Shown here: piece by piece, positions 1 to 64,000 of the stretch | Numbering within the stretch: position 1 is the stretch's first letter | Layout: each line of letters starts with the position of its first letter | Notes under the pieces: model-generated | Seen by the model: only the letters and a program-made list of their open reading frames with translations | What the model was told of the DNA's origin: nothing | Databases searched by the model: none | Position numbers and translations under genes: made by a program | Assembly: GCA_002269645.1 (NCBI GenBank) | Contig: NIVC01000814.1 | Span: 62,001-126,000, forward strand | Length of the DNA: 64,000 bases | Origin: Macrostomum lignano | Lineage: Eukaryota | Direction of reading: 5' to 3'

Positions 1-829
1 GACATCTCAGCAATTCCCCAGTAAGCCTTGACCTCTCAGCAATTCCCCCAGTAAGCCTTGTTAACTTGCCTTATCTTATCTGTCCAAAACATTCATTTTG
101 GGTCTTGTGTGCAGGTTAGTAAAGACCCTCACCTCTTATGATCTCTAAGCACATACAATCGCGCTAACAATCGCACATACAATCGCGCTACTTTAACAGT
201 TGGACATGTACAGTCTCTGTGCCTTGGGGGGGGGGGGGTGGTATCCCACGGCAAGCCACCTTTTCGTCTTGCAATTATTATAAAAGAATGCCCTAATGGG
301 GCTACTGTTAGTATAAGCAAAGTATTATAATACGTAGCGCTAAGGGTATAAGGAACAACAATGTAAAGGCGGCTTGCAGGAAAAACATCAAAGGAATTTA
401 AGATGGATGCCAGGTTGGGCTTGGGCCCTTGTCAGAGGACATCCACGTGTAAGAAATGAACATTGTGGTTTTTTTACTTGCTTCCTTCCTCTTGGATTGA
501 TGACAGTCCCCGTTTGCGCATCATTGCTGAACCAACAGCTGTTGTCTATGGATAAAGGCTGACAGCTTTGCACTTTTGCTTTTAGATTCCCACACACTTT
601 TCGGTGTTGTGTTTCACCAGGTAAAAAAATGTAGGTTTCACTATGAATAGCTCTTATATTGTTTGTTTTCTTAGTTGCAGCATTTGAATTATAGCCTTGC
701 AATTTTCCAATTTTCCAACCAACATACGTCTCACAAATCTTCTCGAATTATTCAAAAATATATAACTAAAATTTGTCTTTCAATGCTTTATTGCTCGAGC
801 AGATTATTGCTCTTCCGTGATATGAAGCT

Positions 830-1315
830 TTGAGCTAGTGGCAGTGACCAACAATGTCTCTTCCGTGATATGAAGATTAGCCATTGTGACAGTGACCAAC
901 AATGTCTCTTCCATGATATGAAGATTCGAGCTTGTGGCAGTGACCAACAATGTCTCTTTCATGAAATGAAGATTCGAGCTTGTGGCGGTGACCAACAATG
1001 TCTCTTCCATGATATGAAGATTCGAGCTTGTGGCAGTGACCAACAATGTCTCTTCCGTGATATAAAGCTTTGAGCTTGTGGCAGTGACCAACAATGTCTC
1101 TTCCGTGATATGAAGTTTTGAGCTTGTGGCAGTGACCAACAATGTCTCTTCCGTGATATGAAGTTTTGAGCTTGTGGCAGTGACCAACAATGTCTCTTCC
1201 ATGATATGAAGTTTTGAGCTTGTGGCAGTGACCAACAATGTCTCTTCCGTGATATAAAGCTTTGAGCTTGTGGCAGTGACCAACAATGTCTCTTCCATAA
1301 AATGAAGATTGCCAC
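830..1315. repeat. 45-bp minisatellite (GAGCTTGTGGCAGTGACCAACAATGTCTCTTCCGTGATATGAAGTTTT-type unit)
   Basis: About 10 tandem copies are visible. ORFs 804-1298 and 959-1315 have a 15-aa period, matching a 45-nt unit. Confidence 0.95.
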
Positions 1316-2949
1316 TTGTGATTAGCTAATCTATAAGATATTGTTTGTCGAGCTTACGAATTTTCGAACTATTTCGCCGGGGAAGTTTGTGTCGGCCCAT
1401 CTTGCACTAAAGTCAGCGACTCTTATAGTTGCTAGGCTCTGTATAGAATAATTAAATTGTTTTTTCTTTCAAACAGCGCTTTGCACTCGGATTGACCTTC
1501 CCTTTCAGGCACACACAACACCATGCAGTCCTAGTATATCCATGGTGCTGTCCGCAGTATGCACTATATAGTCCTACTAACTTTGTTGGCTTTCCTATGC
1601 AGTATAGCTTGGGTGTATCACTGATCTGTATTGCAGCTTTCGCATGTTCTCTATACATTAAAGTCCTTCCTTGCTTGTATATTGCTCTCTTATAGCCGGA
1701 TATGTGTAGCTAAACCGCCAGGGTACACACAGGAAAAGAGGCCATGCAGTTTGGGGCCTGCAAAATTGATGAGATACTCCTTGTAGAGAGCAAGAAAAAT
1801 CGAGGAGACAGTGGAGAAAAGGGATCGGAGAAAAACTGAATCGGCGTGTCCTTGCGTACTTCAGTTCTCCAACAGATCAGGTCGTACTTTTTGTTGCTTA
1901 TCTCGCTATAAGGATTCTGATCTGCTAGCTGTGAAGCAACTTTCTTTAATGCCTTTCGTCTGGCTTATCCCCGTTTGATGTTTCTCTGATGAAATCTGTT
2001 ATTGTCTATGGCCCAAAGGCTTGCACAAATCTCAAATTGGTTGCTCCGATCCGCAAACACACTGACATCGGATCGATAAATCTGATATCTAGGCGCCAAA
2101 ACTGAAATTGGATCGATAAATTGGACAGCCAGGCGCCAAAACTGACATCGCGGATTGATTAATTCAACCGAGTGGTCAGTCAGAATTAAGAAATCCAGCA
2201 ATCGTGATCAGGCATTTCAAATGCAACTAAAAATATTTAACTTTCGGCAAAGCAAAAACTCAGCCATAGCAACTATATTGCTGCATGAACAGTGAGGGTT
2301 CTGCAGCGCATCGGGATCACCGGCTCCCGTCGGCTTCACGTTTTTATTGATGGCTTCCCAGCCACTAAGCATTGTGCGAATTCTCCTATTTCTACACTGT
2401 CTCTCCTCCGCGCCTCCTATATATATAACACGAATACTGTGTGCAGAAAGAAATGGAAAACTTATAAAGACCCGCATAGCGACTCCATCTCCCCACATAC
2501 CTAAACTTGCTAATTAATATTTGCACTGCCTGGAACTGCAGCCTCCTCTTTGGCCAAAAAACCCCTCAGAATTGTATCTTTGCCCCAGTTATACGAGCCC
2601 TGCGCTGCCGTTCTCAAACTAATTGCATTTTCCTACTTCGATCCCGTTCGGGTAGCTAAATTATCCCTCACCATCAATCCCGTTATTTTTGAAGCCGCAC
2701 ATTTGAGTTCGTTTTGCGTTCTCATCGCAAGCACAGGCTCAATAGGACTGGCTATTAATACTGTATCTATATACGATAGATATACATCTAAACTGCATAT
2801 CTGCATCTTCATTTGGGGCCTGAGCAGTTTCAGCCACCACTTTATTTCTGAATCTACAGCGGAAACAAAGGTAATTTCTTAGCATTAGGGTTTTGTTCAT
2901 TGACGTAATTACACAATCTCAGCTGTTGCGACTTCGTAGCCCTCCCAAA

Positions 2950-3845
2950 TCCTCAGTTGCTGGGCCAGCCTCCCAGAGTGTCAGTTGCTGGGCCAGCCTC
3001 CCAGATCCTCAGCTGCTGGGCCAGCCTCCCAGAGTGTCAGTTGCTGGGCCAGCCTCCCAGAGTGTCAGTTGCTGGGCCAGCCTCCCAGATCCCCAGCTGC
3101 TGGGACAGCCTCCCAGAGTGTCAGTCGCTTGGCCAGCCTCCCTGATCCTCAGCTGCTGGGCCAGCCTCCCAGATCCTCAGTTGCTGGGCCAGCCTCCCAG
3201 ATCCTCAATTGCTGGTCCAGCCTCCCTGATTCTCAGTTGCTGGGTCAGCCTCCCAGATCCTCAGCTGCTGGGCCAGCCTCCCAGATCCTCAGTTGCTGGG
3301 CCAGCCTCCCAGATCCTCAATTGCTGGTCCAGCCTCCCTGATTCTCAGTTGCTGGGTCAGCCTCCCAGATCCTCAGCTGCTGGGCCAGCCTCCCAGATCC
3401 TCAGTTGCTGGGCCAGCCTCCCAGATCCTCAGTTGCTGGGCCAGCCTCCCTGATCCTCAGCTGCTGGGCCAGCCTCCCAGATCCTCAGTTGCTGGGCCAG
3501 CCTCCCAGATCCTCAGTTGCTGGGCCAGCCTCCCAGATCCTCAATTGCTGGTCCAGCCTCTCTGATTCTCAGTTGCTGGGTCAGCCTCCCAGATCCTCAG
3601 CTGCTGGGCCAGCCTCCCAGATCCTCAGTTGCTGGGCCAGCCTCCCAGATCCTCAGTTGCTGGGCCAGCCTCCCAGATCCTCAATTGCTGGTCCAGCCTC
3701 TCTGATTCTCAGTTGCTGGGCCAGCCTCCCAGATCCTCAATTGCTGGGCCAGCCTCTCAGATCCTCAGTTGCTGGGCCAGCCTCCCTGATCCTCAGTTAC
3801 TGGGCCAGCCTCCCAGATCCTCAGTGGCTGGGCTAGCCTCCCAGA
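2950..3845. repeat. 28-bp GC-rich minisatellite (GCTGGGCCAGCCTCCCAGATCCTCAGTT)
   Basis: About 30 copies, starting shortly after the donor-like site AAAG|GTAATT at 2870/2871. Confidence 0.95.
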
Positions 3846-4143
3846 TCCTTATCGTTGTTCACTTTCTCAACATTGCTTTTACTGAAAAATATTTCATAAA
3901 TAAAAAAATGGTTAGCTTGTAAAAGTGTTACGAAAGTACAGAGTGTACTTTATTATCCCGCGGATTTTACCGGCAACTTCGTGTAGCTGTCTTTAAAAAT
4001 AAGCATTATTGAGGAGTCTAAACTCTTAAAATACGAATTTTTGTTTTCTATGTGCACTTTGCTGAGCGGGTTGCGCCATAGACAAGTTCAGACACTACAG
4101 AAACAGTAACAGCAGAAATTTGACCCGAAACTTTCCATTTTAG

Positions 4144-4167
4144 GAAATGAACAGCTTTGATCAACTT
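4144..4167 (+). other. Putative 24-nt micro-exon, likely a 5' exon of the RING gene
   Basis: CTTTCCATTTTAG|GAAATGAACAGCTTTGATCAACTT|GTGAGT has a canonical acceptor and donor and lies in unique sequence between two arrays of the same repeat. Confidence 0.45.
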
Positions 4168-4479
4168 GTGAGTGCACCAAATTCCTGCCCTTCATCAACC
4201 GTTTCTTGTCTAGACTGGACCTTTCACTGCCCTTTAATAATTTACTAATTTCTTTTAGAAGGGGACAGGGGGTACCTAATAGCCATATTGCAATGGGACT
4301 GCAGCTCCCTAGGGAACCTATACAGTCTGCTTACTAAATGGACATAAATCTGAATTAGGCTGGCTTGGGCTCGCTTCAAATTTTGTCTCCGTTTTATTGC
4401 TGCTGGCTGCAAGCCGCTCACGTGAAATGCAATATGGCTGTAATATTCTGCATGCTTTCACATATCATTCTGGGATTCC

Positions 4480-4822
4480 AGACCCTCAGTTGCTGGGCCA
4501 GCCTCCCAGATTCTCAGTTGCTGAGCCAGCCTCCCAGATCCCCAATTGCTGGGCCAGCCTCCCAGATCCTCAGTTGCTGGGTAACCAGCCTCCCAGATCC
4601 CCAGCTGCTGGGACAGCCTCCCAGAGTGTCAGTCGCTTGGCCAGCCTCCCTGATCCTCAGTTGCTGGGCCAGCCTCCCAGATCCTCAGTTGCTGGGTAAC
4701 CAGCCTCCCAGATCCTCAGTTGCTGGGTAACCACCCTCCCAGATCCTCAGTTGCTGGGCCAGCCTCCCAGATCCTCAGTTTCTGGGCCAGCCTCCCAGAT
4801 CCTCAGTTGCTGGGCCAGCCTC
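4480..4822. repeat. Second array of the same 28-bp minisatellite
   Basis: Same unit as 2950-3845, including the variant block GGGACAGCCTCCCAGAGTGTCAGTCGCTTGG. Confidence 0.95.
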
Positions 4823-4889
4823 CATAAGATCCCGATTCTGCACAGAGCACACATCGGTCAGTTTGAGGCCAAGAAACTCCAACCGACCC

Positions 4890-5567
4890 ATGCCGCAGGC
4901 GCGGGCCATGCAGGAGCAGATGAAGATCGGCAGCAACGGAGACTACTTCATCTGCAACGCCAGCATTGTCGGCAACAATAATCGAATCTGGGGCCACAGA
5001 AACTCGGTCACAGGCAATGGCAACGAAGTGTGCGGCAACTGCAACACGGTGGTTGGCAATGACAACATTGTTAAAGGGCTGAACAACAATGTAGTTGGAA
5101 CAAACAATAGCATTGTGGATCAGCAGCAGCCGCAGCCGCCGAGGTCGCCAAACGTATCGGTTAACATCTGCAACAGGACCCGGGTTCGAATCGACAGTCA
5201 GGGGCGTCGATCGTGCGAGAATTTCCACGTCGAGTTGATCGAACACGGGCCAGGCGACAGCGGCAACAGGCAGAACAGCTCCTGTCCCAGCACGCCGAAG
5301 CACTACGACCTGTCCACTCTCGACGGTGTCGACTCCGCCGTGACCGCCGACAATTCTTCGACAACAACTGCAGCTGGCCAAACGGCGGCGAACAGCTGCT
5401 CGGTCTGTCTGTGCAGGGAGCGCTGCGTGAAACTGTCGCCCTGCCGGCACGTGCCGATCTGCGTGACCTGCGCGCATCGCCTGTTCTCTGGGGCTCGAAC
5501 CCGGACCGTACTGTGCCCCCTGTGCCGGTCGCCTGTTGAAGAGATTGAACGGCTGTTTCTGGGATGA
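4890..5567 (+). CDS. RING-HC E3 ubiquitin ligase with N-terminal GxxNxVx heptad (beta-roll) repeats
   Basis: First ATG at 4890, in frame with ORF 4863-5567. The C-terminal CSVC-x11-CRH-x3-CVTC...CPLC ending in IERLFLG is an IAP/Neuralized-type C3HC4 RING. Seven GxxNx(V/I)x repeats lie at 4971-5117. Confidence 0.85.
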   Translation: MPQARAMQEQMKIGSNGDYFICNASIVGNNNRIWGHRNSVTGNGNEVCGNCNTVVGNDNIVKGLNNNVVGTNNSIVDQQQPQPPRSPNVSVNICNRTRVRIDSQGRRSCENFHVELIEHGPGDSGNRQNSSCPSTPKHYDLSTLDGVDSAVTADNSSTTTAAGQTAANSCSVCLCRERCVKLSPCRHVPICVTCAHRLFSGARTRTVLCPLCRSPVEEIERLFLG

Positions 5568-5634
5568 ATTTAATTATTATAGTGATACTGGGGATAACAC
5601 TCTTTGCTAATGTATCGGTTGCAATGGAAGCTAT

Positions 5635-5930
5635 AATCTGGTTGCTATGGGCGCTATAATTTGGTTGCTATGGGTGCTATAATTTTGTGGCTATGGGCGC
5701 TATAATTTGGTTGCTATGGCCGCTATAATTTTGTGGCTATGGGCGCTATAATTTGGTTGCTATGGGCGCTATAATTTGGTTGCTATGGGTGCTATAATTT
5801 TGTGGCTATGGGCGCTATAATTTGGTTGCTATGGACGCTATAATTTGGTTGCTATAATTTTGTGGCTATGGGCGCTATAATTTGGTTGCTATGGGCGCTA
5901 TAATTTGGTTGCTATGGGCGCTAATGTGAT
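5635..5930. repeat. 23-bp minisatellite (GCTATGGGCGCTATAATTTGGTT)
   Basis: About 12 copies directly downstream of the RING stop codon. Confidence 0.9.
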
Positions 5931-8309
5931 TGCTATTGCTGCTATTTAAGTTGCTGGGAACGCAAATTGCATGGTTGCTATGGGTGCAGTTTTTAATATG
6001 GGCGTCACTGTGTTTGCTAATGGACTGAAAATTTGGTTGCTGTGGACGCTATAGATTGCTAAATGTACATGTACATCTATGCATTTCATACTTGTACATG
6101 TACTTGGCTTGGTTGCTAAAACTTTGGTTGTTTGCTTTGCTGCTCAATGTTTGAAATTATTGCCTGGTTGCCTGGTTTCTAAGGGCGCGCTAATTTGGTT
6201 GCTACGGCTATCATCGAGTCATGATCGGTGTGTATCACAAGGGTCACGGAAGCGAGTGACCGGGTTCACGTAAAATTAAAAGGCGTGTACATGATAAACA
6301 AAAACCCGCGACGCCCAACCTCTGAATTTTCAAATCGCTCTTCTTCATTCCATAAATGATAAATTTATGGTTATAAAAATCGAATTATTAACACATGGCT
6401 AACCTAAATTTATCCTACGGGTCTCAGCCAGTTGTATCGCGTTAAAAATTTTCATCGCTGTGTTTTTGCGTTATATTTTCCTCAGGTCATTTATCTTAAT
6501 TATCACTGGTTATTAGCCCTGATCTACACAGGCTACACTGCACTCACACGTACTCAGCTGTGCCGAGGCGTACATGCAGCAGTTGCACTTTTAATTAACC
6601 TATTTAATACTGCTCTCACCACTTTTCTCTTGCGTTTGATAAAAAATCAATTATTTCTAACTGACTAAACGTACTACACTACTTAACTAGCATGCATTAA
6701 GCATTATCAGGAGTATAATACGCGATGTGTTTACTTCTACGAACGAACACGCTTATTTGAAGTAAAATTTTTAAATGCAAAGATTTTCTGATTTAAATAC
6801 ACGTAAATACATTGTTAAATTACGATAACTATTTATCTATTTAAGATTATCAGACTTATTGACTTACATGTATTGATTGAATTGTTTCAACTTCGTACGT
6901 AAAATACAATTATCTCTTTGATCGAATTCTCTTTATATAAAAATTACTATTTTTAAGTAACTTATGCATATCGAGCTTATTTATTTAACTCATTATTATT
7001 GAGCTTTGCCTTTTTAAAAACTTATTTCTTGTCATTTGAATAAACGCAGGTAAAAATAAATAAATACATCGAGTCAAAATGTTCTCAATGAAAAATTAAT
7101 TTTTTAAAGTTTTTTGCACGGATGTTTGCTGTCAGATCTGTTTTCATGTTTTGTATAATAATATGCATAAGTAGCAGCTTGAGACACAATTAATATATTT
7201 ATGCATATTCACTAATCAATCAGACAGAGGGGACAGGAAAATGAAAAAGCAGAAATGACCCAAAAAAACAAGAGGGGCATTTTTTCGCATTGGTGCGTGT
7301 GAATTATTTATTTTACAGCCACTATAATTAATGCTGAAACTAATTAATCAATTAAGCAGATTGTTCACTAACCAGCTGTCAGCGTCTGTTCGATAAGTTT
7401 GAAATACTTTTCGTGCAGCATTTTATAATAGCATCATATTACACTACTAATAGTAGAAACAAAATTATAGGAAATCAACTTCTGCGGAGGCGGCGGACTT
7501 GAAAAAGCGGATTACACAATAAATTGAACTTCGAAAAGAAAGAAAAAAAGCAAACATTAAATAAACACAAAATAGCAGAAGACAACTTTTAGGGAGGCAT
7601 CGATTGGCTCTGTCTAGCAGCTAAACAAATAATTAAATGGACAAAATAAGTTCTTGCAAAATCAAAAAACTCATTTTTCAAAAAACGCACAGAGGGCAGA
7701 CAGACGAACTGTTTGTTTGTTAAAATAAGCAAAGGCTTTGTAAGTAGAAACTGGCGGCAGATGATTGCGGAACACACTACTGCTAGTACTAAGATATGAG
7801 TCTACTTGCGCAACCAATTTGTAATCATAGCAATACCGGTACGTATATACGTATTGATAAATACGGTCAGTAGGATTCGTTTTCATCATTTACACTACAT
7901 AAACACTACATAAATTGCAATTCAATGGATTTAAACAAAACAAACAAATTAAGCCAATCTTAAATTGCCTTGGAAACCATGCGATACTACTAAATAGTAG
8001 AAAACTCAGTACATGTAAGCTTATTAAAATAAGTAGCGATGTTTTTTCTCTGACAAGAAACAATTGACAGCCATCAGATCGAGCATACTAATTACAGTAG
8101 CACACTGTGCCTGGTGTCGGTTATTACATAATAATTACATAAGAAAAATGTGAAATTATTAGGATAATCGGTTTATCACAGATCGTAGTGCTGAAGAGTA
8201 CAAATTCAAAATACAAAAAAGTGATGAAGCACTGTCAGAACTGGATATTTAAGCTGGATTCTGGAGATGAGGGATGCTTTTACCTTTTATGCAAGAGCAA
8301 ATTCTCAGC

Positions 8310-8860
8310 CTGCCAGGTGGACAGTCGCTAATCCCCTCAGGTGGACAGTCGCTAATCCCCTCAGGTGGACAGTCGCTAAACCCCCTCAGGTGGACAGTCG
8401 CTAATCCCCTCAGGTGGACAGTCGCTAACCCCCTCAGGTGGACAGTCGCTAATCCCCTCAGGTGGACAATCGCTAACCCCCTCAGGTGGACAGTCGCTAA
8501 CCCCCTCAGATGGACAGTCGCTAACCCCCTCAGGTGGACAGTCGCTAACCCCCTCAGGTGGACAGTCGCTAATCCCTTCAGGTGAAAATTCACTAATCCC
8601 CTCAGGTGAAGTCACTAATCCCTTCAGGTGAACAGTCGCTAATCCACTCAGGTGGGCAGTCACTAATCCTCTCAGGTGGACAATCGCTAATCCCTCAGGT
8701 GAACAGCCGCTAATCCTCTCAGGTGGACAATAGCTAATCCCTTCAGTTGAAAATTCACTAATCCCCTCAGGTGAAGTCACTAATCCCTTCAGGTGAACAG
8801 TCGCTAATCCACTCAGGTGGGCAGTCACTAATCCTCTCAGGTGGACAATCGCTAATCCCC
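8310..8860. repeat. 24-bp minisatellite (TCAGGTGGACAGTCGCTAATCCCC) degenerating rightwards
   Basis: Direct inspection; the ORFs show an 8-aa period (LRGLATVH). Confidence 0.93.
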
Positions 8861-9984
8861 TGAGGTTAACAGACACAAATCTCTCAGATAAACGTACGCT
8901 AACCACCCCTCACTCCAGAAATCGCCAATGCGCTTTACAAAGAATTTTATATATTTTTCTAATTAGTTTGTTGGAAATAGTACAAAAAAGCAGAAAAATG
9001 TAATATTCAGCGCACAATTTCTAATGCATATAAAAGCAAGCAAACAATATGCAGCGCAAACCGGGACAACAGTTTTACATTGTTGGCTAGATATCACAAT
9101 TATTTATAGAAATTGATAGCAGCTCTTGTTATTGTGCATTTTAAATGGCTTGTTTTCAACTTTCTATACAAATACTACTACTAATAATAGTAAATAATAA
9201 ACTGACTGATATATTACGGAAATATATATGCAAAAAGGAGAGCGCGATTGTGAACAATATAAAATTGTTTTTAAACAACAACAAGGAAAACTGCGGCAAA
9301 TATGATTTCAGCTACTAATTACTACTACAAGTAGCCGTATATCATTATTATTAACAAAAACATCTGGAGCAACACAGTGGTTATCAGTGAAAAAGGAATT
9401 ATAAGCTAATTAAGAGAGACATATTTCTGGTGGCTTGTTGGTGCATAATGCTGGTAAACAAACAAATTGCAGAAATTTAAAATTAACCAAAATAAATACC
9501 TTATATAGCAACAAATTTAATAAAAACAAAAAAATTAAAATAAAGCAGATCAAAGGACAGGTTCAAAGAGAATAAATAAAACCTCAGAGCAAAGCATTTG
9601 AGTAAAAGACAACTAAAAAAGATGTGAAAAGCACATTATTACATAATTATTAATGCATGCAGACACTCCAGAGGCGATGGTACTACAAGAGTATCTCATA
9701 ATTATTGAAAGCAAATCGCACTTTATAAGCAGCTGCTAACAACTAATCAAGATCAATTAAAATTGTCAGTAATTATTAAATAATTCTAGACTCCAAAATA
9801 ACAAAAATTCAAACAAAGTTTTGATAAAATATTAAATAGCAAGGCAGAGACTTTGACTATGACTAAAACTGGTTCGCTTTCTAACAAATTATTTTGTGTA
9901 AACTGATATACACTGCACTTTCACTTTAAATTTGTTCTATAGTGTCCAGACACTTTGCTTTAGCATTGACACAGTTGGGTTATA

Positions 9985-10560
9985 GCTGGGTATCTAGGCA
10001 GATTGGTATCTAGATTACTGGGTATCTAGGCAGATAGGTATCTAGATTACTGGGTATCTAGGCAGATAGGTATCTAGATTACTGGGTATCTAGGCAGATA
10101 GGTATCTAGATAGCTAGGTATCTAGGCAGATGAGTATTTAGATAGCTGGGTATCTAGGCAGATGGGTATCTAGACCACAGGGTATCTAGGCAGATGGGTA
10201 TCTAGGCAATTAGGTATCCAAGCAACTGGGTATCTAGTCAACTGGGTATCTAGTCAACTGGGTATCTAGTCAATTGGGTATCTAGTCAACTGGGTATCTA
10301 GTCAAATGGGTATCTAGTCAATTGGGTATCTAGTCAATTGGGTAGCCAGTCAACTGGGTATCTAGTCAATTGGGTATCTAGTCAATTGGGTATCTAGTCA
10401 ATTGGGCATCTAGTCAATTGGGTATCTAGTCAATTGGGTATCTAGTCAATTAGGTATCTAGTCAATTGGGTATCTAGTCAATTGGGTATCTAGTCAACTG
10501 GGTATCTAGACAACGGGGTATCTAGACAACGGGGTATCTAGACAACTGGGTAGATATTTA
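9985..10560. repeat. Compound GGGTATCTAG-core minisatellite (about 26-bp units, then 17-bp units)
   Basis: GGGTATCTAGGCAGATAGGTATCTAGATTACT units are followed by GGGTATCTAGTCAATT units. Confidence 0.9.
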
Positions 10561-11929
10561 GACATCTGAGAATGTAGACAACTTATTGGATATCAAAGCA
10601 CACCAAATGAGTACTATATAAAGACGCCTAGGTATCTTTATACTACCATATATAGTATACTACTAGTCAACCCACGCAGCTAAACTCTCTGATAATAGAA
10701 CTGAAATTTGAAAAGCAAATTAAAACAGATTAAATTAATTCCGTAATTAATGCACAGACAGGCAGCACACTGGAATTTGATTGATAATAATAACAAATAT
10801 TAATAGTATAACACCATAGAGAAGGCAGATAAACAACGCGCACACATATCTTATAATACTACTACTAATAGTAGCAGATAAGCAAACAGTTTCATGAGGA
10901 ATTTATATATGAATAAGTACAGCATTAAATTATAAGGTTGAGGACATGCTCATCTGTTCAAATTCTCAGCAAACCAAAACACACAGGACCTGTTGAGCAC
11001 ATTTTAAAGTGTGTTAGAGAAACAAAAAGCACACAACAAATCAATGGAAATATCAAATAATTAATAAGACTGGAGATACGCAGTTACTAAGCTGAAATGT
11101 TCAAATGAAAGAATTTAGACTGCAAAACTAGAGCCAGAGAGAACGCCAAAGAGATTAATTAATTAATTCATTCATTCATATACAAAAAGTATAATCATAT
11201 TAGCACGGATTAACCACAACAGATTTCATCCCAAATCTTTAATACATATTAAGATAACAGATATTGCAGTTACTGCATAAACTGACAGCATTGGCTTAGC
11301 CAGAGAGGAGCGGGGAAAAAACTTTATAAAGAATCTTCACTACACTACTTAGCCGAGTAGAAAAGTAAGAGAGTTTTAATCTCTTTTTTTCATTAAAAAA
11401 CGAATGCAACAAACGGATAGAGAAAGGAGCACTGCAAATTTTGAGAGACCTGAGCAGCGCTTGACTGTGTGGCAATTTCGATGGCTGAAACTTTACAGAG
11501 CTATTAAATTATAGAGCCAAAATCCTGCAAGTAATTAGTAGATTAATAATAATAATTAAATTTCGAGAGCAGCTTGGTGAAAGACAACACGTGTTGTGCG
11601 ATTTGAAAGGAGAAAAGAAATTAAATTATAATTTAAAAAAAGCACATTAATACAAGGATAGGACAGTATGAGAATTGAAGCTTTGGAAGTTGGCAAACGA
11701 GTTTTGCTGTATGAAATACTAATTCTCTTATCATTTATGAGCAGCATGAGAAAGCCGAACAAGCTTTAAAAAAACCCTAAATATGAAAGTTGAAAGTAGA
11801 TTTTCTAGACAGGCTTACGCATCGATTGAGTGGCTTATCAGCTAGCTAGAGAAATTAACTTGTCTACAATTCAGATCGATAGCCTTTCGATTAGCTAGTT
11901 TTAATTATTAGATAATAATTTCCAACTTT

Positions 11930-12290
11930 TCGATAAACCACCGAAAAACTATCGATAATCCCTAGATAATCTACCGAAAATCTCTAGATAATCTATCGAT
12001 AATCCCTAGATAATCTACCGAAAATCTCTAGATAATCTATCGATTATCCCTCGATAATCTGCCGAAAATCTCTCGATAATCTATCGATAATCCCTCGATA
12101 ATCTGCCGAAAATCTCTAGATAATCTATCGATTATCCCTCGATAATCTATCGATAATCCTTAAATAATCTATAGATAATCCCTAGATAATTTATCGGTAA
12201 TCCCTCGATAATCTATCGATAAACCATAAATAATATATCGATAATCTCTCGATAATGTTAACGATAATCCGTCAATCAACGTATCGATAA
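11930..12290. repeat. Degenerate TCGATAATCT-core repeat
   Basis: Repeated TATCGATAATC / CTAGATAATC words. Confidence 0.8.
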
Positions 12291-12536
12291 TATAATCTAT
12301 CAATCTATAGTCATCCCACTAATCCGGATAAGGCATAAGACTAGTTACTACACAAAAACAATAGAAAGTACTATATAAAATTAACAAGAATGCAGGTTCT
12401 AGCTGCTAGGGGAATTATTGTTCGATTATTAATAATAATTTTAAACACACCGACTAAGACTAAGCGATAATTAATTTAGTCAATATCAACTCAGTAATTT
12501 AGTCGATCAATATTTGTTCCAAAATTCGAATCCACC

Positions 12537-12913
12537 TCACATCGGCTCAATGCCACCCTGGTCACCCCAGCCGCCTGTTGGCCAACCGGCTGTCAAAGCC
12601 GAAGCTGACGGCGGCACAGTCGGTGGAAGAGACGGCGGCGGCGGCATCGGCGGCGGAGCGGCGCCGGAGCCGGCTAGCAGAGCGGCAACGCTGGCCTCGG
12701 CCTCAGCATCGCCAATCAGCACAATATGCTGAGCCAGGCTGCTAATATTCTTATGCGCTTTGTCGGCCTCTTCTTTAGTGGCGAATTTCACCATGGCCCA
12801 CTGGTTAACTGGGCCAACTTGTAGGGCCAGCACCCGGCCCTGCTGATTGCAAATCATGCTTAATACGTCACGGTTAATCTGCGGATTCAACTGACGAATT
12901 AGTAGGCAACGTA

Positions 12914-12957
<44 letters not shown>

Positions 12958-15900
12958 TGCTGCTGTTGCTGCCAGCGAGTCCCGGCACCGACTGGCTGCT
13001 GCTGCGGCGGCGGCCGGTTCACAGCCCTGTTGCTGCTGCCGCTACTAGAAGAAACAGCTTCGCCAGCTGTTGACAAGCCAGAATTCAAATGCTGTTCGAG
13101 AGTCTCGTGGGTGACAGAGAATAGACCGTCTTTGTAGCCGCCAGCCCAGGGTTGGCCAGGCACAAATTCTGGGATTTTATCCATCACTTCGCCAGAGATT
13201 AGGCCGCCGCCTCCGCCGCCGCTTCCTGGAGGCATTTCCGAAAAGGAACGTTGGAACGACTGGAGCTGCTGCTGCTGCTGAAGGCTAGGATTGGACACGC
13301 TGGAATGCAGAGGCGGCTTGCCAAACATGGAAGCCGCTTCGGGTACGTCTGGCGACCTGGACGGAATTAATAACAATTCAATATTGTTATTCATAAATTG
13401 ACGGGATCTAGGTCCCAAAGTAAAAGTCCCAATCCAGGTCATAAAGTAAAAGTCCCAATCCAGGTCCCACAGTTAAAGTCCCAATCCAGGTCACAGTAAA
13501 AGTCCCAATCCAGGTCCCAAAGTAAAAGTCCCAATCCAGGTCCCACAGTAAAAGTCCCAATCCAGGTCCCACAGTAAAAGTCCCAATTCAGGTCCCACAG
13601 TAAAAGTCCCAATCCAGGTCCTATTAAAGTCCCAATCCAGGTCATAAAGTAAAAGTCCCAATCCAGGTCCCACAGTTAAAGTCCCAATCCAGGTCACAGT
13701 AAAAGTCCCAATCCAGGTCCCACAGTAAAAGTCCCAATCCAGGTCCCACAGTAAAAGTCCCAATCCAGGTCCCAAAGTAAAAGTCCCAATCCAGGTCCCA
13801 CAGTAAAAGTCCCAATCCAGGTCCCAAAGTAAAAGTCCCAATCCAGGTCCCACAGTAAAAGTCCCAATCCAGGTCCTATTAAAGTCCCAATCCAGGTCAT
13901 AAAGTAAAAGTCCCAATCCAGGTCCCACAGTAAAAGTCCCAATCCAGGTCACAGTAAAAGTCCCAATCCAGGTCCCACAGTAAAAGTCCCAATCCAGGTC
14001 CCACAGTAAAAGTCCCAATCCAGGTCCCAAAGTAAAAGTCCCAATCCAGGTCCCACAGTAAAAGTCCCAATCCAGGTCCCACAGTAAAAGTCCCAATCCA
14101 GGTCCCAAAGTAAAAGTCCCAATCCAGGTCCCAAAGTAAAAGTCCCAATCCAGGTCCCACAGTAAAAGTCCCAATCCAGGTCCCACAGTAAAAGTCCCAA
14201 TCCAGGTCCCAAAGTAAAAGTCCCAATCCAGGTCCCACAGTAAAAGTCCCAATCCAGGTCCCACAGTAAAAGTCCCAATCCAGGTCCCACAGTAAAAGTC
14301 CCAATCCAGGTCCCACAGTAAAAGTCCCAATCCAGGTCCCAGCCCAAGCCTTAATTCCCTATTTAGCGCAACAAGTTAACAAACCTATTCCAAGCATCAT
14401 AGCGGCTTCTAGCTCCAACACTTGCAGACTCGCCAACGTCCAGACTTTTCAATTGATCGACTAGCTGATGCTGCTGCTGCTGCTGCATCGGCGGCGGCTG
14501 ATGCGTAGGCGGCAGACCGGCTGGCTGACTCGGACCAGATCGGGCCTGCAGCTGCTGACTCAACTGTTGAATAGTAGTCTTCAACTGCAGAATCTTTTGA
14601 TTGACTTCCTGCAGTTGTACGCTGGCCTGCTGCTGCTGGCCGCTGCCGCCGCTGAATGGACCAGCTGGCGGCATAGAGCGCATACTATTAGCAATCTTCT
14701 GCTGTTGAGCAGTCAACGCGTGCAATTGATTCTGATGGAAAATCAATTGGTGAACCAATTTCAGATCTGCCTGACTCATGTTTTGGTTTGGCATCAGCGT
14801 GTTAGGCGAGATTATGCGATTCTGTACGGCCAGTCTAAGCTGCTGGATGATCTGATCCCGCATGAGATCCCTAGCGGGATTGGCCTGTCCTGGCTGCTGC
14901 TGCTGCTGCGGCACTCCAGAGCGCACTGCTTGACCGCCGCCTCCAGGAAATATCGGCCTCTGCTGCTGCTGTTGCTGCTGCTGATGCGAAGACATCGACG
15001 GAGGCGGTCCACCAAGCGGTGGCGGGTGCTGCATCGGGTGTCCAAGAGGTGGCGGCTGCAGCTGTGGCGGCGGCTGGCCCATCTGGTGCGCCATATTGGC
15101 GCTGACGCCACCAACTCTGGCTCGCAATTCGTTCAGAGCTAGATCCACATTCATGTTGCAGCTAATCAGGGCCGCTGTGGCGTCCTCTTTGGTGAAGCCC
15201 ATTTCAACCTGGCGGGTTTGTGATAAGGGATAGTCTTTGTATAACTGGTCTTTGTGCCTGTCTCAGCATCTCTCAATGTGTCTTTTAGTACGTATGATTA
15301 ATGTGTCCTTTAGTATGTCTCAATGTGTATTTTAGTGTCTTAATGTATATTTTATAGTATATCTTAATGTGTCCTTTAGTATGTCTCAATGTGTATTTTA
15401 GTGTCTAATTGTATATTTTATAGTATATCTTAATGTGTCCTTTAGTATGTCTCAATGTGTATTTTAGTGTCTAATTGTATATTTTATAGTATATCTTAAT
15501 GTGTCCTTTAGTATGTCCCAATGTGTCTTTCATTACGTCTCAATGTGTCTTTCATTACGTCTCAATGTGTCTTTCATTACGTCTCAATGTGTCTTTCATT
15601 GCGTCTCAAAGTGTCTTTCAGTATGTCTCAATGTGTATTTTAGTGTCTTAATGTATATTTTATAGTATATCTTAATGTGTCTTTCAGTATGTCTCAATGT
15701 GTGTTTTAGCATGTCTTATAATGTGTCTTACGTCTTAATATGTCTATTAGTAAATCATAATGTGTCTTTAGTACGTCTTAAATGTGTTTTAGTGTCTTTT
15801 TTATCTTAGCACCTGCTTAGTATGTCTGAACGCCATTTAACTTCCGAAGTTTCATTTTTTTCTGTAATTCATAGACCATTTGATTGAAGCATTTACAATT

Positions 15901-17410
15901 TCAAGACTTCAAATCAATTGTCAAATCTAAGTAATGGACCTAAGATGCTTATAATATTTGAAGATAGACAAAACCACAGAAATAAGGTATAACATAACTA
16001 GCTCACCAGGTGTCTAATCAAATTAGCTCGCATCTCCGGCTTGTGACTTCCCATCGAGCCGCCGCCTCCAGGCCCGCGACCGCCGCCGCTGCCGCCTGCA
16101 ATTGAAGAAGTAGGCGGCGGGCCGCGCCAGTCCCACTTCCAGGATTCTTCGCCTGGACCGGCGCCGCCGACGCCAGGTGTTCCAGGTGTGACAGGGGCGC
16201 TCCAGTCGGAGATGCTGCCTGGTCCGCCGCTGCTGCTGCTAGGACGTCGCCAAGGCTCTGGGTTGCCAGCGCCGCCCATTGGCGGAGGCTGCGACGGTGG
16301 CGGCATGCCCATGTCGAATCCGCTGGCGCCGCTGCCGGCTGCCCATCCAGTTCCGGCGCCAGCCCAATGATTAGGATCAATCTGGCCTCGATCCCATTTG
16401 CCAGGTCGTTCGCCTCGATTCTCGTAGAACGACTCCCAAATACTTGTGCCATTGTTCGGCTCGTGATTCCATACTAGACTTTCCTGCGTCGGCTTACGAG
16501 GACTCTCGCCAACGTCCCAGGGTGTAGTTTGATTTATAGGCTTACAGCCCCAGCCGTCGTTGCTATTGACGATGCTCTCGATGAGCTCTTGTTCTTTAGT
16601 TAGCGGTGCCGGGGTCGGCTGCGGGGCCTGGCCAAGCTGCTGCTGCTGCTGATGGCCTGCAGCAGATTGAGAATGAGCAACGGACTCGGCGATGCTCCCA
16701 GGTCCACCGCCGCCGCCGCCGCCGCCCCAGGCGCCATCGACTGATGCTGTTGAAGCAACCGACGGTGGCGGCTTTGACGACCAGGATGCTGACGACAGTG
16801 GCGCCGCCGATGCCCCCCAAATTGCGGATGCTGGAACGCTGGACGATGAGGCGGCAGCAATCGAACCGGGTGTCGCCGATGCGCCGCTACCGCCGGCGGC
16901 ACCCCACACCCCGGCTGGGGAAGCTTCGTTGAATCCGCCGAGACTCCAGGCGGCAGCGGCGGCCGCCGTAGCCGCCGCCGAAGCTGTCGCGGCAGCGTCG
17001 CTAGCGGATTCGGGCTCGGCTACTTTGTTATGATGATGATGATTGTCACCGCCGCTGTTGCCATGGTGATTCATCGCGCTAGCGGGATCAGCTGAATGCG
17101 CGCTGCTCCAAGCTGAGGCGCCATTTCCTTTATTGTTGTTGTTAGCGCTACTATTAGTAGCATTATTATTACCTGCCGAATTCCATAAATCAGCCGCAGA
17201 TACGGCTGGCCCAGCTGTTGAAGGCATTGGCAATCCGCTGCTATTGCCTGTCGCCGCAGCTATCGAAGTAGCCATTGACGATGTTGGCGACGAAGAGGAC
17301 GGCGAAGATGAATTTTCGCCGTTTCCTAAATTTAATTTTATAGCAATACTACTATCAGTAGATGAAGTGTTTGATAAATATTAAAATTAAATACACTTAC
17401 TCATTGACAT
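12537..17410 (-). CDS. TNRC6: GW182/TNRC6 (Gawky) miRNA silencing effector, 4 coding exons
   Basis: Exons 17410-17401, 17325-16007, 15208-14385 and 13356-12537, all GT-AG and phase-consistent. Domains seen: GW/WG-rich N-terminus with Ago-hook motifs (SNDGWGCKPINQTTPWD, NNGTSIWE), UBA (LIRHLVEMGFTKEDATAALISCNMNVDLAL), Q-rich region, PAM2-like IPEFVPGQPW, RRM (CLLIRQLNPQINRDVL...AMVKFATKEEA) and a W-containing C-terminal tail. Confidence 0.93.
13408..14340. repeat. 26-bp minisatellite in GW182 intron 3 (GTCCCAATCCAGGTCCCACAGTAAAA)
   Basis: Fills most of intron 13357-14384. Confidence 0.95.
15290..15780. repeat. AT-rich degenerate repeat in GW182 intron 2 (GTATGTCTCAATGTGTCTTT core)
   Basis: Lies within intron 15209-16006. 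Confidence 0.8.
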
Positions 17411-20400
17411 TTCTCTAGCTTTGAGCTTGCAATGGCAACAGCAGAGTCAGTAGTCACCTTCCTTTATATAATTTTTATGATTGTTGCTAACTACACACCT
17501 TGACAGCTTAGTGACTAGTTGAGCTGCTGAAAATAATTATTAGGAGCAATTAAATAAGTTTCAAAAGTTTTCTATCAATCATTTAATTTTAATATATAAA
17601 AAAGTTATTATTATGCTACCAGCATATAAAAAGTATTTTCACATTTCTATGCTCTAAGTTGCTTTAATAGTCATTGAATCTGGCAAACTTTGAAATTTGC
17701 TAGAAAATCTTATAATAATATGGCAAAAGTCAAATGGTCTTGGAAACTTTATTCTAATTGTAATTTATGAATCAAATATTTACAATTTGGTAAATGCCAT
17801 TTTTTGTTTTTAATATTGTGGGGAAAATTCACAATTTCAACATATTTTGTTCAACTATTGATCTTATCCATTCATTAAAAACCTATTTAAAATAGAAAAT
17901 CTACTATTATTATTGCACCTAAATGGCAAATTATAAATAGCTCATAATAAGTTGAGCTTACTTCTTTCTTGAACTATGAATATCTGTGGTTAAATACACT
18001 TTTAGAGACTAGTTTTCTTGTCTATAGTCATACTAATACTATTGACTTGAACTGATATGCACTTCTGATTTCAAGATAAAGATCCTCAATATTCAAGTGT
18101 CTAAATATTTTGCAATGAATTCAAGAAACAATCTGCATAAAAATAGAATATATCAGTTTGATTTTTTTCTTAAATAAAAAATAATATATAGTCATATAGG
18201 CTTTTCACACTACCAATTCTAGAACTAGAATAGGATCGGATCTTCTGAGAAAAAAAAGCAGTATAACTATTTAACTTTGTTGAATGTTTCATTGCCTTAA
18301 TAGCCTCACATTGCACATTTTCACTTTCTTCTTGGCTATTGCAATTCAATAATTACAACTTTAAAGCACATACATCCCTTTAGTTAAGGAGAGAAAAAGT
18401 TATACTTTACAAATTGGATCTGGTTCTAGAACCAGAACAAGCAATACAAAAAGGCCCAGAAGTTTTCTCAGAAGTAACTTGTCAACAAAAATCACTAAAT
18501 GACGATCACCAAAACAACTTGTATCCCTTACTGACTATCCATATATATCCTAATTATAAAAATTACATTTATAAAAATGGTAATAAAAATAAAAAGGCTT
18601 AATATAATCAATCAAATAAGAATAAAAAATAGTTACCTATTATTAGAAAAATGTTGCTGTTTAGACATATCAAAAATTGTTTTATTGCTTTTTTAGTTAC
18701 TATTAGACATTTCTATTAGATACAACAACAGAGTAGACTAAAGAAAGGGACTTTGTCTAATAGTATTTAGTGACAAAGTATATATGCTATAACATATAAT
18801 TCAACTGCAGCACATAAGCATTTTGGTAGATAGCATCTAGCACAAATCAGCCTGGCATAATGCAGCACTTTGTAGCATGGGGCAATGTGGCATAATGAAA
18901 TTTGGGAGGCGTAATGCACCATGACAAAACAGTGGGAGGTAGTGGGAGGCTAAAAAAGGCAAAGTGCTCCCCCCTCAAACTATCCATTGACCATCATGCT
19001 ATAGCAGCGCATGCTATAGCAGTGCAGTTAGGGTGGATATCACCCAATGCACCCAAGTCATATGCTACAATATATATAACCATATATAATATAATATGGT
19101 TATATTTGCAGTTTGCAGCATATTTCTATACTAGTCCTATGCTGCATATATAATTGACAATAGACCTAATAAGCAAATTTTAAAATAATCATTATGTAGT
19201 CTCACTATAAGCCAAAGTTTTTTTTAAAAAGATTAAGTATATCAAAAAATTTGAGCATATTAACATGATCTACAACATGGGAAGATAGATCATAGACATA
19301 GGCTAGCTATCCTACAGAATTATTTGTTAAATTATTTTCTGATTTTTTATAACTTTATATAATTCTTAGCATTTGAGGAGTCCAAAAAAACTTACTAAAC
19401 AAACATTAAAACATTAGGTCTAGAATAGAAGAATAGAGCAACTTTGTTTTTAAAGCAACAAAGCAATGATAATTGTTGCTTTTATAGTTAATAATTCACA
19501 GGCTTTCTATACTATATCATTAGAATAGAAAGCTAGGATTTTTTCATTTCAAAATAGTTTTTTGAGTCAAATAATCAAAGTAGTTGACTTAAAAGTGTAA
19601 TAGAATTCAAAATTCTAACTAAAAATTGCTAGGCTAAATTTTGAACTGATTTGTACTTTTAAACTTTGAAATAGAATCTACATACCCAAACCTGAAAAGT
19701 TTCCTAGCTAAATTTTGCCCTGAAGCCTAAAAAATGATAGGCCTAATCTTTACCTTTACTATAGACAATATAATGGAATTTAGGCCTATATGTACTATGT
19801 ATATTATAATAAGTTATTGTCTCATGATCATATGACCACTAAGCCTATAGATAAGTCTACTAGAAAATTGAATAGTTTATATGAAGTTATGAACTATGTA
19901 TATAAGTACAAAGTCTTTGCAATTCAAAGTAAATTATAATGGCATATATTTTTATATTGGTTGATAGTCAATTCATCTACTGCTAGTTTGTCTGCCATTC
20001 TTTGATCTAGAAAAATATAATGCAGTCATTTGGTCTGTCAAAAATATAGTAAATATAATATCAGTATTAATGTTCATAATAATATTAAAAGGAATTATCT
20101 GGATTCTGTATATCTTAAAATACTTAAAATAATAAAAATAGTAAACTTATTTTATTATAAGTATGAATAACTCTAAAGAAAGAACATTTCCCAAACAACC
20201 CAAATGTAAAGTTTTCAAAATTATATGGCTATATTATAGTTTAACTTTTTGGTTTATAATGAATAAACTTTGCAACAAGGAGATCAATACATTTATCATT
20301 AGATGGGACTATAGTTTATATTAATGCTAAAAATAATAAGTCAATTTTATTCAACTTAAAAACTATGAATTTAGTTTTAATATATATTATATTAATTCTC

Positions 20401-21004
20401 TCTAGTCTGTAAGTCTCATTGAATTTGTCTAAAATTTTAATGGATGCTCAAATTTTATGTTTCTTTGAAATACTGCGATAAATGAAATTACATATAAAAA
20501 ATATCTCATTATAGAAAATTAGCCCTATAACTATAAGTTCTATAATGATTTTACTCTTTCTTTTAAAAAGTCACTTTTTATGCTTATATTTATATTAGGT
20601 AACTAGGGCCTATATAAATTAAAAAGAAGCAGTTGAATAAATTGGCCTAGTACATATACAATATAAAATGCTTTAGTCAATCACATGTTGCTTAGTTAGA
20701 AAAACAGGTTGACGGTTGTTGTCTGCTGCTAGTTTGCTACTTTTTTGTCTGCAAAAATATGATACAATTGCTGTGTCTACCAACAAAATATATTAAATAT
20801 GACATCAATATTCATGTATATATAATATTAAAAAGAAATATATAGACTATACTGTATATCTTAAAAATACTTAAAAAAGATAATGAAATCATTTTTTCAA
20901 AAGTACAAATGTATCTCAAAATATTATTACCTAAAAGACCTAACCAAATGTTGATTTGACTATAAGCCTACTAACTTTTTGTTTATTATGAATGAACTTT
21001 GCAA

Positions 21005-21385
21005 CCCTATTAGAATAAGTTTCAAAAACCCGCAAACGCATGACACGGGTGCCAAAATTATGCCCTCAAAAGCGCAACGCAACACCAAATTTTGTTGACT
21101 AAAGGGCGGCAACACGCGACACAACACCAATGTCCATTAACCAAATGAGTGGGGGGAGGGAGGATACCATAGCAGCTACGTTGCAATTGACAATTCCTAT
21201 TCTGCCATTCACTCCCGACACCGAAACCATGGGGCATGACGATGCATCAAACGCATGACCACATCAGGTTTCCACTGTCACGCGACGCAATATACCATTT
21301 GACATACTATTGCACAATGCGACACCAAGAGAATCTGAAAATGCGATAGATGTTGTCCCTGTTTTGTCAACTTATTCCAATAGGG
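21005..21385. mobile_element. Non-autonomous DNA transposon (MITE, 381 bp) with 17-bp TIRs and an 8-bp TSD
   Basis: Left end CCCTATTAGAATAAGTT; right end AACTTATTCCAATAGGG (reverse complement with 1 mismatch). CTTTGCAA flanks both sides (20997-21004 and 21386-21393). The empty site is present in a paralogous copy at 20268-20275. Confidence 0.88.
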
Positions 21386-23988
21386 CTTTGCAACAAGACA
21401 GCAAATGCATTATCATCATTAGATAGAAGTAGGGCCAAGGATAATAATAATGTTTGCAACAATCGGCTAGTTACGTCACAATTGTATTCAACTACAAACT
21501 ATTTTGCCTTCTGATTTACCAGACTATCACAAAAATTTTTAATGGATGTTTAAATTAAATATAATATCTTTGAAATGTTGCAATAAACAAAATTACATGT
21601 ACAAAAAGACATCTCACAAAAACTCTACAGGACTCATAGTGTCTGTATTTCATTTAAAAAAAAACTTAACAAGTTATGTAGGCCTAGCTATATTATTACT
21701 TTTTCTTTTTAAGAAGTTTTGTTTGCTAGCAGGCAAAAAGGCGGCAGACAAAATGACTGCACACCTAAAAACAAGTTTCAATGTTTTTCTGCTTTGGGTC
21801 TAATGGCCTGGATAGAATTCTTGCAGAAAAATCATAACGCGTTATGCAATTGCGAGAAAAAAATGCGATTTTGCGTCAAAAAATCCGGAAAAAATGTGGA
21901 TCGCAGAATTTCAGACAAAATTGCTAATTCTTAATATATGCAAAAGTGCACTTGAGATATTGGATTTTGAAAAAGATAATCCTACTAGCTAAGATCACGA
22001 AGAAAAAAGAATAAAAAGTAACAACTAAATAAGGCACAAAAGTAAAAATTCGAAAAAATTCTATAAAAAATAGAAACTTGTAACATTCTCTAACATACGT
22101 ATCTGGACAAAAATTCAAATCACTACATTTTCTTAGAATGCATTTTTTGTTATTGTCTTTTGTTATTTTGTTATTTTGCGACGTGCTAAGTACCAAAATA
22201 AAAAATGAAACCAATAAAAAATATTTTGAGCACCATAAAAAAATCGCATAATTCCATTTGACTTAAGAAATACAAGAATTCCATCCTGGTCTAATGGCAA
22301 ATGCATAGCCCTATTTAGGCCTAATGATAAGCATTTTTGGATTTTTCAAATATTAGGGCCTAATAGGCCAAATTACTTAAACAATGAGAAAATACTTTAA
22401 CAAACAATTCTGAATTTCTACAGGATATCCTATGGCTATAGGCCTTTATTAGGGTCTTAACTCTAAAGAAGAATTGAAACATCATAAAAGATTTACATCA
22501 TACTTTCATATCTAATACTTTAGGGGCCTATGTAGAGCCTAGCCTAGCCAGTAAGCCAGGCCTACACAGATTCAATAAAACACATAGAGTTTAAAAGAAA
22601 CTGGCCATACTAGGTTTACTTAAAGCCTAGGCCTAGTCTAAACTATAGGCAATGCCTATATTCCCTATATCGTAGGCCTAGCCTAAGGAAGTGAAACAAG
22701 GGCTTCGCAAAAATTGAAAATTTTACTGTTCACAGTTCACACTTAAACCACATAACATAAGGATTATGGTTTATACATAGTCTGTAGAAATCAATAAAAT
22801 GGAAATTTAATTATGTGATTATAGCGCAAAATTGCAAGAAATCTGAAACTGAAACTAGGCACAAAATGAATAAAATATTCCAGTTCAGAAATTACGGCGA
22901 AAAGTTTTTTCGAAATCCAACGATTTTCTACAAGTCAAAAAATATTTCACACTTTGTTCTAAACGCTTTCCGTTAAAACAAATGTTAGTACTTTACATTA
23001 AAGTTTTAAAAGATATTACTAATGTAACTTAAAATTGTGAGTATTTATTCTTTTTAAGTCAGTATAAGGATGTCTTTGTAGGGTCTAATAAGAGTGTTGA
23101 CCTATTTTAATTGTTATATGTCCTGATCATTCTGAAAGTTATCTATTCGTCAGGATTCGGTTTTGCTTTTTATTAAGCCTATAGTAAATTGATGTAAGTA
23201 AGCCAGGGAGTTCAGCCTCCATTTTTAAGTGTAAGTTCCATGTGTATGTCTAAGCAGTGAAACTCTATTTTTTAGGTTTTTTGGTAATTCTGATTCAGTG
23301 ACTGTCATTGTGTCATTACCATTTTTAAAAATGTAAATTTTAAATTAAAATTTCACTTAAAAATTTTTAAAATTTTAAAATTTTTAATGATTGTTTTTTC
23401 TATATTTTTTGCTTTGAATCAGGAATTGTTTTTTAATCTAAGCTGTTTTAAAAGGCGATATGTTTAAAAAAGGTATTACATTTTCAGCTTTTTTTGTACA
23501 ACAGCCTATATGCTATCAGCTAAACACTACAACACTTACACTTGAACACTATGCTTGTACTGTACAGCATTGTTTACGAGTTTAACTAGGATTAGGAGTT
23601 TTTAAAGGTCCCATCTGGCAAGTTTAACTTTATGATTTTTAAAAATATCAATGTGTTTATTTATTTCTTAAATATCTTATTTTATTTCATTTAGCATATT
23701 TTGCTCATTTCTACATGCATTTCTATATTTAAAATCTAGCTGCATTTTAACCATACTTAAAAATAGCAGAGAATGGATATAAAATGGATTTTTTAACTCC
23801 AAGCTAAACATTAGGCTATGTGTGTATGTTGACAATTATTTTTTTGCTTTTTATTACTGTTATGATGTACATTACAGGCTACTTATATCAATAAACCCTT
23901 TCAGAACTTACATTTGTGCTGCCCCAAAAATTATAACAATTACAAACTTTGAAGTCAAAGAGACAGAGCTACTTCTAGTATCTCAAGT

Positions 23989-26900
23989 ATGAGCAAAAGC
24001 CCCAGGGGTCAGATTGACTCATCTATTGGCGCCGCAGAGGCTGGCAACGATGCTCAGGCCAGGCCTGGCTTCAGAGTGAAAATCCCCGATCATATCCTGA
24101 CTAATTCGTCTGGTGTTACTAGCGGAACCACCACTGGAATTGCCAGTGCCAGTGCCAGTGCCAGTGCCAGTGCCAGTGCCAGTGATACCGCGACATCAAA
24201 GCCGCCCCCAGCTGCTGCTCCTCAGTCAGCTTTATCAGCAGCAGCAGCGTCAGCAACCTCGACATCGTCGTCGAAACCCCCGCCAACAGCGCCAGCTCGT
24301 CCTCGTCAGTCGCGGGCTGAGCAGCTGCTGCGCGACCTCGATGCCGACATCGAGCGGGACAGGCAGATCCGCGGCCGGCGGTCCTACAGCGCCGATCGAG
24401 CCACGGTCGTTGTCGGAACTGACGATTCAACCACAAAAGAGCACCAGCAGGCTCTGGCAGCCGCTTCGCAGACCGTGGCCCGACATCAGCGGCTTCAAAC
24501 GCCTCCGCCGATGCACTATTACAGCAGTAGCTCCGGCGGGGTGAGTCTGGCCTTCAGTGCTTCAGTCATTTCATTTGCCCCATCTCCAATCCCCTCGGCG
24601 CACAGACTGTACAATGGAAAAGCAGAGCCTGCGGATGCATGACTGTCGCTTTGATTTGTGAGTTGACGCCTCTGACACTTCATGTCTCCTTCATATCTCC
24701 CACGCTTCATATCTCCGACACACACTTCATATCTCCGACACTTCATATCTCCGACACTTCATATCTCCCACGCTTCATATCTCCGACACACACTTCATAT
24801 CTCCGACACACACTTCATATCTCCGACACTTCATATCTCCGACACACACTTCATATCTCCGACACAGACTTCATATCTCCGACACACACTTCATATCTCC
24901 GACACTTCATATCTCCGACACACACTTCATATCTCCGACACACACTTCATATCTCCGACACACACTTCATATCTCCGACACACACTTCATATCTCCGACA
25001 CTTCATATCTCCGACACACACTTCATATCTCCGACACACACTTCATATCTCCGACACACACTTCATATCTCCGACACTTCATATCTCCGACACACACTTC
25101 AAATCTCCGACACACACTTCATATCTTCGACGCCTCATATTTCCGACAATTCATATCTCCGACTCTTCATATCTCCCAACACTTCATATCTCCGTTAGGG
25201 TTAGGGCTGAGGGAGAATTACGAGTATATACTGCGTTAACATTTCTTACACACCATGCCCAGTCGTTAAATTCTGGCTGACAAGAGAGATGACTCATGCA
25301 ATGTCTGTAGGTGTTGCTGTTTGAGGAACGCATTACCAAAAATTGTTCCAATTTGCGTTGCCTACAGCAGCAAGCGAGGTGCATAGTCTAAAAATTCAGT
25401 CTATCCGTCCTCTTTTGTCTCCTCAAACCCTGTTTGTCTGGGCCTGGGCTGCGCGCTGACGACAGTTCTGCCCATACCGCCGACTCTTTCCAATCGTCAG
25501 GCATGTGCAACTCAAGCTCAAAATTAATTGTAGCAAAAGTCCAAATCTGCCGACGAAGCCACCGTAGTGAGCAAATCTGAGGATTATCGAGATGCCAGAG
25601 CTGCACCAGTTCTGAGCAGCACAGAGGATCAGCCTGCTACAGCTTTAACTCCCAGAAGTGAGCAAAAGCGACAGACAGTTGTTAAAATTGTTGAAAGCGA
25701 TCGGCAATTTGCTTCTAGTGGAAGAGATTCTGCCGCGACTGTTGCAACTGCTCAGGTGAGTAGATTTGATTCGGATCTCAGCGACTTACTTTAATCCTTA
25801 TTCATTATACCTAAATATGGGATCAGAGATGCAATTCCCAGTGTCTTAACCCCAATCCCCAAATATGGGATTAGAGATGCAATTCCCGGTGTCTGAATCC
25901 TGATCCCCAAATATGGGATTAGAGATGCAATTCCCAGTGTCTGAATCCTGATCCCCAAATATGGGATTAGAGATGCAATTCCCAGTGTCTGAATCCTGAT
26001 CCCCAAATATGGGATTAGAGATGCAATTCCCAGTGTCTGAATCCTGATCCCCAAATATGGGATTAGAGATGCAATTCCTAGTGTCTAAATCCTGATCCCC
26101 AAATACGGGATTAGAGATGCAATTCCCAGTGTCTAAATCCTGATCCCCAAATATGTGATTAGAGATGCAATTCCCAGTGTCTTAATCCTGATCCCCAAAT
26201 ATAGGATTAGAGATGCAATTCCCAGTGTCTTAATCCTGATCCCCAAATATAGGATTAGAGATGCAATTCCCAGTGTCTTAAACCTGATCCCCAAATATGG
26301 GATTAGAGATGCAATTCCCAGTGTCTTAATCCTGATCCCCAAATATGGGATTAGAGATGCAATTCCCAGTGTCTTAATCCTGATCCCCAAATATAGGATT
26401 AGAGATGCAATTCCCAGTGTCTTAATCCTGATCCCCAAATATGGGATTAGAGATGCAATTCCCTGTGTCTTAATCCTGATCCCCAAATATGGGATTAGAG
26501 ATGCAATTCCCAGTGTCTTAATCCTGATCCCCAAATATGGGATTAGAGATGCAATTCCCAGTGTCTTAATCCTGATCCCCAAATATGGGATTAGAGATGC
26601 AATTCCCAGTGTCTTAATCCTGATCCCCAAATATGGGATTAGAGGTGCAATTTCCAGTGTCTTAATCCTGATCCCCAAATATGGGATTAGAGATGCAATT
26701 CCCAGTGTCTAAATCCTGATCCCCAAATATGGGATCAGAGATGCAATTCCCAGTGTCTTAATCCTGATCCCCAAATATGGGATTAGAGGTGCAATTTCCA
26801 GTGTCTTAATCCTGATCCCCAAATATGGGATTAGAGATGCAATTCCCAGTGTCTTAATCCTGATCCCCAAATATGGGATTAGAGGTGCAATTCCCAGTGT

Positions 26901-29900
26901 CTTAATCCTGATCCCCAAATATGGGATTAGAGATGCAATTCCCAGTGTCTTAATCCTGATCCCCAAATATAGGATTAGAGATGCAATTCCCAGTGTCTTA
27001 ATCCTGATCCCCAAATATGGGATTAGAGATGCAATTCCTAGTGTCTAAATCCTGATCCCCAAATATGGGATTAGAGATGCAATTCCCAGTGTCTTAATCC
27101 TGATCCCCAAATATGGGATTAGAGGTGCAATTTCCAGTGTCTTAATCCTGATCCCCAAATATGGGATTAGAGATGCAATTCCCAGTGTCTTAATCCTGAT
27201 CCCCAAATATGGGATTAGAGATGCAATTCCCTGTGTCTTAATCCTGATCCCCAAATATGGGATTAGAGATGCAATTCCCAGTGTCTTAATCCTGATCCCC
27301 AAATATGGGATTAGAGATGCAATTCCCAGTTTCCTGACCCTCATCCCCAAATATAGGATTAGAGATGCAATTCCCAGTGCAGGCATTTCAAATCCCTACT
27401 CTTATTCTTACAACACAATGTCTCACAGAGCCAGGGTCCGCGCCTCAGCAGTGAAGACTCTCAACGCCTGTTAGACCGACTGCTGCTTGAAAAAGAAACC
27501 ATGGCAACGGAGCTAAACCAGCTTCGTCAGCAGCAGCAGCAACAGAGGCCTGTAGGAGGACAATTTCCCTCTGGAAGAGCCCTGGAGCGGCAGCAGCAGC
27601 AGCAGTACGCTACACTGCCAGAGTATGATCCTGAGAATCCGTCTGCTTTGAAGAGACGTATTGGTAAGTAAAGATGTTGCAGTATTTATTTATTAATTAT
27701 TGTACATGAATTATTAGCTATTATTCGCTTATGAGCAACTTGTGTCACTATGAGTTTTAGTTTCATTGTGTGAACTGTCTAGCATTGGCTGCAATCGATT
27801 CTGGTCATACAGATTAGCCTACAACCGATTCTGGTCATATAGATTATCTCACAGTCGATTCTGGTCATACATATTAGCTTACAATCGATTCTGGTCATAG
27901 AGATTATCTCACAATCGATTCTGGTCATAGAGATTATCTCACAATCGATTCTGGTCATACAGATTAGCTTACAATCGATCCTATGATAAGACTCACTCAC
28001 CTTAATTTTTGTGTCCAGTGGACTTGGAGCAGCAAATCTTGGATCTGCAAGAAGCCAACGAGACTCTCAAGTTGGCCTCCTCTCCAGTTGACAGCGGCGC
28101 CAGTGGCGGCGCCAGAGTGGCGCCAACCGTGGCCGAGAACCGACTGCGCGCCAGACTGGACCAGGTCACGGTTGAAAACGAAGCCTTGAAAAATGAGGTG
28201 CGTTAACAAAGAATCGCCCTTTCAAATGATCTAAAAGTACGAGTATAAGCCCTTTAAATAATCTTTTGAAACTAATTAGATGACGAAGCATTTAACTGTT
28301 TTGCATAAGGTATAGTTACTCTCGCCGTCTACTCAAAAAAGTTTGCTTTAGGATTTACCTAAATGATTTGTTGGTTTCCTATAATTACAGTTATAATTAT
28401 AGCAAATAAATAAACTACTAATTTGAAATCTTCTATTCAAGTTAAACCGACTGCGTCAGCAACGAGAGCAGCCGGACATGGAATTTATCCGAGCCGAACT
28501 TGACAGTCTCCGAGCCGAGTTAGACGTGCTTCGCGACCGGAACTACCAGTTGGAACGAGAGAATCGACGCCTATTGGAGACCGGAAGTCCGTTCTTTGCA
28601 GCAGATCCCTACGGACTTGCCGGTAAATTCTAGTTTTTTGGTTTTATAATATGTATTTTGCTTCAATATTCTTTTCTGTCTACTATAAGTAGGGTTTTGA
28701 GCTAAATTCAAGCTTTTTTTAGTTTTTTTGACATTCATTAAACCTAGCAAGGTATTAGATGGATTTAACACATACTGAGATTGCCTAATTTTTGTACATG
28801 TGCATGAAGCTAACATTGTGGTACACATGACAACAATTGTGACACATGACAACAATTGTGACACATGACAACAATTGTGACACATGACAACAATTGTGAC
28901 ACATGACAACAATTGTGACACATGACAACAATTGTGACACATGACAACAATTGTGACACATGACAACAATTGTGACACATGACAACAATTGTGACACATG
29001 ACAACAATATTGACACATGACAACAACTGTGACACATGATAATTATGACACATGACAACAATATTGACACATGACAACAATTGTGACACACGACAACAAT
29101 ATTGACACATGACAACAATTGTGACACATGACAACAATATTGACACATGACAACAATTGTGACACATGACAACAATTGTGACACATGACAACAATTGTGG
29201 CACACGACAACAATATTGACACATGACAACAATTGTGACACATGATATTTATGACACACGACAACAATATTGACACATGATAACAATTGTGACACATGAT
29301 AATTATGACACACGACAACAATATTGACACATGACAACAATATTGACACATGACAACAACTGTGACACATGATAATTATGACACATGACAACAATATTGA
29401 CACATGACAACAATTGTGACACATGACAACAATATTGACACATGACAACAATTGTGACACATGACAACAATATTGACACATGACAACAATATTGACACAT
29501 GACAACAACTGTGACACATGATAATTATGACACATGACAACAATATTGACACATGACAACAATTGTGACACATGACAACAATATTGACACATGACAACAA
29601 TTGTGACACATGACAACAATATTGACACATGACAACAATATTGACACATGACAACAACTGTGACACATGATAATTATGACACATGACAACAATATTGACA
29701 CATGACAACAATTGTGACACATGACAACAATATTGACACATGACAACAATTGTGACACATGACAACAATTGTGACACATGACAACAATATTGACACATGA
29801 CAACAATATTGACACATGACAACAATTGTGACACATGACAACAATATTGACACATGACAACAATATTGACACATGATAATTATGACACATGACAACAATA

Positions 29901-30139
29901 TTGACACATGACAACAATTGTGACACATGACAACAATATTGACACATGACAACAATTGTGACACATGATAATTATGACACATGACAACAATTGTGACACA
30001 CGAAAACAATCCCTCGCCTGATAAAAATGGCATTTTTGCGGATCCGTGCACCCGCAATCAGGTGGATTTTCGTCAGACAATCCATACAGACTGTTAGTTG
30101 AACGGTCAGGCGCACAGCCAAGAGTCAGAGACATTTTTA

Positions 30140-30170
<31 letters not shown>

Positions 30171-33100
30171 GCAGCAGCAGCAGTCTGTTGAACATCAGCA
30201 ACAGTTCCTTCAGCACAGATCAGACGTTGATCGATACGATCGAATGATTGATCGATTTATGGCCGATACAGCAGTTTGTGAGCTGTTGTTTTTTCATGGC
30301 GCTTTTTTTTCTCAACCTTTAAATATTGGTGTTGTATTTGTGCGCTGCTATGTCACTTTAACTTGGGTCTTTGGCACTTATTATTGAACTCTTGCTGTTG
30401 CTACTTACTGTCCCTGGCGTCCCTGGCATCCCTGGCATCCCTGGCGTCCTTGGTGTCCCTGGCGTCTCTGGTATCCCTGGAGTCCCTGGTGTTTGGCTTC
30501 TCTGGTATCCCTGGAGTCCCTGGTGTCTGGCTTCTCTGGTATCCCTGGAGTCCCTGGTGTCTGGCTTCTCTGGTATCCCTGGAGCCCCTGGCGTCCCTGG
30601 AGTCCCTGGAATCTCTGGCATCCCTGGCGTCCTTGTTGTCTCTGGTATCCCTGGAGTCCCTGGAATCCCTGGCGTCCTTGGTGTTCCTGGCGTCCTTGGC
30701 ATCCCTGGTGTCCTTGACATCCCTGCTGTCCCTGGGATCCCTGGTGCCCCCCTGGTATCCCTGGTATATTACTTGCATCGACATTCTTGTTAAAATATTA
30801 CTAGTATTTTTGTAAATCTTTCTTTGAACTTGATATTTGCACAATTTTACATTTTGTTTAAACGAACCTTCAGCACCTAAATTACGCGCACAACTCTTTC
30901 TTGAAAGTTTATTTCTTTGCATTTATTTGCTTTCATTTTTCAAGCTTGATTAAATGCATTGTGCAGCTTTTCACTTTTTCTCGAGAGAATCACCCCCGAG
31001 AGAATCGCCCCAAGAGAATCACCCCCGAGAGAATCGCCCCCAACGCCCCAAGAGAATCGCCCCCAAGAGAAACGCCCCCAAGAGAATCGCCCCCGAGAGA
31101 ATCGCCCGCAAGAGAATCATCCCCGAGTGAATCGCCCCCAAAAGAATCGCCCCCGAGAGAATCGCCCCCAAGAGAATCGCCCCGAGAAAATCGCCCCCAA
31201 GAGAATCGCCCCCGAGAGAATCGCCCCCGAGAGAATCGCCCCTGAGAGAATCGCCCTCGAGAGAATCACCCCCGAGAGAATCGCCCCAAGAGAATCAACC
31301 CCGAGAGAATCGCCCCCCGAGAGAATCGCCCCCAAGAGAATCGCTCCCAATAGAATCGCCCCCAAGAAAATCGCCCCCAAGAGAATCGCCCCGAGAGAAT
31401 CACCCCCGAGAGAATCGCCCCCAAGAGAATAGCCCCAAGAAAATTGCCCCCGAGAAAATCGCCCCAAGAGAATCGCCTCCCAAGAGAATCGCCCCCGAGA
31501 GAATCGCCCCCAAGAGAATCGCCTCCCAAGAGAATCGCCCCCGAGAGAATCGCCCCAAGAGAATCACCCCCGAGTGAATCGCCTCCCAAAAGAATCGCCC
31601 CCGAGAGAATCGCCTCCCAAGAGAATCGCCCCGAGAGAATCGCCCCCAAGAGAATCGCCTCCCAAGAGAATCGCCTCCCAAGAGAATCGCCCCCAAGAGA
31701 ATCGCCTCCCAAGAGAATCGCCCCCGAGAGAATCGCCCCAAGAGAATCACCCCCGAGTGAATCGCCTCCCAAGAGAATCGCCTCCCAAGAGAATCGCCCC
31801 AAGAGAATCACCCCCGAGTGAATCGCTCCCAAGAGAATCGCCCCAAAGAGAAACGCCCCCAAGAGAATCGCCCCGAGAAAATCGCCCCAAGAGAATCGCC
31901 CCCGAGAGAATCGCCCCCAAGAAAATCGCCCCCAAGAGAATCGCCCCCAAGAGAATCGCCCCCGAGAGAATCGCCCCCAAGAAAATTGCCCCCGAGAAAA
32001 TCGCCCCAAGAGAATCGCCTCCCAAGAGAATCGCCCCCGAGAGAATCGCCCCCGAGAGAATCGCCTCCCAAGAGAATCGCCCCCGAGAGAATCTCAATAA
32101 AAGAAGAAATCACAATTTGCCAAACCACACAGATGCCAATAACCCTGCGCTAGCATCGATACCAACAACAGGCAGCTCAAATCAGTTTTTATACAATGAC
32201 GATCGGCAGCATGAATTCGAACCGGAGACTCGTCCTTACTACGGCTCCCTAGGCCGGTCGCCCCAGCCTCATCAGCCTCATCATCGGCAGCAACGCCAGT
32301 CGAGAATTGGCGATAAGATGCGCCACTCCTTGGACTCAGAGCAGCGGCAGCAGCGGCAGCAGCAGCAGCGGAACAGCAGGAGGCCGGCCAATCACGGACG
32401 CCAAGCAGAACGTTCCATAGTCTATGGCAGCCATCAGCAGCCGCCTGCGGCTTGGCGAAACGGTCGATCAGCTTCTTACACTAGCAACGGCGGGACAAGC
32501 GATTCTGACGAGGACGATCGGACTAACGATCTGCTTCTCTACGGAGCTGATGGGAAGGCGGCGGCCACGGCGGCTCCAGCTAGACGGCCGGGTCAGCATC
32601 AAGATACTGCTGGGGCAGGCTATTTTGTTGATAGAAGCTGTGAGTGAGAAATGCTGATGGCTTTTTCTAAGGTTTCGGAGGATTGATCCTGAGGTTTCGG
32701 AGGATTGATCCTGAGGTTTCGGATGATTGATGATCCTGAGGTTTGGAATGATTGATCCTGAGGTTTGGGATGATTGATGATCCTGAGGTTTGGGATGATT
32801 GATCCTGAGGTTTGGGATGATTGATGATCCTGAGGTTTGGGATGATTGATCCTGAGGTTTGGGATGATTGATGATCCTGAGGTTTGGGATGATTGATCCT
32901 GAGGTTTGGGATGATTGATGATCCTGAGGTTTGGGATGATTGATGATCCTGAGGTTTGGAATGATTGATCCTGAGGTTTGGGATGATTGATGATCCTGAG
33001 GTTTGGGATGATTGATCCTGAGGTTTGGGATGATTGATGATCCTGAGGTTTGGGATGATTGATCCTGAGGTTTGGGATGATTGATGATCCTGAGGTTTGG

Positions 33101-36100
33101 AATGATTGATCCTGAGGTTTGGAATGATTGATCCTGAGGTTTGGGATGATTGATCCTGAGGTTTGGAATGATTGATGATCCTGAGGTTTGGGATGATTGA
33201 TCCTGAGGTTTGGGATGATTGATGATCCTGAGGTTTGGGATGATTGATCCTGAGGTTTCGGATGATTGATCCTGAGGTTTCGGATGATTGATCCCGAGGT
33301 TTCGGATGATTGATGATCCTGAGGTTTGGGATGATTGATCCTGAGGTTTGGGATGATTGATGATCCTGAGGTTTCGGATGATTGATCCTGAGGTTTGGGA
33401 TGATTGATGATCCTGAGGTTTGGGATGATTGATCCTGAGGTTTGGAATGATTGATCCTGAGGTTTGGGATGATTGATGATCCTGAGGTTTGGGATGATTG
33501 ATCCTGAGGTTTGGGATGATTGATGATCCTGAGGTTTGGGATGATTGATCCTGAGGTTTGGGATGATTGATGATCCTGAGGTTTGGGATGATTGATCCTG
33601 AGGTTTCGGATGATTGATCCTGAGGTTTCGGATGATTGATCCCGAGGTTTCGGATGATTGATCCTGAGGTTTGGGATGATTGATGATCCTGAGGTTTGGG
33701 ATGATTGATCCTGAGGTTTGGGATGATTGATGATCCTGAGGTTTGGGATGATTGATCCTGAGGTTTGGGATGATTGATGATCCTGAGGTTTGGGATGATT
33801 GATCCTGAGGTTTGGGATGATTGATGATCCTGAGGTTTGGGATGATTGATCCTGAGGTTTCGGATGATTGATCCTGAGGTTTGGGATGATTGATCCTGAG
33901 GTTTGGAATGATTGATCCTGAGGTTTGGGATGATTGATGATCCTGAGGTTTGGGATGATTGATCCTGAGGTTTCGGATGATTGATCCTGAGGTTTCGGAT
34001 GATTGATCCCGAGGTTTCGGATGATTGATGATCCTGAGGTTTGGGATGATTGATCCTGAGGTTTGGGATGATTGATGATCCTGAGGTTTCGGATGATTGA
34101 TCCTGAGGTTTCGGATGATTGATCCTGAGGTTTGGAATGATTGATCCTGAGGTTTGGAATGATTGATCCTGAGGTTTGGGATGATTGATGATCCTGAGGT
34201 TTGGGATGATTGATCCTGAGGTTTCGGATGATTGATCCTGAGGTTTCGGATGATTGATCCGAGGTTTCGGATGATTGATGATCCTGAGGTTTGGGATGAT
34301 TGATCCTGAGGTTTGGGATGATTGATGATCCTGAGGTTTCGGATGATTGATCCTGAGGTTTCGGATGATTGATCCTGAGGTTTGGGATGATTGATCCTGA
34401 GGTTTGGAATGATTGATCCTGAGGTTTCGGATGATTGATCCTGGGGTTTGGGATGATTGATCCTGAGGTTTGGGATGATTGATCCTGAGGTTTGGAATGA
34501 TTGATGATCCTGAGGTTTGGAATGATTGATCCTGAGGTTTGGAATGATTGATGATCCTGAGGTTTCGGATGATTGATCCTGAGGTTTGGGATGATTGATC
34601 CTGAGGTTTCGGATGATTGATCCTGAGGTTTGGGATGATTGATCCTGAGGTTTGGGATGATTGATGATCCTGAGGTTTGGAATGATTGATGATCCTGAGG
34701 TTTGGAATGATTGATCCTGAGGTTTGGGATGATTGATGATCCTGAGGTTTCGGATGATTGATCCTGAGGTTTGGGATGATTGATCCTGGGGTTTGGGATG
34801 ATTGATGATCCTGAGGTTTGGAATGATTGATCCTGAGGTTTGGGATGATTGATGATCCTGAGGTTTGGGATGATTGATCCTGAGGTTTCGGATGATTGAT
34901 CCTGAGGTTTGGGATGATTGATGATCCTGAGGTTTGGGATGATTGATCCTGAGGTTTCGGATGATTGATCCTGAGGTTTCGGATGATTGATCCCGAGGTT
35001 TCGGATGATTGATGATCCTGAGGTTTGGGATGATTGATCCTGAGGTTTGGGATGATTGATGATCCTGAGGTTTCGGATGATTGATCCTGAGGTTTGGGAT
35101 GATTGATGATCCTGAGGTTTGGGATGATTGATCCTGAGGTTTTGAATGATTGATCCTGAGGTTTGGGATGATTGATGATCCTGAGGTTTGGGATGATTGA
35201 TCCTGAGGTTTCGGATGATTGATCCTGAGGTTTCGGATGATTGATCCCGAGGTTTCGGATGATTGATGATCCTGAGGTTTGGGATGATTGATCCTGAGGT
35301 TTGGGATGATTGATGATCCTGAGGTTTGGGATGATTGATCCTGAGGTTTGGGATGATTGATGATCCTGAGGTTTGGAATGATTGATCCTGAGGTTCGGAA
35401 TGATTGATCCTGAGGTTTGGGATGATTGATGATCCTGAGGTTTGGGATGATTGATCCTGAGGTTTCGGATGATTGATCCTGAGGTTTCGGATGATTGATC
35501 CCGAGGTTTCGGATGATTGATGATCCTGAGGTTTGGGATGATTGATCCTGAGGTTTGGGATGATTGATGATCCTGAGGTTTCGGATGATTGATCCTGAGG
35601 TTTCGGATGATTGATCCTGAGGTTTGGGATGCTTGATCCTGAGGTTTGGAATGATTGATCCTGAGGTTTCGGATGATTGATCCTGGGGTTTGGGATGATT
35701 GATCCTGAGGTTTGGGATGATTGCTCCTGAGGTTTGGAATGATTGATGATCCTGAGGTTTGGAATGATTGATGATCCTGAGGTTTGGAATGATTGATCCT
35801 GAGGTTTGGAATGATTGATCCTGAGGTTTCGGATGATTGATCCTGAGGTTTGGGATGATTGATCCTGAGGTTTGGGATGATTGATCCTGAGGTTTGGAAT
35901 GATTGATCCTGAGGTTTGGAATGATTGATGATCCTGAGGTTTCGGATGATTGATCCTGAGGTTTGGGATGATTGATCCTGAGGTTTGGGATGATTGATGA
36001 TCCTGAGGTTTGGGATGATTGATCCTGAGGTTTGGGATGATTGATGATCCTGAGGTTTGGGATGATTGATCCTGAGGTTTGGAATGATTGATCCTGAGGT

Positions 36101-38365
36101 TTGGGATGATTGATGATCCTGAGGTTTCGGATGATTGATCCTGAGGTTTGGAATGATTGATGATCCTGAGGTTTGGAATGATTGATGATCCTGAGGTTTG
36201 GAATGATTGATCCTGAGGTTTCGGATGATTGATGATCCTGAGGTTTGGGATGATTGATGATCCTGAGGTTTGGGATGATTGATCCTGAGGTTTGGAATGA
36301 TTGATGATCCTGAGGTTTGGAATGATTGATGATCCTGAGGTTTGGAATGATTGATCCTGAGGTTTCGGATGATTGATGATCCTGAGGTTTGGAATGATTG
36401 ATCCTGGGGTTTGGGATGATTGATCCTGAGGTTTGGGATGATTGATCCTGAGGTTTGGAATGATTGATGATCCTGAGGTTTGGAATGATTGATGATCCTG
36501 AGGTTTGGAATGATTGATCCTGAGGTTTCGGATGATTGATGATCCTGAGGTTTGGAATGATTGATCCTGGGGTTTGGGATGATTGATCCTGAGGTTTGGA
36601 ATGATTGATCCTGAGGTTTGGGATGATTGATGATCCTGAGGTTTGGGATGATTGATCCTGAGGTTTGGAATGATTGATCCTGAGGTTTGGAATGATTGAT
36701 CCTGAGGTTTGGAATGATTGATCCTGAGGTTTGGGATGATTGATGATCCTGAGGTTTGGGATGATTGATCCTGAGGTTTGGGATGATTGATCCTGAGGTT
36801 TGGAATGATTGATCCTGAGGTTTGGGATGATTGATGATCCTGAGGTTTTGGGTGGTATTTTTAACCCAAAAGGTATCATATCGACTGGAGTTTATATTCT
36901 CATTTGCTTTTCTTCTCCTAGCAGCAGCAACGGCAACATCAGGCAGGCAGCAGCGGCCCAGCTCAGCTACTCAGCATCAGCGCAGCCGCCAACGGGACAC
37001 CTCTGGCCAGCGTGCGATGGAGCCGCCCATTCAGCAGCAGCCGTTCGCCACCGCTGGTCGGCTGCCGTTCGCTCCAAAGCAGGCGGCCGACATCCGGTCT
37101 GGCGACCTCGTCAAATTCACTCGCTACGGCGGTCGGATCTCGAAGGGCCTGGTGCACTTTGTCGGCCGCCTGCCTGGCCGGACAGATTATTATGTCGGCA
37201 TTGAGCTGGACCAGGAGGAGGGCAAGCACGACGGGGTGTACGATGGCAGGCGCTATTTTCAGTGGTGAGGCAGCTGCCTGCCATATTATGCCCTTTGACT
37301 AGCCCCTAATTATCTTTGATCTACTTTAATGAGCCGCCAATTACCTGTTATCTAGGTACTTCAATGAGCCGCCAATTGCCTATGATCTAGGTAGTTTAAT
37401 GAGCCACCAATTACCTGTTATCTAGGTAGTTTAATGAGCCGCCAATTACCCAAATACCTGTCATCTAGGTACTTTAATGACCCACCAATTACCTGTTATC
37501 TAGGTAGTTTAATGAGCCGCCAATTACCCAATTACCTGTTATCTAGGTACTTTAATGAGCAGCTAATTACCTGTTATCTAGGTACTTTAATGACCCACCA
37601 ATTACCTGTTATCTAGGTACTTTAATGAGCAGCTAATTACCTGTTATCTAGGTACTTTAATGACCCACCAATTACCTGTTATCTAGGTAGTTTAATGAGC
37701 CGCCAATTACCCAAATACCTGTCATCTAGGTACTTTAATGAGCCGCCAATTGCCTGTTATCTAGGTAGTTTAATGAGCCGGCAATTACCCAAATACCTGT
37801 CATCTAGGTAGTTTAATGAGCCGCCAATTACCTGTTATCTAGGTAGTTTAATGAGCCGCCAATTATCCAATTACCTGTTATCTAGGTACTTTAATGAGCA
37901 GCTAATTACCTGTTATCTAGGTACTTTAATGACCCACCAATTACCTGTTATCTAGGTACTTTAATGAGCAGCTAATTACCTGTTATCTAGGTACTTTAAT
38001 GACCCACCAATTACCTGTTATCTAGGTACTTTAATGAGCAGCTAATTACCTGTTATCTAGGTACTTTAATGACCCACCAATTACCTGTTATCTAGGTAGT
38101 TTAATGAGCCGCCAATTACCCAAATACCTGTCATCTAGGTACTTTAATGAGCCGCCAATTGCCTGTTATCTAGGTAGTTTAATGAGCCGGCAATTACCCA
38201 AATACCTGTCGTCTATGTAGTTTAATGAGCCGCCAATTACCTGTTATCTATTTTTGACATACGCCACAAAGTCACTATTACTATTTTCACCTGAATTTCA
38301 GCAAGCCTCGCAAAGGTGTATTCGTGGCCTTCAACAAGCTAATTATGTGCTATCAGGCTGCCTAA
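23989..38365 (+). CDS. Coiled-coil protein with a single C-terminal CAP-Gly (microtubule-binding) domain, 9 coding exons
   Basis: Exons 23989-24540, 25534-25755, 27429-27663, 28019-28197, 28442-28622, 30062-30277, 32133-32639, 36922-37264 and 38302-38365, all GT-AG with matching phases. Coiled coil: VDLEQQILDLQEANETLK, IRAELDSLRAELDVLRDRNYQLERENRRL. CAP-Gly: GLVHFVGRLPGRTDYYVGIELDQEEGKHDGVYDGRRYFQCKPRKGVFV. The exon 2 acceptor is the least certain boundary. Confidence 0.85.
24675..25190. repeat. 16/20-bp minisatellite, CAP-Gly intron 1 (CTTCATATCTCCGACA[CACA])
   Basis: Direct inspection. Confidence 0.95.
25800..27380. repeat. 48-bp minisatellite, CAP-Gly intron 2 (ATCCTGATCCCCAAATATGGGATTAGAGATGCAATTCCCAGTGTCTTA)
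   Basis: About 33 copies; the ORF track shows a 16-aa period. Confidence 0.97.
27795..27975. repeat. 30-bp minisatellite, CAP-Gly intron 3
   Basis: CGATTCTGGTCATAGAGATTATCTCACAAT, about 6 copies. Confidence 0.9.
28815..30005. repeat. 19/16-bp minisatellite, CAP-Gly intron 5 (GACACATGACAACAATTGT / GACACATGACAACAATATT / GACACATGATAATTAT)
   Basis: About 60 interspersed variant units. Confidence 0.96.
30410..30765. repeat. 9-bp-period TCCCTGG repeat, CAP-Gly intron 6
   Basis: Repeated TCCCTGG(C/A/T)G words. Confidence 0.9.
30985..32095. repeat. 13-15-bp GAGAATCGCCCC minisatellite, CAP-Gly intron 6
   Basis: Direct inspection; ends just before the acceptor at 32132. Confidence 0.95.
32670..36850. 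repeat. 4.2-kb 22/25-bp minisatellite, CAP-Gly intron 7 (GATCCTGAGGTTTGGGATGATT[GAT])
   Basis: About 180 units; source of the spurious 1419-aa minus-strand ORF. Confidence 0.98.
37325..38250. repeat. About 35-bp minisatellite, CAP-Gly intron 8 (TACCTGTTATCTAGGTACTTTAATGAGCCGCCAAT)
   Basis: Direct inspection. Confidence 0.95.
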
Positions 38366-39124
38366 AAGACGGCTCAAAAATTGTTTTAAATTAAAACAAA
38401 CAATTTTCTTTGAATTTCATTTTTAAAGTACATTCCAACAATTTGTGTTGTTTTTTCTGTCTGTGATTAAGTCATGAATATTTCAAAAACTGTACCGGAT
38501 CTTTAAAAATTAATTAATTAAAGCTATTATAATAAGGCCCTTCAATATGTCTTCCGTGTTAAAAGGTGTTCATTGTTAATATTAGTTTTCAAATCTGAAA
38601 TTGGTCCAATGCCATGACTTTGTGCTGAGCACACCCTGTTAATTAAGCAACAAATTTTTATTCCAAGAACGAAACACTGAGAAGCGAGGCGAATTGTCGG
38701 AAACACAGCTGAGCTGTTGATGTTAAAAACAATTTTTAACTGCCTCTTCTTTTTTTCCTAATGCCTAGATTTGATTAAAAGTTTTTTTTTAATATTATGT
38801 AAATTTATTAGCGAATATTTCAAACTATTAAATGATTTTTTTTCTTTCTGTATTTGTTTATTATATTGAATTCTGTTTTGTTATAATCTTTTTTCTCAAG
38901 CATTATATAATATTTACAATAAAAATTTGAATTTTGATTCCGTCCTTTAATATCGTTGAATTTTTTGTCTAGTTTAATTTTCCTCTGAAAAAAAGTAAAT
39001 ATATTTATTATAAATATTTCAATTTTTTGTCACTAGCTATATCTCTTTCTAAATTAAGAACGACTACAAAATCAATTTACTTACTGACTTACTTTAGGGG
39101 GGCCTCATTCGAATTCTGCCGGCT

Positions 39125-39470
39125 ACTAGGCGCCCCTCTCTAAAATTAGGCGCCCCTCTCTAAAATTAGGCGCCCCTCTCTAAAATTAGGCGCCCCTCTC
39201 TAAAATTATGCTCCCCTCCTTTAGATTAGGGGCCCCCTTTCTGAGATTAGGCGCCCTTCCTTTAGATTAGGGGCCCCCTTTCTAAGATTAGGCACCCCTC
39301 TCTAAGATTAGGCGCTGCTCGTTAATTAGGCGCCCTCTCTAAGATTAGGCGCCCCTTTTTAGTCGCTCCTCCCGTAGATTAGGCGCCCCTCTATAAGATC
39401 AGGCGCCGCTCGTTAAGATTAGGCGCCCCTCTTTAAGGTTAGGCGCCCCTCTCTAAGATTAGGCGCCCCC
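39125..39470. repeat. 20-bp GGCGCC-core minisatellite (TAGGCGCCCCTCTCTAAAAT) upstream of the DHFR-like gene
   Basis: About 16 units. Confidence 0.9.
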
Positions 39471-39520
39471 CAAACTACTGTGTATCTGAGTCTATTTTTC
39501 GTTTATTCCAGCACCTCTGC

Positions 39521-41792
39521 ATGTGTTCAACGATGACAGATTCCTTTTGCACTCCGCGAGCCTATCAGCTAACAGTCATTGGCACCTACGGACCAGATGG
39601 TTGCCCAATCGATTTAGCAACTGTCAACCGTCGGTTAGCGAATGACGTCATCTCTTCTGCCGTTGCCATAGCAACGCGGACGCCAATGCCTGAACAGGTG
39701 AATCTTGTTCCACTGTCCGCAGACGAGTGCAATAGTGGTTGCAAAACATCGAATTTCACATTAACATCTGCTTTCCTGGAATCTTGCAATTCAAACCAAT
39801 TAAAAGCGACTTATTTATCTGCTGGTAACATCGAGATGCAAATTGATATTAACGAGGATCGGCCTCAGATCTATTCCGCTGTAGCTGAGTCGTGCTCAAT
39901 GGTTGCTAAATATTCGTTTGTCAATAGTCGAGAAGCTGACTCGCCGCTGCAGGCGGTACCCCTCTTTGTACCGAGTCTGAGTGGCCGCTGTTGCCTGTTG
40001 ACCAGGTTCGCAGCGCTGCAGATAATGTCGCCCGAGTGTGGCAACGGAGACCGTCTGGAATCCCCAATTAAGGATATCTGGATGCAGAGAATTAGCGATA
40101 AAAGGTAAATTCTGAATCATTACCAAACTCAGGCATACTGAACCCCCTTGAATCATCACCAAACTGAGGCTTGATCCCCCTGAATCATCACCAAACTGAG
40201 GCTTGGTCCTCCTGAATCATCACCAAACTGAGGCTTGGTCCTCCTGAATCATCACCAAACTGAGGCTTGATCCCCCTGAATCATCACCAAACTGAGGCTT
40301 GATCCCCCTGAATCATCACCAAACTGAGGCTTGAACCCCCTGAATCATCAACAAACTGAGGCTTGACCCTCCTGAATCATCACCAAACTGAGGCATATAT
40401 ACTGAACCCCCATGAATCATCACCAAACTGAGGCTTGATCCTCCTGAATCATCACCAAACTGAGGCTTGGTCCTCCTGAATCATCACCAAACTGAGGCTT
40501 GAACCCCCTGAATCATCAACAAACTGAGGCTTGATCCTCCTGAATCATCACCAAACTGAGGCATATATACTGAACCCCCATGAATCATCACCAAACTGAG
40601 GCTTGATCCCCCTGAATCATCACCAAACTGAGTCTTGATCCCCCTGAATCATCACCAAACTGAGGCTTGATCCCCCTGAATCATCACCAAACTGAGTCTT
40701 GATCCCCCTGAATCATCACCAAACTGAGGCTTGATCCCCCTGAATCATCACCAAACTGAGTCTTGATCCCCCTGAATCATCACCAAACTGAGGCTTGAAC
40801 CCCCTGAATCATCACCAAACTGAGTCTTGATCCCCCTGAATCATCACCAAACTGAGGCTTGATCCCCCTGAATCATCACCAAACTGAGTCTTGATCCCCC
40901 TGAATCATCACCAAACTGAGGCTTGATCCCCCTGAATCATCACCAAACTGAGGCTTGATCCCCCTGAATCATCACCAAACTGAGGCTTAAACCCCCTGAA
41001 TCATCACCAAACTGAGGCTTACACTCCCTTAATCATCGTCATAACGTCTCCTTACATCCCCTGAATCATCACCCGTGACTCAGACCATTTAACTCCCTAC
41101 AATTTCCAGCCATTGGCAGGAAGAGGCGCCTTCATTGCTGGGCGTCAATCCACCCCAAAACCCTTTGGTTCGTCTGCGCATGTGGCGTCACATTGGCGCG
41201 GATAAGCTCAATGAACTCACCTTAGCGGTCTCAGTAGCCGCCCTAGACTCAAACGGCGGTTTCGCAAACAGTACGCAGCTTCCGTGGCCAAGTCTGATGC
41301 TTGATGTTGAATATTTCACTCGAAACACTCGAAACGATCACGAGATGGACGAACTCGAACCGTTGCCAGTTGTCAACATCTCCGGTCGAGTTTCATTCGA
41401 AACTATGCCAATTAATTTAGCGTTAGATTCGCGTCGAATTCACCTGGTGATCGGTTCTCGCATGGCAACCGTTGCTAAGGAGATAAGCGCTAATTCGTTT
41501 ACGATGCTGCCTAGTCTAAAATCGGCATTGGATTACGCGAAATGGTTGGCTAATCATCGCTTGGCATCTCCAACTGTCTGGATTATGGGTGGCCAAGAGA
41601 TTTATCGAAGCGCCGTAACCATGGCAACTTGTCAACGAGTTCACCTGACTAGGGTGCTATGTGATTTTCCTGCAGATCGTTTTTTTCCCAATGGATTCGT
41701 TAGACGAACTGTTTAAAGTGGAATCGGTGTCTGGGGAGATGCGCGAGCATGGAATCCCATTTCGGTTTGAGGTTTACAGCAGGAAGGAGTAA
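39521..41792 (+). CDS. DHFR: Two-domain protein with a C-terminal divergent dihydrofolate reductase domain; apparent +1 frameshift at T7 run 41680-41686
   Basis: Exon 39521-40104 (AG|GTAAAT) joins exon 41110 onward (TTCCAG|C) in phase 2. DHFR motifs: VAALDSNGGFANSTQLPWP, LDVEYF (catalytic acid), ISGRVSFETMP, RIHLVI, VWIMGGQEIY, RVHLTRVLCDFPADRFFP. Removing one T restores MDSLDELFKVESVSGEMREHGIPFRFEVYSRKE*, a typical DHFR C-terminus ending at TAA 41790-41792. Confidence 0.8.
40110..41075. repeat. 32-bp minisatellite in the DHFR-like intron (TGAATCATCACCAAACTGAGGCTTGATCCCCC)
   Basis: About 29 copies between donor 40105 and acceptor 41109. Confidence 0.96.
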
Positions 41793-41825
41793 AGAACTTG
41801 AAGGAATGAAGGATTGTATGCACTG

Positions 41826-42660
41826 TGAGTAGTGACTCATTGCTAGATTTTGAGTCATGCAGTTATTTATAGTGACTCATTGCTAGATTTTTAGTCATGC
41901 AGTTATCTAGTGACTCATTGCTACATTTTGAGTCATGCAGTTATCTAGTGACTCATTGCTAGATTTTGAGTCATGCAGTTATTTATAGTGACTCATTGCT
42001 AGATTTTGAGTCATGCAGTTATCTAGTGACTCATTGCTAGATTTTGAGTCATGCAGTTATCTAGTGACTCATTGCTAGATTTTGAGTCATGCAGTTATCT
42101 AGTGACTCATTGCTAGATTTTGAGTCATGCAGTTATTTATAGTGACTCATTGCTAGATTTTTAGTCATGCAGTTATCTAGTGACTCATTGCTACATTTTG
42201 AGTCATGCAGTTATCTAGTGACTCATTGCTAGATTTTGAGTCATGCAGTTATTTATAGTGACTCATTGCTAGATTTTGAGTCATGCAGTTTTCTAGTGAC
42301 TCATTGCTCGATTTTGAGTCATGCAGTTATCTAGTGACTCATTGCTAGATTTTTAGTCACGCAGTTATCTAGTGACTCATTGCTAGATTTTGAGTCATGC
42401 AGTTATTTATAGTGACTCATTGCTAGATTTTGAGTCATGCAGTTATTTATAGTGACTCATTGCTAGATTTTGAGTCATGCAGTTGTCTAGTGACTCATTG
42501 CTAGATTTTGAGTCATGCAGTTATTTATAGTGACTCATTGCTAGATTTTGAGTCATGCAGTTATTTATAGTGACTCATTGCTAGATTTTGAGTCATGCAG
42601 TTATTTATAGTGACTCATTGCTAGATTTTGAGTCATGCAGTTATTTATAGTGACTTATTG
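41826..42660. repeat. 38/42-bp minisatellite; each unit carries an inverted TGACTCA/TGAGTCA pair
   Basis: Unit AGTGACTCATTGCTAGATTTTGAGTCATGCAGTTAT(TTAT/CT), about 20 copies. Confidence 0.96.
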
Positions 42661-43130
42661 GTAGATATTGGGTCAGTTTTAAAAATTGGCAGATCTTAGT
42701 GCATGAAATAGTTGAAATTTTATTAATATTATTTAAACAAATTAAAAAAGGAGTAAAATTAAAATGTATATTCACCAGCAGTTAGAAAACAGTAAATATC
42801 TACTAATAGCTAAGATTTAAATCGGTATTAGGAACTATTAAAAAGCTCGTATTTTATGTGTAGCTATTACCAATTTTACATGTGGTATTACATTGTCTCT
42901 TTTGTTGCGTTTGTTTGTTTTTTGCGGTGCAATATTAAAATTTTCCTAAACATTTTCTGAAAATCATTGCCAGTCTATGTTTAAAAAGCATAATCAATTA
43001 TATTTGTCAATTTTTTAAATAAAATAAAGCATTTTGATCTTTTTAAAACTATTAATTAGCTACAATATTTCTGTCTGTTTTGTTTCGTTGTTTAACATTT
43101 AAATTATACAGAAAGTTTTTTATATAATAG

Positions 43131-43762
43131 TTAAAATTTTTTGTCAATACGCTGCTTGGACCTCATTATAACATAAATAAGTTCGAAAAATTCGAATATA
43201 GTAAGCAAGCTGACGCCAAACCAGAGGCCCAAAACGCCGCCAATCTGAAAAGAGGAAAAAATTAACAGACACCATTTTTCAAATCTATTGAAACCCATTC
43301 AATTCCATGAAATACAAAAATCTAACGAATGATTCATATTTAGGAGGTCTCCGGGTCTTCAGCGACATCCGTACGGCAACCAGCGCCATTCTGGCCAACC
43401 CGCTGACTCCTGAGCACATGCAAGCCCGCCAATACTGTACGCAGGCACGCACTGGGTGTACAGCGGCCCTGACTTTCTAATCGTCAGGCATGTACACTCT
43501 GTGCGAATAAAGGGTCGGTCTTCATGGCTGTGAATCACACGACACCCACTGGCCAAAGTAATGGGGACTGGAGACTCGAACCAGGGGTCGTGGCGCAAGA
43601 GTCCATGTATTTGGCGCTGACTAACAAACTACCTAAATAACTAACTACCTAACTAACTAACTCTAACTAACTAACTAACTACCTAACTAACTAACTACCT
43701 AACTAACTAACTCTAACTAACTAACTAACTACCTAACTAACTAACTACCTAACTAACTAACT

Positions 43763-43849
<87 letters not shown>

Positions 43850-43874
43850 CCTAACTAACTACCTAACTAACTAC

Positions 43875-43929
<55 letters not shown>

Positions 43930-44060
43930 CCTAACTAACTACCTAACTAACTAACTAACTACCTAACTAACTAACTAACTAACTACCTAACTAACTAGCT
44001 AACTAACTACCTAACTAACTAACTCTAACTAACTAACTACCTAACTAACTAACTAACTAC

Positions 44061-44116
<56 letters not shown>

Positions 44117-47092
44117 GTAACTAACATGTACCAAATAACTAGGCAGCAAACAAACAAACCGCATGCAATTCGAGCTAAAACTACCTACCTCGGACAGGAA
44201 CTCGATTCCCGTATACGAATAGGACTCGTTATACACGGTGGCAGCAGGTGATGCAAGTCGCACATTGATTCTTAATAGATTTCTCCTGACAATGTCCTTG
44301 TTCAAACAGGCCGCCGTCTCAGCGATGTTGCCTTCGTGAAATTCATGAATGCCAGCGCAGCGGGGCAGCAGCAGGGATCTGATGGCGACGTTCTCACGGC
44401 TGCTCAACTTTATAGTGCCATTTTTAGTGGCAGCCGCTACAACTTCCGCATCGGAGAAATTAAATATTCGATGATCATGGGGGTCGTTCGGTCCTGACAA
44501 TTCCGTGCCGTTTGCCAACCGGTGTAGAAAGTACAAAATGGTCACCGATACCAGGTCCTCGTCCGTGGGCCATCTGCAGATGCATGTGCACTTTTAAATG
44601 TGCGTTGTCTGCCGTCTGTGTGTATATATCTAGCTGTCCTGTCTACTATGCTAATAACTACCAGTCTACTATGCTAATATCTACCAGTCTACTATGCTAA
44701 TATCTACCAGTCTACTATGCCTATATCTACCAGTCTACCATTGCAATATCTACCAGTCTACTATGCTAATATCTACCAGCCTACCATTGCAATAACTACC
44801 AGTCTACTATGCCAATATCTACCAGCCTACCATTGCAATAACTACCAGTCTACTATGCCAATATCTACGAGTCTACTATGCTAATATCTACCCGTCTACT
44901 ATGCCAATATCTGCCAGTCTACTATTGCAATATCTACCAGTCTACTATGCTACTATCTACCAGTCTACTATGCAAATATCTACCAGTCTACTATGCCAAT
45001 ATCTACCAGTCTACCATTGCAATATCTACCAGTCTACCATTTCAATAACTACCAGTCTACTATGCCAATATCTACCAGTCTACCATTGCAATATCTACCA
45101 GTCTACTATGCCAATATCTACCAGTCTACCATACCAATATCTACCAGTCTACTATGCTAATATCTACCGGTCAACTATGTTAATATCTACCAGTCTAATA
45201 TGCTAATATCTACCAGTCTAATATGCTAATATCTACCAGTCTAATATGCTAATATCTACCAGTCTAATATGCTAATATCTACCAGTCTAATATGCTAATA
45301 TCTAACAGTCTACTATGCTAATATCTAACAGTCTACTATGCTAATATCTAACAGTCTAATATGCTAATATCTACCAGTCTAATATGCTAATATCTAACAG
45401 TCTACTATGCTAATATCTAACAGTCTACTATGCTAATATCTAACAGTCTACTATGCCACTATCTACCAGTCTACCATTGCAATAACTACCAGTCTACTAT
45501 GCCAATATCTACCAGTCTAGAGAACTAGCACCAAAGCAATTCACCTAGTACTCTTATACCGAACCTCACGATACGTTTCGTGACACGGCCTAACAACGGT
45601 GCTAACATCGTCTAACTCAGAAATTCCAATGAACTTCTGATACCAATAATCGTGACAGTAGATCTGAGTTAGCAATTCACTACTGGGTTGCTTCCGGTAC
45701 TGCAGCGGTGCATAATAGCATAGCAGGCTTTTTCCCACTCGAAATGGCATCCGATGGGAGTAACAACCGCATCGCTGATAAATCAGATCTTGTATCCGGT
45801 CATTCAGTACATCTTCCACGCTCTCTGTGAATTCTCTTCGCTTTTGATTGTCCGGTCCAATTCCGAAGTTGGTCACGTAGTCTATGGTCCCGAGCGGCCG
45901 GCTGGAGCAGGGACTGTCCGCTTGGTTGATTCGATTTCTCTCCATTGAGAATACGTGCAGTATTGCTGATTCGGAGTTCTTCACAGTGAATCTGGTCTTG
46001 TCTGAGCGATATTGAATAACAGCTTGTTAGTGCATTAATTAAATGCTAAATGATGGATCTGTCTGCCTTTTCGGAAATGTATATAGATATTGCCCCTGAC
46101 AGAATCGCTCCCTGACAGAATCGCTCCCTGACAGAATCGCTCCCTGACAGAATCGCTCCCTGACAGAATCGCTCCCTGACAGAATCGCTCCATGACAGAA
46201 TCACCTCTCACAGAATCGCCATCTGACAGAATCACCCATGACAGAATCGCTCCCTGACAGAATCGCTCCCTGACAGAATCGCTCCCTGACAGAATCGCTC
46301 CATGACAGAATCACCTCTCACAGAATCGCCATCTGACAGAATCACCCATGACAGAATCGCTCCCTGACAGAATCGCTCCCTGACAGAATCGCTCCATGAC
46401 AGAATCACCTCTCACATCTGACAGAATCACCCATGACAGAATCACCCCGGACAGAATCGCGCCTGAAAGCATCGCCTCTGACAGACTTAACCCCTGACAG
46501 AATTACCCCTTGACAGAATCACCCCCTGACACAATATCCCCTGACAGAATCGCCCCCTGACACTATCTCCCCTGACAGAATCGCCCCCTGACAGAATCGC
46601 CCGAAAGAAGCTGCGAGAACAGCACTCACAAAACATGGGATAGGATCCAGTGGGATGCAGGATGACCTGCATTCCATCCGAGCTAAGATGATTGACGTCC
46701 AACAGGCGATTCAACCGAAACTCTGAATCATCAGCCAGAAACTGTCTCAGAGACAGGCCTTCAATTCGATAGTCTCTGTTGCTATCCCGCCGCGATCGGT
46801 TGTACTCAGAGTGACTGCTTGAGGTTGACGAGAAAAAATTGCTATCGGCAAAGATGTTCAACATGAGGCCGGCATTGTGCTCGCCGGTTGGATTGTCGTA
46901 TCTCAGGCTGGAGTGGGGCCGGAACATGTAGCAGTTCCAGTGGCGGTAGTGCTGCACCAAGCTGAAATTCTTCTTGTTACAGGGCTGCCCGTTGAACTGG
47001 CACTCCAGTATGGTGCTGTAGTCTAGCAGGCTGAGGTCTCGGGTGTCGTCCGACACCCACAGCACCTGGTGGAGTTCAGGTGGCTGTCTGCC

Positions 47093-47153
<61 letters not shown>

Positions 47154-47156
47154 GCC

Positions 47157-47188
<32 letters not shown>

Positions 47189-48491
47189 CTGTCTGTCTGT
47201 CTGTCTGTAACACATAACAAAACTCACCTCCAACATCTTGGCCAGCACCTTCACAATGCGCAGGCGGTAATCTCTGTAGGACTCGGTTTTACCCTGTCGC
47301 CTCTGATGGGTAAACCAGGCGTCAAAGTAGCCCCAGTGACGCTCCAGGTGTCTGTCCATCACCGGTCTGGATAGTGACAAGAAAAATTGATGACAAGTAG
47401 AAAATTAAGGAATTGATTCTTTAGCCATTGCTTTGCCTTTAAAAATTTATTCCCACAAGACCAGCCACTTTTATAGTAAAAAACACCAGTTTTAAAAATT
47501 AAATGAAAAACACTGTACTTGAATACTACTAGCAGTAGACTGACAGAGCATTTTGTTTCGAGGAATTTTTTACCACACGCGGAATCTCTCCTGGGGATTC
47601 AAGTCGAGAAATTTCCCCATCTGGGGATCTAGAAATAAAAATAGGACTCGAGGATTCTAGTTTCAAAATCTCCTCATTCAGGGATCTACAGGCAAAGGGG
47701 AAATAACGATTCTAGTCTCAATATCTTCCCATTTTGAGATCTTAAAAGAAAATGAGGATTTTAATTTCAAATCTCTCCATTTGGGAATCTAAAGGGGAAA
47801 TGAGGATTCTAGTCTCGAAATCTTTCTATTTGGGGATCTAAAGCCAGGAAAATGAAGATTATAGTCTCGAAATCTTCCCATTAGGGGATCTAAAGGGGCA
47901 ATGAGGATTCTTGTCTCGAAATCTTCCCATTTGGGGATCTAAATGGAAAATGAGGATTATAGCGTCGAAATCCCTCATTTGGGGATCTACTTGGGAAAAA
48001 AGGATTCTAGGCTCAATTAGGGAGCTAATAAAGCTGTTAAATTATTATTCCCAAATTGGGATTAAGGTCCATCTTTGATTCCCACACCTGTAGTAGCTGA
48101 GCAGGGACTCTGATGCCGGTTTGAGGCTGCACAGCGTCACGCTGGGAAACTCAGCTGGAGCCGCATCAACCGTCACCTGTGAGGCGACACCGCTAGCCAG
48201 GAAGTCTTGCACCGATCTGACCAGGTGCACCAGGCCGAGAATCGTCACTGTCAGCATAATGATTGCCCAGCAGAACTTCCTCTGTACAGAGTGGGCCGCC
48301 ATCAGGTGTGGAACGCCTTCAATGGTAGTTCTCTCCGACCAGAGGCGCGTGTGCGCCAGAGCCAGCTCGCGCAGCTTCAACCGTCGTCTCAATTTCACCA
48401 GATTCTTCATGTCGGGTTTTGTGTTGCCAACCAGTAGGGATAATATTGAATCCCTCTCCATCGCCGAACTTTTCTTGCTGCTAATGCTCAT
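43131..48491 (-). CDS. DEG/ENaC (amiloride-sensitive sodium channel superfamily) subunit, 6 coding exons
   Basis: Exons 48491-48088, 47366-47228, 47083-46630, 46022-45545, 44573-44189 and 43244-43131, phases consistent. Pre-TM1 TTIEGVPHL, TM1 RKFCWAIIMLTVTILG, FPSVTLCSL, NCYMF, RCGC, PCHETY, RWPT, NLLRINV, TM2 FLSEIGGVLGLWFGVSLLTIFEFFE with a GxS filter. Confidence 0.92.
43345..43622 (-). mobile_element. Probable tRNA-derived SINE in ENaC intron 5
   Basis: GC-rich island in an AT-rich intron. The minus strand reads ...GGACTCTTGCGCCACGACCCCTGGTTCGAGTCTCC, with a B-box (GGTTCGAGTC, 43573-43582) in a tRNA-like context. No clear A-box, TSD or tail. Confidence 0.45.
43620..44125. repeat. (CTAA)n microsatellite with CTAC variants, ENaC intron 5
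   Basis: Direct inspection. Confidence 0.97.
44635..45520. repeat. 23-bp minisatellite, ENaC intron 4 (CTACCAGTCTACTATGCTAATAT)
   Basis: Direct inspection. Confidence 0.95.
46095..46600. repeat. 16-bp minisatellite, ENaC intron 3 (GACAGAATCGCTCCCT)
   Basis: Direct inspection. Confidence 0.95.
47085..47205. repeat. (GTCT)n microsatellite forming most of ENaC intron 2
   Basis: Direct inspection. Confidence 0.97.
47590..48010. repeat. Degenerate ~48-bp repeat, ENaC intron 1
   Basis: GAGGATT(C/A)TAGTCTCGAAATCTTCCCATTTGGGGATCTAAA units, related to 52070-52490. Confidence 0.8.
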
Positions 48492-48657
48492 GCTTGGTGT
48501 TCGCGCGTGCAAGAGATTATATAATTATTTTCTGATTTGTCGTACGAGCTGCTCTGATCTTTCAATTAATTCAATATAGCTTTTTGCAGCCCATTTGGGC
48601 TTACGCGCATTTAATTTAATCCAAGATATGTTTGTCAAAGTAATGGAACTTTTGTCT

Positions 48658-49241
48658 ATGGTAGCAAGGCTGGCACAGCGGCATTTAATTTGGTCCAACA
48701 AGCATCAATTTGGTCCATTTAGTTCATTTGCAGCTCAGTCCCAGAATTGTGGACCATATGCTAGGCTGTTGAACGAATGCCATTGGCTTGTGATCGAAGC
48801 ACTCGACGGAGGTGAACACCCAAAGGACATTGCAATGTTGCTGAATGTAAAAGAAAAGATGGTTTACAGCATCCAGCAGCGCCTTGAAACTCTGCCGGCA
48901 GAGATTGCCTGCGAAAGGGTGGCAATCGCCAAGGAAAGTTGCTCGAGAGCCTCAGGTCCAACTGCTACTCGATGCAGTGGAGACGAACCCTTTGTTGACG
49001 TTGCCGAAATGCAGCAGAAGTTGAAGGAACAGTTCCAGTTGGTTATCAGATTTCGACTATCAGCAGAGCTCTGGAAAAGCAACTGAAAATTGCTGGTAGA
49101 GACGCTGACATTCCAGCGGTGCGCAACAACCTGCAGACGGTTGAGAGAAGGCAAGAGTTTGTCCAATGGCTCACGAGTGTTTGGACCAAATGGATGCTTG
49201 TTCGACCAAATTAAATGCCGCTGCGCCAGCCTTGCTACCAT
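48658..49241 (+). mobile_element. Tc1/mariner (IS630-Tc1) internally deleted element with ~60-bp TIRs
   Basis: Left ATGGTAGCAAGGCTGGCACAGCGGCATTTAATTTGGTCCAACAAGCATCAATTTGGTCCA is the reverse complement of the right end (about 49182-49241) with 3 mismatches. The interior encodes an HTH-like region (LVIEALDGGEHPKDIAMLLNVKEKMVYSIQQR) and, after a frameshift, RNNLQTVERRQEFVQW. No DDE domain. TA is present only on the left flank. Confidence 0.75.
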
Positions 49242-49588
49242 GGTGAAGTGAAGAATGCTATATTTCTTCTAGGACTTAATCATGTACTTCTTGTGTTGCT
49301 AGGCCATAGACTTTTAGATTTTTTCTCGGAATTAATAGCTTATCGCTAACTGTTCCAGTTCTAGTCACAGAACTTACCCAGAATGCTCAATCAGCGATTT
49401 TATGAAATTAAACTGCGTAGAAATAGATATGCGTGCAAACTACTAATCCGGTGAAGAAACATAAGTAGCCATAGACTATTACTCAAGTGTGTAGCACAAG
49501 ATATATTCATTTAATAGAATGACTTGCAGCAGCATTGTCTTCTCACAAAAAATGTGGATGTTTGGTTTTGCTGCAGTGAAGTACATGT

Positions 49589-49869
49589 ATGCCTTCGGCA
49601 AAATCACGAAAACAGTGCGCTGCCTATGGCTGTCCAAATTATTCCTATCGTTGTCTACCAGAAACCAGGTTTCACAGCTTTCCTTCAAACCACGCCCGGT
49701 AAGCTAGTGACCAATATTATTTGCATGAAAACTTGTGTACGATTTGTGTTGTATTTTACGCTGTAGGTGTGAAGACTCGGCTCGTCGCATCTTCCGTGCT
49801 GACCTTCTGAGGAAGAAATATGAGCGCAAGTTGGCGAATGCAGTGGTGTGCAGTCAGCACTTCGGCTGA
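49589..49869 (+). CDS. Two-exon THAP (C2CH zinc finger)-only ORF, about 70 aa; possibly a degenerate P-element/THAP9-type remnant
   Basis: Exon 49589-49698 (MPSAKSRKQCAAYGCPNYSYRCLPETRFHSFPSNHAR, donor GTAAGC) plus an exon from 49767 (CEDSARRIFRADLLRKKYERKLANAVVCSQHFG*). All four Zn ligands and FP are present; the usual Trp is missing in frame. Absent from the ORF track because it is split by a 68-nt intron. Confidence 0.65.
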
Positions 49870-50659
49870 TCACATGTATGTGTGCCCGCCTCCAAAGCCA
49901 AGAGCCTGTCTCAGCACATTGAGTCCCATTCGGTAAGTTGTGCAATCAGCTTTGCAGCGCTATATTGCCGCCTACGGCTGCACCGGATTAGTAGTTTGCA
50001 CGCATCTCTATTCTACGCAGTTTAATTTCATAGAATTGCTGATTTAGCATTCTGGGTAAGTTCTATGGTTCTAGTAGCTGTCTGTACTCAAGTACTCAAG
50101 TTCGTAAGTTCTCAAGTACATATTTCTAATCGTTCCATTTCTCTCCCTCTTTCCCTCACTCTCCCCTTTGTCTCTCTCCGCCTCCCTCTCCCTTTCTTCC
50201 CCCTCTCTCTCCCTCTCTCTCCCACTCTCTACCTTTCTCATCTCAATCCCACCTATTCTATCCACTATTAGTGGACAGATAAAATAGTGAATTTGATCGT
50301 GTCACATTTTGGACAGTATAAGCCACGTGCTGAAAATTTATTTTTTTAAAGTTGACAAAGAAATCGATACGCAGATATTTCAATTTCGTTAATAATTTAT
50401 TTGCGATTTAAACAAGAATTTAATTTTTAATACTTAATTATGTTTAATAGGAAACATTAGAAGCATTACTGGTTTAAATACAATATTTAATAAACGTACT
50501 CGTGATTTAAGAATATCAATTATTAAAAAATTAAAATTAACTATTGCAGAAAAAAATTCAAACAGGTATCTTAGGGATTTCGAATAATTTGAGTTTCAGT
50601 GTTTGAAAAAAATGAGAAACATTTCGCCTCTTAGCGTAATTAGCTCGTGTTTATGGCGC

Positions 50660-51590
50660 CTTCCTACACCAGTTTTGACGCTTTTCTACACCAGTTTTGG
50701 CGCTTTTCTACACCAGTTTTGGCGCTTAATTTCTACACCAGTTTTGACGCTTTTCTACACCAGTTTTGGCGCTTTTCTACACCAGTTTCGGCGCTTAATT
50801 TCTACACCAGTTTTGACGCTTTTCTACACCAGTTTTGGCGCTTTTCTACACCAGTTTTGGCGCTTTTCTACACCAGTTTTGACGCTTTTCTACACCAGTT
50901 TTGGCGCTTTTCTACACCAGTTTTGGCGATTTTCTACACCAGTTTCGGCGCTTAATTTCTACACCAGTTTTGGCGCCTTTCTACACCAGTTTTGACGCTT
51001 TTCTACACCAGTTTTGGCGCTTTTCTACACCAGTTTTGGCGCTTTTCTACACCAGTTTCGGCGCTTAATTTCTACACCAGTTTTGACGCTTTTCTACACC
51101 AGTTTTGGCGCTTTTCTACACCAGTTTTGGCGCTTTTCTACACCAGTTTTGACGCTTTTCTACACCAGTTTTGGCGCTTTTCTACACCAGTTTTGGCGAT
51201 TTTCTACACCAGTTTCGGCGCTTAATTTCTACACCAGTTTTGGCGCCTTTCTACACCAGTTTTGACGCTTTTCTACACCAGTTTTGGCGCTTTTCTACAC
51301 CAGTTTTGGCGCTTTTCTACACCAGTTTCGGCGCTTAATTTCTACACCAGTTTTGAAGCTTTTCTACACCAGTTTCGGCGCTTAATTTCTACACCAGTTT
51401 TGACGCTTTTCTACACCAGTTTTGGCTTTAATTTCTACACCAGTTTTGACTTTAATTTCTACACCAGTTTTGGCGCCTTTCTACACCAGTTTTGACGCTT
51501 TTCTACACCAGTTTTGGCTTTAATTTCTACACCAGTTTTGGCGCCTTTCTACACCAGTTTTGACGCTTTTTTACGCCAGTTTTGGTTTTA
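50660..51590. repeat. 22/24-bp minisatellite downstream of the Mx stop (TTTTCTACACCAGTTTTGGCGC)
   Basis: About 40 units. Confidence 0.95.
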
Positions 51591-51646
51591 ATCAGAACCC
51601 TATTCCATGGTTAATATTGTGTCCAAACTCGCCTTCATCCATCATC

Positions 51647-54600
51647 TCAGAAGCTGGACAGCTCCTGCTCAGCAACCATCAGGCTGTCGAGCCACTGCCT
51701 CAACTGCCGCCGCTTGGCCCCGGTCTCCGGGTTCTCCTCCTGGAGCAGATCGTACAGCTGCCCCGGATCCATCAGGAGGACGCCCAGACGGTGACTGACG
51801 CCGCTAGACATTCCGTGAAGCATGTTGTACACAACGGCCATTGGGATCGTGTCCTGAAGCCGGCGCACTGACACTCGAACGTAGGCCTCCGCACCTTCTA
51901 GCACGGTCAGCGAGTTCTGCTGAGCCAGCTCACGCTGCAGACTCGCTCGGCTGAGGGCTGTGGCCCCGACATTCACCTCCGAGATGTTGGCCGGCTTCGA
52001 CAGGGTGGCCTTCGTCTGCAGCTTTTCGTTGGACGGCCTGCGACAGAGGAAATTGAGAATGAAATCCATGATTAGGGAAATGAGGATTCTAGTCTCGAAA
52101 TGTCCCATTTTGGGATCTAATGGGGAAATGAGGATTCTAGTCTCGAAATGTCCCATTTTGGGATCTAATGGGGAAATGAGGATTCTAGTCTCGAAATGTC
52201 CCATTTTGGGATCTAATGGGGAAATGAGGATTCTAGTCTCGAAATGTCCCATTTTGGGATCTAAAAGTGAAATGAGGATTCTAGTCTCGAAATGTCCCAT
52301 TTTGGGATCTAATAGGGAAATGAGGATTCTAGTCTCGAAATGTCCCATTTTGGGATCTAATGGGGAAATGAGGATTCTATTCTCGAAATGTCCCATTTTG
52401 GGATCTAATGGGGAAATGAGGATTCTAGTCTCGAAATCTCCCCATTTAGAAACCTAAGGGATTCACTCAGGAAATCCCCCACTTGAGGATCTAAGGAAAA
52501 ACAGCTTGAAATCATGCTTTCAACTCACTTCTTTAGCTCGCTATGGTAAATCCGATCCTGAGCAAAAATGATTCTCTCTTGCTCAAGAATGATCGTTATC
52601 TGCTTTTTTGAATCGTCGTATTTCCTTGACTTGATGAGCTCAACCTCTTGCTTAATGTGCCGGTTTAAGCTGGGATACTGGCCGAACACCCGGTCTGAGA
52701 GGGCCCTCAGAGTCTGGTCGACCTCTTGGGTGACAGACAGCAGAAACTGGGTGGCGTGAGGCTGCAGTTTGACTAAGAAGTGGCTGCAGACCAGCCGCTC
52801 CAGCACTGGGAAGGTGTTGTCAAATCCCACCAGCTCACGGCCGCGCTGCCTTTTCACGTCCTCCTCAAGAATCTTCAGCAGGCCCTTGTCTGCGTCGGGT
52901 TTATAGATTATATCGGAAAGTGTTTTCGGTTGATAACAATGAAATCTCAGCTATGAGAGAAGAGGAGAGATGGAAAGATGTTGTGGGAGATTATGAGAGG
53001 ATGTAGGGAACTAGAGGATGTTGGGAGAGGAGGGGAGAGACAGGTAGAGGAGGGAGAGGAGGGAGAGGAGGGAGAGGAGGGGAGAGACAGGTAGAGGAGG
53101 GAGAGGAGGGAGAGGAGGGAGAGGAGGGGAGAGACAGGTAGAGGCTGGAAGAAGGGGAGAGGTGGGGAGAGGAGGGAGAGGAGGGGAGAAGAGGGGAGAG
53201 GAGGGGAGAAGAGGGAGAGGAGGGGAGAGGAGGGAGAGGAGGGGAGAAGAGGGAGAGGAGGGGAGAAGAGGGAGAGGAGGGAGAGGAGGGAGAGGAGGGA
53301 GAGGAGGGAGAGGAGGGAGAGGAGGGAGAGGAGGGAGAGGAGGGAGAGGAGGGGAGAGACAGGTAGAGGCTGGAAGAAGGGGAGAGGTGGGGAGAGGAGG
53401 GAGAGGAGGGAGAAGAGGGAGAGGAGGGGAGAAGAGGGAGAGGAGGGGAGAGGAGGGAGAGGAGGGGAGAAGAGGGAGAGGAGGGGAAAGGAGGGAGAGG
53501 AGGGGAGAAGAGGGAGAGGAGGGAGAGGAGGGAGAGGAGGGGAGAAGAGGGAGAGGAGGGAGAGGAGGGAGAGGAGGGAGAGGAGGAGAGGAGGGAGAGG
53601 AGGGAGAGGAGGGAGAGGAGGGAGAGGAGGGAAGGAGGGAGAGGAGGGAGAGGAGGGAGAGGAGGGAGAGGAGGGAGAGGAGGGAGAGGAGGGGAGAAGA
53701 GGGAGAGGAGGGGAGAAGAGGGGAGAGGAGGGGAGAAGAGGGAGAGGAGGGGAGAGGAGGGAGAGGAGGGGAGAAGAGGGAGTGGAGGGAGAGGAGGGGA
53801 GAGGAGGGGAGAGACAGGTAGAGGAGGGAGAGGAGGGAGAGGAGGGGAGAGACAGGTAGAGGCTGGAAGAAGGGGAGAGGTGGGGAGAGGAGGGAGAGGA
53901 GGGGAGAGGAGGGAGAGGAGGGGAGAAGAGGGAGAGGAGGGGAGAAGAGGGGAGAGGAGGGAGAAGAGGGAGAGGAGGGAGAGGAGGGAGAGGAGGGAGA
54001 AGAGGGAGAGGAGGGAGAGGAGGGAGAGGAGGGAGAGGAGGGAGAGGAGGGAGAGGAGGAGAGGAGGGAGAGGAGGGAAAGGAGGGAGAGGAGGGAGAGG
54101 AGGGAGAGGAGGGAGAGGAGGGAGAGGAGAGAGAGGAGGGAGAAGAGGGAGAGGAGGGGAGAAGAGGGAGAGGAGGGAGAGGAGGGAGAGGAGGGAGTGG
54201 AGGGAGAGGAGGGAGAGGAGGGAGAGGAGGGAGAAGAGGGGAGAGAGGGAGAGGAGGGGAGAAGAGGGAGAGGAGGGGAGAGGAGGGAGAGGAGGGAGAG
54301 GAGGGAGAGGAGTGAGAGGAGTGAGAGGAGGGGAGAGGAGGGGAGAGGAGGGAGAGGAGGGAGAGGAGGGAGAGGAGGGAAAGGAGGGAGAGGAGGGAGA
54401 GGAGGGAGAGGAGGGAGAGGAGGGAGAGGAGAGAGAGGAGGGAGAAGAGGGAGAGGAGGGGAGAAGAGGGAGAGGAGGGGAGAGGAGGGAGAGGAGGGAG
54501 TGGAGGGAGAGGAGGGAGAGGAGGGAGAGGAGGGAGAAGAGGGGAGAAGAGGGAGAGGAGGGGAGAAGGGGAGAGGAGGGGAGAGGAGGGAGAGGAGGGG

Positions 54601-57600
54601 AGAGGAGGGAGAGGAGGGAGAGGAGTGAGAGGAGGGGAGAGGAGGGGAGAGGAGGGAGAGGAGGGAGAGGAGGGAGAGGAGGGAGAGGAGGGAGAGAAGG
54701 GGAGAGGAGGGAGAGGAGGGAGAGGAGGGAGAGGAGGGAGAGGAGGGAGAGGAGGGAGAGGAGGGAGAGGAGGGAGAGGAGGGAGAGGAGGGAGAGGAGG
54801 GAGAGGAGGGAGAGGAGGGAGAAGAGGGAGAGAGGGAGAGGAGGGAGAGGAGGGAGAGGAGAGGAGGGGAGAGGAGGGAGAGGAGGGAGAGGAGGGAGAG
54901 GAGGGAGAGGAGGGAGAGGAGGGAGAAGGGAGAGGAGGGAGAGGAGGGAGAGGAGGGAGAGGAGGGAGAGGAGGGAGAGGAGGGAGAGGAGGGAGAGGAG
55001 GGAGAGGAGGGAGAAGAGGGAGAGAGGGAGAGGAGGGAGAGGAGGGAGAAGAGGGAGAGGAGGGAGAGGAGGAAGAGGAGGGAGAGGAGGGAGAGGAGGG
55101 AGAGGAGGGAGAGGAGGGAGAGGAGGGAGAGGGGAGAGAGGGAGAGGAGGGAGAGGAGGGAGAGGAGGAGGGAGGGAGAGGAGGAGAGGAGGAGAGGAGG
55201 GAGAGGAGGGAGAGGAGGGAGAGGAGGGAGAGGAGGGGAGAAGAGGGAGAGGAGGGGAGAAGAGGGGAGAGGAGGGGAGAAGAGGGAGAGGAGGGAGAGG
55301 AGGGAGAGGGGAGAAGAGGGAGTGGAGGGAGAGGAGGGGAGAGGAGGGCAGCAGAACATCGCAGCTCACTCTCAGGCGACTCAGAGAAGGCGCATCTCTC
55401 GATGTCATCAGCCAGAGCCTCCCAGTGCAGTCGGCAGGGCCCAAACAGTCGGGTCTCCTCGTGCCAGTGAGTTCCGCTGGCAGTGTTGGAGAATTCCTTC
55501 TTAAACTCTTCAACCATTTTTACCAGGAGGTCCTTCATTTCGGCCTCGGACTGTGGCGGCCCGGTGCCCAGGGCTTCCAGCATGGTCATGTAGTCGTTGC
55601 GCTTTATCTATAAATCATTTTTGGAACGAATGATTTTAGAAAATTTTTCACTATATATTGAAACCTTATCTATAATTATTTCATAGCTAGTCTAATTCCC
55701 TGATAAATTAATCCCATTCCATTAGTCTAATTCCCGAATAGATTAGTCTAATTCCCCGATAGATTAATCCCATTCCCGGATAGATTAATCTAATTCCCTG
55801 ATAGATTAGTCTAATTCTTCGATAAGATGAAATTCCTCGATAAAGTAGTCTAATTCCCAAAATAGTTGAATCTAATTCCCCGACACATTAATCTAATTCA
55901 ATTATGAATTAATCAAATTCCCCGGTTGATTAATCTAATTTCCCATTAGATTAGTCTAAGTATTTGATAAATTAGTCTAATTCCCCAATAGATTAATCTA
56001 ATTCCCCGACAGATGAGTCTAATTCCTTGACAGATAAGTCTAATTCCCCGACAGATAAGTCTAATTCCCCGACAGATGAGTCTAATTCCCCGACAGATGA
56101 GTCTAATTCCTTGACAGATAAGTCTAATTTCCCGACAGATGAGTCTAATTTCCCGACAGATGAGTCTAATTCCCCGACAGATGAGTCTAATTCCCCGATA
56201 CAGGTAGACTCGCCAGCTCAGACCAACCTGAATCTCCTTGAGCATCTCGGGAATTCGCTCCTTAACAGCCTGGTAGAGCTCCACGCTGAGCTTGTTAGCC
56301 AGAGTCTTGCAGCCTCTCTGGTAGTCGCCGAGTGCGCAGAACTGCGGGTGCAACTTGAAGAACTCCTCCTCTGCTTTGCAGGCCTCGCGCAGGCCCATGT
56401 TGTCTTTCAGCTGCTGCGGGGTCCGGCAGCGGACGGTGACAAAACCTTTCCTCAGCTTGAGCCGTTCGTTCCTCATCATGGCGAGGACTTCGGTCTCCGA
56501 GCCGGGGTTCACCAGATCCGGGCAGGTCAGCACCCCCAGGGTGCGCTTGCACTCCGGGTCGACTTCGCGAGCCAGAGAGATCGCCTCCACTGTTTCAACG
56601 TCAACGTTGCACGGAATGACAACCAGGATGAGCACCTCGGGCTTGAGGATGTACGACATGATGAGGGACTTGCTAACCGTTGCTATGTCACCCGCGTTGG
56701 CTATGGAGAATCTGCGGCCGTTTGGTGGGTGGGAATAATTATAATAAAACTTTATTATCCAGACTATTATCCAAACTATTATAAAACTTTATAGGTCTGG
56801 CCCTCATGACTGTAAATCGCTCAACAACCCACCAAGACAAGTTTTCTTATACACAAGCCGCAAATGAATGTCTAGTCTCATTGATTCTAGTCTCAATATC
56901 TGATCTCATTCACTCTAGCCTCAATATCTGAACCCATTGATTCCAGTTTCAATATCTAATCCCATTGATTCCAGTCTCTATATCTAATCTTATTGATTTC
57001 AGTCTCAACATCTAATCTCATTGATTCTAGTCTCAATATCTAATCTCAGTCACTCTAGCCTCAATATCTAATCTCATTCATTCTAGCCTCAATATCTAAT
57101 CCCATTGATTCCAGTCTCTATATCTAATCTTATTGATTTCAGTCTCAATATCTAATCTCATTGATTCTAGTCTCAATATCTAATCTCATTCATTCTAGCC
57201 TCAACATCTAGTCTCATTGATTCTAGTCTCAAAATCTCATTCATTCTAGCCTCAATATCTAATCCCATTGATTCCAGTCTCTATATCTAATCTGATTGAT
57301 TCCAGTTTCAATATCCAATCTCATTGATTCTAGTCTCAATAACCAATCTCGCCTTCTTTAATCTCAAAATTCGATCCACTGTGTCACAATCTCAATATCT
57401 AATCTCACTGACATATGCCTGTCGCGTTATCTAATCTCACCCATTTTAATTAACATATCTAATCTCACTCATTTTAATTAACATATCTAATCTCACCCAT
57501 TTTAATTAACATATCTAATCTCACCTACTCTACCCTCACCTGGCGATACCCGGCAGGTCAATTAGTGTCAAATCGGGTGTATCTGCGCCCTCGATGTGCA

Positions 57601-59017
57601 GCTCGATGAGCTTCTCAGAGATCTCCCCCGAGCTGCTCGTCATCTCCTCCTGAGCGTCGCGAATCGCCTGTCCGATTTCGGCCGGCGTGGACAGCGGCTT
57701 GTCCCTGGCCTGACCCGACTTGGTCTCGTAGCTGAAAAAGTTGCGACAGAAAACCGGTTCTAAAATTAGATACTACCACTCTATTTGCACTACTTGTCAG
57801 TATAAATGCAGAAAAGTTTATAGAAAATTTATTGGCAGTGATTCTAAAAATAGAAATCATTTAATTAGACACGTAGTAGAATGCACTCTTGAATATCGTC
57901 TTTGTTTATTACTTATTTTCGTAAATATAAACTGCTACTGAACTGACAATTTAAATTTATCAGCTAGAAATCTGAAGTCTAAAACTAACTGCATTTAGAA
58001 TGACTCGTCTGTTTAAATGCATAAAAGTCCTTGCAACTTAACATTAATACCTTGTGAACTAAACTGACTGAAAAGGAATATATAATTAGTATTTAGTACC
58101 TGTCGTTGTCCTTGATTTTAAAATACATGTAGTATGCCTCCTTAACTATGGGACTTTGTAAGAGGCTATATGCTTAGATAGCGCCGCCATCGGGTCCCAT
58201 TAGCAACCTAAATGACACCATATCGGGTCCCATAGCAACCTAAATGACACCATATCGGGTCCCATAGCAACCTAAATGACAGGTCATATCGGGTCCCATA
58301 GCAACCTAAATGACACCATATCAGGGTCCCATAGCAACCTAAATGACACCATATCAGGGTGCCATAGCAACCTAAATGACACCATATCGGGTCCCATAGC
58401 AACCTAAATGGCACCATATCGGGTCCCATAGCAACCTAAATGACACCATATCAGGGTGCCATAGCAACCTAAATGACACCATATCGGGTCCCATAGCAAC
58501 CTAAATGGCACCATATCGGGTCCCATAGCAACGCCATATTGGGTCCCATAGCAACCTAAACCAGCACTATATCGGGTCCCATAGCAACCTAAATGGTGTA
58601 ATGCACCATTGGGTTTCATATAGTAACCTTAAAGGACACCATGCACTATTGGCTTTCGTAGCAACATCAACTACAAGACCAATATCGGGTTCCATAGCAA
58701 CCCAAACCTCACCGAATTCTGGCAGTCCAGCCCGAATCCTCCCTGCCGCGCATGCTCAGCATCAGCGGGCACCGAGTCACAATGCCGAGGCCGCGCGGAA
58801 ATTCCACACCGGAAATGGCTTCCAATACGGAAGATTTTCCCACTGACTGATCGCCAACCACGGCAATGGCTGGCAGGCTGATCTCGCGCTGCAGCCCGTG
58901 CGACCTCAGACTGTCCAACGCGTTCAGGCACGGCCGCAGGCGCTCCTTGAATGCCTGACTCAGAGCCGGTGCAAAATCCGCAGATTCTGCAGCTGACTCC
59001 GGTTTTCTGCTCGACAT
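51647..59017 (-). CDS. Mx: Mx-like dynamin-superfamily GTPase, 6 coding exons
   Basis: Exons 59017-58713, 57731-57540, 56711-56228, 55607-55370, 52889-52529 and 52037-51647, phases consistent. [49 protein letters not shown] (G1/G2; GDQS is Mx-type), [10 protein letters not shown] (G3), GVLTCPDLV (variant G4), RGRELVGF, and [12 protein letters not shown]...KRRQL. No PH or PRD domain. Confidence 0.92.
52070..52490. repeat. 48-bp minisatellite, Mx intron 5 (GAGGATTCTAGTCTCGAAATGTCCCATTTTGGGATCTAATGGGGAAAT)
   Basis: About 8 copies; 16-aa ORF period. Confidence 0.95.
52990..55345. repeat. 2.35-kb near-pure homopurine (GAGGAGGGA)n tract, Mx intron 4
   Basis: The plus strand is almost only G and A, with rare GAGACAGGTAGAGGCTGGAAGAAGG inserts. 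Confidence 0.98.
55690..56200. repeat. 21-bp minisatellite, Mx intron 3 (GTCTAATTCCCCGACAGATGA)
   Basis: Direct inspection; homogeneous near the donor and degenerate towards the acceptor. Confidence 0.9.
56870..57525. repeat. About 29-bp minisatellite, Mx intron 2 (TCTAATCTCATTGATTCTAGTCTCAATAT)
   Basis: Direct inspection. Confidence 0.9.
58190..58700. repeat. 32/33-bp minisatellite, Mx intron 1 (CCCATAGCAACCTAAATGACACCATATCGGGT)
   Basis: Direct inspection. Confidence 0.93.
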
Positions 59018-60110
59018 GTTTGTTATAACAAATTTCTTAGATATTGGTTAATTACTCGCTTTAGTCTGTGGACTTATAGTTTAAACTGAGACCCAGAAAA
59101 AGTTAGTTAGACTTAACAAGTAAGCTAAGCCGCTCCTAAAAGCAGACCAATAACAGGTAATTGTTGGGGGTGCACAGACTTGATTTTATAAGCTTCAGAA
59201 TCTTATCTAGCGAGGGTATATATATTATACCAATATTTGACTGGATAGCCTAGCAATCCATGCGGGGGGGGCTGCTGTATGCGGATAAGATATCGTTTCA
59301 CTGTCTAGCGAATTAAACTTTACCTGTAGCTAAATTAAGTAAAGATCTCGGATTGAATTTGCTCAAAGTTAAAGCAGTAACACCTGGACAGCATGTACAG
59401 TCCAGCAATGTAAACTTGCCCCTATCTACCTCGTAAAATTCCACCACTACTGCTCCATCTGCTTATTTTTCCATATTTATCAGTCAAACTAAACTTCTCT
59501 CTCTTTCTCTCCAAGAAACATTTTCCCGATTCGAGCAGTGCTTCTTTCTTCCAGTGCACCAGCAGTACAATTATTGCACTTGTTTAAGTGCTATTTATTG
59601 CACTGCTAGACGACTTAACATGCAATTTTATATTTTAAATTTTCAAGTCTATAATTTGACAAATCATGTTTGTTGTCCGAATTAGTTTTTTAAATTTGCA
59701 TTCATGCTACTAATCAAAAATTTAAAGTAGTGTGTTTAGACTTAGGTTTTTAAAAGAACAAAAGGGGAATTTCTTAACTAATTAATGAGCTGATGAACGT
59801 CACGCTAATAAATTGCTTGTAGGAGCAATATTTTACTAAAGAGCATTTATAGATATCGGTTAAACTTCTTAAAATTAGGATTAGGAACTGCGGTGCAATA
59901 GCCGATATGTGTTGTAAAATATATCATACGATACGATACGGCACGGCACTAATTGTATAGAAGGGCTTAGCCTCACTATTCAGCTAATAGTACACAACTA
60001 GTTATGCCGTCAAAGATTAAAACACAGAAATAATGAATATTAAAAAATATCGTGTGTTTTCCTGCATCGATGATAATGCGAAGACGATAAAAATAGCAAA
60101 AATTATTCCA

Positions 60111-60183
60111 CGACCACGCCAGGACTCGAACCTGGAATCTTCTGATCCGTAGTCAGACGCGTTATCCATTGCGCCACGCGGCC
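60111..60183 (-). tRNA. trnR-ACG: tRNA-Arg(ACG), intronless, 73 nt
   Basis: The minus strand reads GGCCGCGTGGCGCAATGGATAACGCGTCTGACTACGGATCAGAAGATTCCAGGTTCGAGTCCTGGCGTGGTCG: cloverleaf, anticodon ACG, A and B boxes. A TTTTT Pol III terminator lies at 60098-60102. Confidence 0.96.
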
Positions 60184-60424
60184 GCTGAATGGAGGGGTGC
60201 TCAGAGGGAATTATATAGCGTAGTTGGATTCCTTGATTAGTTCTCATGCATATTGTACATGAGATTTACGTGGATGTGGCTCATACAGGGGGATCGCCAC
60301 CGGGGGGGGGGCAGTAAAAGCTATGAAGGCGAAAAGCAAATGCTTTGTCCCCCACCCCACCCCACCTTGTGAGCCGTTATGGAACTCAGTAATTTAGTTT
60401 CAGTTTCGGGGCACCAAAATATAT

Positions 60425-61120
60425 AAGCGCCTTCGGCGCCAAAATGAGTCTGCGTGCGGCGCCAAAAACGAGTGCCTGTGGCGCAAAAATCAGTGGCTAC
60501 GGCGCCAAAAATGAATGCCTGCGGCGCCAAAATAAGTGCCTGCCTGCGGCGCCAAAATCAGTGGCTGCGGCGCCAAAATGAATGCCTGCGGCGCCAAAAT
60601 AAGTGCCTGCCTGCGGCGCCAAAATCAGTGGCTGCGGCGCCAAAATGAATGCCTGCGGCGCCAAAATGAATGCCTGCGGCGTCAAAATAAATGCCTGCGG
60701 CGCCAAAATCAGTGGCTGCGGCGCCAAAATGAATGCCTGCGGCGCCAAAATAAGTGCCTGCCTGCGGCGCCAAAATCAGTGGCTGCGGCGCCAAAATCAG
60801 TGCCTGCGGCGCCAAAATCAGTGGCTGCGGCGCCAAAATGAATGCCTGCGGCGCCAAAATAAGTGCCTGCCTGCAGCGCCAAAATCAGTGGCTGCGGCGC
60901 CAAAATGAATGCCTACGGCGCCAAAATGAGTGCCTGCGGCGTCAAAATAAATGCCTGCGGCGCCAAAATCAGTGGCTGCGGCGCCAAAATGAATGCCTGC
61001 GGCGCCAAAATCAGTGCCTGCCTGCGGCGCCAAAATAAGTGCCTGCCTGCGGCGCTAAAATCAGTGGCTGCGGCGCCAAAATGAATGCCTGCGGCGCCAA
61101 AATGAGTGCCTGCGGCGCCA
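60425..61120. repeat. 19-23-bp GGCGCCAAAA-core minisatellite
   Basis: About 33 units of GCGGCGCCAAAAT(G/C/A). Confidence 0.95.
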
Positions 61121-61599
61121 TGCAAATCGCGTCATGGATCTTCTAATACGAGTATCTTGTACAAAACTCAATCCAAACTGTAACCGTCAGCAGAAAGCTT
61201 TAAGAAGTTTTCCAGTCAAGATCAATATAAATAGATATTTGTCGATCCTTGATGAAGGACAACACACTGTTAAACTGTGTATTTACGATACTATATTTAT
61301 AAGAAAGCACAATATATATATAAATATATAGGCATGATTATACAAAAATATCACTATTAAAAACGTCTATAAATTATAAGACAATTTTTAAGAATGGAAT
61401 ATACCCGGTACATATTATTAATATTAAATTGTGGACAGACTGTAAAGGTCAATAAAACAGAAGACAAAAGTAGCTACTAATAGAAGTAGTATGGTATACT
61501 TAAGAAAAAAATCACAGAGAGAAGAATTAATTGTCCAAAAGTTTACAGTTGTGATTGATAAACTTGCCAAATCGGACAGCAGCTTGCAGATGCGCCAAG

Positions 61600-62090
61600 G
61601 CAAAGGGGCGCCAGCAGGGAACAGGGGCGCCAGAAAGGAAAAAGGAAGCGCCAGGAGGGAATAGGGAGCGCCAAAAGAGAACAGGGGGCGCCAGTAGGGA
61701 ACAGAGGGCGCTAAAAGAGAACAGGGGCGCTAAAAGAGAACAGGTGCGCTAAAAGAGAACAGGGACGCTAAAAGAGAACAGGAGGCGCCAGAAAATAATA
61801 AGGAGCGCCAGCAGGGAACAGAGGGCGCTAAAAGATAACAGGGGCGCCAGTAGAAAACAGAGGGCGCTAGCAGGGAACAGGGGCGCTAAAAGAGAACAGG
61901 GGGCGCTAAAAGAGAACAGGGGCGCCAGCAGAGAACAGGGGGCGCTAGCAGGGAACAGGGGGCGCTAAAAGAGAACAGGGGCGGCCAGCAGGGAACAGGG
62001 GGCGCTAAAAGAGAACAGGGGCGCCAGCAGAGAACAGGGGCGCCAGCAGGGAAAAGAAGGCGCCAGTAGAGAACAGGGGCGCCACTGAAC
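61600..62090. repeat. About 20-bp minisatellite (GGGGCGCTAAAAGAGAACAG / GGGGCGCCAGCAGGGAACAG)
   Basis: Direct inspection. Confidence 0.93.
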
Positions 62091-62198
62091 AAAAAACAGA
62101 AAAAAACGGTTCCATAAGCTGCTTGTACTACTACCTGCATCGGATTATTATCACCATGAGTAGTTTGCAAGGCCGCACAAATCAAGTTCCAAATGGAT

Positions 62199-63557
62199 TC
62201 AATCCACCCTATAGAACTGCTGCAATCGTTTAGCCAATAGCGGCGCTCTCAGCTCCGGACTGGCCAGATGCCTGTGCAATAGCCGGACTGTGGCGCTCTC
62301 GCTGCGACTCCATTCGGTCAGCAGTTTGGCCATTGGCGAGGCCAATCCTGACCAAGCGGGCACAGAGTCGGCAAATCCTAGCCGATCTGCAAGCATTCGC
62401 CAATCGTTGCCAGCACGCCTTTCCATGTTAAGATCCAAGCAGATCCACTGGCGCAGGTCGCGGTTCATCTGGCTAATTGGCGTGCAGCCTGGCAGGCGTT
62501 GGGCCGGCTGTTGAGGGTTGGAGGAGTTTAGATTAGACATGTCCGAGTTCGTCTACTTATATAAGTAGAAAGTAAAGAATATGACACGAAAATTTTGCAA
62601 GGTGGGAAAATAAATGTCGTAAAGAGTGCATGGTTTAAGTAGAAGTTCTGTTTAGAACAGCTTATTGAGAGGAGTCTAACCTTTGTCAAAAAGGCTTAGA
62701 GCGATTCTTAAAGGGCCAGGGCGATTCTTATGAAGGGCCAGGGCGATTCTTATGAAGGGCCAGGGCGATTCTTATGAAGGGTCAGGGCGATTCTTATAAA
62801 GGGCCAGGGCGATTCTTATGAAGGGCCAGGGCGATTCTTATGAAGGGTCAGGGCGATTCTTATAAAGGGCCAGGGCGATTCTTATAAAGGGCCAGGGAGA
62901 TTCTTATAAAGGGCCAGGGCGATTCTTATAAAGGGCCAGGGCGATTCTTATAAAAGGGCCAGGGCGATTCTTTTAAAGGGCCAGGGCGATTCTTATGAAG
63001 GGTCAGGGCGATTCTTATAAAGGGCCAGGGCGATTCTTATAAAGGGCCAGGGAGATTCTTATAAAGGGCCAGGGCGATTCTTATAAAGGGCCAGGGCGAT
63101 TCTTATGAAGGGCCAGGGCGATTCTTATAAAGGGCCAGGGCGATTCTTATAAAGGGCCAGGGCGATTATTTTAAAAGGCCGCTGTGATTCTTGTAAGGGG
63201 TTTTAAAATAAGGTAATGGTGATTAAAAGGGAAGAAATTAAAATCTATTGCAACTCAATGCCTGACACAGTTGCACTCACCGGTTTTAGAGTCAAAACGT
63301 TGCTACGATCGGGAAACGCGGCCAGCGGACTTAGCGATATTTTTCTCTCAAAATCTTCAATAGAATTATTGTGACGATATCGTTTTTCTTAATTACGTAT
63401 AACAGAACAAGGAATCAAAAATTAAATGACTAACCATCTAGCAGAGCTGATGGATCCTGATTTTCCGTGACAGCCTGTACAGCATTCTCAGACATGCTGG
63501 TCAATTGCCGAGGATCTTTGCCGTCCTTGCGATCCAACGCGTCTCGCACTGATTTGC
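62199..63557 (-). CDS. 3' part of a multi-exon gene ending in a death domain; 5' part lies beyond the window
   Basis: Exons 63557-63435 (phase 1/1), 63354-63281 (phase 1/0) and 62552-62199 splice into one open frame. Death domain RQWICLDLNMERRAGNDWRMLADRLGF...SPMAKLLTEW...ATVRLL. GNDWRMLA recalls UNC5-type death domains and ATVxxL recalls MyD88/IRAK-type ones. Confidence 0.78.
62700..63180. repeat. 22/24-bp minisatellite in the death-domain gene intron (AGGGCCAGGGCGATTCTTAT[G]AA)
   Basis: Lies within intron 62553-63280. Confidence 0.95.
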
Positions 63558-63589
63558 CTGCGATGCGATATGGCCATATTTAGGGTATT

Positions 63590-64000
63590 GTTGTCAGGGC
63601 GAGAGACAGTAGGGTGTCAGGGTGGAGAGACAGTAGGGTGTCACGGGGGAGAGACAGTAGGGTGTCAGGGGAAGAGACAGTAGGGTGTCAGGGGAAGAGA
63701 CAGTAGGGTGTCAGGGAAGAGACAGTAGGGTGTCAGGGGAAGAGACAGTAGGGTGTCAGGGAAGAGACAGTAGGGTGTCAGGGTGGAGAGACAGTAGGGT
63801 GTCAGGAGGAGAGACAGTAGGGTGTCAGGGGAAGAGACAGTAGGGTGTCAGGGGAAGAGACAGTAGGGTGTCAGGGAAGAGACAGTAGGGTGTCAGGGAA
63901 GAGACAGTAGGGTGTCAGGGGAAGAGACAGTAGGGTGTCAGGGGAAGAGACAGTAGGGTGTCAGGGGAAGAGACAGTAGGGTGTCAGGGAAGAGACAGTA
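63590..64000. repeat. 22/23-bp minisatellite (GAGACAGTAGGGTGTCAGGG[G]AA) running off the window end
   Basis: Direct inspection; upstream intron of the death-domain gene. Confidence 0.95.

Follow-up and report, generated by a model that had tools for sequence, protein, structure and literature searches.

What sets one RING E3 ligase apart from another is the target recognised by its non-RING module. The RINGs of cIAP1/2, XIAP, BIRC7, IDOL/MYLIP, MDM2 and MEX3C share C3HC4 spacing, a C-terminal position and an Arg after the last CxxC with the Macrostomum lignano protein described here, and the Phe in the tail of this protein, three residues from its end, aligns with the end of cIAP2 (...RTFLS). 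For RNF4, BIRC7 and MDM2, both a linchpin Arg or Lys at this position and an aromatic in the C-terminal tail are established. Unlike the IAP, IDOL, MDM2 and MEX3C proteins, however, the M. lignano protein has no BIR, FERM, p53-binding or KH domain according to Pfam, and a beta-roll replaces the substrate-binding module. Our searches turned up no IRI-type beta-roll described as filling that role.

Among beta-rolls, the ryegrass ice-binding protein LpIBP (3ULT) and the IRI domain of grass IRIP proteins are built on the same xxNxVxG repeat of seven residues, in which Gly makes the turn, Asn forms a ladder and Val/Ile fill the core. In contrast to LpIBP, the protein studied here is presumably intracellular, is fused to a RING, has irregular outward-facing residues and on its own scores below the Pfam cut-off. 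The heads of trimeric autotransporter adhesins (BpaC, UspA1 and Fusobacterium CbpF) also form parallel beta-rolls from short G/N-rich repeats, and profiles of the protein family described below match them weakly (2e-6 to 7.5e-3). These adhesins are secreted bacterial trimers with coiled-coil stalks, membrane anchors, another repeat register and no RING, and we treat the likeness as one at the level of the repeats only. Giant viruses carry multigene families of RING, ankyrin and F-box-type ubiquitin-system proteins; comparably, members of our family occur in tandem paralogue arrays on gene-dense, ORFan-rich contigs. In contrast to those viral families, the M. lignano copy belongs to the host and has an intron, and matches in BFVD extend to the RING only.

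The gene lies on the forward strand of the window, by which we mean the whole 64,000-nucleotide stretch analyzed (contig NIVC01000814.1, positions 62,001 to 126,000). We put at roughly 75% the probability that it is a functional nuclear M. lignano gene with a non-coding exon, a minisatellite-filled intron of ~2 kb and one coding exon, encoding a beta-roll plus RING protein of an unnamed family. The ORF listing of the window gives 4863..5567 (+) with an ATG at 4890, which the earlier note had taken as the start of the coding sequence. The gene model P0001 (UniProt A0A1I8H3F5; 99% identical to the window protein) indicates a different structure. Its 32 N-terminal residues match at 100% identity to 2775..2870 (+), mapping exon 1 as a non-coding 5'UTR without an ATG, and its junction runs from ...AETK (to 2870) straight into ARAMQEQ (from 4899), with canonical GT/AG at both ends of a 2028-nt 5'UTR intron (2871..4898, +; GTAAT donor at 2871, ...CCGCAG acceptor to 4898). 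The intron holds two 28-bp minisatellite arrays (2941-3849 and 4478-4823), and ATG 4890 falls within its last 9 nt. Because that ATG is intronic, the likely start codon is at 4908, the first AUG of the spliced mRNA, in a GCCATG context, giving 219 amino acids plus a stop codon. Exon 2 (4899..5567, +) contains the entire coding sequence at 4908-5567, in a frame conserved with P0002, a full-length paralogue (46% identical) on another M. lignano scaffold. Transcription and splicing are read from one database gene model, P0001, which is a fragment at both ends; it begins in exon 1 with no stop codon before it, which suggests a transcript-derived 5' end. The gene at 2775-5567 (+) is intact and apparently spliced, and the earlier description as a single exon holds for the coding sequence and not for the gene.

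Downstream, a 23-bp minisatellite found by repeat scan begins 50 nt past the stop codon (5617..5944, no strand assigned) and is probably inside or just after the 3'UTR; no AATAAA was found in the 1.4 kb downstream of the stop. An antisense ORF (4803..5477, -) and a +2-frame ORF (5213..5539) overlap the coding sequence. Neither has a family match, and we took both as by-products of a GC3-rich coding sequence rather than as genes. Three long ORFs elsewhere in the window (13491-14330, 32620-36879 and 52947-55589) were also discarded, all being translated minisatellites. A TATTAATA-like box is present ~20 nt upstream of exon 1 (2775).

A single-exon coding sequence flanked on both sides by minisatellite arrays could also be a processed retrocopy or a decaying pseudogene in satellite-rich DNA, without function, and the NCBI annotation contains no gene of exactly this product. 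Retroposition, which the earlier note had considered compatible with the locus, does not fit the spliced 5'UTR intron or the lack of a poly(A) tract after the stop codon. Further, the paralogue likewise has one coding exon, which leaves no evident multi-exon parent. The frame of 219 codons is unbroken and its zinc ligands are complete, and dN/dS against P0002 is ~0.28 (0.35/1.23 overall, 0.29/2.37 in the roll and 0.18/0.61 in the RING, with dS saturated), all of which makes a functionless copy very unlikely. As for the nuclear gene that we favor, its GC and GC3 (0.58 and 0.73) are inside the host range, and the ORFs nearby are those of ordinary animal genes (RRM, UBA, ASC channel and dynamin GED domain).

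The N-terminal beta-roll (residues 4-70; 4917..5117, +) consists of the cap motif YFICNASIVG and seven perfect G-x-x-N-x-V-x heptads, GNNNRIW/GHRNSVT/GNGNEVC/GNCNTVV/GNDNIVK/GLNNNVV/GTNNSIV, at 4971-5117, exactly where they were first reported. All seven share one register, in which position 1 is G and position 4 is N. When the protein was shuffled 20,000 times, no shuffle gave more than four such heptads. AlphaFold2 models the roll as ten strands with 7-residue spacing (pLDDT 95-98, about 96; pTM 0.79), in which Gly occupies the turn, Asn forms a ladder inside, Val/Ile make the core and the outward positions vary. Structure prediction of the repeat region, the check that the earlier note had proposed, thus returns a high-confidence solenoid of 7-residue period; the seven heptads named there are part of it, but its extent is larger, with ten predicted strands over residues 4-70 of 219. 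The sole non-RING Pfam match is LbR_Ice_bind (PF21300), at 27.2 bits (26.8 for the 219-residue form), below the cut-off of 30. In the family as a whole, a profile built from 26 N termini matches ryegrass LpIBP (3ULT) at 2.9e-17, and PF21300 is matched by 84/96 members at E <= 1e-3 (best 6.5e-18). Together with the modeled solenoid, these matches agree with the initial assignment to a grass-antifreeze-type beta-roll. Foldseek searches of the PDB with the isolated roll model gave nothing at E <= 1e-3, only weak, high-rmsd matches to unrelated beta-solenoids, with 3ULT outside the top 50.

With the ryegrass ice-binding fold as its best non-RING match, the protein might be read as a grass-like secreted protein that binds ice, acts as an antifreeze or binds another surface, with an incidental RING. 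Across the family, no residue faces outward more often than Thr, which makes up 25% of heptad position 5 and 21% of position 7. The N terminus, MQEQMKIGSNGDY, however, has no signal peptide and, on reading its sequence, no hydrophobic signal, and the roll's fusion partner is an E3 RING of intracellular type. The outward rows (R/W, S/T, E/C, T/V, I/K, N/V, S/V) are irregular and are not conserved in P0002; the regular Thr/Ser/Val flat face and the secretion signal are both absent from the window protein. We also count it against ice binding that M. lignano is a temperate marine flatworm. Ice binding, doubted from the outset on the irregularity of the outward positions, is barely credible here, and counts of LbR_Ice_bind domains should not be equated with cold adaptation, a reading made in one salmonid preprint. 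Since it has no signal peptide, the protein is presumably cytosolic or nuclear.

The C-terminal part (5397..5564, +) is a C3HC4 RING (C164-C206); Arg207 immediately follows the last CxxC, and the protein closes with a 13-residue tail, RSPVEEIERLFLG, whose end is LFLG (Phe217). The spacing is C-x2-C-x11-C-x-H-x3-C-x2-C-x14-C-x2-C at 5397-5525, with all eight zinc ligands in place. Pfam zf-C3HC4_3 (PF13920) matches at 34.2 bits against a cut-off of 27 (E = 2.3e-8), and AlphaFold2 models the RING at pLDDT 86-91. Foldseek pairs it with the RINGs of cIAP2 (3EB5), IDOL, cIAP1, BIRC7 and XIAP; for 3EB5, 2YHO, 6HPR and 4AUQ the probability is 1.0, TMt 0.65-0.80 and rmsd 1.4-2.0 Å, and superposition on the cIAP2, IDOL, cIAP1, BIRC7 and XIAP RINGs gives 1.3-1.6 Å over ~60 residues. 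In the phmmer alignment the tail pairs with the RTFL tail of cIAP2. CPLC-R207 and LF217LG provide the linchpin position and the tail aromatic, as in most family members (R/K after the last CxxC in 83/96, an aromatic within the last 6 residues in 90/96). These results uphold a terminal IAP-type RING with an aromatic tail and point to a putative E3 ligase. No BIR domain was detected by Pfam at E <= 1, so the protein is not an IAP and only its RING is IAP-like; Pfam likewise gave no match to the NHR domain of the Neuralized family.

A family search returned 533 matches at E <= 1e-3. Among the top 150, 106 (window protein included) have at least four heptads and a C-terminal RING ending ~12 residues (11-13) from the C terminus. 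Our definition of the family requires an N-cap with at least four G-x-x-N-x-[VI]-x heptads, then a variable linker, and finally a zf-C3HC4_3 RING with 11-13 residues between it and the C terminus; the window protein shows this arrangement in full. The common N-cap motif is hydrophobic-x-N-[ANS]-[ST]-hydrophobic-hydrophobic-G, and PF13920 is matched by 96/96 sequences of alignment set A5. Members are ~200 residues long and form at least 100 clusters at 50% identity, making the family large, compact and predicted with high confidence, yet curated databases do not show it. Names exist for just two members, both M. lignano proteins, one of them auto-named 'Pectate lyase'. The family searches returned no further named animal protein, and literature searches on PF21300/LbR_Ice_bind, on beta-roll plus RING proteins and on the M. 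lignano gene yielded no account of the architecture, in line with the initial remark that it was not recognised as an animal family.

None of the 30 top non-Macrostomum two-domain relatives checked has a curated UniRef or nr record; their sources are metagenomes, SRA data or unannotated assemblies. All ten genomic contexts seen are gene-dense and ORFan-rich, with short AT-rich intergenic spacers in the four studied closely, and the neighbors of family members include ankyrin, HECT-like, Rab and HSP70 genes. One context (L009) is a tandem array of four roll-plus-RING paralogues and one roll-only gene. One member is on a 343,745-bp IMG/VR viral contig, adjoining Rab-like and HSP70 genes, and IMG/VR contigs of giant-virus MAGs encode roll-only proteins. 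No family member came out of peptide scans of IMG/VR with P0152, P0025, P0085, P0044, P0045 and the sub-family alignment A3, whose sole match there, L007, is a different kind of RING protein. Word-indexed searches with A2 and A5 added few matches and no informative names, Amoebophrya and Aristida matches were rejected as RING-only similarity, and a BFVD fold search matched baculovirus IAPs and giant-virus RING proteins through their RINGs only, never over both domains. Judged from sequence, the window protein is a member of a large unnamed family otherwise found almost only on giant-virus-like environmental contigs. For virology, this points to a multigene family, so far uncharacterised, with a probable role in manipulating host ubiquitination.

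Such contigs lend circumstantial support to an acquisition from a virus or microbe, which the earlier note had raised. The gene would then descend from a giant virus, or be an endogenised viral gene, captured by the Macrostomum lineage; a host promoter and an intron would have come later, followed by duplication, and the locus would encode a domesticated viral E3 instead of being an ancestral animal gene. The restriction of all 30 checked relatives to sources outside UniRef and nr, the ten contexts, the L009 array, the viral-contig member, the roll-only proteins and the lack of further named animal proteins all favor this descent. However, the best non-Macrostomum match is only ~33-36% identical; a transfer at this distance would be old, with no readable direction. 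Pfam scans of the neighbors of environmental relatives gave almost no matches, and none of the contexts seen carries a hallmark giant-virus gene. In M. lignano, the copies resemble the host in composition, contain a spliceosomal intron and are not flanked by viral ORFs. The picture is also biased, as databases under-sample protists and non-model animals and metagenome gene callers favor intronless genes. We consider an old exchange with giant viruses plausible and descent of the M. lignano gene from one a tentative possibility. Doubtful is the more specific scenario in which beta-roll-RING proteins are a giant-virus E3 family expanding in tandem arrays, one copy of which Macrostomum captured long ago and domesticated through promoter, intron, duplication and purifying selection. 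If viral capture were true, the animal would have a virus-derived ubiquitin ligase whose flat, variable roll recognises a periodic or viral target; this could be a capsid or filament, making the protein a candidate antiviral or viral-mimicry factor.

The two-domain architecture could instead have been built independently in Macrostomum from a beta-roll repeat and a local RING, with its likeness to the environmental family reflecting low-complexity convergence. The repeats are simple, and like heptads occur in the unrelated adhesin heads BpaC, CbpF and UspA1 and in protein P0028. The middle region provides a further argument for separate assembly. It begins with a Q/P-rich low-complexity linker, DQQQPQPPRSPNVS (5118..5159, +), that is not conserved with P0002 and has pLDDT <50 for residues 74-89; it corresponds to the low-complexity stretch first described between roll and RING. 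A basic beta-hairpin, VNICNRTRVRIDSQGRRSCENFHVELIE, follows (residues 85-112; 5160..5243, +); it is conserved with P0002, and AlphaFold2 models its two strands (90-95 and 101-106) at moderate confidence. A phmmer search with the middle region matched P0002 alone among 150 relatives, and by this measure the hairpin is Macrostomum-specific. Upstream of the RING, in contrast, the acidic motif YDLSTLDGVDS (5304..5336, +; conserved with P0002) is at the position of an acidic P-x-x-[DE]-rich stretch in other family members, in which D/E average 24% of the 30 residues before the RING. This stretch, the N-cap motif, the domain order and the 12-13-residue RING tail are common to the family, and single matches cover both domains (for example, P0003 residues 3-219 against query residues 13-224). 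Independent fusion is unlikely on these grounds. P0020, P0084 and P0109, rejected as closest RINGs, are double-RING proteins whose scores are summed and are therefore not evidence for independent assembly.

For the family protein encoded by a nuclear gene that we favor, the most likely form, going by sequence and models, is a dimeric RING E3 with the beta-roll as a recognition or assembly surface. The largely disordered linker, with its conserved basic hairpin and acidic motif, would join the predicted ten-rung roll to a RING of the IAP/MDM2/IDOL class. The RING and tail would form the dimer, and the RING would engage a UBE2D-type E2~ubiquitin, with Arg207 and the tail Phe217 of the partner protomer keeping the donor ubiquitin closed and reactive. 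The rigid, flat roll may offer variable surfaces for substrate capture or higher-order assembly, a predicted minimal rigid-scaffold E3 of interest to structural biology. RNAi and transgenesis are available in M. lignano, making the function directly testable. Between the first two RING cysteines, the window protein has Ser-Val where the family has x-Ile, and its E2 affinity could therefore differ from that of other members.

The M. lignano gene is intact, under constraint and represented by a spliced gene model, and it joins an N-terminal beta-roll of the grass ice-recrystallisation-inhibition (IRI) type to a C-terminal IAP-class RING, an arrangement found across a large uncharacterised family. 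The ORF listing of the window places it on the plus strand at 4863..5567, with an ATG at 4890. M. lignano gene model P0001 (UniProt A0A1I8H3F5, 159 aa, automatically named "Pectate lyase") is 99% identical to the window protein. Its first 32 residues are absent upstream of the ORF and match 2775-2870 at 100% identity; this block ends AAG/GTAAT, and the model picks up again at 4899, straight after CCGCAG. The 32-residue block and its GT/AG borders therefore indicate a three-part gene on the plus strand: a non-coding exon without an ATG (2775-2870), a GT-AG intron of 2028 nt (2871-4898) that P0001 joins across and whose splice sites are read in the sequence, and a single coding exon, mapped with P0001, from 4899 with its CDS start at 4908. 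The ATG at 4890 falls in the final 9 nt of the intron; after splicing, the mRNA has its first AUG at 4908 (GCCATG), giving a 219-aa product. P0001 looks transcript-derived because no stop codon precedes its start at 2775.

The single coding exon had been taken in the earlier note as compatible with retroposition. A retrocopy is not supported: the gene has a 5'UTR intron, no poly(A) tract was found, no multi-exon parent was seen, and the paralogue P0002 (BOX15_Mlig030838g1, 242 aa, on a different scaffold) likewise has a single coding exon. P0002 is 46% identical to the window protein over its full length and keeps only the reading frame first reported; a family match was sought for the antisense ORF 4803..5477 and an overlapping +2-frame ORF, and none was found. 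Nei-Gojobori estimates against P0002 give dN 0.35 and dS 1.23 for the whole protein, 0.29 and 2.37 for the roll, and 0.18 and 0.61 for the RING. The duplication is old, and both copies are under purifying selection. GC and GC3 of the window gene (0.58/0.73) lie within the host range (0.52-0.62/0.57-0.79) set by host ORFs of the window and the RNA_pol_L gene adjoining the paralogue, a comparison that showed no compositional trace of recent import. The surroundings are also animal-like, with RRM and UBA ORFs, an amiloride-sensitive sodium channel (ASC) exon and a dynamin GTPase effector domain (GED) exon lying among minisatellites. These four minus-strand fragments with animal-type domains (12537-13442, 14363-15202, 46487-47380 and 51647-52396) are probably exons of normal host genes.

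Seven consecutive heptads, GNNNRIW/GHRNSVT/GNGNEVC/GNCNTVV/GNDNIVK/GLNNNVV/GTNNSIV, lie at 4971-5117 on the plus strand, exactly where the earlier note had placed them, with Gly at position 1 and Asn at position 4 in register in 7/7. None of 20,000 shuffles of the window protein equalled this run, the maximum being four. AlphaFold2 folds residues 4-70 into ten short strands with a 7-residue period, at a pLDDT of 95-98 in the full-length model and 96 for the isolated domain (pTM 0.79). The predicted fold is clearly a solenoid, in keeping with the beta-roll proposed from the repeats; a Foldseek search with the isolated model gave no significant match and did not recover the Lolium perenne ice-binding protein LpIBP (3ULT). 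The sole non-RING match in a Pfam scan of the window protein is LbR_Ice_bind (PF21300) at 27.2 bits, under the cut-off of 30. Evidence for homology at the family level is much stronger than that from the window protein alone: a profile of 26 family N-termini matches 3ULT at 2.9e-17, far better than the adhesin heads BpaC, CbpF and UspA1, and 84/96 family members match PF21300 at E <= 1e-3. At the profile level the N-terminal domain is homologous to the grass IRI domain, but its biology differs. It is very unlikely to bind ice, as had been suspected, because the window protein has no signal peptide, the roll has irregular faces that are not conserved, and it is paired with an intracellular domain. 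The roll may instead be a substrate-recognition or self-assembly module.

The C3HC4 RING (C-x2-C-x11-C-x-H-x3-C-x2-C-x14-C-x2-C; 5397-5525, plus strand) is followed by the tail RSPVEEIERLFLG. Its proposed IAP type holds: the Pfam zf-C3HC4_3 score of 34.2 bits exceeds the cut-off of 27, and Foldseek groups the modelled domain (pLDDT 86-91) with the RINGs of cIAP2 (3EB5), IDOL (2YHO, 9SA2), cIAP1 (6HPR), BIRC7 (4AUQ), MEX3C and XIAP, at probability 1.0, a target-relative TM of 0.6-0.8 and an rmsd of 1.3-2.0 A. By sequence, the best PDB matches are the RINGs of MGRN1, cIAP2, MDM2 and TRIM2. The RINGs of this Foldseek group are dimeric, and in such RINGs, as established for RNF4, BIRC7 and MDM2, donor ubiquitin is held by a "linchpin" Arg after the last CxxC together with the C-terminal aromatic residue of the partner protomer. 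The window protein carries Arg207 at the linchpin position and the tail aromatic Phe217, and its tail aligns to the ...RTFL tail of cIAP2. By analogy with IAP/IDOL/MDM2-type ligases, it would act as an active dimeric RING E3 with a UBE2D-type E2. The Pfam scan found neither a BIR nor an NHR domain, so it is neither an IAP nor a Neuralized protein. The largely disordered middle region shares with P0002 a basic hairpin (VNICNRTRVRIDSQGRRSCENFHVELIE) as well as an acidic motif (YDLSTLDGVDS), neither of which occurs in any other relative.

Searched in full with HMMER, 1.84 billion representatives yielded 533 matches at E <= 1e-3, with only the two M. lignano proteins below 1e-30. Among the best 150 of these, 106 combine at least four heptads with a RING ending 11-13 residues before the C terminus, and most of the 106 are 155-340 aa long. 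The likeness within the family exceeds the repeat. Members have an N-cap (hydrophobic-x-N-[ANS]-[ST]-hydrophobic-hydrophobic-G) in common, the RING is preceded by an acidic stretch, and the linker varies, with a median length of 103 aa. In 83/96 members the last CxxC is followed by R/K, and in 90/96 the tail is aromatic. Within the heptad, G (position 1), N (position 4) and I/V (position 6) are fixed, and variation falls at positions 2, 3, 5 and 7; of the outward residues Thr is the most frequent, yet accounts for just 21-25%. The pattern reads as a conserved scaffold displaying variable surfaces.

None of the 30 top two-domain relatives that were looked up has a UniRef or nr record (0/30); every one derives from Logan, ENA, JGI or unannotated NCBI assemblies. 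Every genomic context viewed (contigs L003 to L006, L009, L094, L197, L265, L266 and that of relative P0004) is gene-dense and ORFan-dominated. In the four detailed contexts (L004, L005, L006 and L009), intergenic spacers are ~30-50 bp, AT-rich and contain many A-tracts. The few recognisable neighbours are eukaryote-like (SNAP, SET/MYND, LRR, RCC1, ankyrin, protein kinase, GIY-YIG and a HECT-like protein). On L009, a 42.7-kb Logan contig (SRR28493916), four roll+RING paralogues lie in tandem with a single roll-only gene at 7659-11488, separated by A-rich spacers of 20-65 bp; close by are a gene with ankyrin repeats and an incomplete ORF of >1700 aa without a known domain. A small upstream ORF (63-65 aa) is common to the environmental family members on L002 (NCBI GCA_002059065.1, 162-245) and L006 (Logan SRR8820264, 6204-6287), which indicates conserved micro-synteny of this ORF and the ligase gene between related genomes.

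In IMG/VR, a degenerate RING pattern scan identified at least one clear family member (330 aa), at 8223-9215 of the 343,745-bp viral contig L094 (IMGVR_UViG_3300028840_002147). It adjoins a gene for a Ras/Rab GTPase and another for HSP70, the latter in two ORFs ~317 nt apart, a split that may reflect an intron or frameshift; its N terminus, MGSKHS, resembles an N-myristoylation motif. Roll-only proteins turned up on giant-virus MAG contigs in a scan for the heptad pattern, and the roll therefore circulates as a stand-alone module too. These proteins (L016, L018, L020, L021 and L023, including GVMAG-M-3300017989-5 under L021) are ~85-250 aa, with GN-x-N-x-V heptads and no RING. In the bacterial and archaeal collection, the sole two-domain matches are on contigs binned in Gemmatimonadaceae (L003, identical to L165; JALHNZ010000175.1) and Pirellulales (L197; JALHQZ010000008.1, 153.6 kb) MAGs. 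Both probably represent viral or eukaryotic DNA that was mis-binned into species-representative genomes, because the neighbours of their roll+RING genes are ORFans. A RING pattern scan of bacterial genomes also matched several Endozoicomonas contigs and proteins of ~1000-1300 aa ending in a RING from Candidatus Endonucleobacter (L175, L179, L231 and others), intranuclear/endosymbiotic Gammaproteobacteria; the latter, with an IAP-like tail and a BIR-like upstream segment, are unrelated to the roll family.

"Giant-virus-like" is a well-supported description of the relatives' contigs and falls short of proof, because no giant-virus hallmark gene was seen in any context viewed and no two-domain match was found in BFVD. 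An ancient exchange between the Macrostomum lineage and giant viruses, the most interesting possibility raised, is favoured by the distribution of relatives; their low identity (33-36%), sampling bias and missing taxon labels weigh against calling a transfer or its direction.

We found no description of the beta-roll + RING architecture in the literature, and rate the window protein as a predicted RING E3 with a previously undescribed, putative recognition module. It is of moderate interest, which proof of a viral origin or of a specific target would raise. We found one literature mention of LbR_Ice_bind, in a salmonid genome preprint that interprets an expanded set of ~19 proteins with this domain as cold adaptation (bioRxiv 10.1101/2025.09.09.675276). 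That reading may call for a check of full domain architecture, because LbR_Ice_bind is present in intracellular RING ligases as well, such as the one described here.

The window is unusually minisatellite-dense, with >25 arrays of 9- to 66-bp units, including 25813-27379 (48 bp x 33), 28823-30010 (19 bp x 64), 32670-36835 (22 bp x 181) and 53023-55348 (GGGAGAGGA x 254, strongly GC- and AT-skewed). Long mechanical ORFs at 13491-14330, 32620-36879 and 52947-55589 are translated repeats and were rejected as genes. A repeat scan places a 23-bp array 50 nt past the stop codon of the window gene, and its 5'UTR intron is filled by two arrays (2941-3849 and 4478-4823) of the 28-bp minisatellite CCTCCCAGATCCTCAGTTGCTGGGCCAG. 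A closely related unit of 31 bp is arrayed at 9932-10600 of the other scaffold (L001), 1.2 kb downstream of P0002; the CCTCCCAGATCCTCAGTTGCTGGGCCAG-type minisatellite is a dispersed family near both gene copies.
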